Of a stretch of DNA of 64,000 nt, positions 1-64,000 are shown piece after piece. Origin of the DNA: Amphiscolops sp. MND2022 (taxonomy: Eukaryota). Both the position numbers and the translations under genes were made by a program. Below the pieces are notes generated by a model. That model was not told the DNA's origin, ran no database searches, and worked only from the letters and a program-made list of their open reading frames with translations. The stretch is from assembly GCA_964187785.1 (NCBI GenBank), contig OZ076409.1:54624001-54688000 (forward strand), given 5' to 3'. The stretch's first letter is position 1. Each line of letters starts with the position of its first letter.

Positions 1-229
1 TACAGCGATCGAACATCTAGCGCAAGAGCGGCTTTTGATAGACTAAACACGGATAGAGAGAAATGAGAATACATACTTGAAGCGAGGAACTCAAATAGAT
101 TGAAAACTAGAATCATCTCATTGAGAAACGTATTCGAGACATCGTTACTGACTAAAACTGCCAATTTCCTCAACTATAAATATTCGGTACCCAATACTTG
201 AAGTAATACCAAATCTTTCATGTTTCAAC

Positions 230-1110
230 CGATTTCCCTGCACAATGTAGGAGGCTGATTCAAAATCTCAATTCAAACAAACCACTTAGTCGCTCCAACA
301 ATCCTGCCTGGGCACTAAAAGACAGTCTAAACATCATCGGTGAACCACTAACTTTCCTAATGAATGTTTCCTGCTTGATGGTAGATTTCCTTTTATCCGC
401 TGAACATTATGGAATGTTGCATCGGGACGATTTATAATTTTAAAGATTTCTCTCTTGAAATAGCATGCTTAACAAGTCTCGACGCATTGGTCATCAGTCA
501 CTTACACTATCCGGCGATATTACGAAACGGGATCTCCCAAAATTTATCTTCTCCTTCGAAAATCTATTAGGTTGGGAGTATTAAAGCTTGCTGCAACAGG
601 AACAGACAAGATTCTTCCAGCGACCTGAAACTCATACACGAGGACCTGCAATCAAATTATTTCTTGACTGCAGAGCGGCCCCTCATTTATGGAACCATCA
701 GAATCATTTTATTCCTGCATTCAATGGGTTCACAGTCAAAACTAAATTTCTCGAAAGAACAAACAATATTTTTTGACGCAAATGCCACAACCATTTTTTT
801 ACGAAACTGTTTTCTGAAAAGAGCGGTTGTCCTGTGGAACATCATATCAGAATCCATATCGAAAAAAACCTCCGTTTTAATTGATTCTTTAGTATATTGT
901 AGTCATAGTTTTAAATGATTGTTTTGTGCTTGTTATTTCTCTACTCTAATTTCTTTAGTTATTTTGTTTTATACCGAAGCAACTTTACACTACCATTTTT
1001 TATGAGTGAAAATGTTCGGTTATTTTTTTTAATCCGGAATTTTAGTGTTATTTTGTATTTTACAGGAAAGTCGATTTCTCATCAAAAATCTGAACAGGGA
1101 GTTATTTATT
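230..1110 (+). pseudogene. Decayed non-LTR retrotransposon (LINE, L2/CR1-like) ORF2 fragments with the RT core missing
   Basis: Frame-hopping translation gives LNSNKPL..PAWALKDSLNIIGEPLTFL (pre-RT region) and FLRNCFLKRAVVLWN (typical LINE ORF2 C-terminus). Many stops and frameshifts. Confidence 0.6.
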
Positions 1111-2299
1111 AGACAAACAACGACCTCAAAAGTTTGAAAATATCATAGAACGATTGTTTTAATCCTCCTACCATGTCGTCTTAGAAGATTGAAGATATAG
1201 ATAATAGCTCTACAAAAATTATTGAACAATTAATGTTACCAGTAGCTCTTTTTTTCTAAAACTGGAAGCGTCTTGCAAACCAAGACAGCGCGTCATAGTT
1301 TTAGACACTAACTTTTTATTTAATATTTTCAGAAATTTTTTAAAGAAATATATTCACACTTTTTCATCGAAATTCCTTTTCCACTCTTTTTCCGAAGTTT
1401 CCTGAATTTTCCTCTTCAGTTTTAATTTTTCTTCTTTTTTTTGTTGAAAATTATTCGAACGATATGCAAGTTACTATAATAAACGATGGACAAATTTTGT
1501 AATTTGGAATTTAAGAAAGCCAATAAATTCGACAATCTGAAAATTGTGAAACTATGACAAAACCTTTCATAACTATTACAAAAAAGGGAATGGCTTTTTA
1601 CCATTATCAGAGAAAAAATCGCAATTAAGAAGCATCTGATAAGTATATGAACAATGAAAGCAGACATTTTGAGAGTGAAATTCGTTAACTGAAAGAAAGT
1701 TTTTCGCCTCGGCCAGTAAAAACTCCTAACAAGCCCAAATTTATGGAGGGTTTGTAGGAATCTCTATGAAGTAGTAGTCAGAAAGTCAACCAATTACTAT
1801 CTAACATTTTTTCTCTTTTCATAAAGTTACTAGTTAAATTTGAGACACTAACTGAAAAAAAACAACTATGAATCAGGCAAATAAACATTAAGTGTACAGC
1901 AATACAGAACGAACTACAAACCACCACCAACTGATGCAACAACTGGATGGTGACAAACTGGAAGTATCATTGTTTCAATGATAAACTCCTAGAGAAATAT
2001 AAGAAAAATACCGTATTTGACATCAATCAGTGGTAAACATTCAGATTGAAGACCAAAACTTTTTCTATGGTGTATTTTGGCACATTTAAATCATGTCGAG
2101 GTTCATAGATACACAGTGGTAGTTATTCAATGCTTTCCGATGACCAGAACGAACAAAGTTGAAACGTGGACTAAAATTTGGAAAACGAAATCTAGTATGA
2201 TATATAAGTGTTTTTAAACTGGCGAGAGTACTAACCCACTCTAAATAAACGAAAACTATGATCATCACAATTAGATCATCTGTTGTATGAAAATATTTA

Positions 2300-2540
2300 C
2301 TGCCTACAAACAAAAATACGCCTTATTATACTTCGAACACGTGAAGTTGCACGATGCGTCACTCTTGTAGAAATTATTTGAAGTCCTTGTCTAAACAAAA
2401 AATCTATATAATTACTAAGGACGATGCATCCATCAACAATCCACAACAATTGCCTATTGTTGGAAAGATGATTTGAAACATGAACATTATTATATGAAAA
2501 AGTTGGGTCATTCAAAGTTTATGCTGATTTTGAATGTCTT
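2300..2540 (+). pseudogene. Old Polinton-type protein-primed PolB relic, part 1 (exonuclease I region)
   Basis: ttcaaagtttatgctgattttgaatgtctt at 2511-2540 translates to FKVYADFECL, the YADFE motif of Polinton pPolB. Confidence 0.6.
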
Positions 2541-2668
2541 GCTCAAAGATGTCCATTGAAAAAATGCAATTAAATTGCATCCGGCATGTCATTTTTTATT
2601 CTTGCTGACCTAGAAAAAATAAAATTATTGCAATAATATAAATTATTGACCATCATGATAGAACAATA

Positions 2669-3300
2669 TCATAAAGAGTTTAAGCACTGTGCTAAAGAAG
2701 ATACATCCCAGTAAATTCTGTTCATTAAAAAAATTGACTCTCCAAGTTTACAGGTGTAAGGACTTTCCTCCTCAGGTTCAGACAGATTTTGGTGAGAATG
2801 AAAGTTCCTGTTCGTTAAGTTATTCTCGTTTGGGCTGCACAAAACATTTTCTGAATTATGGGGTCTCCTAGACATTCCAGGTACACTTCCTAACTGTCTA
2901 GCCAAGACCGTCTCTACAACGTCCTGCATTTGGGGAATGATTCTTTCTGATATGGCAGTATTAATTGCACTTTCTATCTGTGAATTTTCCCCGTTCAGGA
3001 AATACTTATCTCTTGCGAGATCCTCAGGTTCATTTCTTCTCCTGTCAGTGTTTCCATGTCTCTTGAAAAGTCTCGATTATCCCTATTTTCAGGCATGTTT
3101 CTAATCTCAGTTTTTTGAAAAGTGTTTCCTCTCAAGGAGCCAATATCGCTATTATCTTCCCTATCAAGCGTGTTTAAAAAACCTGTCATTTGATCTATTT
3201 CTCTCTCATTCGGGTTATACTCACCATTACACAACAAGATGTCCATATTTTCCCAGTATGAAATTATGTCAGCTTCTCTTGATCCTCTAGCTTTTGTTTT
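2669..3300 (-). pseudogene. Fragment of Gypsy gag N-terminal region related to the element at 56053
   Basis: RKQKARGSREADIISYWENMDILL..LNLRISQE-like sequence resembles RKQEKARKSRVTEMLSDIENLDIML at 56100-56200. Confidence 0.55.
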
Positions 3301-3695
3301 CTTAATGAATTAATTCAATCAAAGGTACATGTTATTTACGTTGCAAGCGTATGGCAGTACAAAAGGCTGCATGACATGTTTAAGGTGAACAATTTCACAG
3401 TTTGTAGGGTTTCTTTGGCGTACTGAGAGGAGCGGCAGGTTGGAAGGTGTGGCGTTCGTCACTATCGCCCCCTGGGGGACTGCGTAGACGTTGCCATCAC
3501 AGGCGGCCGCATGCGACAACAAGAGTTACTTTTTCTGTTATCTGTGTAATGACACTTCTGTAATCTATGTAAAAGACACTTCTCACAATGATGAATATTC
3601 CTATTGGGTGACAAAGTTGGCACGCGTTTGTGTGACTTCACAATTAGTGCAATTAATCTGTCTTTCGATTGTCAATTCTTATTTATTCGAATACT

Positions 3696-4080
3696 AGCAA
3701 GCCGGGAACGCTCTTTTGTGAATTGGGGACCCTCTTTTGAAACAAAAATGAAAAAGTCTCACAATGCCGAGAAAAACTGAAAGGGGACAACATCCATTCT
3801 GTCGGAAAATATCAGAAAATTGAAGGGATTGGTAAAAAATTTGTTTTTTTCGAAAAAAGTTTCACAGAGCTAAAAATACTCTAAGGGAGTACCCTTTGGC
3901 CCCATTGAGTTTCTTAGATGATATAAAAATACTACTTCGTAAGCTAAGTAAGAATTGTATAAATTGTAAGGTTGTAAGAATTGTAAGAAAAGTGGACCAT
4001 TCAGAGTTGGGTTGTAGGCTGAAAAAAACTACCCACTGTAATAGTCGGGCTTTTTTCCTTAAGAGAAAAGGCGCCGACTA
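3696..4080 (+). mobile_element. Short non-autonomous element, Helentron-associated (HINE/DINE-1-like) family, degenerate copy
   Basis: Starts (A)GCAAGCCGGGAACG and ends TAGTCGGGC...GGCGCCGACTA in an A-run. Same termini as the copies at 19360 and 47526. Confidence 0.6.
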
Positions 4081-4259
4081 AAAAAAATTATTGGTTATAG
4101 TTTAATTGCAAATATTTTCTGTCAATTATTTATTTTAAACCCTTGGTCTTGATCAGCCAACAAAAAAGAAATAAATCGCTGAAATAAAAACGAATCTTGG
4201 TTGCATTTTGTTAAACCACACCATTGGGTTCTTACATTTTTGTCCTGTTTTGGTTAAAA

Positions 4260-5480
4260 CCCAGTAGCATGGTTTGTTAAACAAATGTTATATTTAGAAA
4301 AACTGGCAGCGAAGAAATTCCTAAACAGAGTTCCCCTCATAATAACAAAAGAAAAAGTTTTTCAAGTTGCTGAAAAATGTTGATTGTGCGACTGGAAAAT
4401 GTAGAGGGGCAACTAATAAAAAAAATGTAATTTCACAATTTCTCTGCTATGATTTCCGCCTAGTTTTCGAAAAACTTCTCACGCAAGCTTATCAACCCAA
4501 TCTTATACGAAACATTATTCCAAAGTCAATAAAAACGATATTCCAGTACAAACAGGTTGATTAAGGCGTTCAGATTTATTCCTATTCCTAAGTTCGAATT
4601 TACAAAGCAATTGAAGTCTTCGAAAAAATGTCCGCGTCTAAACTAAAAGAATCGTTTTGGAGCCTAACCAAATCAGTCAATCTTGAATCAACGATTTTCG
4701 CATGAGGTGTGAAGAAGATAGACATAACTTACACAAGAAACCAAAACTATAATATCAAAACAAATACAATAATTCAGACGAACACACCAAACTACTTTAT
4801 TTGAAGGATATGAAGTGAGTCAACTTCCAACAGGTGATTTCGAAGCGTCAAATTTTTCACTTTCTAGCTCTGGAGTATACTTATAACTTATAAGTATAAG
4901 AATACATATTTGCCACAACTGATGATTGCTAGTTTGGTATTTGTAGAAATTGATTTAGATGAAATCCAGGGAAAAAAGTAGAAACTTTGTTTTGTTCACA
5001 TCGAAAAAAAGCCGATCGTGAACACTTTAGAGTAATAGAACTCGAATTCCCCCTCAGAGTACCCGCAAATGTACCAAATTAAGTTGCAATATCCACAGCA
5101 AAATTAATTTGTGATCAAACAACTAAAATCAAATGAAATACATTGACCTCTTACATCGTGAAAAATAAAAATCCCTCCATTTATAGATTCAAACAGTCAC
5201 TTTAATTACAGCTGTATGCAGATCATAATACTCAGAAGAGAAAAAACGCTGAAACAAATTTTGAAAATGATCTCTATAAACTATCGAACAAAGCCTCCTT
5301 CCGTAAAACAATGATAAATGTAAGAGATTGTGTTTACTTGGTAAATCATGTTTCAAATCATTCATTACTTCAATGTTTAGAGATACAATGTCAATCATAC
5401 AGTTCAATGTTTAGAGATACAAAAAAAAACAATTTTCGGATGAACCAATCTGATTAGGCTTTCTCTTTTAAAAATTCCAA
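4260..5480 (+). pseudogene. Old Polinton-type pPolB relic, part 2
   Basis: Fragments WFVKQMLYLEK, TGKCRGA, FHNFS-YD-like, IIPKS, LPTGDFE, KLICDQT and RKTMINVRD occur in pPolB order. Heavily frameshifted. Confidence 0.6.
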
Positions 5481-8436
5481 AGTTGTTACTGTACTATCAA
5501 TTATGAACTGAAAAACTATATTCTTCAGTGAGTAGGATAAATAAAAGTGAGTAGGACTCGATCCATCTGAAGAAGTGATACATATGGAAAATGAAGAAGT
5601 GATAGGAACTTTAGCTCTTTTGACATTGAATAGTTTCTTAACTTAAATTTCTTAAATTTTATTGCATCATTTTTCAAAAATCCAACATTTATTTATTTAT
5701 ATAAAACAAGTTGAACTTTTAGATCAAATGTCCATCAATTATTTGTTCAGAAACAAGGTGAACTAGTTCTAAATGACTCATGTTGATAACTCCCTGCGAA
5801 TCTGTACAGATCTGTACAGATCCTGACAGATAACCCAGGATTTGTCAAAGAGTAACCATATGACAATAAGCAATAAATTCCCAGCGATCGAAGACATGGT
5901 ACGCTTGCCAAGAACCATGGTAAATCGTTAGCTAGCCTTGCCAAGATCTTACAATGATCTTACCAAGATCTTGCCAAAGATACCATGATTATGCCAGATC
6001 GTGTCAAGCGAACCATGTTTTACCATGATATTGGTAAGGCTGCCAAGACTAACCATGCCCTTCACAAGGGTTCCATGGTAGCAAATCCGTTGTTTTGGTA
6101 ACTCCTATTTTCTAGTTCTATTTATTTGTATTGCACCAGTTTCTATTGAATTTTCAAACTTCAGTAATTTCAACACGTTACCTCAATAGATGAGGTATCA
6201 GCAAGTTTAACAAATCATAGCTAAAAAATTAGTTTTCACACCGATATCGCAAACCCGCATGTTGCAATAACTTGATTCGGAGTTTGCTTTGTGTGATAAA
6301 TTATAATAGTCGTAAAATTATAATAGTGTCGTAAAGTGGTTTTGAAAAGAATTTGTTGTAAATTTAGTTCAATTTAGGTTCTTGGTTTTAAGATAATATT
6401 GTCCGTACAATACAGTATATAAAAATCAAAGTAGTAGTTGACACCAGTTAAAATACAAGTCTTTTATGTGGGAGTTTATTTGCGTTCTTTCACCAGGTAT
6501 CGGTAACGCGTATTGAAGTTTCCATTTTTCGGTGTTATATAATGAGCCTCGGAACCAATGAAATTAGAGTAGCTTCTTCGGTAGCGAACAGTAGTTGTTT
6601 TCCGAAAAACAACAAGTGACAATGACGTCATCACATCCATTTTTTTAGATGACTCATTCAAATCCTGCTTGGTACTTCTGGGTTTGTGTTTGTACTCGTT
6701 TCCGTCTATTATTGGTTATTGCGGTATGTTCTTCGATTAGCACCGCAATCAAGCTATCAGCGTTACTAGTCTTCGGGGTGACTGGATCTTGAAAAGCATC
6801 ATGTCCAATGTTTGGCTGAGGTTCCACTACGTCTGATGATGGTAGTGATGCGACTTGTCTGTCACTAGCCAAAATTGTTCGGTTGTTGCCATGAAGCCAA
6901 GTTGTCTTTTCTGGATTATGTAAGTCAATGCTTTCGACTCATGGTTTTAAGTGGATTTGTATAGCACCTTTTCCCTAACTTCTTAAAATCCAACAACAGG
7001 GTTTCTCAAGTTTTTTACAGGAATGATTTGGCAGGAGTGTCACCAGCATTTGAAGAATTTCAATGACTCAACAAAACTTTATTAATATAGGTAGTCAGGT
7101 AAAAACCATGTCTTTATTGTAAAATTTCATTCTTCGTTTCAATGTTTGAACAACGTTTTCGGCCAGTCCATTGCTTCTCGGAGAATACAAAGGTGTGTCA
7201 ATCTTTTTGCATCCTTGTGCGGCCAACGAGTTTTTCAGTTCCTTGGATACAAACTTTTTTCCGTTATCGGACACAACCATATATGGTTATATGTTCCAAA
7301 CCGCGATAAGATTGTTAGGAGGAATCTGACCTCATTCCACCTTGATCGGTCCGTGCACGGGTGAAAGTTTCCAGCCAACGGACCCAGTATAGGCATTGAT
7401 CAGAACGTTACCGCGATCTGCTTCAGAAAGCCAGTCCAATTGCCGTCTTTCCCATGGAGCGCATTCTTCCCATTTGTCGGTTGAATCAAACAGTCTCTGT
7501 CAGTGTTTGCTGCATTCGTGACAGTTTTTGACGAATTGTGCGATATCGTATCCATAAACGGCGACCAAGCATTATATTTCACCAAGTTTTTCATAGCATT
7601 GATTCCTTGATGGACGTCGTGAAATTTTTCAATCACTTGTTCTCGGCATGTAAATGGTATAAAAACTCCCGATCCATTTTATCAAATCATTTTGAACTGC
7701 CAGGGAATTTGGAACATTTTAAAAAAGTTTCTCCAATTTAGTACATTTTTTCCGATTACCAGTGCGGAATCTGTTCATCATCCGTTTTGGGAAATCATTG
7801 GATTTCATCTCTTTCCGTAATTTCTCGGCATCAATCACGGGTGTCTTGATTGTAGCCTTTTCTAATCGCAACTAAATCGTCTTCATTGTCTCTGACATTG
7901 CATCAACACAGCCAATAATTTGACCAGGAGTGTATTGTACATCATAGTCATAGTCCATCAAGGTTATTGTCTAACGTGCAAGTCTCGCTGATACTTTCGG
8001 TATCTTATTGCTTTGAATGAAGATATATTGAGGTGCTTGTGATGGGTTCTCAGAGTGAACTTCCTCCCCTATAAAAATTGTCGAAGTCGTGTCACTACGA
8101 ATACTACAGCAAGCGCTTCCTGTTAAATGTTGCTGTATTCCTGTTCTCCGTTGTCAAGTGACTGAATATGTAGATAACTGGGTGATCATTTTGCGTTGAT
8201 ACAAGACCAAAGGTTTTTTTCGAATGCATCCGTTCTGAGAGTCACTTCTTTGTTCAATGTATACGGTTGTACCAATTGTTCAGTTGCCACCTCATCTACC
8301 AGTGATTGGAATGCTCTTCGACATTCATTGGTCCATTAGAAAGGTTTATTTTTCTGCCGGATTCCATTGATGCACCTCGTTTTGGCTGCATAGCTTGGAA
8401 TCATTTGTCCAAAGTAGTTGATAAGTCCGATGAAAG

Positions 8437-9290
8437 TGTAACGGCTGCTTGATCCCTTCAATTGACCAAACTTTACGCCGCCCTGAATTCGGTGCTCGGC
8501 ACTGCGGATCGTTACCGAACACTGCTTGCTTCTTAGATTAAAAGAACTGTATCTTGACTTAGTAGGATCCAATGTTCCCGAATTGCACTTCTTCCTTGTC
8601 TCTTAACACGTCCAACTCTCCAAAAGTTGAGAGTAACTAACTTAGTCGCCCAAAGTCTTTGGCGAAAAGTCGAAAAGAGGTGAAGAAATGAATTGAGAAT
8701 ATGTGTGGTCCTGAGACCCGACTTTAATGCAGCTTTCCAATCAATTTGTGCCTAACTAGTTATGGTATACATATCGTTTACAATTCTTCGATAAATAAAA
8801 GTCAAAATATGAAGTATAAATAAATGACATTTAGGTGAATTATTAAAGTTAGTGACTATGTAAACAAACCATAGTGTTGGTATAGCATGTTGGTTAGGTG
8901 GGCTCTAAAGCATGTTTACACAATGTAAATATCACTAATTTCAACAGAGTTACATTCTAATGAGGTCATGGAGGTAAATTACAAAGTTTACATTTTTGGT
9001 TCAATGACCTTGAACCCCACACATGTGAGGGGGAAAGGGGGTTATAATGGGTGAATGACCTTGAAACTTGGCTGGTAGGCTCGTGTTAGATACTTGCACA
9101 TGTGTGCCAAGTTTCATAGCTCTATGACTAAGAGTCTTCGAGAAAACCTATTTGGGGGGGGGGTTTTGACGAAAATTGACGATCGAATTTTCTTCAAGTT
9201 TTCATCTAAGTTTCTTAGAGTTTAAGTCTTGTTTCTCAATCAGCATGTTCTGAATCAAGTTTCTTTGCCTGCTGATGACTGGCGCCAACA
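8437..9290 (-). repeat. 3' LTR of BEL/Pao-like element
   Basis: Direct repeat of 13686-14525 with an extra 14-nt G/T run near 9153-9166. Confidence 0.95.
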
Positions 9291-10153
9291 TTGCCGGCCC
9301 TGTTTTTCTCCCGAAAAACACTTTCATAGAACAAGGGTGCCAGTCCCACAACTGGTCTTTTGAGTTTGCAATCAATTGTCGTTGTCTTGCGGAGATCTCC
9401 AGATTCATAGTCATGTTTCCCAGTTGTTAACTGTGTTCTTTCTGTACTGCAATGCTTCGCCAGCTCATAATCCCGTTCACTGACCATAAGGTAGTTTTCG
9501 ACAAGTTCACATAATACAACCAAGTGTTTCAAAAAACTGTCCTTTCATTTGAAGTGATAGTTTTCCCAATTATCCCAAACTTGATCGTCAATGTCCGACA
9601 TTCATTGAGTTCAACCAATTCCTTTTCTCGTGAACTTTTAACAGGTATGATACAAAATTGCTTCAGTACATTTAACTCGACTTCCATAATTACATCAACA
9701 TCCCAAAGAATAGATTTCCAGATAACTCGAAAATGTCTCCAGACAGTTTCCCAAGATTTGCTCTGCTACATATTTCCTCATCAAAGTTGACTGACCGCGG
9801 GAAAGATATGTCAAATAGAGTTCGTTCTCTAATCGTTCCATACTCAAGCTTTCAAGTTGGCATTCGGAAGAGATTATTGAATCATCCATCATCATCACCA
9901 ATAGATAAAGAGAATTTCCAACATTACAGCGACTGGAGTTTTTTCTTTTGTGTTCAATGCTCTCTTTGCATCCAATAGGAGGGAATTTGTGTTGTAAACT
10001 CAGTCGCAGCGCTGCATTTTGCTCTTTGCTTACAGACACGTCGTTTTTCGTAGCTACATCCGAGTTTTCTCCAAATAACTGCATTGCCGGCGAGTTTTGC
10101 TTCCGCTTCTGTTTGTAGAGATTCACTGTGCTTCTCTCACCACAAAACTTCAA
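9236..10153 (-). pseudogene. 3' coding segment of BEL-like element ending in the integrase-tail peptide
   Basis: ORFs 9695-10153 and 9236-9532 share a frame. The latter contains CKLKRPVVGLAPLFYESVFREKNRAGNV. Confidence 0.55.
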
Positions 10154-11013
10154 TTTTTATCATCTGGGTTTCTTACATTCTCCCATAGATAATGAGAAAC
10201 TTCCAATTTACCAAAAGACCCATACTGAGTCCACATTGTCTTGAAAAGTGCAGCCGGCCCGTTGCAAGACCCGTTGCTCCAACTTGCTGTGGTTGGTACT
10301 TTCAAGGAACATATTTGCATTCTTGACACTGATGAGTTGTTTCTGAACTCACGTAGCCAAAGTGTGTCATCTTGTGGTGTTCCATTCACGTTCAACTGAG
10401 CTCCTTCCGCCATTCCATGAATCATGATTGAGAGAGGTTCAATCTTCCAAGTTCTTTTCTTCGGTCGCTTGCGGTGGCCTTTGCTCAATTGTGTTTTGTC
10501 AATGTCGTTAGCCTGTGACACTGTGTCCATTCCAGAGTTTCCATTACCAGTCCAATGTTTCCATACATTTTTATGACTCGGGATAGTTTCTTCAACAAGG
10601 TTTACTTCGAAGTCAAAGTCAGATTTCCTTTCGAAGGTTGCATTCATGGGTTGTTTATCATCTCTGGCATTGCCTTCCACGGGTTTGTCGTGCTTCACTG
10701 CACCGTGGCATAGCTTTCGATGCATGGCTTCTTCTTTCAAGTTTTCATGCAGTGCAAATTGTTGCTCATTCACAAAACCATAACTTTTGTTCAATTCAAG
10801 ATATTTGTTTCCTTCTTCAAGGAGTAGAGTAACGGCATAGAACATCGTCACTTGGAATCGTTTCCCTTGCTGTACTTTTTGTAGTACTATGGACACTTCT
10901 GCCATCTCTTGCAGCAGTTTCAATTGCACACTCAATTCTTCCAAAGTTTCCCTGTTCGATGCGAAGGCTAAGCTTCGATGCTCTTTCCTTGTTTCCGTCA
11001 TTGGGTAATCCAA
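10150..11013 (-). CDS. Uncharacterised 287-aa ORF, in frame with the upstream 584-aa ORF across one TAA
   Basis: ORF track; same frame as 11017-12771. No catalytic motifs recognised. Confidence 0.5.
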   Translation of the reverse strand: MDYPMTETRKEHRSLAFASNRETLEELSVQLKLLQEMAEVSIVLQKVQQGKRFQVTMFYAVTLLLEEGNKYLELNKSYGFVNEQQFALHENLKEEAMHRKLCHGAVKHDKPVEGNARDDKQPMNATFERKSDFDFEVNLVEETIPSHKNVWKHWTGNGNSGMDTVSQANDIDKTQLSKGHRKRPKKRTWKIEPLSIMIHGMAEGAQLNVNGTPQDDTLWLREFRNNSSVSRMQICSLKVPTTASWSNGSCNGPAALFKTMWTQYGSFGKLEVSHYLWENVRNPDDKN

Positions 11014-11016
11014 GTT

Positions 11017-12771
11017 TTACTCTGTTTGCACAATCAAGTGCTTGCTCATGACCAAGTGAGTATCTTCTTCCAAACCTTGCTCTGTATCCATGAGGAGGGT
11101 TTCTGATCGGAAGTCTTGCCAGCCATTGTCTACAACGAACGTTTCCGGCCAGTTCCACACCCATTCTGCGATTAGATTTTCAGAGAATCCTTTGTTTGCA
11201 TTGTTTTCAACAATTGTCACAATTGAGTCTTCTTGTGCTTCACATTTGATAGTTTTGTCTTGCAACTTTCCATGGTTTGGACACTTGTCTGAACACTTCA
11301 TCTGGTCAGGTTTCCAATTTTTCATTGTACACTTTCCTTTTGTTGTCCAGTCAAGAGTTTTGAGCAAAAGCATTTCTTCTTGCTTGCCCAAAAGTTCGTC
11401 TTTTCTTTTCAACGATTCATGGCGACCACTTGAACTTTCTTTGCTCGAAGTATGCCTTGGTTGAGTTTGCTTTACAATTGTCAGAGTTGAACTACTTTCA
11501 ACGCTTTCACGGTTCGAGCGCCAAGGTGATCCAACAATGCTCTTTGAATCAATTCGCCCAAAACAGGGCTCTTTGTTGTTTCTCAGGTGTGACTCCTTGT
11601 CCGTCACTTTGTGTCTGTCTTGCCAGGAGTGAGCGTTTTGCTCACGCAGTTCATGTCCTGTAGCAGGATTTGTTGAGGTCGAGATTGCCTTGAAGGTCCG
11701 ATAACATTCCTGCGGACCTTTGCATGGTTGCAACTGCTTTGTCACTTTCTGTGATTGTGTCGGTCTCAGCCGAGTTCCATTTCGCGCTAATTCTTTTTCT
11801 TGGTTGGCAACTTGTTTAGTCCTCGCGCTTTCTTCTTCGAGCCTAGAAATTTCGTGTTTTTCTGTGAGGGTATCAATTTCATTTTGCTTCTTTCGCATTT
11901 CGGCTTTGCGTCGTCCGGCAGCTAGCTGTTCATCAATTTCATCTTGTTTCTTCATTGCTTCCAGTTCTAGAAGAATTATTCGTTTTGCATTTGATGACTT
12001 AGAACTAGCTGTTGTTCGGTTGCTCTTTGAGGTTGCTTTGACTGACCAGTTGTTGCTTTGTTCGTGTAACACTTTCACATCACTGGTTGATTTAGTCACA
12101 TCAGAGGTGTCGGATGCTCCATCAACCTGTCGTTCTTCATCAGTTACCCTGCTTGACTGTGCCAGTGATTTATTTTCACTAGTTGCTTCTACTAAGCAAT
12201 TTTGTTTCGTTGGATCGAAGCTACTTTGCTTGAGCTTCCTTGTGTAAGGGCATCTCATTGCCGCGTTTGTAGAGATTTCACTTGCCATTTGCCGAATTTT
12301 CGTTTTGCTTGTCTCGTCTTTTGGACCCTTCAACATTGTCTTTACATCAGGGAACCAATATCCCCAATTGGCTTCTAATTGTGCAAAGAGTGCTTTCCAT
12401 TCAGTCACACTTCGACTGAGCTGTCTTTTCTTTTCTTTATTTGTAAGGTCCAACATAAGATCTACGTTATGCAACATTGCTTGTTTGTTTTCGCAATATT
12501 CGAATACCCAATCATTCATTTTACCTTTGCAAAGACTAGCGCATTGCTCGTCAAGCTTGTCATCCAAGTCTTTAATCAGAGTCCGTAGTCGTCCAATTTG
12601 GGTGGCCACAGTGTCCACACTAAAGCGCCACACATACCAATCTGAATCATTTTCCAAATCTCTTGATCTGAGTTCCATCAGTTCTTGACTCTGCTTTGTG
12701 TTTTTTCTATCGAATACAGTTGTCATTCGAGGATGCTGCACTTCGAACATTTCTTTCTTTCTGGCTTTCAT
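11017..12771 (-). CDS. 584-aa Gag-like coiled-coil protein of the BEL/Pao-like element
   Basis: Long open frame downstream of the PBS. Ser-rich stretch followed by a charged helix (SSKSSNAKRIILLELEAMKKQDE) as in BEL Gag N-termini. Confidence 0.6.
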   Translation of the reverse strand: MKARKKEMFEVQHPRMTTVFDRKNTKQSQELMELRSRDLENDSDWYVWRFSVDTVATQIGRLRTLIKDLDDKLDEQCASLCKGKMNDWVFEYCENKQAMLHNVDLMLDLTNKEKKRQLSRSVTEWKALFAQLEANWGYWFPDVKTMLKGPKDETSKTKIRQMASEISTNAAMRCPYTRKLKQSSFDPTKQNCLVEATSENKSLAQSSRVTDEERQVDGASDTSDVTKSTSDVKVLHEQSNNWSVKATSKSNRTTASSKSSNAKRIILLELEAMKKQDEIDEQLAAGRRKAEMRKKQNEIDTLTEKHEISRLEEESARTKQVANQEKELARNGTRLRPTQSQKVTKQLQPCKGPQECYRTFKAISTSTNPATGHELREQNAHSWQDRHKVTDKESHLRNNKEPCFGRIDSKSIVGSPWRSNRESVESSSTLTIVKQTQPRHTSSKESSSGRHESLKRKDELLGKQEEMLLLKTLDWTTKGKCTMKNWKPDQMKCSDKCPNHGKLQDKTIKCEAQEDSIVTIVENNANKGFSENLIAEWVWNWPETFVVDNGWQDFRSETLLMDTEQGLEEDTHLVMSKHLIVQTE

Positions 12772-13685
12772 TTGTTCAGATTGCAGTTTATTGTTTAACT
12801 GAGGGCTTTCTGACTACACAATAGTTTCTTGTCGACTTTGTCACTTTTCCCAAACTCAGCAATTTGTTAGATCCGAAATGTCAACTGCTCAACCCAATAT
12901 TCAATTGCCAATTCTTGAAGAATCAACCCAAAATGTCGATTATGCTTGCCTTCTTTGACAGACTTGATTGTTTCGGTGGACCTCGTCCCAATGACTCGAT
13001 CCCTCTGCTTTACTCGGTGGATATACTTGCAGCGACGTCTTAGTTCAATCCTTTGCTTTCAATTAGGAATACGTTTACCAAGGATACTATTCGTCCCAAA
13101 ACTGGAATTGAAGCACAGCTGCCTCCAGAGTGCTGCTAAAGCCCAACTCCCAGAGTACACAACCAATCCAGTTCCAAATCGCCCAATAGTCCAATACCAA
13201 AGCCCCAGTGTACACTTTCCCAGAGTTCCAATCACCAACTGTAGACCCACTCTCCACAGTTCTTGTTGATCGTGAATAGTTGTTTCATCTACTTGTCGCG
13301 ATTCCGTTCGAATGCGACGACTCTTGCAATACCTTTCGATTGCTGTGCGAACAGGATCACCTGATGCCACTTCTAGGTTTGGAAGGTCCCTACATATAGG
13401 CTTGTCCTCCCAGCTCTCTGGTTTGCCACAGAAACCAGCACGGAAGCTCTCTCCAAGCTTCGTGTCACTTGAACAGATAGATGTTGTGTCACCCGTTTGA
13501 TGACTCTACTGCTCACGTGTCTTCCACCACGAATGCTATCCACACACGATGAAGACGACGTTCCTCTTGTAGTGTCCACCCAGAATGATGTCCACTCCAA
13601 CTGTTGATGTCCGCCCAATGTGATGATGTCCGCCTCAAACTGAAGATGTCCGGCCAAATGATGATGTCCGGGTCGGCGGACCAAA

Positions 13686-14525
13686 TGTAACGGCTGCTTG
13701 ATCCCTTCAATTGACCAAACTTTACGCCGTCCTGAATTCGGTGCTCGGCACTGCGGATCGTTACCGAACACTGCTTGCTTCTTAGATTAAAAGGACTGTA
13801 TCTTGACTTAGTAGGATCCAATGATCCTGAATTGCACTTCTTCCATGTCTCTTAACACGTCTAACTCTCCACAAGTTGAGAGTAACTAACTTAGTCGCCC
13901 AAAGTCTTTGGCGAAAAGTCGAAAAGAGGTGAAAAAATGAATTGAGAATATGTGTGGTCCTGAGACCCGACTTTAATGCAGCTTTCCAATCAATTTGTGT
14001 CTAACTAGTTATGGTATACATATCGTTTACAATTCTTCGATAAATAAAAGTCAAAATATGAAGTATAAATAAATGACATTTAGGTGAATTATTAAAGTTA
14101 GTGACTATGTAAACAAACCATAGTGTTGGTATAGCATGTTGGTTAGGTGGGCCCTAAAGCATGTTTACACAATGTAAATATCACTAATTTCAACAGAGTT
14201 ACATTCTAATGTGGTCATAGAGGTAAATAACAAAGTTTACATTTTTGGTTCAATGACCTTGAACCCCACACATGTGAGGGGGAAAGGGGGTTATAATGGG
14301 TGAATGACCTTGAAACTTGGCCGGTAAGCTCGTGTTAGATACTTGCACATGTGTGCCAAGTTTCATAGCTCTATGACTAAGAGTCTTCGAGAAAACCCAT
14401 TTGACGAAAATTGACGATCGAATTTTCTTCAAGTTTTCATCTAAGTTTCTTAGAGTTTAAGTCTTGTTTCTCAATCAGCATGTTCTGAATCGAGTTTCTT
14501 TGCCTGCTGATGACTGGCGCCAACA
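13686..14525 (-). repeat. 5' LTR of BEL/Pao-like element
   Basis: Direct repeat of 8437-9290, adjacent to the PBS. Confidence 0.95.
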
Positions 14526-17014
14526 GAAAGCTTCAACCTTTTTGACATCCAACGACGGTGGTTGCATCTGAAGAAGTTTTTGAACGTGCTTCTCTTCCGG
14601 CTTCACTCCTTCCAATGAAGTTTCATAGCCCAAAAAGGATAACGCTGTCGAGAATAAAACGCACTTGTCTTCCTTCACGTTCTTTGCTGCCAGCCGTTCA
14701 TTAACTGCATTGTATCATTTCCGGAGTTCGGCCTCGTTGACACCGAACAATAAGATGTCGTCTTGATATGCGACGCAACAATCCAGTCCCTTGAGCACTT
14801 CCTCGATTGCTTGCTGGAAAGTCGCCACTGTAAATTTCAGTCATTGTTGTAACCGGGTGACTCGAAGTAGGCCTCGGGTTTTATTCACTGTACACACATG
14901 TTGTGATTTTTCATCGAGTGAAATTTGCCAATAAACATTTGATAGATCAAATTTCGCGTAAAACATAGCGCCTGACATTTTTGAGAAAATGGTTTCAATA
15001 CAACATGGTGTAGGCTTCGCAGAACACATTCGTTGTTCGTGGTTTTTTTCATCACACAACCGGAGAACAAATATCTACACTACCGGATTCAACCGGTTCG
15101 AGTGTTCCCAACAACAAAAATTCATCAATGGTACATTGGTTTCGCATCGGGTTTCAATTTAATGGAAGCTTTAGCACCTTCCACTGTCGGTAGCTTTTCG
15201 GATACTTTTGTTTTGAAGCACCGGTGAATGGACTCTGTGCTATGATTCAGTTTATCACGTCCCAATAAACCAAAATTCTTATCAGCACCAACAACAGCAA
15301 TGTTTACATTAAGCTCTTTGTTATTATAAAACATCGTTGAAAAAATGCACCGAGATAATTCTTTTTTTGTTTGTCATATGTTTCAACATGTTCTTTTCTT
15401 CAAGTTTTGGATGTCCAATCTGCTTCCACAGCTTCTTCGAAGTCGGCGTCGTTTCTTTCATCACTGGTAATTCTTCAACATTCACTTTGATTTACTCCAT
15501 TGTATTGTTCTTGACATAGACTGTATGCCCAATAAAACACTATTAGTCGGAGGTACTTTCATTGTTTACTTCGATATTGGTTTCTTTTCCAAAAAGTTGT
15601 TCGTTTGTTTCTTCACCTCACACACTTTAGAGACAGCCGGACAACTCGTTGGTCCATGTATCGTTCCGCATTTTGAGCATTCTTTGGCTCCGTTGTGGAT
15701 GCCGGCAGAAATCTTCCCAATTCCGGTTGTTCTTTTTCGCAGTTGACCGTTCCGTGCAAAGGAAACTGTTTCCTTCGGTTTGTTCTGTTGTTCACGAATT
15801 GTACGGTTTGTTCACACTGCTGTTGTAACGTCCGGGTTTTGTTGAAGGCCCGCAGAATCCAGTGTATAACATTCGAAGTAGTAGTTGACACCAGTATAAG
15901 TACTTATGTAAGAGTTTATTTGCGTTCTTTCACCATGCATCGGTAACACGTTTTTAAGTTTCCATTCTTCGGTGTTATATAATTGAATCTCGGAACCTAT
16001 GAAATTAGAGTGACTGCTTCAGTAGCGAACGGTAGTTGTTTACCGAATAACAATAAGTGACAATGATATCACCACAAGTAGAAACAATGGCGTGCTCTCA
16101 AATAACAAAGCTCGGTCAATAGGTGCAGCAAGTAATTAGGAACTGTTTTACGTTTTTCAGTTTAAAAAACTTTTTTCGATAAACAAAGGTTATGTCCGAA
16201 GTTATCACAACAGCTCACTCAGAAATTGGAGACGACAAGTATTTTTTATGAAAAGAAAAAAATCAAACAATTGGAATTAGCTCACATGTGTTACCATGGT
16301 TATTTTGCCATGATCTTGACAAACGTTCCATGTATCATGTGTCATTTTTTGCCATGTTCTTGACTTACCATAATTTAGGAAGAATAACCATGAGTTTGGC
16401 AAGCGTAGTGTGTCTTCGATCGCTGGGTTACTATAACGTTTTCCAAGTTACCAGCAATTACTAAAACTACTCCAGCAAAAACCTTGTTCCCGAAATCTTA
16501 CAAGCACAGCACTTTATCAACACCTCTACCAACCAAAACAGTGGTGATATATTATTACATCCGCCAAAACGGAGTCAATATGGCAAACGAGCCTCTCAAA
16601 ATTGAACAACCACTTCTGGAAAGTTCAAGTAAAATGGTGAAACTACCGTGTATAACCAATACCGAACGTTCTGTAGACACCAAAATTATCATGATGGGGC
16701 TAAGCTTTCGTGCTAGAGAATTTTGAGTGTTGGATAATTTCAATTGACTGAGCCTTAGTCAGCTAAAATACTTGTTGAAGAAGCCCAAAAATGAAATACA
16801 CAGTTTCACTAGAAGGTCCGGAAACAATTTTCCAGAAACATCTGTACAGAACGAGTTTGAACATCTGTAGAGTTCTGTAAACATCGTACAATAACAAGAA
16901 ACGCAACTTCCAAAGGCTATTTAGTATGCCTGCTTAGTGGAAGCTTCGATATAGAAGCAAAATTAATGGGTTGTGTCCAATTATTTAGGTGTTTATGTTA
17001 CTTTATTTAGGTGT

Positions 17015-18254
17015 AAGAACCAACCAGAGACATGATTTTGGTTTTTCGATTTTTTTGTACAATAATAAGTAATGATTGCTCCCAAATGGAACAAAATGAT
17101 CCAGTCCTATGTTTTTGAGGGGCTATTCAGATGCATTAAAACGCCTGACCTCAGGAAAGCTCTGGAAGGTTGCTGTAACAGACTCAAAATTGTTGAAAAA
17201 GTCGAAACTAATACCCCTGCTTATTGCCATTATTTAATCCGCAAACCTGATACCCAACTTTACAGGCCTTATCACTCACCATGATTTCAACGAACAAGGA
17301 TTTGAGCTCAAGGAACACTAACGCGGGATTTATTGCACCGAGAGCGGAATCAAGATCGGGGTAATAAAAACCTCATTTAGTCCATCACCCTAGCAAAAAA
17401 TGAACCATATGAAATCAAACCGCTCACGGTATCATTTTACCAGTTCAAACTTTAATATGACCAGCTCTTCATGGCCTAAAATGAAGCTTTTGAAGGTATT
17501 GTATCGATATTGTTTCATTTGATGTACACTGATAAAGTGAGTTTTTTTTGGTAAATAATCCATTTGCGACAATTTATTATAAAACTCCTGTACACGCTTC
17601 GCAAGGAATGGTTGAACTTCCTGTTGCTTCCAAGAACCAACCAGAGACATGATTTTGGTTTTTCGATTTTTTTGTACAATAATAAGTAATGATTGCTCCC
17701 AAATGGAACAAAATGATCCAGTCCTATGTTTTTGAGGGGCTATTCAGATGCATTAAAACGCCTGACCTCAGGAAAGCTCTGGAAGGTTGCTGTAACAGAC
17801 TCAAAATTGTTGAAAAAGTCGAAACTAATACCCCTGCTTATTGCCATTATTTAATCCGCAAACCTGATACCCAACTTTACAGGCCTTATCACTCACCATG
17901 ATTTCAACGAACAAGGATTTGAGCTCAAGGAACACTAACGCGGGATTTATTGCACCGAGAGCGGAATCAAGATCGGGGTAATAAAAACCTCATTTAGTCC
18001 ATCACCCTAGCAAAAAATGAACCATATGAAATCAAACCGCTCACGGTATCATTTTACCAGTTCAAACTTTAATATGACCAGCTCTTCATGGCCTAAAATG
18101 AAGCTTTTGAAGGTATTGTATCGATATTGTTTCATTTGATGTACACTGATAAAGTGAGTTTTTTTTGGTAAATAATCCATTTGCGACAATTTATTATAAA
18201 ACTCCTGTACACGCTTCGCAAGGAATGGTTGAACTTCCTGTTGCTTCCAAGAAC
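17015..18254. repeat. 617-bp tandem duplication
   Basis: Identical ORFs at 17072 and 17689 (offset 617). AAGAAC microhomology at 17015, 17632 and 18249. Confidence 0.95.
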
Positions 18255-19359
18255 AACACCCGATTAGTGTCTACTTGGAGAGCGAAGGAAGTTTTTGGTA
18301 CCTATTTCAGTTGAGAATCTATTGCTGAAAGCATGCGAATGTTCTTATCGGATACAGCAGAGAACAGGTTTCAAAAGTTCTTAGACTTGTAAGTCATAGA
18401 CAGAAGGAAGTAAAGTCTGATACACCAAATCAAACACGCTAGCATACTTCGGCGGCAGCGATGCAGCTTCTTACATCGTTGATGTTGTATTCTAGTTGAT
18501 AACATCCGTCAAAAAGGATTGGTATTTTAAAGATTTTGACATTGTTTTTCGATTTGAAATGGATCGTTCCCTCTCTTGTGCAAACAGACTGAATTCTCTG
18601 ATCATCATAATGTTGATGAATTGGAGGCTTGGAACAGTTATGTCTTCGAAGATGTTCAAGTGTTTAACATCATGATTGTCTTGTAGAGATTTCTTCTGCG
18701 ATGGATATGTCTTGATCAGTCACATTGGCATCGCCACCATCAAAACTTTCTGCAGCGTGACATCAGATTTTTCCCCCACATATTTTCGATTCAGAGTTGT
18801 TTTTTCTTCTGCAAGGTTAAAAAGGGGAAGATTATCACGTCTGTTAAAGGTTTCCAGTAGTTCTGTTTCACACCATAGCTTGAGCTCCGAGTTTGTCTAA
18901 CTCTGTCATCATGGCTTTGTGTACTTCCTTTTGATGCTGGCAATGGCTGTCAGAATTGACTTCTGTATGACTTCTTGCAAAGAAGATCCCAGTTGCTGAA
19001 TGCTCGTGAGAAAACTGAACTACTAGATTCTTTTTTGACAGCAAGGTGCGTTTGTTGAGCCAGGTCAGGGATACCCGATTCAGTGATTGGACTAAGTTCA
19101 GAGCAGAGTCTCTTGTTTTCGTTTCTAGGAACTGGAGTTTGGATCTTGCAGATCTGCAGTTGTACTTACGTAGCAGCGGCACCAGCTTTACAGATCCTCA
19201 AGGAAAATTGGCCCTCAGATCTGTACAGATTCTGAAGGAAAGCTCAACATGGGGACTTCGATGCTAAACGCATATCTTCGAATAACATACAAAGTGTACA
19301 TTGGGTGTACAAGAAATTAATCTCAACGTATGATGTTGAAAAGCGAAATTAATAATTTA

Positions 19360-19708
19360 AACAAGCCGGGAACGGTCCAAGTCGGCGCCATATCTAAGGC
19401 TCAAAAATAGGAAAAGGACTTCAAAGTGTCAAGTATTCTCTTCTACAGTAGACGCATTCGGAAAAATTTGAAAAAAAATCGATTTTTTTATTTTTTTGGT
19501 CCCTGGGAAGTAGCATAGTGCCGAAAAATGTAAAAGGGGACCTCAAAACGTCTAATTATCTTCTTTCTCAAGTGCCAGTAGAAGTAGTGTGGCATTTAGT
19601 GTTAGTTCAAGTTAGCTTATAAAGCTTATAAAATCTGTCACTTCGTTGGTCTTAAAAAAAGAAAAGTCACTACTATAGTCGGCGGTTTTCTACAAAAAGC
19701 GCCGACTA
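19360..19708 (+). mobile_element. HINE/DINE-1-like short element
   Basis: Starts AACAAGCCGGGAACGG. AGTCGGCGC near the left end is inverted to GCGCCGACT at the right end. Terminal hairpin TAGTCGGCG(19676)/CGCCGACTA(19700). Close copy at 47526. No TSD. Confidence 0.7.
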
Positions 19709-21099
19709 ACAAGAAATTCTAAAGCTAATTTGTTGTGATCGTGCACATTGAAAAACAAAGAAAATATTCATCTCAAAATAACCTTGACTTTTTATGAAAT
19801 GGACCTTCATTTTTGAGTTTGTGTTGATAGATCTGAAAGATCGCACAAAAGAACAAAATCTCTCTGATAACTTATACTAATTAAACGTCGATTTAAAACA
19901 TGAGCATAAGCAGGGTAGTCTGCAATATTTATTGCAGCTGAAATTTCCTATTTTAAGCTGATTGTCAGAGCAGCTGTTTTCAAAAAACTCGAAAAAGTAA
20001 AAATTGTAATTTGATATGAATTATTGAAAAGTATAAATGATTTCAAAACCTTTGTTTCTGCGTGCCTCACTCGAAAATTTGTTCCTGGATAAATATTTCC
20101 CCTGTAATAGCCAGACATACATGTTTGTATGTTCACCGAAATGGTTGACTTTTTTGTTGACAGTAGCTAAATTATTTGGAGAGTGTTTTATAAAGTCAGT
20201 TTCATGTATGGACTCATGAAGATCATATCTATTTTTAGGTAAAAAGATTTCCGTTTAATATAATTAATTAATCTTGATTTCAATTTTATTGTTACTAAAG
20301 AAAGTAATTCTAAAATAGTATTTTACTTTTGTCAGTATTATAGGTTTCAATTGTAAAATAAATGAGATTCACTCAAGCCTGTGAAAAGTTATCATAATTT
20401 CGAAGGTTTTGTTAAAAGATACAAAAATGAATAACATCTTCAAAATTTGCTACTCGTGATGCATTCTTTCTACACTTTTTTAAATTCCGTTGCTGGTTTA
20501 GTTGAAAGAATTTTTTCCAACAGAAATGACTCACGTTTCCGTTTAATTCTAGGGTTCTTTTCTGTTTCTTCTTTTTGCATTCAAAAATTTTGGAGGTGTG
20601 GGGGCAGAAAAGACCCTATTATAGACATTTTACTTTATGCGTTTCTTTAAAAAAATATTACTACAAAATATTCGACTTGAAAATTTGTTTTTGGAGCAGA
20701 ACCAGATTTTAGATCTGAGAAGTTGGATTGTTCTTATTTGTTTCGGAAAATCTTAAAATAAATTGTTAAAACCTTTTTATCCTAACAGACGATTATTTCC
20801 TTTCCTATGGATCAACAGTTCCTGGAAAAACTTTATTTCATTTCGTATAATATAGAAGATATCCTTGAAAATGGTTGTCACAATCAATAACATACAAGAT
20901 TTATGTTCAGTTCAATATGCTGAAAATGCCCTTCCTTTAGCTCAATATGCTGAAACGTTACATTATTAATTTTGAATAGTCAAGATGCTTTTGCTAAATA
21001 TACAAAAAATCTCACTGATTTGTACATTGTTGATAACAAACACCTCTATTCAATTTTTTTCTAGGCTTTAAAGTAAAACGTAAAATCTGTATTCAATTC

Positions 21100-21258
21100 G
21101 TCATAATTGGTTCTCGGGGCAAGGACTCGAAGAGCATGTATGCTCATTCCTTGTCCTTTTTGGATGTTTTAGATTGATACTTATTTGTATGTATCATTAT
21201 TTTGTATCTTTTTTGTACGACTTCATCCAAATAAATTAACTTACTTACTTACTTACTT
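21100..21258 (+). mobile_element. Probable 3' end of a LINE with an (ACTT)n tail
   Basis: AATAAA followed by about five ACTT repeats at ~21238-21258. Confidence 0.45.
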
Positions 21259-22365
21259 CTTCCGAAAGTAGTATTCAAACTTGTTTTCTACGAGTTAAAA
21301 AATGACGAGAACTGGGAAGTGTTTAGAAATCAAAAATTAAATTACAGAACAAGATGCAAAATGAAAACTATACCATTGGTAACGCAAAATTACCTTTGTG
21401 AATCAAACAAGACAACAAAGTTTCATTCTGTATCTTTCTTTTTCCACCTTGTTTTTTATAGTCGAGGTTGTTGAAAAAAATGAAGATATTAATGGAAAAA
21501 TTGTTGGTAAACAAATAGAATCAACTAAAATTAATGTCGCTTATTATCTTTGAGCTTGCTGTCTATGAAACACATAATGAATTTTCTTCAAAACAAATAA
21601 TGAAAATGTTGCTTAGAAAGTAGATTTTCATCAATCGTATTGAAAAACCATCAATTGATCTGTCAATGAAAGATGTAATTTTCTTGGATTTAAGGTAGGA
21701 TTTTTTTGAATTTTTTTCAAATTTTTGTCGTTTTTTTCAATTTTTCAATCTAATGTATACAAGTTTTCTCCAGAAGAAAAAAGTAACAAAAAAGTAAATA
21801 TACAATTGACCATCTATTTTCATTTTCTGCGTTTTTATGAGAAGTTCCCTGTATATTTACAAATGCTATTTTCACTATGTAAATGAAATGGCATAAAAGG
21901 TGTATTACTTAGGAGAAAAATGTCTCAAAAACACTGTGTTCTGATTGTGCCACTGCTTTATAATGTAAAAGTTGAAGTCAGGAGATGTTTCTTTTAATTA
22001 CAAAAAGTCAAGGTCGTAGTTTATACTATCCAAAAAACTGTATTGAGACTGGTTCGAAGTTGGTGTTTGATATAATCTAAAAAAGGTCTGCATGTTTTAA
22101 ATTCGAAGTCTTTCGAAGATGTTTTATATTGAACGCTTGAACATTTTTTCAATACAAAATGAGGTCTATGTAAATAATTTGTGAAATTTTTGCATATTCT
22201 AATTTCTCAAAAAATTGAGATATACTTTTTTTTGTTAATAAAATAGAAACGCTTAAACAGTTGAAGAATCAAGTTTATTGAATGGAACCAAAGCGTTCAA
22301 AAAGTCAGACTTCCCTGTGGAGCCGTCATTATGTTTTTTAATTCATTGCTATCCCGGGTTGGAAA

Positions 22366-23586
22366 CCACTCGCAGTCCACCGGTAGTCAACAATGACCCA
22401 CGTAAGTACCACCGGTGGACCACCGAGGTGGCATCTGCAGCCATGGCCCACAGGTGGAAACATTTTATCTAGTAGACAAAGTATCGCAAAAATCGTGACG
22501 CGAACATGTAATCATTTTGTTGACAGTCCAGCATTTACCTCTGCGCTATCAGCTCTCATATACCTTAGTCGAACTTGCCGGAAAGTTTTTCATGTTGCAT
22601 CCTTGCGAGCGTTCTAAATTTTTGATAAACATAGAAAATACTGAAAGCACACATGGAGAAATTTTGTAGAATTACAATTCAGTTTCCACTATTTCAATTA
22701 AAACTAAAAACATTTCCACTACTGCACCACCTGATCACTTTGGTCCCACGCGTAAATTTCTCAAGTAAGTACCTTATGTAATCACCGTTAGTCAAATAGC
22801 ACGCTGAATATGACGGTACTTTGAAACTTATAATGTGAACGTAGTTTATTTGCATTGAAATCGCGGTAAAATTATTGAGGTCACAGCTGCTTTCAAAATT
22901 AGAATTGCTTCTTAATGGAACCTGCAAAACATCGTCCCTCGGATTTGCCGCCAAATTTAGGATGCATCGTTTGGGCTGCTTGATAAAATTAGGTCGAATC
23001 AGTGCAGTTTTAATGCATGAACATTTCTTTGAGAATTTTATAAAATCATGGAAAATTAGCTTGGTAACCTACAAAAACTTGTAAAAAGTTCAAGCTGTTT
23101 CAACAAGGGTAGCTATATTTGTTCTGCAGCTTTGGCTACATCGCGGCTTGCGGACGCACGGTGCCAAAATAGTCTTTATTGCTGCAGATGTTTTTGAAAA
23201 TTTAAATAACCTCCGGATACCATAATGAAGCAAGACGCTCGCTAAGCAGCGGGATTTTTTCCGCCAAAAACTTAACGTTCAAGCACGGGTTCGAGCCCTT
23301 GACCTCGTTTCTGCCAGGCAGACGCCCTACCAACTGTGCCACGGTGACTAGAATATTTAAATTACTATTCACTGAAAGGAGTAAGAAAGTGGAGATTTGG
23401 CAGAAAAAAAACGCAACACAGATTATGATTTTCTTCCCCCATACACAAATAATTTTGTTGGGGCGGAAAATGATAACGACAATCAAAAAAGTACGGTTTC
23501 AATAATTTTCTAGAATTCACAATTCATTTTTTGAAAAAAATCCTTTGGTGTCACCCGATGGAACACCGGTGGCCACTGCCTCTGGG
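22366..23586. mobile_element. Possible degenerate MITE containing a tRNA-like segment
   Basis: CCACCGGT(GG) motifs cluster at both ends with partial inverted similarity. Boundaries uncertain. Confidence 0.4.
23281..23350 (-). other. tRNA-derived (pseudo-tRNA/SINE-head-like) segment
   Basis: A-box TGGCACAGTTGG and B-box GGCTCGAACCC at tRNA spacing. Anticodon and acceptor arms do not fold properly. Confidence 0.55.
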
Positions 23587-23836
23587 TTTTTCGGCACCAT
23601 GAGACAAAAGAAAAAGCGAAAAAGGTTGAATTTTTCTCAAAATACACTGATGTTTTCCGTTTTAAAAGAACTATTCTCGAGTCTCAGGGGTACTCCTTCG
23701 GGTATTATTTTGGCATTGTATGATCGTCGAACAATTTCAATAATTGGCCCCTGAATATTTCAATCATTTTTCTCTTATTGAACCTTGAGTGGGTGCCGGT
23801 TTGGGCTGTTTGCGGCGTGTTCCATTCGGTACTAAC

Positions 23837-24103
23837 TCATGGTCATATCGGTTCTAGTAGAAGTCCCAGTTCTAAACCGAGTGTTGGTTCGGTCTATGAG
23901 AATAAAGCATGAGTCATACACAATGCGGGCTTTGCTGAATAGTACAGTTTCCTTGCTCATTGGAGGCATATACCAATATATGCTACCTCCCCAAATGCTG
24001 TATGCTGACAAGTCGAAATAAGATTCTGCGGGGGTCAAGTCCATCTGACAATACACCTGAACCGTCGTGCCCTGGATTTTCACATTGAAGTATCCAGATG
24101 GCG
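23837..24103 (-). CDS. Host gene exon 3: GON-like domain
   Basis: Acceptor ttacAG (24105-24104), phase-1 join gives DPS-A-PSGYFNVKIQGTTVQVYCQMD..LFSKARI. GTTAGT at 23836 is a likely donor; alternatively the frame ends at the TAG at 23832. Confidence 0.75.
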
Positions 24104-24619
24104 CTGTAACAAAACACCACTCTTTTAAACAATTTTCACCTAGAATGAAAACGGTACAGAAAATGATTTCTGATGTTTTATCAATAATTAGCCACTCAAT
24201 CGTGACATGCATTATCATTTTTCACAACAAATGTATGTGAAGATGTTATTTTCATAGGAGATGCCAGCTGTATGTATGAAAAAAGATTCACTCCGATCGA
24301 AACACTGGCCTAGTTCAAATTCAGATACAGAAACTTATACAGAGTTACAGAATACAAAGTCACGACTGCCTTTCATTTCATTTAGTTGAAGGCATTCAAA
24401 AAGTCTTATTGAAGTCATTGGGAGTAGTAAGCGAAATGCCGATTCGGGCCAAGCAACAAAAATTTTCAAAAGCCCCAAAACCTCCCTTTTAGAGGCATTT
24501 TTCCAAAAACAAATCAACAAATTAGTGATTTTACAAATCTGTAACCTCTATGGTGTGTGTGTAAAAGCAATGCAATGTAAAAGCAGTGCAATGTAAACAA
24601 CTGGCGTGGACATAAATTT

Positions 24620-24716
24620 GGTTCCAATGGCTCAGTGGTTAGGCCACTGGAATTTTACGTTCGCGCAGCTTCACCCTCCTAACACACGTGTTCGAGTCCG
24701 CGACAAAGCATATTTT
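24620..24716 (+). promoter_or_regulatory. tRNA-like Pol III A/B-box cassette in left TIR (mirrored at ~35580-35680)
   Basis: TGGCTCAGTGG at 24628-24638, GTTCGAGTCC at 24690-24699, TTTT at 24713-24716. Confidence 0.55.
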
Positions 24717-25006
24717 AATTTCACCAATAGTGGTTGGGGGTATATAAGGAAGTTAGTATATTATTTTTACTGACAAGTTACTCATTGCTTAAAAATATTT
24801 GTCATCCTTTCCTCCGCTTTCGAGCAGTATTGGCAATAGTAACGTGAGCTTTACCAGGACACACTTTCGGGAGGGGAAAAGATTGTGTGTTACATAAACT
24901 GGAGCTCTATAGTGAATTAACCAGTGGGAGGTAAAATCCTATGTAGTTAACTTGCGAGCGGGGGACGTCTGTAGCACATCGAATATAGTGTCGGTCGATG
25001 GAAACC

Positions 25007-25105
25007 GCGTTAAACTTTCGCGTTAAGCTTTCGCGTTAAGCTTTTGCGTTAAGCTTTCGCGTTAAGCTTTTGCGTTAAGCTTTCGCGTTAAGCTTTTGCG
25101 TTAAG
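25007..25105 (+). repeat. 13-bp tandem repeat GCGTTAAGCTTT(C/T), ~7.6 copies
   Basis: Read directly. Mirrored as ~5.6 copies at 35246-35318. Confidence 0.95.
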
Positions 25106-25222
25106 ATAAGTTGCCTAATATCTCAACGGGAAACGATTTTTGAGAAAAACGTCAGGAACAAAAGTTATAGAGTATTCACACATAACAATGAAAAATAACT
25201 ACCTATTAATCAATTATTTGTC

Positions 25223-25532
25223 ATGTCAATATCTCTCAATCAAAGAATTTGTTGAAAAATATGGATTAAAAAAAAAAGAAACAAGAGTTTAATTGTATAT
25301 GATCAAACAATAAATGGGGAAGGATTGGGTGACTTCTTTAAATATTTGGGTTCTGCAACCAAAAACGTTGGAAAGAAAATACTCAATAATCCAGGCCGCG
25401 CATTGGAAATAGCAGCAAATATTGGAACTGTAGCAGCAATTAGAGAATCCAAAATTCATTGCTGCAACAGCCGCCGACGTTATTAAATTTGTTCATCAAG
25501 GAAAGCGTTTGTATTTGGGTAAAATTCATTAG
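25223..25532 (+). pseudogene. Small Polinton virion-type protein with an amphipathic helix (frameshifted)
   Basis: YDQTINGEGLGDFFKYLGSATKNVGKKILNNPGRALEIAANIG..FVHQGKRLYLGKIH*. Absent from the ORF track because of frameshifts. Confidence 0.55.
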
Positions 25533-25545
25533 GTATATTTAATAA

Positions 25546-26547
25546 ATGTATTCAATTCATAATAGGGATGACTTGGAAAAAAAATTACAAGATACAAAAT
25601 CTTTACTACACAGAGAAAGATTAAAAGAGAAACTAGGGAAGCAAGACTTTTAATACGATATGGAAGAAGTTATTGAACCCATAACAGAAAACCAGAAACA
25701 AAACCAAACTAAACAAAAAGAACTTTCCGAAAAGCAAATACAAGCACTACGTGATTCTACTCAAACTACAACACAAGCAATCGAAAATCAGACAAGAGCA
25801 ATAGAACACAGTAGTGATATTTTAAATAAGAATTTACAAAAATCTATTAAAGAAGGAATACAAGAATATGGTGAAATTACAAAACGTAATAATAAGCTCC
25901 TTACAAATCTTGTTAATTCCAACCAAGTTGATTCTAGTATTATAAAGACAGTTTCCAAGCTTCTTAACACCAAAAGTCAATTTAGTTTAAAACCCACAAA
26001 AGGTTATCCAAATTTATTCACATTTAATCCCCATAACCCACAACAAGTGCTAATCAAAGGTTCAACGATGACTTTCGAGAATGGACATTCATACGATCTT
26101 AGTGACCCAGATTTTCAATATTTTATAACTAATACACAATTTGATATAGAAATAAATAACCTGGACACAATTTATAGTTTTTTAATTGATATCAAATATA
26201 ACATAAATTATGGGGATAAAAAATCAACGAGATATTATTTTATTAAAGAGTTGTACTCTCGCTATCATTGGGGTAATACTATCGACAACAAACAATTGCA
26301 GGGCTTCGCAGGAAGCGGATTACACAGCTACACACAGGGCTCCACACAACAGTATAATTTCCTCCCATCTGATCCAAATGAGTTTGTGGATCAATAAAAA
26401 CTACTTTATTTTGAAAAAGTAGGAGGAAATGACAGTTTTCTACTCAATGAACAAATCATAGCAATTGTAGGTAAACTCTTTGAGTATGAATGCATAACAC
26501 CTTCTCAACACCAAAATATGCGAAGTATGTTAAGTACGCAACCTTGA
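25546..26547 (+). pseudogene. Polinton-type hypothetical protein (two in-frame stops)
   Basis: One frame from ATG 25546 with TAA at 25651 and 26395. Coiled N-terminus and C-terminal LPSDPNEFVDQ*KLL..GGND..NEQIIAIV motif of a kind seen in Polinton ORFs. Confidence 0.6.
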
Positions 26548-27646
26548 AATTGATCCGTATGTGTATTAAAGATCTTGTAATTTGGATAAGATTCATTACA
26601 CACCTGGTTTTTACTCCCATTTTTATCTTCCAATCTATTTATTATTAAGTAGTTGTAATTTTCTTTCCACGCCTCTCTGCACAACTCGTTGAATTCATCA
26701 TGAGACATATCAAAACCTGCTATATCTCTGTATATGTGTTCTATATCTTTCAAGGTTTGTTGAAGTAAAATTATTATATTCGACATGTTTCTAATTGTTC
26801 TTTTGGGTAACTCGAAGTAACTCTGACTTAGGTAAAAAACATCACACAAGTTGTGTCTTCCTCTAGTAAAAAATGGATCTTTTAATTTCTGATTGGAGTC
26901 TAGCATATCATCAAACACAACACAACAATTTAGAGAATCTTGAATATTTTTATCACCTAAATCTTTTTCCACTACCAGTCCCAAATCCCCGACATCCAGT
27001 TTCATCTTGCTCCCCACATCTTCATACTGTTCAGGACTTCTCGTAATGATATGTAATGATATGTTTTTCACTATCACACAATCGAATTAATTGTAATTTG
27101 TTTAATAAAAAAGTGAGTTTTACCACAAAGTGATTGGCAAACTATTAATATACTATAATGCTGTAATACATCATTATCAACTTCATTGGGAGCGCCGTTG
27201 GCGATAGCTTCCGCGGCATCTTTGGTAGCACATTTAATAACACATTTCAAAGAATCTTTGATATTAATAGATTGTTCATAACGAAGCCCTTGTGCGTAGC
27301 TCTGCGCGGAGCCCTGGCGATGGCCCTGTGTGTAGCCTTGCGCGTAGCTCTGCGCGTAGCTCTGCAAGTGCTGCTTCTTAATATGAGACCTTAAACAACT
27401 TTTATTTAATTCCTCATTACAAAATTCACACCTCACCTTCTTATTAAAACATTCTATACATGTACTGTACATTTTACCGTTTTTATACCTATAAAAAATT
27501 GAATTGGAATCTGTCTTCATTTTATTACACTCTTTACATCTTTTTTTATTACTACAATCATCACATAAAGATTTTTCACTACTTTCATTACAAATTAAGC
27601 ACTTCTCTCTAAGTGTTTCTCTAAGAATCACGTCTTTAAGAATCAC
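26505..27646 (-). pseudogene. A32/FtsK-like packaging ATPase 1 with N-terminal Cys/His zinc-finger region
   Basis: Degenerate Walker A ILIVCQSLCGKT, Walker B CVVFDD, TRGRH, LSQSY, IRNM. Five CxxC pairs upstream. Split by a T-run frameshift and a 10-bp duplication near 27050-27115. Confidence 0.85.
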
Positions 27647-27892
27647 GAAATTCCTCTAAACTTCTCTCAGAATCACTAAATTAAATCTCTAAAAATCTCT
27701 ACAAAACTCTATGTGTCTTAAAACTCTCTAAATTTCTCTTAGAGCATGATTTAGAGAAAAATAGAGGACTCTTAGAGATTCTTAGAGAAATTAGTGAATC
27801 TCAAAAAATCTCCAAGAATCTCTAAATTCCTCTAAGAATCTCATCACTAAGAATCACTAAGAATCTCTAAATTCCTCTAAACTTCTCTAAAT
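27603..27892. repeat. Low-complexity CTCTAA/CTAAGAATC repeat block with an internal inverted segment
   Basis: Motif repeats on the + strand except at ~27739-27798, where it reads TTAGAG. Confidence 0.75.
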
Positions 27893-27928
27893 CAATAAAA
27901 TTTTTTAAAACTTTTTTTAAATGTTTTT

Positions 27929-28189
27929 CTAATGTTTCGCTAATTTCGCTAATTTTCTCTGAGCATTATTCAGTTTATTTTCAGTAAAATTTTTCGCATG
28001 ATCATAAAGAAACTTCTTGAAGTCCTCTTTAAGTTCATTTGAAGTCAGTGGTTGTTGCATGCGCTGTCCGTTATTGTCTATTTTGGATTCATTCACTTTT
28101 ATTTTGATTTGTTTACAATACTCCACATAATAAAAAGCTACGTTGTACGGTGTTATTTCAATTGTCTGGTCAGACATCTCCTCTAACAC
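27929..28189 (-). CDS. Polinton hypothetical protein (86 aa)
   Basis: Open frame co-oriented with, and abutting, ATPase 2. Confidence 0.45.
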   Translation of the reverse strand: MLEEMSDQTIEITPYNVAFYYVEYCKQIKIKVNESKIDNNGQRMQQPLTSNELKEDFKKFLYDHAKNFTENKLNNAQRKLAKLAKH

Positions 28190-29079
28190 ACCTTCATTTT
28201 GTTGTATTCCTCACCACTGAAAAAGTAACTTTCATAAGCAACGTAATCCTCTGGATCCCAATTATTCTGTTTGCTAGAATCATAAATTAAATTGTACTTG
28301 TGATTTAATACCTTGTATTTCTGACTCCTTGTGTCAAATTCAAATTTACCAAAGTCTAACTGATCGCGGAAGTATTTCCACCTAAGAAGGAAACCAGGAT
28401 CTTTAATTGAATAAGTTTGTACAATCGACTCGAAAAAGGTATCTGAGTTATTAATTGTTAAGTATATTTTAAACAATTTTCTCTTACAACTGGGAGAACA
28501 TCCTTTGCATAGTGAGCGAGATAAATTACTACTATACCATGACGTCTACCGAACCTATATAAATCATCCACTTTCGTTTTGAGACTCTTGTCTGCAGCTG
28601 CATCATCCAGTATTACCGTTTTATTAGCAAGTGATTCAATGCCTATTTTTTCTAACTGTAACAAGGGTACAAAATTGGAAGCATGAAACTCATTTTCGTC
28701 TCGTCCGAATACTAAATAATCACGTTTTTTTTTGCGTTAGCTGTCGCGTGGAGCCCTGCAGTCTGTGTTAAATAATGCTTCAAAAAGGATGTCTTCCCTG
28801 ACCCACTACTACCATAAATTAAAAAGTGAGGGTTAGTATTTTCATATTTTCAATCGTTGGAGCAAGTTGTTGATTTTGCGAAGTGCCTACGGCAGCCCCA
28901 TTGCGATGAGAGTATTTGAACCCTTTGAGTTGTAAAAATTTTCTATAATTTTTTTTGTACCATCTAGGTTGCAAATTTTTCCAATATATTACAATAGCAA
29001 TAAATATAAATAAAATTATGCATACAATAAACATTGCGTAGCTTCGCACGGAGCCCTGCGGATTTATGTGATTCCACAT
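28183..29079 (-). pseudogene. A32/FtsK-like ATPase 2, probably with an N-terminal transmembrane helix (frameshifted)
   Basis: PHFLIYGSSGSGKTSFL (~28830-28780), KTVILDDA, FGRRHGI, VVRENC. The overlapping upstream ORF has MFIVCIILFIFIAIVIYW and joins via a 1-nt shift near 28848. Confidence 0.75.
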
Positions 29080-29168
29080 CCTCTGATACCAATATCTAGT
29101 GTTTTACCCGCATCATCATTATTCAAGCAATAATCATTATTCATCTATTTAGAAAAACATTGTTATAA

Positions 29169-29911
29169 ATGAACCTAAAACAACAAATCACTGAAGAAAT
29201 ATTCTCTCCTGTAATCAAAAACTTTCAAAGAATTCAAATACAAACACACTATAAAGATGAATATTGGAGTATCGATTTAATTGATCGATCAAGTTTAAGC
29301 AAATACAACAAAAACTACAAGTTTATTTTTACAATAATTGACAGTCATACTAAATATGCATGGGCGATTCCTCTTAAAGATGAGTCCGGAAAAAGTACAA
29401 CAACTGCATTCAAGAAACTCATTGAAAATGAAAAGAGAAAACCACAAAAAGTGTGGAGTGATAGAGGTAAAGAGTTTTACAACCAGACATATTTACACTA
29501 TTAAAACGAGCAAAATATTCAAATTCATTCAACCAATTCAGATTTGAAGGCTGTTTTTGTTGAACGTTTCAATAGAACACTTTTGGACCTAGTTAAGGAA
29601 CCAATGAATATTGAAGGTAAAGGTAACTGGCTGAATCACCTTGATGCTGCTTTACAAAAGTATAACAATTGTGTCCATGGTACAATAAAAATGACACCAT
29701 TTGAAAAGAGTTTTTGTGCAGCTTCGCGCGCAGCCTCGCAGAGTGCAATACCCAATAATCATAATAATAAAGTGCCCAAGTTCCGCGCAGCTTCGCGCGC
29801 AGCTTCGCTCAAATTCCCGAAGTTCCAAGTAGGGGATTTTGTAAGAGTTCCTGACAAAAGGAACATTTATTCAAAAGGTTATACAACAAATTGGAATAGA
29901 GAACTTTTTAA
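29169..29911 (+). pseudogene. Polinton retroviral-like (rve/DDE) integrase with one in-frame stop, C-terminus deleted
   Basis: WSIDLID, IIDSHTKYAWAIPLK, WSDRGKEF, VERFNRTL, KFQVGDFVRV..KGYTTNW. TAA at 29502-29504. Confidence 0.9.
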
Positions 29912-29913
29912 AT

Positions 29914-30824
29914 TTGCACCCAATTTGTTTAATGTATAAACTTTTAACTAGTAGTCAACAAACTTCCCAATGGATGTACGGGTTTGAAGAAAGTACTACT
30001 ATCAGAAGACAAGAAGTAACAAACAATAAGACAGAGAAAGGAACCTTTTTTGTGAGAATAAAACTAAAAGACGTGTTTGGATTTGCTGATCAAGAAAAAG
30101 TAACTTATGGATTGGGCTACACTCTTACTTTAAAACGGAATAATAGTAAAGATGTTATCATAAGAGGTGCTGGAGTGGATGTTGCAAAAGTAAATGTGAA
30201 AGACATTTCTTGGTATATTCCACACTATGTAGCAAACTTAGAAAACCAACAACTTGTCCTTAATCAAATATTAAATAAAGACCCAACCGAGTTGTACCAC
30301 ACCGAACGTACTGTTTTTAGAAAAGATGTTAACACCAATAACAATTGGACATTTGAGGTAGGCACTTCAGGAAGATCAACACCAACTTTTGTGATTGTTG
30401 GATTCCAAGGTAGATTTCAAATTGATTCACAAACACACGATAATGCAACATTTGATAGAGCTTCGGTTAGTAATGCTGTTTGTAAAATAGGATCAGAAAA
30501 ATATCCCGATGATCGAATAGAATGTGACTACGACCGCGACAAATATGATCAAGCATACAGTAATTCGAGAACTTTTATATCTTACACTCTGAGTGTAATC
30601 AACCCAACCCATTTATTGATTTGCACAAATTCAGAAAAAGTTATACTTTTTATGTATTCGATTTATCCAAACAAAAAGACCAAATAGCTTCTCAACCAAT
30701 CAGATTATAATTTAAAATTAATGCTGCTTTTGGTGTAGCAGACTATATAGCTTATGCCTTAGTTCTGACCCCAGTACTAATAAGTATTAGTAGTGATGGA
30801 CAAAGGCATTTTGATTTAATATGA
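29914..30824 (+). pseudogene. Polinton major capsid protein (double jelly-roll), N-terminus lost, frameshifted
   Basis: IKLKDVFGFAD..YGLGYTLTLKR, ISWYIPHY, PTFVIVGFQ, FDR..IGSEKYP, FDLSKQ..AYALVL..DGQRHFDLI*. Confidence 0.8.
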
Positions 30825-31020
30825 TAATCAATGATAATCAATGATAATAAATATAAAACGCGTAGCTTCACGCAGCTTCACGCAATAATAATAAAGTATT
30901 TATTTTTATTAATCATACTTTGTAATAATGATGATAGTATGATTAGATTCGCAATCATAAAAGATGTGTGTCACAATAAATGGGCCCGATCACTTATCAG
31001 ATTTAAAAGAACTTGATGAT

Positions 31021-33604
31021 TCAATTTTTTTTCAGAGTCCAAATGTTATAGTATATTTCTTCATCCCGGAGGGGTTTGCCATCCGTTTTACTTCTGCTCA
31101 ATTCTTTATAATACAAACCGAGTAATTTCAAACAGTACATACAAGGACAATCGCTTTTCTGGGTGTGCTTATCCCATAATAAATTTTGTACTGGATTTAT
31201 GTACACACGCTTGTCATCAAAAGGATTCAAAGCTAGTTTGTTTTGTTTCTCCACACTTAGTTTGTGTAAATTAGATCTAATTGAATAATTTGTTGCACTT
31301 GTTGTTTCGGACATAAACAAACAACGTGTGTAATCTTCACATTCAGGGGCGTTTTGTATTCCTTTTGTCTCGCTTTTTGAATACTATTATAACTAAAAGA
31401 ATACGATTTTGATCGTAAAGCTGTGGAGCTATATAACACCAAAACTGGACTTGTTTCAGTTTTCATTTTTCCTATAACTTTTTTGTTGGTTGGGTTGTAC
31501 AGTTGATGAGCATTGTCTCGTTCACTGAAATCAAATTCATTTTTATTTTGTTTTAAAGATCCAAATAAAATTTTCCAACTGACTGTCAAAACTAAGAACA
31601 AAAGAATCTGTATCCATGTAGTGAAGTTGTACTTTATTTTGTCAGTGTGGTTTTAAAGTATTGTAATAAAATTCATACATTAGTAACTAACTTAGTTCTA
31701 AAACTGTAAAACCTAAATAAATTGGTCTATCAAAGACTGTTTTTTCTTTATCAAACTTGTACACACTAAACACACTGTACCAATTCACAATACCTTTGAA
31801 ACTTAACGTGGATTGTCTTTTTATCATTTGCTGTATTTGAGAATGATCAAGGGATTCTAGATTAACACGGTCTCTTACATTTCTCATAGTCTTACCGAAG
31901 AAAGCATTATTCAATAATTTGGACAAATCTTTTTCGAAGTTTGCTTTTGCTTTGGTGCGTTTTTGGGTGTTATGGTCAGTGTATTTTGCTAACCATGGAC
32001 TTTGCTTGAAGCGGTAGATTGTATGAATATGTGTTACTTTCATCCCCATTTTAGTGTAAAACTTGAACATCCTGTAGTGTATCATATTTTTTTGTTGTTT
32101 GTTAGGTCACACACAAGTTTCTGGGTTGGTTTGTAGTTGGGTTGTTTTACACTATTCATATAATTTGAGAAACACTCTGGATCTGCTTTGCTTTGATAAG
32201 GACAAAGAGGAAAGTTTTCTGTTTTTTCTTTAATTTCTGCTGGATATTCTAAATCACATTCTATGAAGAATCCATATGTGTTGTTGTCTGGAATAAATCT
32301 CACATCGTCTACTGTTTGTTCTAGTTCATACTGTTGTGGAAAGTGTAGTTTTTCAAATGTGCCTGTAGGAAGGTATCGACTCATTGCCCATCCATATAGA
32401 GTATTAGCGTCGATGTACAAGATTTGTTTGTTTTCGTTTGATTCAACAAATCGATCACCCATAACACTTGAAATTCTTCCACGTATGTTATTTTCCAATA
32501 ACAGAAACAAGTGTTCATCTTTTATAAAGTCGAACTTGATATTAGTCAACTTCAATCCAGCTTTCCATGTATACCCAGGAGCTGAGAAGGAGTACAATGG
32601 ATTGATGCCATACTCTTCAGTGGATGTTTCCACAAAGTTCTCAAAGATATCACTTAGTTGAAGGACATCCATTTTTAAGTATAACATAGTTGTTGAGGTG
32701 TTGTAATGTTGTGTTTGTCAATTAATTGTTGGGTTCTTTTTATATCATCATCACACGGGTAAGATTGTGTTAATAACTTGATGTTCTATTTTAGATCCTC
32801 AACGAGACAAAGGTGTGCTAGGAGGCACCATAAAAAATAATATTGATCATCTTTTTTTATATTTATAATTGATTTATTATTCTTATATTTTCCTGGCAAC
32901 TGAATGTATGAAGAAGCTTGAATATCATTGACTTTATATATTTCTTATATAACATTGACAATACCGTTCAACACAAACCCTGATCCTTCTAATTGTTCAT
33001 CATCTAATTTCTGCATTAATGTGCTGTGAGTTGTATGATTAGTACCGAAGGTGCTTTGCATGTGATTATAATTAAACTCTGATTTAACCCATTTGTGAAA
33101 TACATTTTCTTCTTCATTAACTATTTTTGAAAACTTAGCTAAATAACTCAATTGATATTTAATCGGGGAATGAAATTTTTATCTGGTAATAAATTTATGT
33201 GATGTTCGAGATTTTCCGAAGCTGTGCCAGTTGGATTCACTCTCAGTTTAATGTATGTTTTTTCATTCACAATTACTTCTACTCCATTACCGAAGGTGTT
33301 TTGTGTGCTTCGTGTATCTTGACTAATTTGGTTGTTTTGACTTCTTAACGTGTGAATTTCACTTTGGAAATGTCTTGTTTTATCACTAATGTATTTACCA
33401 CAATCTTCACACCAAATGTGTTGTTGTTTGGTTTTGTTCTTGTGTTAGTCTGAACTTAAATGATTTGACTTGTCTGATAGGGGCATAAATAATTACATTT
33501 TTTACAATAATATTGATTTAATGTTTCTAAATGTTTCACTAATTTTAGATGATCAGACTTGAAAGTTTTTTTATAATCAGAATTACAAATACTACTGTTC
33601 CCAT
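31021..33604 (-). pseudogene. Protein-primed family B DNA polymerase with Cys/His-rich N-terminus; exonuclease region deleted
   Basis: YLKMDVLQLSDIFENF, YIDANTLYGWAM, KLLNNAFFGKT, LHYMDTDSF (~31600-31630), LNPFDDKR. Several frameshifts. Confidence 0.92.
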
Positions 33605-33775
33605 ATTTTTTATATAATAAATTTACGAATTTAATAGCAGTATATTTTTCAATAGTATATTTTTCAAATAATGAGTGGTAGTTTTTATTTTACTTTATAT
33701 GTTAAAAGTAGTGTCTTTTCAATTAATGAGTGTTAATTTTCATTTTACTTTTCATGTTAAAATTGAACAAATTAA

Positions 33776-34360
33776 TTATAAAAAATTGTATGGCTTATGC
33801 GATGTCAGTGTTGCAGTCGGTGTTATTGTATAGCGTAGCTTCGCACGCTTGTTTGTAAACATATTTTGCGTTTGATAATTTTCATACATGTTCACGAATT
33901 GGTGATATTCTTTTTCATCTATGTGATTATCTTTTAAGCTAGTGGTAATTATTTGTTTAAAGTCATCAAGTGTCTTCTGAATAATAGCGTACTTAAGTTT
34001 ATAATTTTGCTTCTTTTTCTTCAAATAACTGGAACAAATTTTAACAAGAATACCAGTTGCACAACCAACTCCTGCAGTGATTGGAACAACTATAATTCCC
34101 ACACCAGTAATACTTCGTATAACAGATGCTGAAGTTGTTCCTATTATTATAAGACCATCTGTCGAGGTAATTAGGTTATTTATTGGCTTGCATTTGAAGT
34201 ATTTCTTATATTTCTTTTCTTCCAATTCATAATATTTCATCATTAGACTAATGTTTTGAATAGAATTATTGAAACTAGATACCTTTGCTAAATGCTTATT
34301 TATCATTGATTCTATATCGCTATTTAAATAGGGCGCGGAAGGATATTGTTTTTGTTCCAT
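33776..34360 (-). CDS. Polinton 194-aa protein with an N-terminal PSAP motif and hydrophobic hairpin
   Basis: Intact ORF. YPSAP at residues 6-10 and GLIIIGTTSASVIRSITGVGIIVVPITAGVGCATGILV between basic helices. Confidence 0.7.
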   Translation of the reverse strand: MEQKQYPSAPYLNSDIESMINKHLAKVSSFNNSIQNISLMMKYYELEEKKYKKYFKCKPINNLITSTDGLIIIGTTSASVIRSITGVGIIVVPITAGVGCATGILVKICSSYLKKKKQNYKLKYAIIQKTLDDFKQIITTSLKDNHIDEKEYHQFVNMYENYQTQNMFTNKRAKLRYTITPTATLTSHKPYNFL

Positions 34361-34528
34361 TTATATCCAAATAAGAACACATTTTGTTCATTCATATAAA
34401 ATGAAATTTATTTCCGTTGGTGTTTATTTCATTCTGTGTTTCATATCGACAAGGTCTTTATAGGAATCTTTTTTCAATGACTTCAAAATACTTTCTCTGG
34501 TAGCAGATTGTGAATCAGACAGACAATA

Positions 34529-34992
34529 TTAACCATCTGAAGTAGGTATTGTTTTTCCATACTTTTCCAAGAGATGTGTTTCACTGAAAGTAAGATGATT
34601 TGCAAAAGCTTGATCTTTATTGGGAAAAGAATCGAATAAACCTTTGTCATGGAGCAGTTGAATTATGTTCTTAGTTATAGTAATTTTATTTTGATCTAGG
34701 CTATTAAGAATATTATTTATTTCATTTTCATTTAAAATCATTCCAGCTTGACCCGGAGTTGACATAAACTTTAAGTTACGGACTGTTAACATTGAAAACT
34801 ATTGTTGTGTATTAAATTTAGTACTTCACTTACTAAAGTAGTTCTTAGTTCGGCGAAAGGTTTTTCCATATTTTGTTCTAACTTATTTATGGTTTTTGAA
34901 AGGTCTGAAAACTGGGAATAAATATCTTTGATTAATTTTGTCTTTAATAAAACATTTTGAACTTCCTGTGAGTCTAGTATTTGGTCTAGCAT
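34529..34992 (-). CDS. Two small Polinton hypothetical ORFs (68 and 87 aa), possibly fragments
   Basis: ORF track; co-oriented and tightly packed inside the element. Confidence 0.35.
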
Positions 34993-35210
34993 TTTTTTCT
35001 ATCAATTTCTCTTAATTTTCTGATAAATCTTCAAAATCTTCTTTTAATTTGGAATGGGTTGTTTGGGCTATCTTTTCTTGACTTTTTATTATATCTTTTA
35101 GCTCCTGATATTCTCTCAGTTTTAGCTGTTCACTAGAATAACCAAACTTATGAAGAGACGGAGTTTCCTACATCTATTAAGATGAAAAAGTTTAATGAAA
35201 GGGTGTCGAG

Positions 35211-35874
35211 AAAGTCGTTTCCCGTTGAGATATTAGGCAAGTTATCTTAACGCAAAAGCTTAACGCGAAAGCTTAACGCAAAAGCTTAACGCGAATGCTT
35301 AACGCGAAAGTTTAACGCATGTGCTACAGACGTCCACCGCTCGCAAATTAACTACACAGGATTTTACCTCCCACTGGTTAATTCACTTTAGAGCTCCAGT
35401 TTATGTAACACACAATCGTTTCCCCTCCCGAAAGTGTGTCCTGGTGAAGCTCACGTTACTATTGTCAATACTGCTCGAAAGCGGAGGAAAGGATGACAAA
35501 TATTTTTAAGCAATGAGTAACTTGTCAGTAAAAATAATATACTAACTTCCTTATATACCCCCATCCACTAATGGTGAAATTAAAATATGCTTTGTCGCGG
35601 ACTCGAACACGTGTGTTAGGAGTGTGAAGCTGCGCGAACGTAAAATTCCAGTGGCCTAACCACTGAGCCATTGGAACCAAATTTATGTCCACGCCAGTTG
35701 TTTACCTTGCACTGCTTTTACATTGCATTGCTTTTACACACACACCACAGAGGTTAGAGATTGGTAAAACACTAATTTGTTGATTTGTTCTTGGAAAAAT
35801 GCCTCTAAAAGGAGGGTTTTGGGGCTTTTGAAATTTTTTGTTGCTTGGCCCGAATCGGCATTTCGCTTACTATT
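35211..35874 (-). repeat. Right TIR of Polinton (~664 bp)
   Basis: Reverse complement of 24423-25139. Confidence 0.95.
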
Positions 35875-36594
35875 ATTGGGGTTAGGTTTGTATTCACACG
35901 ACAACAAAATTGATTTCGTTTTTTTTTCGTTTTTCGAAAAACAATATCAGAAACCTTTAATACAATTTTTCTGGAATTTTTTCTGACAATTTCGGCTTGA
36001 TAATTATAGAAAAAAGTCACACAGTGCAATGGGAATTTTTAGGCTTGATAAACGTTTTTTTTTGGAAATTGACAGGAGAAAAACTGAAAGGGGTGAAATG
36101 AAATTTTGGTGAAAATAAAAAGTCGCACATTACGAAAAAAAAACTTTTTATACGTTAATGTTTACAAACGAAGCCTTCAAGTCCTCGTCACTGATCGAAC
36201 CGACGGCTGTCTGTTTTGGAGCGCGCACGGCTACTGGCAACATGAACGAACTGTATCCAAAAAGTGGTCGCTACGCATATATTTGGCGCTCTGACATATG
36301 TGGCGGTCTACGCATATTTACTCACAGAATGCGCCGATTATAAATCAGTAGGTTTTATTTTAAACCCATGGCTCTAAGTTATATTGTAAGTGTCAACCTG
36401 TTGCGATTGAGTTTAAAATGGTGAGCAACAACTAGGTTATGAAACAATGTGAATGAAAGTTTTTGGTCGTTTCATACGAACGTATTCTGATGAAGGCTTT
36501 CGAGTGTCAAAGGTTCCAGTATTACCTTAAATTCTCGACAGGGTTTGTTTTACTTGGAGCGTTTTTGATTTTCTGAATGCGTGACCATACAAAC

Positions 36595-36784
36595 CAGATG
36601 GATCGTCAGTTTTGATATCCTGGCAGTTGGTTGTTGTGCCGCCATAGTCATTCATCACCCAGTACCATTTGCATACCCCCTCTCGTGAACTTGATGGGTA
36701 TCCAGAACAGTCTCCATTCTGAACAGCCTCACCGGTGAATCCCAAACTAGACAATGGGTACAGACTGCACTCCATGGTTGCCTG
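36595..36784 (-). CDS. Host gene exon 2 (end of PAN domain, start of GON-like domain)
   Basis: ttgCAG/CAG acceptor and G|GTTTGT donor, 190 bp. Encodes QATMECSLY..TTTNCQDIKTDDPS and is phase-compatible with exons 1 and 3. Confidence 0.75.
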
Positions 36785-38599
36785 CTGCAAGTATAAACCA
36801 TAAGTTGGTTCTCAAGAGCTTCATGAAGGTCATATAATTTTCCTAACTACTACAGAGCAACAGATTTGATCATTTCTGTGGTGAACTTGAGTGGCCCATC
36901 AAAAAGTTCAGATTTCCTTTTCGGGCAACAGCCGCCTGATGGCTCATCAAGTGTTTTTGAACGACCGAAAGCCAATTTACATTTACAAACTAGTAAATCA
37001 GTTACTTCTCAACTTTGAATCAAGAATTTTTGTTCAGCTTCGCGGAAATCAGTGCGCTGATCTTAAAATTTCCTGGTTTACCTCGCTTCGCGTACCCTTT
37101 GTTCAGTCTACTATTAGCTGCATTATACCAACGCCTTCATGGTTATCATTCAAGCTTAGATGGTTCTCATTTCAATGAACAGAAGTCCGTAAAGACCTTC
37201 AAGAGATTTCATTGTATAGTACCATAAAATTCATAGCGCTCATTGCATAACGATTCGGTAAAATGTACATTTTCATGGTAAAACTAATATTTCATTCAGT
37301 TCTTTATAACGCTTCATATTCTGTCGGGAGTAAAAGTAATGATAAGCAGTTATCGATCGCTTAACACATTACTACAGGTGGAGGGACCTACAGAATGGTT
37401 TTGTCGCCCATCGCTACAAGTCCTTTTTGTCCCAGGGTAAAAAACGTCCCGCGAGGCTGTGGCTGGGTTTTCCGCTTCTCAGAATACTTACTAATCGGTT
37501 CTTGTCTTTCACTGCTGATAGTAACTCTAAAGACCACCGATTAACAAGCAGACAAAAATATTAACATTGCTAAGAATAAAGTAAACTTCTATTTCCAGGG
37601 TGGAATGAGGAATAACGTCAAAAATCGCCAACCGAAGCCCTCGAGCAAGAAAATACAGCAACAAACAGTGAAAATACACATAATTAAACATTCAAACGGT
37701 AGAACGCACAGCTCTATGTACCATACAAAGATTTTTAAGCGAAAAGAATCATTTTGCAGTTTTTAACACTTGGTGTTGCATTATGCAGAAATAACTAAAA
37801 AACTGGGTATAAGCACCTGAGTCGTTTCAGATTACTTTACAGTCTCTTTGTGTAAATGGGCTTGTTTTCTGTTTACTCGCTTTCGGTGTCGTCATGCATG
37901 CAAATTGGCCGAAACAGCGAAAAAAAACTAGTCACATCCCTGATGCCACGTAAACCATGTTCCAATCCTAAAACTGACTGTTAATTGTTATATTAAACGG
38001 TGCCGTTTTTAACTCCCCGGACCTAAGTCATGACGTTCTTGTCATGCAGTGAAGATGGAATTGAATACATTTCCTTATCATCTTTGCAACACACTGGAAG
38101 TTCAGACTGGTGATTTTCCAATAGTGTAGTGGTACTGGCATCTTTTGCGAATTGGGCAACAATGAGGTCTCACCTCTAGCCGTCTACTGAGCCTGCATCT
38201 CCCACTGACTGTCAACAACAGAGATAGCCCTCTAGCTGGAAAATAAGTACTCAAAATTGCACATTGAAAGAGATCAAAACTAATATTCCATACTGCTTCT
38301 GGTAAAATTTCTTTCTGTGGAAGAACCGCTGTTCAAAAGGAAGACTAGCAGTTCTTTGATAGGCTTCTTTAACGTTCGGTTTGGTTTGGGCAATTCCATA
38401 CCCATATGAAGTTCAGCGGGCATCTCTTAAGAAGCGCATCAAAGGTGAACTAGAAGTTGCTTGTAGATAGACCAAAGTCCAGACCGAGCTCCATAGTTTC
38501 CAAGTACGTTGAAACTGGAGGAATAAACTGAGTTTCTGTAGGAAAAATACGCAAATCTTGAGTTGAAGTGGAGAAAAAGTGTACCTTTTTGCAAAGCGC

Positions 38600-39730
38600 T
38601 ACATTTATTGTGGTGTTTGACTAAGAAGTTCATTTTTATGAGAATAATTTTCGTTCAGACTTAGAGAAGAGATTTTAAAGCAAAAACTTGATGACTTTCA
38701 CACAACTACAACTGAAGTTTTGGCGTCAAGTCTCGACTCTTCAGAGTTCTGACTCAACAATCGTTGTTATGGTTTTCAGACCTATCCAGAAAGTGGACAA
38801 CTTTTGTAACAAAAAGGGCTGCTCACTTAAAAAATATTTCTGACGATAGCTTTATTCTTGCATGGAAGAGACTTGAAGAGACACGCCTGTCTCTTTAAAT
38901 CAATCAACAGCAAAATTACTCAACAGTTTATCAATTATTGTTGCAGGGAAAACTATTACAAAATACATCCAAAATCCGTTAGTCTCGCTGTAACTTGATG
39001 AAAAAACTAGCTTGGTTAGGGTCCCAGCCAAATTGAGACATTCCTATCGGGCTGTTCGAAATTCTTACTTCATCTTGCTCGAAAATCACATCATCTTGCT
39101 TGTGCAACAACCTTGTGCGGACGTTCATGTCTCAATACTTATTGGAGGCATTAAAGTTACTCTTGCCGAGCATCGGGAACAAGTTTGGGTGTTACGTGAA
39201 AGAAAGATGAAAGAACAAGGTCGCGAAAATGTTGTGTCACTTGCTACAAAATCACAACAGAACAAAGAACCCCCGAATGGTAGACCTTCCCAAAGCAAGA
39301 TCATCACAATGTCAGCTTTTCTCACATCTTTGACCATTAGCAGGTCTATTCGTAATAAAACTTTACAAACTGCGTACCGCAAAATTATCTGAAGCCTACC
39401 TCGCCCTTCTTGTTTGCATGGCCTTCAGAGCTGTTCAGGAAATACTTTCTGAATTCGAAACTTAGGCTTGCATCGCCACTTTGAAACACTTTATCTCATG
39501 ACGTGGACTTCCAAGTTGCATTTACAGTAACTACGAACTCTCAAGGATCCAGAAACCGACTATTGAACACCTGGAAACACAAAAACACTAAAGACGAAAG
39601 ACGCACAAAACGATATACTAAATTTTTTGACATCGCAAAAATTGAATTAATTCCATCGGGTACGCCTCATTTTGAATGACTTTCGAAAACAGGCAAAAAA
39701 CTGTTTAAAAAAGCGTATAATCTTTTGCTA
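38600..39730 (+). pseudogene. Ancient BEL/Pao pol relic (RNase H-integrase)
   Basis: Fragments WRQVSTLQ, GGIKVTLAEHREQVWVL, MVDLPKAR, CMAFRAV, RGLPSCIYS, IPSGTPHF. Confidence 0.65.
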
Positions 39731-42082
39731 TGCCTTTAGACTGTCCATAGGTCAGCAAAGTCAAATAGGCGATCCCTTCAATTTGACGAGAAGCGCATTC
39801 CAACCACTGCACACTAACTCACGGAGAGCAGTTGTCACTGATACGCTGTTAAAAAACATACACTGGTCAACAAAACTCAATAAAAGACTTTGTTTTTGCT
39901 TTTTTTTCAGAATGTCTGATGTAGATATTTTACTGTTTAATTTGTGTCACTGTTAAACGTGAATGCATTTGCCTTTATCCAACCACATTTGGGACGATGA
40001 ATTTTTTTTGGTGCTACCCATATTCTTCTATCGCAGTTGATTTGGTTATTAGACGGATTCTAGTATTGGCGGGTTTTTTATTTTTGTTAAAGAGTTGGTT
40101 GGTTTCATTCATCAGCAATGATTTTTCGTCATTTCGTTTCTATCTTTTCTGGAACAGTCTGTCGGTCCCCGACCCGAACTTTTCGAACCTATATGCTGTG
40201 GGATTTTCACTCTTTTTGTTGCATCGTTTATTTTTGGCTTTGATATACCTTTGGTATTTGATATTTTTCTATTCTCAAAGAAAAGGGCTGTGTGCGGTGT
40301 TCTCAATAGGCCGGTGTTCTCGATAGTGCGTTGCTGTCCAATGTTTGGGATGTCTAAAATGTTTCCTTTCGTAAGGTAGGAATTTTTTTGGTGAGACCTA
40401 AACAAAGCATTGGCAACAACAAGAGTGTGAAATCTGCAATACAGCAAAGATTACTTCTATATCAGCTACTGCTGAAATTTAAATCATGATTTTTTCATTC
40501 AGCAGAAATCTGTACGCGAACGTTTTGAATCTTAAGCTTGCCTCGTTTGTCTTAAATTTTGTACGGTCCACCTAATTACAGCAAAATACTTACTTTCGAA
40601 CTTGAACTTTACTATCATACGTGATTAAAACTACGTTCTCATATGAATTACACACAATTAGCGTAATTATACGTGTATTTAAGAAGAACTATACTATTCG
40701 TGCTATTTTCTGCAGTTCAAACAACGAATTGCAAATAAACAAGTGCAGTATTAGCGAGGAAGGAAACGTTTTGAAACTAGTAGTGCTGTAGTCTAGTTGA
40801 CCCGTGGTCCAAATTCAATTATTGACCAATCACATCGCTGCTAGTGTTACTGCTGTAGTCAACGGGACCGTTGGTCCACTGTGCTGTTTTAGTTCGCTGT
40901 TTGATGTCTCACTCACTACATGTGAAATAAACTAATCAGGACTGGCAGTCAAAAGTAACAAGGCGTGCCGTGCCGCCTTTTCCCTCCTTCTGTCGTTTCC
41001 AGACCTTTCCTTTGAAGTTCATTCTGATGATATTTTAAACCCTACTTAGACATGACTTAATAGTGATGCCATTTTATTGCTATATGTAACACAATGACTA
41101 TCGGGAATATGAGTGTTATGGAAAATCTAGTATATATAGCTGATATCCATTGTCCAAGGGACCATAATCTTGATAAAGTTGCAACATTTGGGTTGTTCTC
41201 ATCCTTTTCTTTTGAAGTTCTGACAACTTCTATTATCAATGATTCTCAATAATATATTCCTAAACGAATACTGATCTTTTATAGTGCCCTAAACTTGAGA
41301 TCAGAAAGAAAATAAAAAGCATTCTAGACAATCAGACTTCAGGTCTGACTTGAATGACATACTGGGAAATTTTCAACAAAGTAGTGATGAAAATAGCTCA
41401 GAATCAAGAAAAGTAGATGTGAACCTAACGTTCAAAGGACTACATGAAGACGTAAACCCAAATGAAGATAAATTTAGAGCTTTATTAAACTCAAATAAGA
41501 GAGTAAAGAGTGAAAGATCCCTTAGCGGACATATTGTTCACTTGGCCACACAAAAACTGATTTTCTAACACAAAGAAATTTTGTTTGAATGCTGATTTTA
41601 TTGGTACAAAAAATAGTAAAAAAAATGCTGTAAAACTCTATTTACTCAAAATATGCTGGAAATAAACTCTGTAATTGAAGAGAAAAGCGTTCCGCAGATT
41701 CAAGTAAACCTGGAAGGCGTAAAAGGGAGATTAAATGCAAAAATGGTCCTTCGGTCCATGGGACTACAGTAACCCGGAAGTCGAATAGTCCGAAAAACAC
41801 AGCAAAACCGGCTTAACACTTGTTTTAATCAACGTAACTCTGGTCGAGATCATGGAAAACCCTCTCCAGAGTTACGACAGGTGGTCCTCTTTTCAACTAA
41901 CAGAAGTCCGACAAAACCTAAAGATGGAGTACATTATATATTACCACACTATTAATTGTGCCATCTTGATAACTATTGGCAAAGTGTTCAGTTTTCTGTT
42001 GAAATTAATTTTTCATTTCGTTTATCTTCAAATTGCATCTTGTTCTGAAAGAAAATAATTGCGTCGGAATCATATCTTTTTT

Positions 42083-42660
42083 TAGTCGGCGCATTTTACC
42101 AAAATGAGCCCGACTATTACAGTGGCAAGTTTTTTTCTTTTTTTCGTCAGGTATCAGAATGTATGCGCAGTGGACACTTTTTCTACAGAACTACTAAACT
42201 ACTGGACCGGCAGGCGGAAACGCATTTAAGTTAGTGCAAAGGGTCTCCCCTTTCGAATACTCAATTTTTAACGTAAGATACAAAACCGGAAGGGACTACA
42301 GGGTCCCCCCGTTGAATTTTTTCGGCACTGTGCGACTTTTTTTGCGAAATTTTTCTGTCGGCAAAGGGTCCCTCCTTCAAGTTTTTTTAATATTTTACAG
42401 CAAACTGTAGTTTCAAAAAGCCCAAAGGGTGTCCCCTTTCTAGTTTTTAGGCACTATGAGACTTTCAAAATTCTCATTTTTCGTTTTTTTTCCGAAAATT
42501 TTTTCAAAAAGTTTTTCGAATTTTTAAATGTCTCCAAAAGGTCCCCCGTTTAATTTTTTGATATTTTGCAACAAACTAGATTTTCAAAAAGTCGAAAGGG
42601 TCCCCCTTTTACATTTTTGAAAACCTTGCGCTTTTTGAGCCTCAGATATAGCGCCGATTT
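42083..42660 (-). mobile_element. HINE/DINE-1-like element (longer subfamily) on the minus strand
   Basis: TAGTCGGCGC..GCCCGACTA hairpin at the left and GAGCCTCAGATATAGCGCCGA at the right. Internal AAAGGGTCCCC repeats. Confidence 0.65.
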
Positions 42661-45600
42661 ATATCATTTTTTATCATTTTAATATCATTTTAAAATTGAC
42701 TTTCATTTAAAACATGACTATGTCAATGCAACAAGCGGGTGTCTTCAAAAATGGATGTCTTCAAAAGCTCGGAAAAAGCTGCATTTTCAAGTTGGCTAAG
42801 ACGATGTTTTTAATTATTGAATGCATACCTTCATTTGGTCAAAAGTTGTTCTATTAGGCTTTAAGTAGGTCATGATAAAAATCAAGCACTTTTGATTGTT
42901 TCACTTCATTTTCTTTTTGTTTAAAAATGATAAATGACGTAGTTCTGCATGGCGAACGTTGTTTTAATCCCAGAGAGGACCCTCAAATTTTGAGCAAGCA
43001 CATTTCCTTGGATATTGTAACCACCTTTGATTGATTGCATGTGTTGCATATCAACACAGCACGTTCGGGTTATAGATACTGTAACTATTCTGTAATTTCA
43101 ACGGCTACACTCATCACTTGATACCTTCTCCGTTTCGCAATAACGTTGACCAAAATAGAAATATGTGGCTAGTTTGTATATACTTACCTCAGCAGCTGAT
43201 TGACAATCGATGAAACACTTTGAGAAATCCTTGCATTGAAGAAATTATTTGAGCATTCGCACTTAATGAAAATTGGATCCTTAGAAAAATGAGTTTCAAA
43301 AAGCTAGTGTTGAATTTTCAAGTTCTTCGGCTGACAATGGAAATTTTAACAAGCCGGGAACGGTCCCTTTTCTAGTTTTTAGGCACTATGAAACTTTCAA
43401 AATTCTCATTTTTTTTGTTTTTTTTTCCGAAAATTTTTTTTTCGAATTTTTAAATGTCTCCAAAGGGTCCCCCGTTTAATTTTTTGATATTTTGCAACAA
43501 ACTAGATTTTCAGAAAGTCGAAAGGGTCCCCCTTTTACATTTTTGAAAACCGTGCGCTTTTTGAGCCTCAGATATAGCGCCGATTTTAGACGTTCCCGTC
43601 TTGTTTCCTTCTATGTTGGAACTGAGTGGTAACCATGTGGAATGTTTAATATCATTTCAAAATTGACTTTCATTTAAAACATGACTATGTCCATGCAACA
43701 AGCGGGTGTCTTCAAAAATGGATGTCTTCAAAAGCTCGGAAAAAGCTGCATTTTCAAGTTGGCCAAGACGATGTTTTTAATTATTGAATGCATACCTTCA
43801 TTTGGTCAAAAGTTGTTCTATTAGGCTTTAAGTAGGTCATGATAAAAATCAAGCACTTTTGATTGTTTCACTTCATTTTCTTTTTGTTTAAAAATGATAA
43901 ATGACGTAGTTCTGCATGGCGAACGTTGTTTTAATCCCAGAGAGGACCCTCAAATTTTGAGCAAGCACATTTCCTTGGATATTGTAACCACCTTTGATTG
44001 ATTGCATGTGTTGCATATCAACACAGCACATTCGGGTTTTAGATACTGTAACTATTCTGTAATTTCAACGGCTACACTCATCACTTGATACCTTCTTCGT
44101 TTCGCAATAACGTTGACCAAAATAGAAATATGTGGCTAGTTTGTATATACTTACCTCAGCAGCTGATTGACAATCGATGAAACACTTTGAGAAATCCTTG
44201 CATTGAAGAAGTTATTTGAGCACTCGCACTTAATGAAAATTGGATCCTTAGAAAAATGAGTTTCAAAAAGCTAGTGTTGAAATTTCAAGTTCTTCGGCTG
44301 ACAATGGAAATTTCAACAAGCCGGGAACGGTCCCCTTTCTAGTTTTTAGGCACTATGAGACTTTCAAAATTCTCATTTTTCGTTTTTTTTCCGAAAATTT
44401 TTTCAAAAAGTTTTTCGAATTTTTAAATGTCTCCAAAGGGTCCCCCGTTTAATTTTTTGATATTTTGCAACAAACTAGATTTTCAAAAAGTCGAAAGGGT
44501 CCCCCTTTTACATTTTTGAAAACCTTGCGCTTTTTGAGCCTCAGATATAGCGCCGATTTTAGACGTTCCCGTCTTGTTTCCTTCTATGTTGGAACTGAGT
44601 GGTAACCATGTGGAATGTTTAATATCATTTTAAAATTGACTTTCATTTAAAACATGGCTATGTCCATGCAACAAGCGGGTGTCTTCAAAAATGGATGTCT
44701 TCAAAAGCTCGGAAAGAGCTGCATTTTCAAGTTGGCCAAGACGATGTTTTTAATTATTGAATGCAGACCTTCATTTGGTCAAAAGTTGTTCTATTAGGCT
44801 TTAAGTAGGTCATGATAAAAATCAAGCACTTTTGATTGTTTCACTTCATTTCCTTTTTGTTTAAAAATGATAAATGACGTAGTTCTGCATGGCGAACGTT
44901 GTTTTAATCCCAGAGAGGACCCTCAAATTTTGAGCAGGCACATTTCTTTGGATATTGTAACCACCTTTGATTGATTGCATGTGTTGCATATCAACACAGC
45001 ACAAAAATGGATGTCTTCAAAAGCTCGGAAAATGCTGCATTTTCAAGTTGGCCAAGACGATGTTTTTAATTATTGAATGCATACCTTCATTTGGTCAAAA
45101 GTTGTACTATTAGGCTTTAAGTAGGTCATGATAAAAATCAAGCACTTTTGATTGTTTCACTTCATTTTCTTTTTGTTTAAAAATGATAAATGACGTAGTT
45201 CTGCATGGCGAACGTTGTTTTAATCCCAGAGAGGATCCTCAAATTTTGAGCAAGCACATTTCCTTGGATATTGTAACCACCTTTGATTGATTGCATGTGT
45301 TGCATATCAACACAGCACAAAAATGGATGTCTTCAAAAGCTCGGAAAAAGCTGCATTTTCAAGTTGGCCATAACGATGTTTTTAATTATTGAATGCATAC
45401 CTTCATTTGGTCAAAAGTTGTTCTATTAGGCTTTAAGTAGGTCATGATAAAAATCAAGCACTTTTGATTGTTTCACTTCATTTTCTTTTTGTTTAAAAAT
45501 GATAAATGACGTAGTTCTGCATGGCGGACGTTGTTTTAATCCGAGAGAGGACCCTCAAATTTTGAGCAAGCACATTTCCTTGGATATTGTAACCACCTTT

Positions 45601-47540
45601 GATTGATTGCATGTGTTGCATATCAACACAGCACATTCGGGTTATAGATACTGTAACTATTCTGTAATTTCAACGGCTACACTCATCACTTGATACCTTC
45701 TTCGTTTCGCAATAACGTTGACCAAAATAGAAATATGTGGCTAGTTTGTATGTACTTACCTCAGCAGCTGATTGACAATCGATGAAACACTTTGAGAAAT
45801 CCTTGCATTGAAGAAGTTATTTGAGCACTCGCACTTAATGAAAATTGGATCCTTAGAAAAATGAGTTTCAAAAAGCTAGTGTTGAAATTTCAAGTTCTTC
45901 GGCTGACAATGGAAATTTTAACAAGCCGGGAACGGTCCCCTTTCTAGTTTTTAGGCACTATGAGACTTTCAAAATTCTCATTTTTCGTTTTTTTTTCCGA
46001 AAATTTTTTCAAAAAGTTTTTCGAATTTTTAAATGTCTCCAAAGGGTCCCCCGTTTAATTTTTTGATATTTTGCAACAAACTAGATTTTCAAAAAGTCGA
46101 AAGGGTCCCCCTTTTACATTTTTGAAAACCTTGCGCTTTTTGAGCCTCAGATATAGCGCCGATTTTAGACGTTCCCGTCTTGTTTCCTTCTATGTTGGAA
46201 CTGAGTGGTAACCATGTGGAATGTTTAATATCATTTCAAAATTGACTTTCATTTAAAACATGACTATGTCCATGCAACAAGCGGGTGTCTTCAAAAATGG
46301 ATGTCTTCAAAAGCTCGGAAAAAGCTGCATTTTCAAGTTGGCCAAGACGATGTTTTTAATTATTGAATGCAGACCTTCATTTGGTCAAAAGTTGTTCTAT
46401 TAGGCTTTAAGTAGGTCATGATAAAAATCAAGCACTTTTGATTGTTTCACTTCATTTCCTTTTTGTTTAAAAATGATAAATGACGTAGTTCTGCATGGCA
46501 AACGTTGTTTTAATCCCAGAGAGGACCCTCAAATTTTGAGCAAGCACATTTCCTTGGATATTGTAACCACCTTTGATTGATTGCATGTGTTGCATATCAA
46601 CACAGCACAAAAATGGATGTCTTCAAAAGCTCGGAAAAAGCTGCATTTTCAAGTTGGCCAAGACGATGTTTTTAATTATTGAATGCATACCTTCACTTGG
46701 TCAAAAGTTGTTCTATTAGGCTTTAAGTAGGTCATGATAAAAATCAAGCACTTTTGATTGTTTCACTTCATTTTCTTTTTGTTTAAAAATGATAAATGAC
46801 GTAGTTCTGCATGGCGAACGTTGTTTTAATCCCAGAGAGGATCCTCAAATTTTGAGCAAGCACATTTCCTTGGATATTGTAACCACCTTTGATTGATTGC
46901 ATGTGTTGCATATCAACACAGCACAAAAATGAATGTCTTCAAAAGCTCGGAAAAAGCTGCATTTTCAAGTTGGCCAAGACGATGTTTTTAATTATTGAAT
47001 GCATACCTTCATTTGGTCAAAAGTTGTTCTATTAGGCTTTAAGTAGGTCATGATAAAAATCAAGAACTTTTGATTGTTTCACTTCATTTCCTTTTTGTTT
47101 AAAAATGATAAATGACGTAGTTCTGCATGGCGAACGTTGTTTTAATCCCAGAGAGGACCCTCAAATTTTGAGCAAGCACATTTCCTTGGATATTGTAACC
47201 ACCTTTGATTGATTGCATGTGTTGCATATCAACACAGCACATTCGGGTTATAGATACTGTAACTATTCTGTAATTTCAACGGCTACACTCATCACTTGAT
47301 ACCTTCTTCGTTTCGCAATAACGTTGACCAAAATAGAAATATGTGGCTAGTTTGTATGTACTTACCTCAGCTGCTGATTGACAATCGATGAAACACTTTG
47401 AGAAATCCTTGCATTGAAGAAGTTATTTGAGCACTCGCACTTAATGAAAATTAGATCCTTAGAAAAATGAGTTTCAAAAAGCTAGTGTTGAAATTTCAAG
47501 TTCTTCGGCTGACAATGGAAATTTTAACAAGCCGGGAACG
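42432..47540. repeat. Higher-order tandem array: four ~970-bp units, the last two with a triplicated 316-bp subunit
   Basis: AACAAGCCGGGAACGG at 43348, 44315, 45920 and 47526 (spacing 967, 1605, 1606). Subunit starts at 44687, 45003 and 45319. Confidence 0.93.
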
Positions 47541-47871
47541 GCCCAAGTCGGAGCCATCTCTAAGGCTCAAAAATAGCAAAAGGACTTCAAAGTGTCAAGT
47601 ATTCTCTTCTACAGTACCCGCATGAGAAAAAAATTGAAAAAAATTCGAATTTTTTTTGGTCCCTGGGAAGTCGCATAGTGCCGAAAAATGTAAAAGGGGA
47701 CCTCAAAAAAGCCTAATTAACCTCTATCTCAAGTGCCAGTAGAAGTAGTGTGGCATTTAGTGTTAGTTTAAGTCAGCTTATAAAGCTTATAAAATCTGTC
47801 ACTTCGTTGGTCTTAAAAAAAAGAAAAGTCACTACTATAGTCTGCGTTTTTCTACGAAAAAGCGCCGACTA
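47526..47871 (+). mobile_element. HINE/DINE-1-like short element
   Basis: Close full-length paralog of 19360-19708. Confidence 0.7.
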
Positions 47872-48741
47872 AAATTATAAATAATGACTAAGGAGCTAGT
47901 CAGAAAATATATCAATCAATCTGAACAGTAGACGCCTTCGATTACTGGAAGTCAAAAATTAGTGAATAGGACGGAAAATTCACAAACGCAGACATCTCGA
48001 AAGTCTCTCTGCTGCCATTTGAGCAACGTAACATGGTATGGCTTGAATGCCAACATACGAAGACACCCCAAGTCTAGAATATAGCTAAGATAAGAAAGGA
48101 GGTATCTTATGAACGATATCCTTATGACCCGACAAAACCCCTGAGACACACACCCCCAAGAACAGACATCTCCAATAATTTAAACCGGTGTTGCCTAATT
48201 GTCCAAGACGCTACTAACAAATGTTTCATGTGATATGTAAATATGCTGTTCAAATCTTCATGTTCTAACTACACATATTACAGTAAACAATGAACTACTT
48301 TACTTCGATTTTTGCAATTGTGCACGAGACCAAAGGGTCCCACGTTGATGGTTTCTTTCGACACGTTGGGACTTTTCGGAAAGGTTTTCAATTGATCAAA
48401 GGGTAGCCCCATCAATAAAAAAAGATTTTTCTATTTCTTTAAGTACATTGTACTTTGATGAAGTTTGAAAGTTTTCGAAATTCGTTACGCAAGATCTCTG
48501 AAAATGCTGGTAGGAAGAAGAACATCCGGTCATTTTGGTAACATTGACATCTTTCTTCAACTTTCATATCCAACACTTTTCAAGATGTTTTCTTTAGACA
48601 TGAACAGCCAGAAACACTTTTATTGTGATCCCTTGCGGTGTGAATTTTTAAACACGGCGCTTTTAGAATAAGTAAGTGAATTCAAAAGTTAGAGTTTTGG
48701 ATCAAAGGTACAAAGTTTGTCTCAAACGAACAGTTTGTGGC

Positions 48742-51700
48742 TTATAGGTTATGCACCGAAAAGATGTTTGTATTCATCATTCTTGATAATTAATGTAGAC
48801 AACTTTAAAAAAATTAAGGCAACTGAATGCTAACAATGGAAATCAACTGTATGGAGGTAAATGAACTTTAAGTATGTGTCACACATTGATCGCAGCGAAA
48901 AAATAATTAATGGAAACATTGGAAAGTCAATGAAACAAATGATCTAAGAACTGAATGAATGAATCACACGTTAAACTACCCTTTTTCGGTGCTATATCAG
49001 GGGCACAGCAAAGTTTTAGTGAAAAGTACTGTTTTTGTTTTCTCAATAGGTTTTGACAGCAGATCGGCCGGAATTCTATCAGTAGGGTAAAACTCTAGTG
49101 AAATTTCTCCCTGTTCCGTTTTTTCTTGAAGAAAACAAGGTTTTATAGCAAAATGCTTTGTCTTGTTATGATTGATTGAGTGTTTGCTTAGAGCTATGCA
49201 TGCTTGATTGTCAACAAACACGCTCACACGTCGCGCCACAACAACTCCAAGCTCAGTCAATACACCACAAACATACTCCAATTCTTGGAGGGTAACAGTG
49301 CAAGCATTGACTTCAGCTTCGGCGGTTGACAGAGCAACACTAGCTTGCAACTTACTAGTCCAACACACACAACCACACCACTCACACTGTTCAATTTTAC
49401 ACACACGTCGTTTGTACTCTTTCTCGATGTCACCTCACCGGCCCAATCTGCGTCAGCGAAAGCACACCCAGTCACAGCTACTTCACACATTCTAAACACG
49501 AGTTCATGTAGCTTGGTTCCTTTCAAATACCTCAAAATTCATTCAGTGGCCATCCAATGTTCTTTTGATGGATGCTCTAGGAACCTACCTAAGACGTGAG
49601 AGTCACGAGCAATGTCAGGGCGACTGCTAAATGCTAAGTAGTTTAAACTACCAACTAATCGTCTCTAATCTCTTCGATCCATTATGATTTGTTCATCATA
49701 ATCCTGTTCTTTGTTACTTTCTCGTTCAAACTTCGTTCTGGTAACGGACTTTGTACTGGTATACACTCTTCCACGTTGAAGCGTTTCAGAAGATCATCAA
49801 TGTACTTCTCCTGATTCACTGCTATTTTACCTTCTCTTACGTCTATCTTCATCCCGAGAAACCAAATAAATGAATTATAGTCACTCACTTCAAATTGTTC
49901 TTTCTTTTTCTTCTCGAACCATTCAACAAAACTATCCTGTCGTCCCCAATAAAGAATATCATCCACCCACACACACACACAACACACAACTCATCACCAG
50001 TATCTCTCACAAACAAGCATTTGTCATTTATACATGCTCGAAATCCGATTCCTTCTAGGAACGTCTTCAGTGTCAAATACCAATTGCGCCCAAACTGTTT
50101 AAGTCCGTATAAACTCTTTCGCAACTTACAGTACACTTGGTTACCTTCGTTATTTTCAATTTCAAAACCTTCCGGTTGTTCCATATAGATGTTCTCTTCT
50201 ATGTCTGCATTGAAATATGCGTTTTGATGTCCATCTGTCCTTGTTTTACTTGATACTGCGCTGCAAGGTTCAACAGAATCCGTATTGTGGACATTGTCGC
50301 GGTTGGTGAATAGTTTTCGACGAAATCGCGACCCCCAACTTGTGAAAACCTTTTCGCAACAAATCGGGCATTGCATTTCATGAAACTTCCGTCTTCGTTG
50401 TGTTTCAATGAGAAGTGGCCTTTTCCTGCAGCGGCTTAGTTTCCTTTGGTAGTTTCTCTAATGTCCAAAATTTGTTGCTACATAAGGAATCGAAATCAGC
50501 TTTTTTTGCTTCCTTCCACAGCGGATCTTCCAATGCTTCTTGAACGGAACTAGGTACCTCAGTAACAGTCTGACTTGGTTCATTCCTTGCATTGAATGAC
50601 ACTTCAACGCCCAGAACAACCGTGTCATGAACTTGACTAGATGGGATGTTGTTCACATTTGGTTGACCTGCCTTGGTTCCATAGTAAAACTAATTCTCAT
50701 TAAACCTCACAATTCTTGTTTTGATCTTCTTGGTTGCTCCTTTTTCATCTATTCCAACTATGGACGTTTTGCTGTTCTCTGCAAAACCTAGAAGACTCCA
50801 ATTTTTGCTCTTTCGTCGAATTTACCTCAAAACTGCTTCTCTACAAAACTATAAACTTTGCAGCCAAATACTTTGTTGCGACTTAAATTCGGCTTTTCAT
50901 CGCACATCCTTTCAAACGGTGTTTGCTTGGTTGCTGAGTGTAAGAGCATGTTTTTGATGTAAAATGCATAGTTCAGTGCGTATGTCCAATATTCATTGTC
51001 CATGTTGGCCTGATGGATCATACACCTGCCCATTCCACAAATGGTTCATCACACTCTCTCATTTTTCGCGTTATCGTCCGGTGTATACGGTGCAGAGGTT
51101 TCCTGTCTGATGCCTTTGTTCCAACAAAATGTATTCATGTGTCCGCCAACAAACTCTTTTACACAGTCGGTAACAAGTACTCTTGGTTCTTGGTTTCCTC
51201 ATATCTGCACAGTAATGCTCAAATTTCGCTGCTACTTCGTCACGGTTTTTCATGAAGAAAACCTTACCATAGCGACTGTAACTATCTTGGAATCCGATGG
51301 CGTACTTATGACCATCCACTGATACTGGTGACACAGGGTCTAGAACGTCACAATGTACGGAGTCCAATGTCTCGTTGGCCCGTGTAGTGCAGTCTATGGG
51401 TACAGGTCTTCTTTTGTCTTTGTTAACCTCACACACTTCACACACGAACACGTCATTTTCACACACATCAATTCCAAAAACATGGTCCGTCAATTTTTTC
51501 AAGTCTTCCAAGTTATTATGACCCAGTCGGTCATGACACTTACTTAGTTTACAGGATAGGCACGTCTCATGCTTGGTTGCTCTCAGATCAGGGACTACTC
51601 TCTAAACGAACAAATGATTTTCTTGTTCTATGTGAAACTTGGTTCCTTCAGACGTTGTTAAAGAGTTTTCTTCTCTCTCCACGAATCTCCAGCCCGACTT

Positions 51701-53744
51701 TCTTCAATAGCGCTACGGACACTAGGTTTCTGTCGTACGCCGGCACGTACTAAGCATCCCGCAACTCGACTCTTTTCGCGTTACCTTCGCTATCCTCTAC
51801 ACAGAAGACAGCGCGGCCTTTTACGCACAGTTTTGACTCCGTATTGTTGGCACATCCAACTACTCCTCTCATCAATCTCCTTTTTCAGTTCGGCGAACAC
51901 TTTCCTGTCTTTGATCATGTGGTTCGTGCAACCACTATCCACCACCAAGTCAAAATTACTTACTTCAATTTTTTCATGTGCAAAGAATGAAAATTGACCT
52001 CCTCATATTCGCCTGAATCATCCTGTTGCACGGCTAATCTTGCCTCATCGGGCCTTGGTTGCTTTGATTTCCTCTCAATTTGAAACAAGTGTTTAAGGTG
52101 TGTCCTTTTCTCTTGCAGAGGTTACAAAATCTTTCCAGCATCCGATGATTACTATCGCGGGAAGTCACTTGGGATCGACAATCCTTCGCTATATGTCCTG
52201 GTTTACTGCATTTGAAACAGACGCGAAGTTGTCCAAAATTCTTGGTTTGCTTGGTCTCTGCTCATGGTTTTTGTATACACTCAAATGATTTGGGACCTGG
52301 TCTTCCTCAGAGATGACATTTAGTTTCGTTACGACAGAGGAACGTGGTTTCTTCTACTCTTGGTTTCCTTCGGTGGGTGTCGAAATTTATCAGATCCCTC
52401 TTCACTTCATCCAAATCATTGGTTTCCTTGGTAAATTTTACGAGGGCACAAAACGTCTTGAATTTCTTGGGAAGACTCTTTAACAAAATTGATATAAACA
52501 TTTGCTTGCTTAGCGCTTCGTCCACTTCACTTAGGTTGTACTGTAGGTCTTCAGTTCTCTTAATGTTATCAACAATGGTTTCATTTCAATCCTTTCTTAG
52601 TGAGGTCAGTTTCTCAATCAGCTGCTGCAACTCTTTTGACGGTCACACAAGACTTTCCACCCAGCTGGATCATCACCTTTGTAACTTCTTACGAACAACA
52701 GAGACTTTTTATCCAAGCTATTGCACTAATTCGCACCAGATCTTAGACTTTTTGTCTGCCAAAAATTCCGCTGCCTTTTCGTTAGCTACCTGCCTTTCTC
52801 TCGATTGAACCCCTCCTTGCTTTCGGTGTACAAGACTCAACACCTTCACTTCCATTCTGCACACCAAACAGTCTCAACAAATACATTCTAGCCTCAAACT
52901 GTTCACAAAACAAAACAAAGTCATCCTCGCTCTCAGAAAATTTGATACTTTCCAACTTCCTTTCAACACTCAGAGCCATGACAATCAAACATGCAACACT
53001 CAGATGTCAAATGTTATTGATTTTAAAATCAATGTTCAAACAAAAAAGATAGGCAACCATTTTTGTATTTCGAATTGATGACAAGATATTCACTATATGG
53101 CAAGTCTGATAACAAAACGAAAATGAACTTATTTCACTACTGTTTAATCAATCAGAATGTTTGTTTTCATCATCAAGAATTGAAATGCATTTTTCCAAAA
53201 AAATCGTTTTTTTTTGTTTTTATTCAGAGGGGAATTTCTTATATGGGAAGAGATCTAGCACTAATTAATGAAAGAGTTCAAAGTTCTTCGTAATAGTTTA
53301 AAAAGTTTTTCTGGGTTCAAAAAGTTTTCGTAAAGTTGTGAAATTCAATTGTAGAACTTTCTCTTCAACTGTCCGCAGACTCTGTTTATCAAATTCCAAC
53401 CTTTTCTTTGAAATCGTCAACCTTTCTCGCAGAAAATGTTGCTCCTCTAATGTCCCATTCAATCACTTGGGACCACAGACTCCAGTGGAATCGTTCTGGG
53501 CCCATAACCTTATAGGTTATGCACCGAAAAGATGTTTGTAATCATCATTCTGGTTAATTAATGTGGACAACTTTAAAGAATTATAGGCAACTGAATGCTA
53601 GCAATGGAAATCAACTATATGGAGGTAAATCAACTTTAAGTATGCATCACACCTTGAACGCACCGAAAAAACAATTAATGAAAACGTTGGAAAGTCAATG
53701 AAACAAATAATCTAAGAACTGAATGAATGAATCATACGTTGAAA
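48742..53744 (-). mobile_element. Decayed full-length Ty1/Copia LTR retrotransposon
   Basis: ~235-bp LTRs at 48742-48975 and 53510-53744, TSD GTGGC/GTGAC, PBS GGTTATGGGCCCAG, PPT GAAAAAGGGTAG. Order gag, PR (VVDSGCTNHM), IN, RT (LRKSLYGLKQ, VWVDDIL), RNase H (ADWAG, STAEAE). Confidence 0.92.
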
Positions 53745-54139
53745 GTGACATAATGCATAATAAAGTTCGCAAAACGCCACAGGAAAAAATATGCAAAGTA
53801 TTTTTGTCATTGCTCATTGATGTCCAAACAAAATTTATCCCCGTAATTCTGATTGAAATTCCAGAACGTTTGTGTAAATTTATAGCGTGAAAAATTTTGC
53901 CATTTGAAGTTTTTCAGTCAGCGAAATCAAGTGTTTTAAGTTTTTTGGTACCCTTGTTCAGTCCCCTTAAGGTCTCAAACTTTGTCAAAAAGTATAGCGC
54001 TGAAAATACATTGCTGGGGTTTTCATAAAAAATTCTGCGACTCGGCTTGGCTCCTGGTAGAGAGAACTCCCGAATGTAAAAAGCACAAATCAGTGAAAAA
54101 AACCATGAAGGAAACTAAGAAAAGCTGCAAATAACTAAC

Positions 54140-54343
54140 ACAATAGCTGAAACCAGTGCAGATAGGGTCTTTCATTGTCATACATGCGGCGAAGCAGGCG
54201 TCACTGTTCAGTGCGCTGTAGTTGTTCACAGATTCCGCGAAGGGCTTTAAGCAAGGGCACTCTTGGTAAAATTGAGAAACCTCGAAAGGTGTAATCTTCA
54301 TCATTACAGCGTAGAAGCTTGCGAGAATTATAAATGAACGCAT
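54140..54343 (-). CDS. Host gene exon 1: signal peptide and PAN/apple domain start
   Basis: MRSFIILASFYAVMM..SDACFAACMTMKDPICTGFSYC, exactly 68 codons, then a GTTAGT donor at 54139. Confidence 0.75.
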
Positions 54344-56052
54344 TGCAATGTTTCAAGTCAGCTGGAAATGTTATTTGAAAATGTGGATTTTTAAGCTTCT
54401 TGAAAATTTTTGACAAGTTTTATAATCGAAATTTCATTATCATATTTTAAAGATGAGTTCCCATAAAATCATGGTAAACTTGTTTTCGACGTATTGAAGT
54501 GCTTTACATACATTATTTTTGTTCAATTATGTGAACACGTTTCCGTACCTCATTGGACCGAATAACCATCCAAAGGAAGTAATATGTCTGAAAATTTTAA
54601 AAATGTATTCGATAAATGCAGCTGGTTTTGTCCTTGATCATTTTTAGAAGCGCTTGTAGACCAATTGCTGAAGGAACCAAAAGATCTATGCAAAACTATG
54701 CCATTCATTTTGACGAGTTGACGCCCATAGGTGTCGCAGACTGCCGCCTGTGCTGTGATGGCACAAGATTAACAAGGTGTTTAATTTGTGGTCGTTCAGC
54801 CGATGCTATCAAGGAAGAAAAGGTTGATACATACATGAGGAGATCGACGCCCAGAAACGAGCCGGATCAAGTGACGAAACTCCGAAGAGGAAGGCTATGA
54901 AAACGGTCTGAACGCAGGCGTGTTTCTCTTCTTAACACCAGCAGTGTCGCAGGATGCCGCCTGTGATGGCACTAGAATAACAACAACAGCAGATGATCAG
55001 GAAATAGCGCCCGGAACCGTCTCCATTTATTAAAATAAAAAACTAATAAACATTTTTAGTCAGTGAATTGTACTTATTAAGTTATTTTAGAAACATTGTT
55101 GCTCTCGTTATTTTATTAGTCTGTTAACCGTTGGTAATGATCGACTTTATTGTTAAGCTTTTGCAAAATTGGCAAATAAAATGTAAACTGAGATAAGCAA
55201 GCCAAGCAGCAGAAAGGAAACGTGTTTAAGTGTGGAAACGTCCTTTGTCGGCAACGCTGCTTGCTGGCGACAATTCAGCCAATCATGGTGCAGTGCTCTA
55301 ATGCTATTTTGAAGTGCTATTAATATGAGCCAATTACGTCCAAGTGACTAAACAAAGCTCACAAGTGGAAGAACGCCATTCAAGTGGCCGGTTTCGGTCA
55401 CCTATTCCTTTAATTACGTGTTGTGTGCTACCTTATTAAAAAAATTATATAGGCCTGTCTAAACAGTACGCAAGTTGTTTTCGTTTGTCTATTACAGTAA
55501 ATAAGGACTGCCAAGTAATGATTTGTTATTCGGAGCTGCTATCTTTCATGTGCCGGTCCTTGGGCCAATTGTGATAAAAGCCATGTTCATTTTGGATCAA
55601 GCTGAGTTGATATTAAAATCAGAACAAGGAAATTAGTGCAATACCTAACCAGATGTACATTTGTTTACGTGCTCAAGTATGTTGTTAGATATGTTGATAC
55701 ATATTTCTAATACCGTTAGTATATTGAAGGTATTAGACTTTGTTGATGTCACTACTTAGCTGATGTATTTTCCTTTAGGCTTGATTAGTCTAAAATCCTA
55801 AGGTGCTTTGATAGTGTTGATACCGCCATTGGAGTGTAATGTTAATAACAGTTGCTCACCTTGGTCATGTTCACTTTATAGAATTTGTTGTTTATAATCA
55901 TACGTCACTCTTTTTGATGAAACACAATTGGAATGTTGTTTTGTCTATTCAGTAATATAAAAAATTTGAATGTCACCCTCTCAGGAGTATATTTACCCTA
56001 ATTTTTCCCGAGAGAGATACAATTTGTTCAGTTCGACTACCATTCACACACC

Positions 56053-59000
56053 TTGAAAGTATCCAAACCTGATTTCCTGATAAAATGCTACAGTCAGGTT
56101 TTCTTGATGCCTAGTACTAGAAAACAGGAGAAAGCTAGAAAATCTAGAGTAACAGAAATGTTATCAGACATAGAAAATCTAGATATTATGTTGAGAGGCA
56201 ATCACTTAGAAAGGGAAGGAAGTGAGTTTAGTGGCTCCATTAGGAGACCTGATAGTCCAAATTTCAATGCACCAGAAAATATTGAAGAGGACATGTACCC
56301 TAATTGTAGGGAAAAAAGATCAAAAAAAGTGCGCATTATGGCCATATTTCAGCTGGTACAGACTCTAGTGCTGAGTTTAGCAGATTTTGAGGCGAGCTCA
56401 GTTTAAGGATCTCGAGAGAAACAGATGCAGTGATGAACAGTGTCAGCGTTCAAATACAAAGGGCTATTTATGATGCAATAAGCAATCAAGTTTTGCCCCA
56501 AATTCAAAACGCCCTCAGGATCGGTTCTGGACAGATGACACAGAAAGGATAGAACGTCTCGACCGAGAGACCGGAATGTAACTCCGAAGGTACTCCTAGT
56601 CAGAAAATCAGGAGTAATTCAAAGATTGAACCTTTCGTAATCATTTCCATGATGAAAATGCAGACAATTCTCACGACATGGTGACAGGAGACATTGAATC
56701 TATAGTTATGGTTCCTGAGTTTCTCACGGAACGAGTTTCATCAAGAACAGCTCTCAACCAATCTCACGATGATCACAATCCATTGCTTGATACAACAGTA
56801 CCAGCTCAAGTAAGAGTCACACCAGTGGCCGTGCGGGACCCAAATATTAGACTGGCAGACGCCTTGACAAATCTCCAGAATCGTCCAACAGCCCAACAGC
56901 TCACTATCCGCCCAGTCAACTCTAACACAATGACTTTCGATGGCAAGAGTGAGTCATTTGAGCTGTTCGAGGATTTATTTCATACAATGATCAAGATGCA
57001 GCCAGAGATGTCTGAACAGATGAAAATCAATCACTTCCACTCACTCCTTAAGAAAAGAGCTCTACAAACGTTCAGAAACATCAGCACGGGCAACAAGCAA
57101 ACTCGTGTAGACGTGCTATTTCCAGACGGAAATACGTCAAACCAGAGTCTCAAGCGACTGCTGAACATAAATGACACCGCTGGGTATTTGATCCTAACAA
57201 GATGAGGCTACCAGTCTTCCGTGAAGAATTGAAGCAAGGGGCAGAAAAGGCGTTTGGTGACCATGCTCAAAAAATGATTGACAGTCTCCTTTACGCAAAA
57301 CTGACACCAAAATTGAAAAGATCAGTCAACAGGGCTAGATTAGAAAACGGCTCATACGACGAAATTGTGGCCCACCTCGAGAGAGAATTAGAGCTCAAAA
57401 TGCGTGAAGAGTTTCACGACCTACCCATGGCAACCATGACTTCTTCCACTTTCAAGCAGAAGAGCTTTGTCTCTAATGGGCTATCATCCGATATTACCTG
57501 CAATCATTGCAACGAAAAAAGCAACCAGGTCGAGGCATGTGAGAAACTCAAAAAGAAGGAGCAGAAAGATGCGCAAAAAAGCAAACCGACTCAGAAAAAG
57601 TTTTACCTTCAGTATGGAACTTGTGGCAAGAAGAATCACCCTGAAAAAACATGCTGGCAAGGCTCAGGCGCGCATCTCAAGCTTAAACGTACTAGGCCTG
57701 AAGACTCCTCGGATAACAATCCATACTCGAAGGTACAAAAGCCGCAATATAACTCAGCATCACCTAGCTCCCAGTCCACATCCAAAAAGGACGACTCAAA
57801 GAACTAACTTCGCCACGACTCTAACACAACGACCTAGTATCAGTCCGACAATATGTCAGATATGACCTTCCAACAAAAATATTTCACGAATATCAACAAC
57901 ATTTGATGGGGTATCCTTCTGTTGTCTGGCAGCAAAAGTTAGAAAAAGCTACCATCATCACATACAACAACGCTCATTTGTACCAACAGCCAATTCTTGC
58001 TTAAGACCCTGAATATACAACAAACTTTAACACCCGATTCAGGCCCATTCCCTTAATCGTTGACTATAACCTGTCATACATCAATCCAGACTATGACAGA
58101 GATCCCTACTGGGACATTGAAATCTATAACCAGGACTTTGCAATCTATAACGGAAATCTAAAACCAGAAACTGCAATCCCAGCACGTTCTAGATGATGTT
58201 GAACTATACAAGAAACCAGTCCACAAAAATCTATCGATAACTCATAATAATAAAAGTAGAGCACTCATTAAAAACTGGCAAATGAATGATGGCAACACCC
58301 ATCCAGTGTTCCCAAGACACATGGTCACCGAGAATACCGAAACTAACGTTGAGCCGACGCCTCAGTCACTATTGTAAAAAACATTCTAAAACGTCCTTAT
58401 CACCAAAGATGGTGAGCTTGACCGTAGACCACTCTCTAACAACTTCAACTTCAAATGCCAGAAGCGAATGTTGTATTTCCCAATGGACTTTGAGGAATTG
58501 AGCATAGACGGCCTAATCGACACTGGGGCATTGTCCAGTGCAATTCCTGAAATGGACCTCCGGAAAATCCGTTTACTTTCTCCGCCCGCATCCAAACTTT
58601 TAATTAATGGTCGCTAATGGACAATTGAAAGCTCTTAAGAGTAAAATTGAACTGAAATTTGAGGTTGGTGATATCGAGATCCATGAAATCTTCAATGTAA
58701 TGGGGAATCTGACGGGACCGACATTTCGACTATTGTTCATTCAGAGAAACCATACAGTTCTGGACATAGGGCAAGGCATTCTAAACTTTCCATTCTTTCG
58801 ATGCTGCTCAAAACAGAAAATCATCGATACTCCAATGTTCTTGAGCCAATCCTGAATCAGACTGAAATAACCATTCCGCCCAACGATGGAGTCCTAAACA
58901 GGACAAGCTCCTTACTCTATCCTGAGAACGCAGTCACCGGCATACTTCAACTAAGTGACCTTCTACAAGAAGCAGGGGACATTACCTTTTGCCCTGCAAG

Positions 59001-62000
59001 GGTCACATTGACTGAAGGCAATTTTCAAATACCAGTGAGTAATTTCACGGATCACCCCTTTAAACTCAAGAAGGGACTTCCTATTGCTAACTTCTCAGTC
59101 ATGACACCGGAACAGATGAAATATGTCAAACCGGTCAATCCAGTGTCAACCTGGCATTTATTACAAAATGACCAGGAGCAAGCAGGCCTTTGTGTTAGCA
59201 GTCTTATCAAGACAAACAAAAATCCGCAAAACTCTGAAATCTATTTGTTTCCTACACCAGAGAGTCCTGGAAACCCTGACGAACACACGTCTATCCAAAA
59301 AATCCTATGTGAATTGCAGTCATTACGAGACCTGGAGACGCCACAATGGACAAGGAATCCAGGGCAAAGTTCAAAGAAGACTTCGACTGGAAAGATTCCA
59401 CTGTTGCGCCAGAAAAAATAGCGAAGATTTAAGAACCACCTGTGGAGTTCCATGATATCTTTGCAAGACGCCGATTTGACATCGGCATGAATGAAGAATT
59501 CAAAGTGAAACTGACACCTAAGAACGATTCCCCAGCTTACCGTCAAAGTCTTCCAGCACCGATCCACTTGAAAGAAGACATTCTCGTTGAACCATGCTAA
59601 GAGCCATGCTACACAGATATGGCCTTATCACAACACTTCCGTTTTCCAATAATGCTAGTCCAATAGTTGCGCAGAAAAAGCCAAATGAGAAACTCCGACA
59701 ACTGGTTGACTTGAAAAAAAATCAGCATTTCAATATCGGAGGATTATATAAAAAATAAACATCCTGTCAGCACCGTAAACCGATGCTGCCCAGCACATGG
59801 CAGGGAAAAAATTCTTTTGTAAACTGAAATGCTCACAAGCATATCATTGCCTGCAGATGGCCGACCAACGCTCAAAAGAGATGTTGGCCTTCAATTTTGC
59901 TAGCCTCACGTTTGCATACATACGTTTGGCACAAGGCCTTAGCAGAGCGCTTTCAGCATTTTCAACCTTTATGAGAGAATACCTTGGCAAAGTCATCATA
60001 GCGGACCAATGTGCTCAAAATGTGGACGACATCGGCATTGCGGCCAATGACGCTGACCACCTCATTGTCATCTGACAGCAACTTTGAAATGCATCCAGGA
60101 GGCAGGCCCTAAGTTGACAATGCACGAATGTCATTTTGGTGCAACAGAAATTGACTTCCTCGACTAACCACAAAAGCAAAATGTAGAGATCATCCTCGAG
60201 AAGACCAAACTCCCGAAGTCGAAAAAGGCTTTACAACGCTATTTGGGATTCTTGAATTACTACCAAAGTTATGTCTCAAGACTGTCCGAACGCCTAGCCC
60301 ATTCTACAAGATGCTCAAAAGTGACCAAAAGGTCCTAGTATCTAAAGAATTGGTTCAACAATTTGAGGAAATTAACAAAACTCTAGACAAATGTTGCGAT
60401 CTAGCTCTGCAGCAGCCTCTCCCTAACAAGCAGGTTCCGGTAATGACAGCTGCAAGTTTTGCCGCTGCAGGATATGTGGTACTCATAGAAGACGACCCTG
60501 ACCAGTAAATTGCCTCACTCCGCAAATCTCATATGCACCGGTCGTCTATGGTTCAAAAACTTTCACCCCAGCCCGAAACAAGATGTCCATATATGCAAAG
60601 GAATTTCTCGCGATTTACTTCGCATTCAAAAAGTTTGGACAATTTTCTGGGGAGCGCCAAAACCGGTCATAATGCTCACTGACAACAAAGCCGTAACTCG
60701 TTTTTTTTTCAAACGAAAATTGTACCCTCAACCCTGTGGAACGCTTGTGATCCAGTTCAATTTTGTCAAAGCCCTCATCCCAGGAGCACAAAATACGGCA
60801 GCGGAACACCTATCCCGCCTAGAATCGGATCCAAGAGACAAACTAGTCATGAAGATCCGCAAGGATGTGCAAACTTTACCAATAGAAATCAATGTCCAAT
60901 CAGCAGAAGTGGCACAGGAAGACCAAGTTTTCTATACAAACGATGATGATGAAACTGAAGAACATTGTAGGGCGAGGAAGGAAGCAATTCAAAGAAGTCC
61001 CGCCACTGAGATACAAACCCGAAACTGGATTGCGGTAAACCAACCAGATCATTATCGAGCAATCTAAAGATGCAGTATTACAGCATTTGAAGTCAAAACT
61101 CCTTCATGAGGAATATTCAGAAAACGTTATGCAACAAGATGTTCGATATCGACACTACGCTAACAATTTAGAACGAATTGTAGTCAAGGAGGATATCCTG
61201 ACTAGGCAATACTTCGAAGAAACAGGGAACGTAAATTATCATCAAATTCTTCTCACGCAACACTTTCTCCAGGAACTGCTTCAATCCCTTCAGGGGACAG
61301 CCCATAGGCACCCTGGCAAATCGAAAACGTTACAGGCGATCAGAGAGAGGTATTATTACCCTAACTTAGCTAAATATGTTAAAAAGTGGGTAGAAGAGTG
61401 TGAGCAATGCGCAAAAGACAAGCGAGTCCCTAATGCAACAATCACACCTGAACTACTCAATTTGCCGGAATGGGGACCTTGCACACGAAGATGCCATGAA
61501 AATCGACTTTTTGACGAACCTTCCGACAAGTGGCGGATATGAAAATGTGCTCACTGCGATCGATGTTTTTTCACGCGTATCCTCTGTCGGACGCATCAGC
61601 AATCAATGTAGCAAAGTTATCATTGATATTATGACCAAACCTTCTCATCTACCGACATCACTTATCACGGAAGAAGAACGGCACTCACATCCACAATTAT
61701 TGCGGAAATGCACAAATTTTGGGTATCACACTAAACACTAAAATGTGCATCCACCAAGCATCCGCAAACGATCGGGAAACTAGAACAAACACATGCATCT
61801 CCCAAGACAAATCTCAAAATGGCATATGGGGGAATATCGCCGACAATGGCATAAATATTTGCCTTTAGCTGTTCTGAAACAATACGAGTTATCACGCGAG
61901 TATTGGCTGTGAACCGACACTGGTATTCCATGGACGTATTCCATACAAAATTCTGGATCACAAGCTAAGGAATAACGAGCAAACTTCGCCTACAACTGAA

Positions 62001-62260
62001 TTTGCTGAAGAACTTCAAAATCGGACAAAACTCCCTATTGACAAAACGAAACAAAATAGTATGCAATCCTACCTTAAATATAAGGAGTATTAAGACCGCA
62101 AAGCGAGAGTGGCTCCACTCGAGGAGAACGAATATTATTTTGTTTCACAGCCGAGAGCTGATCACCAAGGGTGAAAAATCCCACTTAGGGATTACCGTTG
62201 GGTTAGACCATTTGTAGTGCAAAAATATTAACTAACGAAAATTAAATAGTACGCCGACTC
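56053..62260 (+). mobile_element. Decayed Ty3/Gypsy gag-pol (LTR boundaries unresolved)
   Basis: Gag (FDGKSESFELFEDLF, degenerate CCHC knuckles), PR (LIDTGA), RT (LKCSQAYH, QNVDD), RNase H, IN (HRHPG..CEQC, IDVFSR). Many frameshifts. Confidence 0.88.
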
Positions 62261-64000
62261 GAAACAGCAAATCATCGATACTCCAATGTACTTGAGCCAA
62301 TCCTGAATCCGACTGAAATAACCATTCTGTCCAATGATGGAAACCTAATTAGGACAAACTCCCTACTGTATCCTGAGAACGCAGTCACCGGCATGCTTCA
62401 ACTAAGTGACCTTCTACAAGAACCAGGGGACCTTACCTTTTGCCCTGCACAAGTCACATTGCCTGAAGGCAATATTCAAATACCAGTGAATAATTTCATA
62501 GATCACCCCTTTAAACTCAAGAAGGGACTTCTTATTGCTACCTTCTCAGTCATGACACCGGAACAGATGAAATATGTCAAACCGGTCGATCCAGTGTCAA
62601 CCTGGCATTTATTACAAAATGACCAGGAGCAAGCAGCCCTTTGTGTTAGCAGTCTTATCAAGACAAACAAAAATCCGCAAACTCTGAAATCTATTTGTTT
62701 CCTACCCCAGAGAGTCCTGAAAACCCTGAAGAACACACGCCTATCCAAAAAAGAATCTTACGTGAATTGCAGGCATTAAAAGACCTGGAGATCCTTGATC
62801 CCACAATGGACGAGGAATCCAGGGCAAAGTTCCAAGAAGACTTCGACTGGAAAGATTCCACTGTTGCGCCAGAAGAAATAGCGAAGTTTGAAGAATCACC
62901 TGTGGAGTTCCATGATATCTTTGCAAGACGCTGATTTGACATCGGGATGATTGAAGATTTCAAAGTGAAACTGACTCCTAAGAACGATGCCCCAGCTTAC
63001 AGTCAAAGTCTTCCAGCACCGATCCACTTGGAAGATGATATTCTCGTTGAACCATGCTAAGAGCGATGCTGCACAGATATGGTCTTATCACATCTTCCGT
63101 TTTCAAACTATGCTAGTCCAATAGTTGCGCAGAAAAAGCCAAATGAGAAACTCCGACAACTGGATGACTTGAATAAAAATCAACATTTCAATTGCGGATG
63201 ATAATTTAAATAATAAACATCCCGTCAGCACCGTAAAGCCGATGCTGCCCAGCACATGGCAGGGAAAAATTCTTTTTTAAACTGAAATGCTCACAAACAT
63301 ATCATTGCCTGCAGATGGCCGACCAACGCTCAAAACAGATGTAGGCCTTCAGATTTGCTAGCCGCACGTTTGCATACAGACGTTTGGCACAAGGCCTTAG
63401 CAGAGCGCTTTCAGCATTTTCAAGCTTGATGAGAGAATACCTTGGCAAAGTCATCATAGCGGACCAATGTGCTCAATATGTGGACGACATCGGCATTGCG
63501 GCCAATGACGCTGACCACCTCATTGCCATCTGACAGCAACTTTGAAATGCATCCAGGAGGCAGGCCTTAAGTTGACAATGCACGAATGTCATTTTGGTGC
63601 AACAGAAATTGACTTCCTCGACTAACCACAAAAGCAAAATGTAGAGATCATCCTCGAGAAGACCAAACTCCCGAAGTCGAAAAAGGCTTTACAACGCTAT
63701 TTGGGATTCTTGAATTACTACCAAAATTATGTCTCAAGACTGTCCGAACGCCTAGCCCCATTCTACAAGATGCTCAAAAGTGACCAAAAGGTCCTAGTAT
63801 CTAAAGAATTGGTTCAACAATTTGAGGAACTTAACAAAACTCTAGACAAATAATGCGATCTAGCTCTGCAGCAGCCTCTTCGTAACAAGCAGGTTCCCGT
63901 AATGACAGCTGCAAGTTTTGCCGCTGCAGGATATGTGGTACTCATAGAAGACGACCCTAACCAGTGAATTGCCTCACTCCGCAAATCTCATATGCACCGG
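62261..64000 (+). repeat. Tandem duplicate of the Gypsy pol segment ~58810-60540, running off the window
   Basis: Collinear at offset ~3451. Shares deletions and stops with the first copy but has independent substitutions (QYVDD versus QNVDD). Confidence 0.92.

Follow-up and report, generated by a model that had tools for sequence, protein, structure and literature searches.

The 64,000-nucleotide stretch of DNA analysed here, hereafter the window, contains a decayed Polinton copy, whose features are listed in table 1. It has terminal inverted repeats (TIRs), AGTAGT-type ends, a 6-bp target site duplication, and genes for an rve integrase, a DNA polymerase B of the protein-primed type (pPolB), and a double jelly-roll capsid protein. 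The two TIR arms are complementary at 94–97%, and an end motif made of AGT twice is described for Polintons in PMC8097293. By themselves, the polymerase pieces of the window have no match in Pfam; the polymerase frame of sister copies is 38% identical to a protein carrying the Pfam domain DNA_pol_B_2. No Pfam family was found for the conserved ORF located tail to tail with ATPase 1, and neither a minor capsid protein nor a cysteine protease was matched in the window copy. Sister copies harbor ORFs that we label, by their motifs, as candidates for these two proteins; the minor capsid candidate has no Pfam match. The element also encodes two ATPases, ATPase 1 and ATPase 2, both on the minus strand; their co-orientation had been stated by the sequence-only reading of this DNA.

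Table 1. Features of the Polinton copy present in the window
Feature	Position	Strand	Evidence or remark
Polinton/Maverick copy, decayed, AGTAGT-type ends	24423..35874	.	11,452 bp; inverted repeats, ends read
Target site duplication, left, 6 bp, ATTGGG	24417..24422	+	
Target site duplication, right, 6 bp, ATTGGG	35875..35880	+	
TIR, left, containing a 13-bp tandem array	24423..25140	.	
TIR, right	35211..35874	.	
Conserved ORF, broken, tail to tail with ATPase 1	25546..26526	+	Sister copies
ATPase 1, C-terminal portion with Walker B, the GRH arginine motif, and the Gln sensor	26553..27056	-	68% identity to residues 195-356 of sister-copy frame
ATPase 1, N-terminal portion with five CxxC pairs, the last forming a C2H2-like finger, then a linker of low complexity and a degenerate Walker A	27089..27601	-	
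Repeat block ahead of ATPase 1, containing TCTTAG cores	27610..27900	.	7 cores in window
ATPase 2, C-terminal helical extension	27929..28186	-	72-74% identity to last 75 residues of sister frames
ATPase 2, end of motor domain	28189..28509	-	
ATPase 2, segment with Walker B and arginine motif; sensor position occupied by His	28464..28733	-	
ATPase 2, Walker A segment	28718..28837	-	
ATPase 2, N-terminus: single predicted transmembrane helix, then aromatic and basic residues	28831..29144	-	
rve integrase, broken, with shortened C-terminus, facing ATPase 2 head to head	29169..29939	+	Pfam rve E 1.4e-10
Double jelly-roll major capsid gene, broken, first ~100 codons missing	29896..30821	+	Pfam DJR-like_dom E 6.5e-13
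Protein-primed DNA polymerase B, many pieces	30974..33599	-	tblastn to sister frames
Two more conserved ORFs of the element; an extended hydrophobic stretch in one of them	33779..35173	-	

ATPase 1 is broken in the window: it occupies two frames that separate Walker A from Walker B, stop codons follow the first part, and the Walker A motif is degenerate relative to sister copies. The VVFDD and RGRH motifs attributed to it are present, and its five CxxC pairs are in frame with the Walker A-like motif; three of the five are located upstream of the annotated ORF's first ATG. At 31 of the 40 sister loci, a single frame spans the zinc fingers and Walker A. Walker A, Walker B, the arginine finger motif, a Gln sensor, and a RecA-like fold are all present in the sister frames. 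The feature set of FtsK/HerA packaging ATPases outlined in PMC11703096 includes a polar sensor residue, mostly Gln. ATPase 1 was present in all subfamilies seen, is under purifying selection, and is likely the core genome-packaging motor. The repeat block reported between the two ATPase genes was confirmed in the window, at about 27616–27895. TCTTAG cores occur in the same gap in all 40 sister loci (3–8 per locus; mean 4.85 vs. 0.09 per 470 bp elsewhere), and 22–34 of them were counted in four of four loci of a subfamily devoid of ATPase 2. This conservation points to a putative cis element, either a promoter or a packaging signal.

ATPase 2 is split over five frame segments in the window, and its Walker A and Walker B are therefore mutually out of frame. 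The motifs GSSGSGKT, VILDD, and GRRH were all recovered, as was the strongly hydrophobic helix of the ORF at 29079–28819 (Kyte–Doolittle 3.1). The small ORF at 28177–27929 is no gene of its own and corresponds to the tail of ATPase 2 according to its match to sister copies. The proposed fusion of the helix with the ATPase was tested in the sister copies and holds: a single frame holds the helix together with both Walker motifs at 22 of 40 loci, and at 19 of the 40 it runs on to the C-terminus. Similarly, of 31 distant homologues, which are long, hand-picked sequences with 23–47% identity, 26 have a hydrophobic N-terminal helix ahead of Walker A. The transmembrane call combines hydropathy with the presence of a helix in the structural model; the charges flanking this helix favour a cytosolic motor weakly, and clearly in two of four frames. 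The membrane helix is thus, from these comparisons, a true N-terminal part of ATPase 2, and its transmembrane status is a prediction. With such a predicted helix, ATPase 2 is not a stand-alone soluble motor domain like the A32 proteins of dsDNA viruses. At its other end, it carries a putative helical extension of ~110 residues. The fragmentation of the window gene and the existence of one subfamily lacking ATPase 2 might suggest that the hydrophobic ORF is separate and that ATPase 2 is a decaying captured fragment. This reading is refuted by the loci with a single frame from helix to C-terminus, by purifying selection, and by the same architecture in full-length distant homologues, and its probability is negligible.

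Both ATPases pass the Pfam Pox_A32 cut-off (29.1 and 23.4 bits vs. 22.8) and are about 23% identical to each other. The best PDB match of the ATPase 2 AlphaFold model (pLDDT 76), compared over residues 108–303, is the STIV2 packaging NTPase B204 (Foldseek E 5.6e-7; Z 15.5, rmsd 2.7, 167 residues), followed in order by VirB4, HerA, TcpA, FtsK, and Zot. Over these residues, the FtsK/HerA-type fold expected for ATPase 2 is thus borne out by the structure matches. The FtsK_SpoIIIE (13–17 vs. 24 bits) and TrwB_AAD_bind (12.6–17.2 vs. 20.5 bits) profiles remained below their cut-offs, and the PDB sequence search returned P-loop-level matches only. The ATPase 2 rows retain Walker A, the arginine motif, a second Arg, and Walker B, the latter with DD in 20 of 21. 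The sensor position is occupied by His in 21/21 of these rows versus Gln in 6/6 soluble ATPases; hhalign aligned this polar His to the sensor Gln of ATPase 1. The dN/dS of ATPase 2 is 0.29 for the core and 0.22 for the C-terminus, comparable to those of the integrase (0.25) and the capsid (0.29), and the helix region is less constrained (0.56). At the sequence level, ATPase 2 represents a separate, old clade with an N-terminal helix and a His sensor.

The same structure matches might also indicate a membrane-bound motor similar to VirB4 or EccC, with a coupling or remodelling role toward proteins or particles and no movement of DNA; it could, for example, aid capsids or accessory membrane proteins in crossing a membrane or in budding there. 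VirB4 (Z 14.4) and EccC/EssC (Z 11–12) are nearly equal to DNA pumps, the C-terminal extension is strongly constrained, and the altered sensor residue is the mark of a specialised clade. However, viral DNA-packaging ATPases come first in the profile, language-model, and structure comparisons alike, and the adjoining zinc-finger ORFs suggest DNA handling. We consider a motor of this type rather improbable.

The two-ATPase arrangement was found, whole or partial, in all 40 sampled sister loci; as it recurs, the observation made in the window is not due to chance. ATPase 1, with its core present, is adjacent to and co-oriented with ATPase 2 in 38 of these 40 loci, and ATPase 2 accompanies 29 of the best 30 ATPase 1 matches, the window copy among them. 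A young and abundant sister subfamily lacks ATPase 2 in eight of eight loci of 20 kb each, in which blastn identified no ATPase 2 remnant. This subfamily retains the capsid and integrase genes and ATPase 1 with its zinc domain, and represents ~56 of the 150 rows listed in the ATPase 1 search (273-codon frame). Subfamilies with and without ATPase 2 share 81% in the capsid and 72–76% in ATPase 1. One further, deleted copy is also devoid of ATPase 2. According to the phylogeny, the ATPase 2-less subfamily is nested among carriers (SH-aLRT 99); an AU test did not reject the carriers as a single clade (p 0.16). We favour its origin by loss rather than gain. Its members could use ATPase 2 in trans from the hundreds of other copies, or could spread without either ATPase.

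ATPase 2 was also identified in four metagenome loci. One contig, L061, is Polinton-like. Besides ATPase 2, it has a capsid gene, a pPolB, and, as a gene apart, a soluble A32 ATPase of 209 aa. The latter is of a different type, remote from ATPase 1 (hhalign probability 31%) and located four genes from the membrane ATPase, and the L061 capsid has no detectable similarity to that of the window family (blastp E 0.08). L061 is the only distant locus in which two ATPases occur together, the other three contigs being too short; among these, L063 is its close kin. In all four loci, a multi-CxxC ORF adjoins the membrane ATPase, and these ORFs align with the ATPase 1 zinc domain at nine invariant columns in an alignment without E-value. 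We also considered whether the presence of ATPase 2 tracks polymerase type; the pPolB of L061 shows ~38% identity to either local type, which lends this no support. No close copy of the distant ATPase 2 subfamily P0291 was found in the genome (best identity 29–37%). Scans of IMG/VR with ATPase 2, ATPase 1, and the L061 capsid, a prokaryote genome scan, and a phage tblastn gave no relative. Sister loci, purifying selection, and L061 bear out that ATPase 2 is not a captured fragment, and in the window family neither a separate transmembrane ORF nor the lack of an FtsK/HerA fold was observed.

The heteromeric motor envisaged by the sequence-only reading is weakened as an obligate assembly, as ATPase 2 is missing from a whole subfamily and an unrelated element pairs it with a different soluble ATPase. 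An optional partnership might still exist, in which ATPase 1 uses its zinc fingers to bind the genome and either docks on ATPase 2 or assembles together with it. The adjacency and common orientation of the two genes, their co-occurrence among the best ATPase 1 matches, and the multi-CxxC neighbours of the metagenome loci are in agreement with this proposal; as these neighbours resemble the zinc domain of ATPase 1, the zinc module may serve ATPase 2 as its DNA adaptor. However, the zinc domain stays on ATPase 1 in the prolific subfamily without ATPase 2, the soluble ATPase of L061 is of another type and distant from the membrane ATPase, and both ATPases keep the full catalytic set, so that neither resembles a dedicated non-catalytic subunit. 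Furthermore, L061 and L063 are closely related, and paired-CxxC ORFs are common in such elements according to section 3.2 of PMC8502044. We consider a coupled two-part motor unlikely. ATPase 2 could also act in interference, as an A32 paralogue tethered to the membrane by which the packaging motor or the DNA of rival Polintons, or of a large DNA virus infecting the same cell, is captured or poisoned. Its patchy, accessory distribution and its transfer between unrelated elements would fit this role, and some Polinton-like viruses are thought to be parasites of large viruses (PMC11296320, in the part consulted). Conversely, its catalytic motifs are intact and conserved and its substitution rates equal those of core genes, which would be expected neither of a conflict gene in rapid evolution nor of an inactive decoy. 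We regard this role as improbable.

A separate membrane-bound DNA motor is the best fit for ATPase 2. In the reading that we prefer, ATPase 1 is likely the zinc-finger-fused core packaging motor and ATPase 2 likely a separate, dispensable, membrane-tethered DNA motor; taken as a whole, we hold it tentatively, at somewhat less than an even chance. The zinc fingers of ATPase 1 would recognise the element DNA, perhaps at the repeat block, and ATPase 1 would fill the capsids. ATPase 2 would insert into a membrane of the host or of the virion, the motor facing the cytosol or nucleus, form its own ring, and hydrolyse ATP with His replacing the sensor Gln. It might then pass the element DNA to or through the membrane, as do FtsK, conjugative coupling proteins, and filamentous-phage gp1. 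Such a motor would be of use on an optional route, for instance in a particle that contains a membrane or in passing from one compartment to another, and not in copying within the genome. ATPase 2 is probably an optional device, kept in distant relatives and missing in an abundant sister family. Against this preferred reading, protein movers share the FtsK/HerA fold, and VirB4 and EccC rank nearly as high. According to a bioRxiv preprint (10.64898/2026.06.19.733378, in the part consulted), a Polinton virion has never been seen. A bolder extension, which we regard as unlikely, is that a single-pass His-sensor A32 membrane motor and a multi-CxxC DNA-binding partner constitute a mobile module of several animal Polinton lineages, pumping the genome across a eukaryotic membrane as a coupling protein or inovirus gp1 would. 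If true, it would provide a second, membrane-based exit from the nucleus or cell beside capsid packaging.

The conservation of a membrane-anchored second A32 motor hints at a membrane step in some Polintons, and bears on how Polintons exit cells and move between animal hosts. This genome offers a natural comparison between subfamilies with and without ATPase 2 that have capsid and ATPase 1 in common. As a single Pfam cut-off admits both ATPases, two paralogues with a deep split between them can be mixed in Polinton trees and counts that are built on the ATPase. A literature search retrieved no paper on a second or membrane-anchored Polinton ATPase; Repbase, subscription papers, figures, and supplements, such as the gene maps of PMC8502044 and bioRxiv, were outside this search and could show two.

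The Polinton core set, as it is presented in the consulted parts of PMC8715426, PMC8097293, and PMC8502044, has one ATPase. Compared with the A32 ATPase of Polintons and adintoviruses (PF04665), both proteins described here pass the Pfam cut-off and have the Walker A, Walker B, and arginine motifs, ATPase 1 has the Gln sensor, and the element context is that of a standard Polinton. The differences are the presence of two ATPases, the zinc-finger domain at the N-terminus of ATPase 1, and the predicted membrane helix, His sensor, and C-terminal extension of ATPase 2. B204 of STIV and STIV2 (PDB 4kfr and others) is the top structural match of both ATPase models. STIV and STIV2 belong to a virus family with an inner membrane. 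Their B204 chains are, however, motor domains of ~200 residues with 14–18% identity, and the matched part is without anchor. The N-domain of Zot matches ATPase 2 with a Z of 12.4. The gp1 protein exports single-stranded phage DNA in bacteria and has its helix C-terminal to the ATPase domain, whereas the helix of ATPase 2 lies before the motor, in an animal dsDNA element encoding another ATPase. Filamentous-phage gp1/Zot, an FtsK/HerA-type ATPase encoded by a virus and carrying a transmembrane domain, is a precedent described in PMC11703096. The section of the same paper on FtsK places the membrane part at the N-terminus, followed by a linker and a C-terminal motor (PMC11703096). FtsK/SpoIIIE, TrwB, and TcpA share with ATPase 2 this order of an N-terminal membrane part and a C-terminal motor (Z 11–13); ATPase 2 differs from FtsK/SpoIIIE and the coupling proteins by its one predicted helix, its far shorter motor, and scores below the cut-offs of these family profiles. 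Like the two-ATPase Polintons, giant viruses have more than one A32-like gene, and two Medusavirus stheno entries labelled A32-like rank 1 and 4 among the matches. However, giant virus genomes are large, whereas here an element of ~15 kb devotes ~1.2 kb to a second ATPase gene.

The Polinton that encodes both ATPases has AGTAGT-type ends and is flanked on both sides by a 6-bp duplication, ATTGGG. Remnants of a double jelly-roll capsid gene and of an integrase (Pfam rve) are present. This copy is decayed: its pPolB is fragmented, the capsid gene has lost its start and the integrase its end, and nothing in it matched the minor capsid or protease candidates of sister copies. ATPase 1, the zinc-finger-fused A32-type ATPase, is spread over two frames, and ATPase 2, an A32-type ATPase with a predicted N-terminal membrane helix, over five. 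All motifs that a sequence-only reading had named for the two proteins were found in the window; the "small ORF" that it had placed between them is instead the C-terminal end of ATPase 2 (75 residues). The pair therefore consists of adjacent genes with the TCTTAG-core repeat block alone between them, a gap of 306–431 bp at the 14 loci measured.

Coordinates of features in the window
Feature	Position (strand)	Description
Polinton	24423-35874	11,452 bp; inverted repeat arms of ~700 bp, 94-97% complementary
13-bp tandem CGCGTTAAGCTTT	25006-25105; 35246-35319	one array in each terminal repeat, with 7.7 and 5.7 copies
Integrase/ATPase 2 start codons	29144-29169	divergent
GCTTCGC/GCGAAGC motif	26303; 29041; 29721-29808; 33838	a motif of mini-hairpin type
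Older, more decayed Polinton remnants	1574-2499, 4993-5328 (+), 19846-20473 (-)	polymerase-like, capsid-like, and integrase-like matches at 30-45% identity
617-bp duplication	17015-17931	outside the Polinton
Triple repeat, ~970 bp	42431-44917	outside the Polinton
316-bp satellite	44686-47241	outside the Polinton; 8 copies
Decayed frames	49888-51601 (-), 56630-62776 (+), 10153-12813 (-)	LTR-retrotransposon-like, labeled by their motifs

In the 1.07-Gb host genome, the ATPase 2 piece has at least 1380 candidate places and the ATPase 1 piece at least 1972, lower bounds rather than copy numbers; all of the 150 scored for each matched. Starting at row 22 of the ATPase 2 genome search and ending at row 139, we took one row in three, which gave 40 sister loci conditioned on the presence of the ATPase 2 Walker B part. 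Gene order is conserved: the integrase lies head to head with ATPase 2 in 39/40, followed by the zinc domain (39/40) and the ATPase 1 core (38/40). The repeat block accompanies ATPase 1, and the gap holds TCTTAG cores at all 40. The suspected fusion of a membrane helix to ATPase 2 was borne out, as helix, Walker A, and Walker B share one frame at 22 of the 40 loci. By motif-based counts, ATPase 2 is a single frame from helix through C-terminus in 19/40, the Walker A of ATPase 1 is in frame with the zinc motifs in 31/40, and both genes are uninterrupted in 14/40, the remainder being broken at varied places. Pooled pairwise dN/dS, descriptive only because the pairs are non-independent, was 0.29 for the ATPase 2 core, 0.22 for its C-terminus, and 0.56 for its helix region; 0.33, 0.85, and 0.29 for the ATPase 1 zinc domain, linker, and core; and, for comparison, 0.25 for the integrase and 0.29 for the capsid.

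Sister loci showed further features. The integrase and ATPase 2 start codons are 23–34 bp apart at 13 of the 16 loci with a value, so promoters must overlap the neighboring gene or lie far off. At four loci (L031, L034, L052, and L055), stretches of the element spanning multiple kilobases are internally duplicated in tandem; in three of these, one or both ATPase genes are part of the duplication. The GCTTCGC/GCGAAGC motif was counted 412 times over 400 kb of sister loci, compared with 7 in 52.5 kb of window flank and 6 in 80 kb from the family without ATPase 2. GC-rich repeats within reading frames yield low-complexity linkers.

Sister frames of both ATPases passed Pfam Pox_A32. The two share 23% identity over 107 residues, and profile–profile comparison gave a probability of 97.6% over 117 columns. 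The closest structure to both AlphaFold models (pLDDT 76 for ATPase 2 and 68 for ATPase 1) is the STIV2 packaging NTPase. A wide structure search, covering the ATPase 2 model up to residue 303, ranked this NTPase, B204, first (Z 15.5), then VirB4, HerA, TcpA, FtsK, and Zot, supporting the FtsK/HerA-type fold predicted for it earlier. In the Atlas, ATPase 2 falls among Preplasmiviricota ATPase clusters (0.91–0.92). ATPase 1 is placed close to A32 clusters, of which two with lower scores have zinc fingers (0.83–0.86, leads only).

ATPase 2 forms an old clade separate from the other motors. Its profile search returned 297 proteins (E up to 0.001), mostly fragments among the 150 listed; 31 longer, more distant homologues were hand-picked, not all of them from this set. 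A hydrophobic helix precedes Walker A in 26; of the others, four begin too near Walker A to accommodate one and one is weak. When 27 motor domains were placed in a tree with no outgroup, the 21 ATPase 2 rows all fell to one side of a long branch (SH-aLRT 97). All 21 have His at the position of Gln in the six soluble ATPases (6/6); T7 gp4 helicase offers a precedent for a His sensor. The one named homologue is a chromosomal protein from Mactra antiquata with two near-identical loci, annotated without the N-terminal helix. A metagenome scan gave four loci. Of the distant contigs, only L061 (9.1 kb) has the length needed to reveal both ATPases. Listed in order, it codes for a capsid-like protein (weak Pfam Capsid_N match, E 0.0018), a soluble A32 ATPase (209 aa, 49 bits), four small ORFs, a CxxC ORF, the membrane ATPase, and pPolB. 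In soluble ATPase, capsid, and polymerase alike, L061 is remote from the window family; at least two distant lineages thus have two ATPases, with differing soluble partners. A multi-CxxC ORF adjoins the membrane ATPase in 4/4 metagenome loci, two of them close kin, and can be aligned to the zinc domain of ATPase 1. The database protein P0360 is a 531-aa chain in which an ATPase 1-type domain is joined by a CxxC module and by the counterpart of the conserved ORF tail to tail with ATPase 1 in the window.

ATPase 2 is dispensable in one subfamily. Sampled via ATPase 1, 29 of the 30 best matches have ATPase 2 upstream, the exception also lacking the capsid gene. A 273-codon frame accounts for 56 of the 150 scored ATPase 1 rows (counted by hand); ATPase 2 was present in 0/8 picked loci of this type versus 12/12 others, and was not found in those eight after extension to 20 kb. 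These copies are young (pPolB 96–99.6% identical) and ~15.4 kb long where both ends are visible (3/7 pairs). Their capsid and ATPase 1 are those of the window's family, the zinc domain of ATPase 1 being shorter; the integrase is retained, an extra CxxC ORF is present, and the terminal repeats are weak; the TCTTAG cores are amplified as a 51-bp tandem (2–24 copies) between integrase and ATPase 1. Their polymerase is different (~50% identical) and in the other orientation; bioRxiv 2023.08.22.554363 describes similar swaps in Polintons of nematodes. The ATPase 1 of the young copies is nested within that of ATPase 2 carriers, the alternative not being rejected (AU test p 0.16). This family might use ATPase 2 in trans.

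Being present everywhere and having the usual Gln sensor, ATPase 1 is likely the packaging motor, its zinc fingers probably serving DNA recognition. In ATPase 2 the set of catalytic motifs is complete; a predicted signal-anchor helix, with aromatic and basic residues after it, is accompanied by a spacer of 35–70 residues and a conserved C-terminal extension. Our favored reading, held tentatively at somewhat under even chances, is that it would form a separate ring tethering or pumping element DNA at a membrane, which could serve an optional means of spreading. Less probable are an optional motor coupling ATPase 1 and ATPase 2, then a protein-moving motor, then a role of ATPase 2 as an interference factor.

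In the portions available, a single packaging ATPase is spoken of in PMC11071308, PMC8502044, PMC8715426, PMC12721341, PMC10328495, PMC8097293, and bioRxiv 2023.10.06.561300, 2024.03.25.586562, 2023.08.22.554363, and 10.64898/2026.06.19.733378, and "transmembrane" is absent from the seven in which the word was looked for. Literature searches brought up no publication about a second ATPase in Polintons. According to the part available of PMC11703096, the source of the defining A32/FtsK-HerA motifs, viral members are mostly bare motor domains, those with transmembrane domains being from filamentous phages. Giant viruses too have, by database labels, several A32 genes per genome, and FtsK and coupling proteins share the predicted layout of ATPase 2: membrane part, spacer, and motor.
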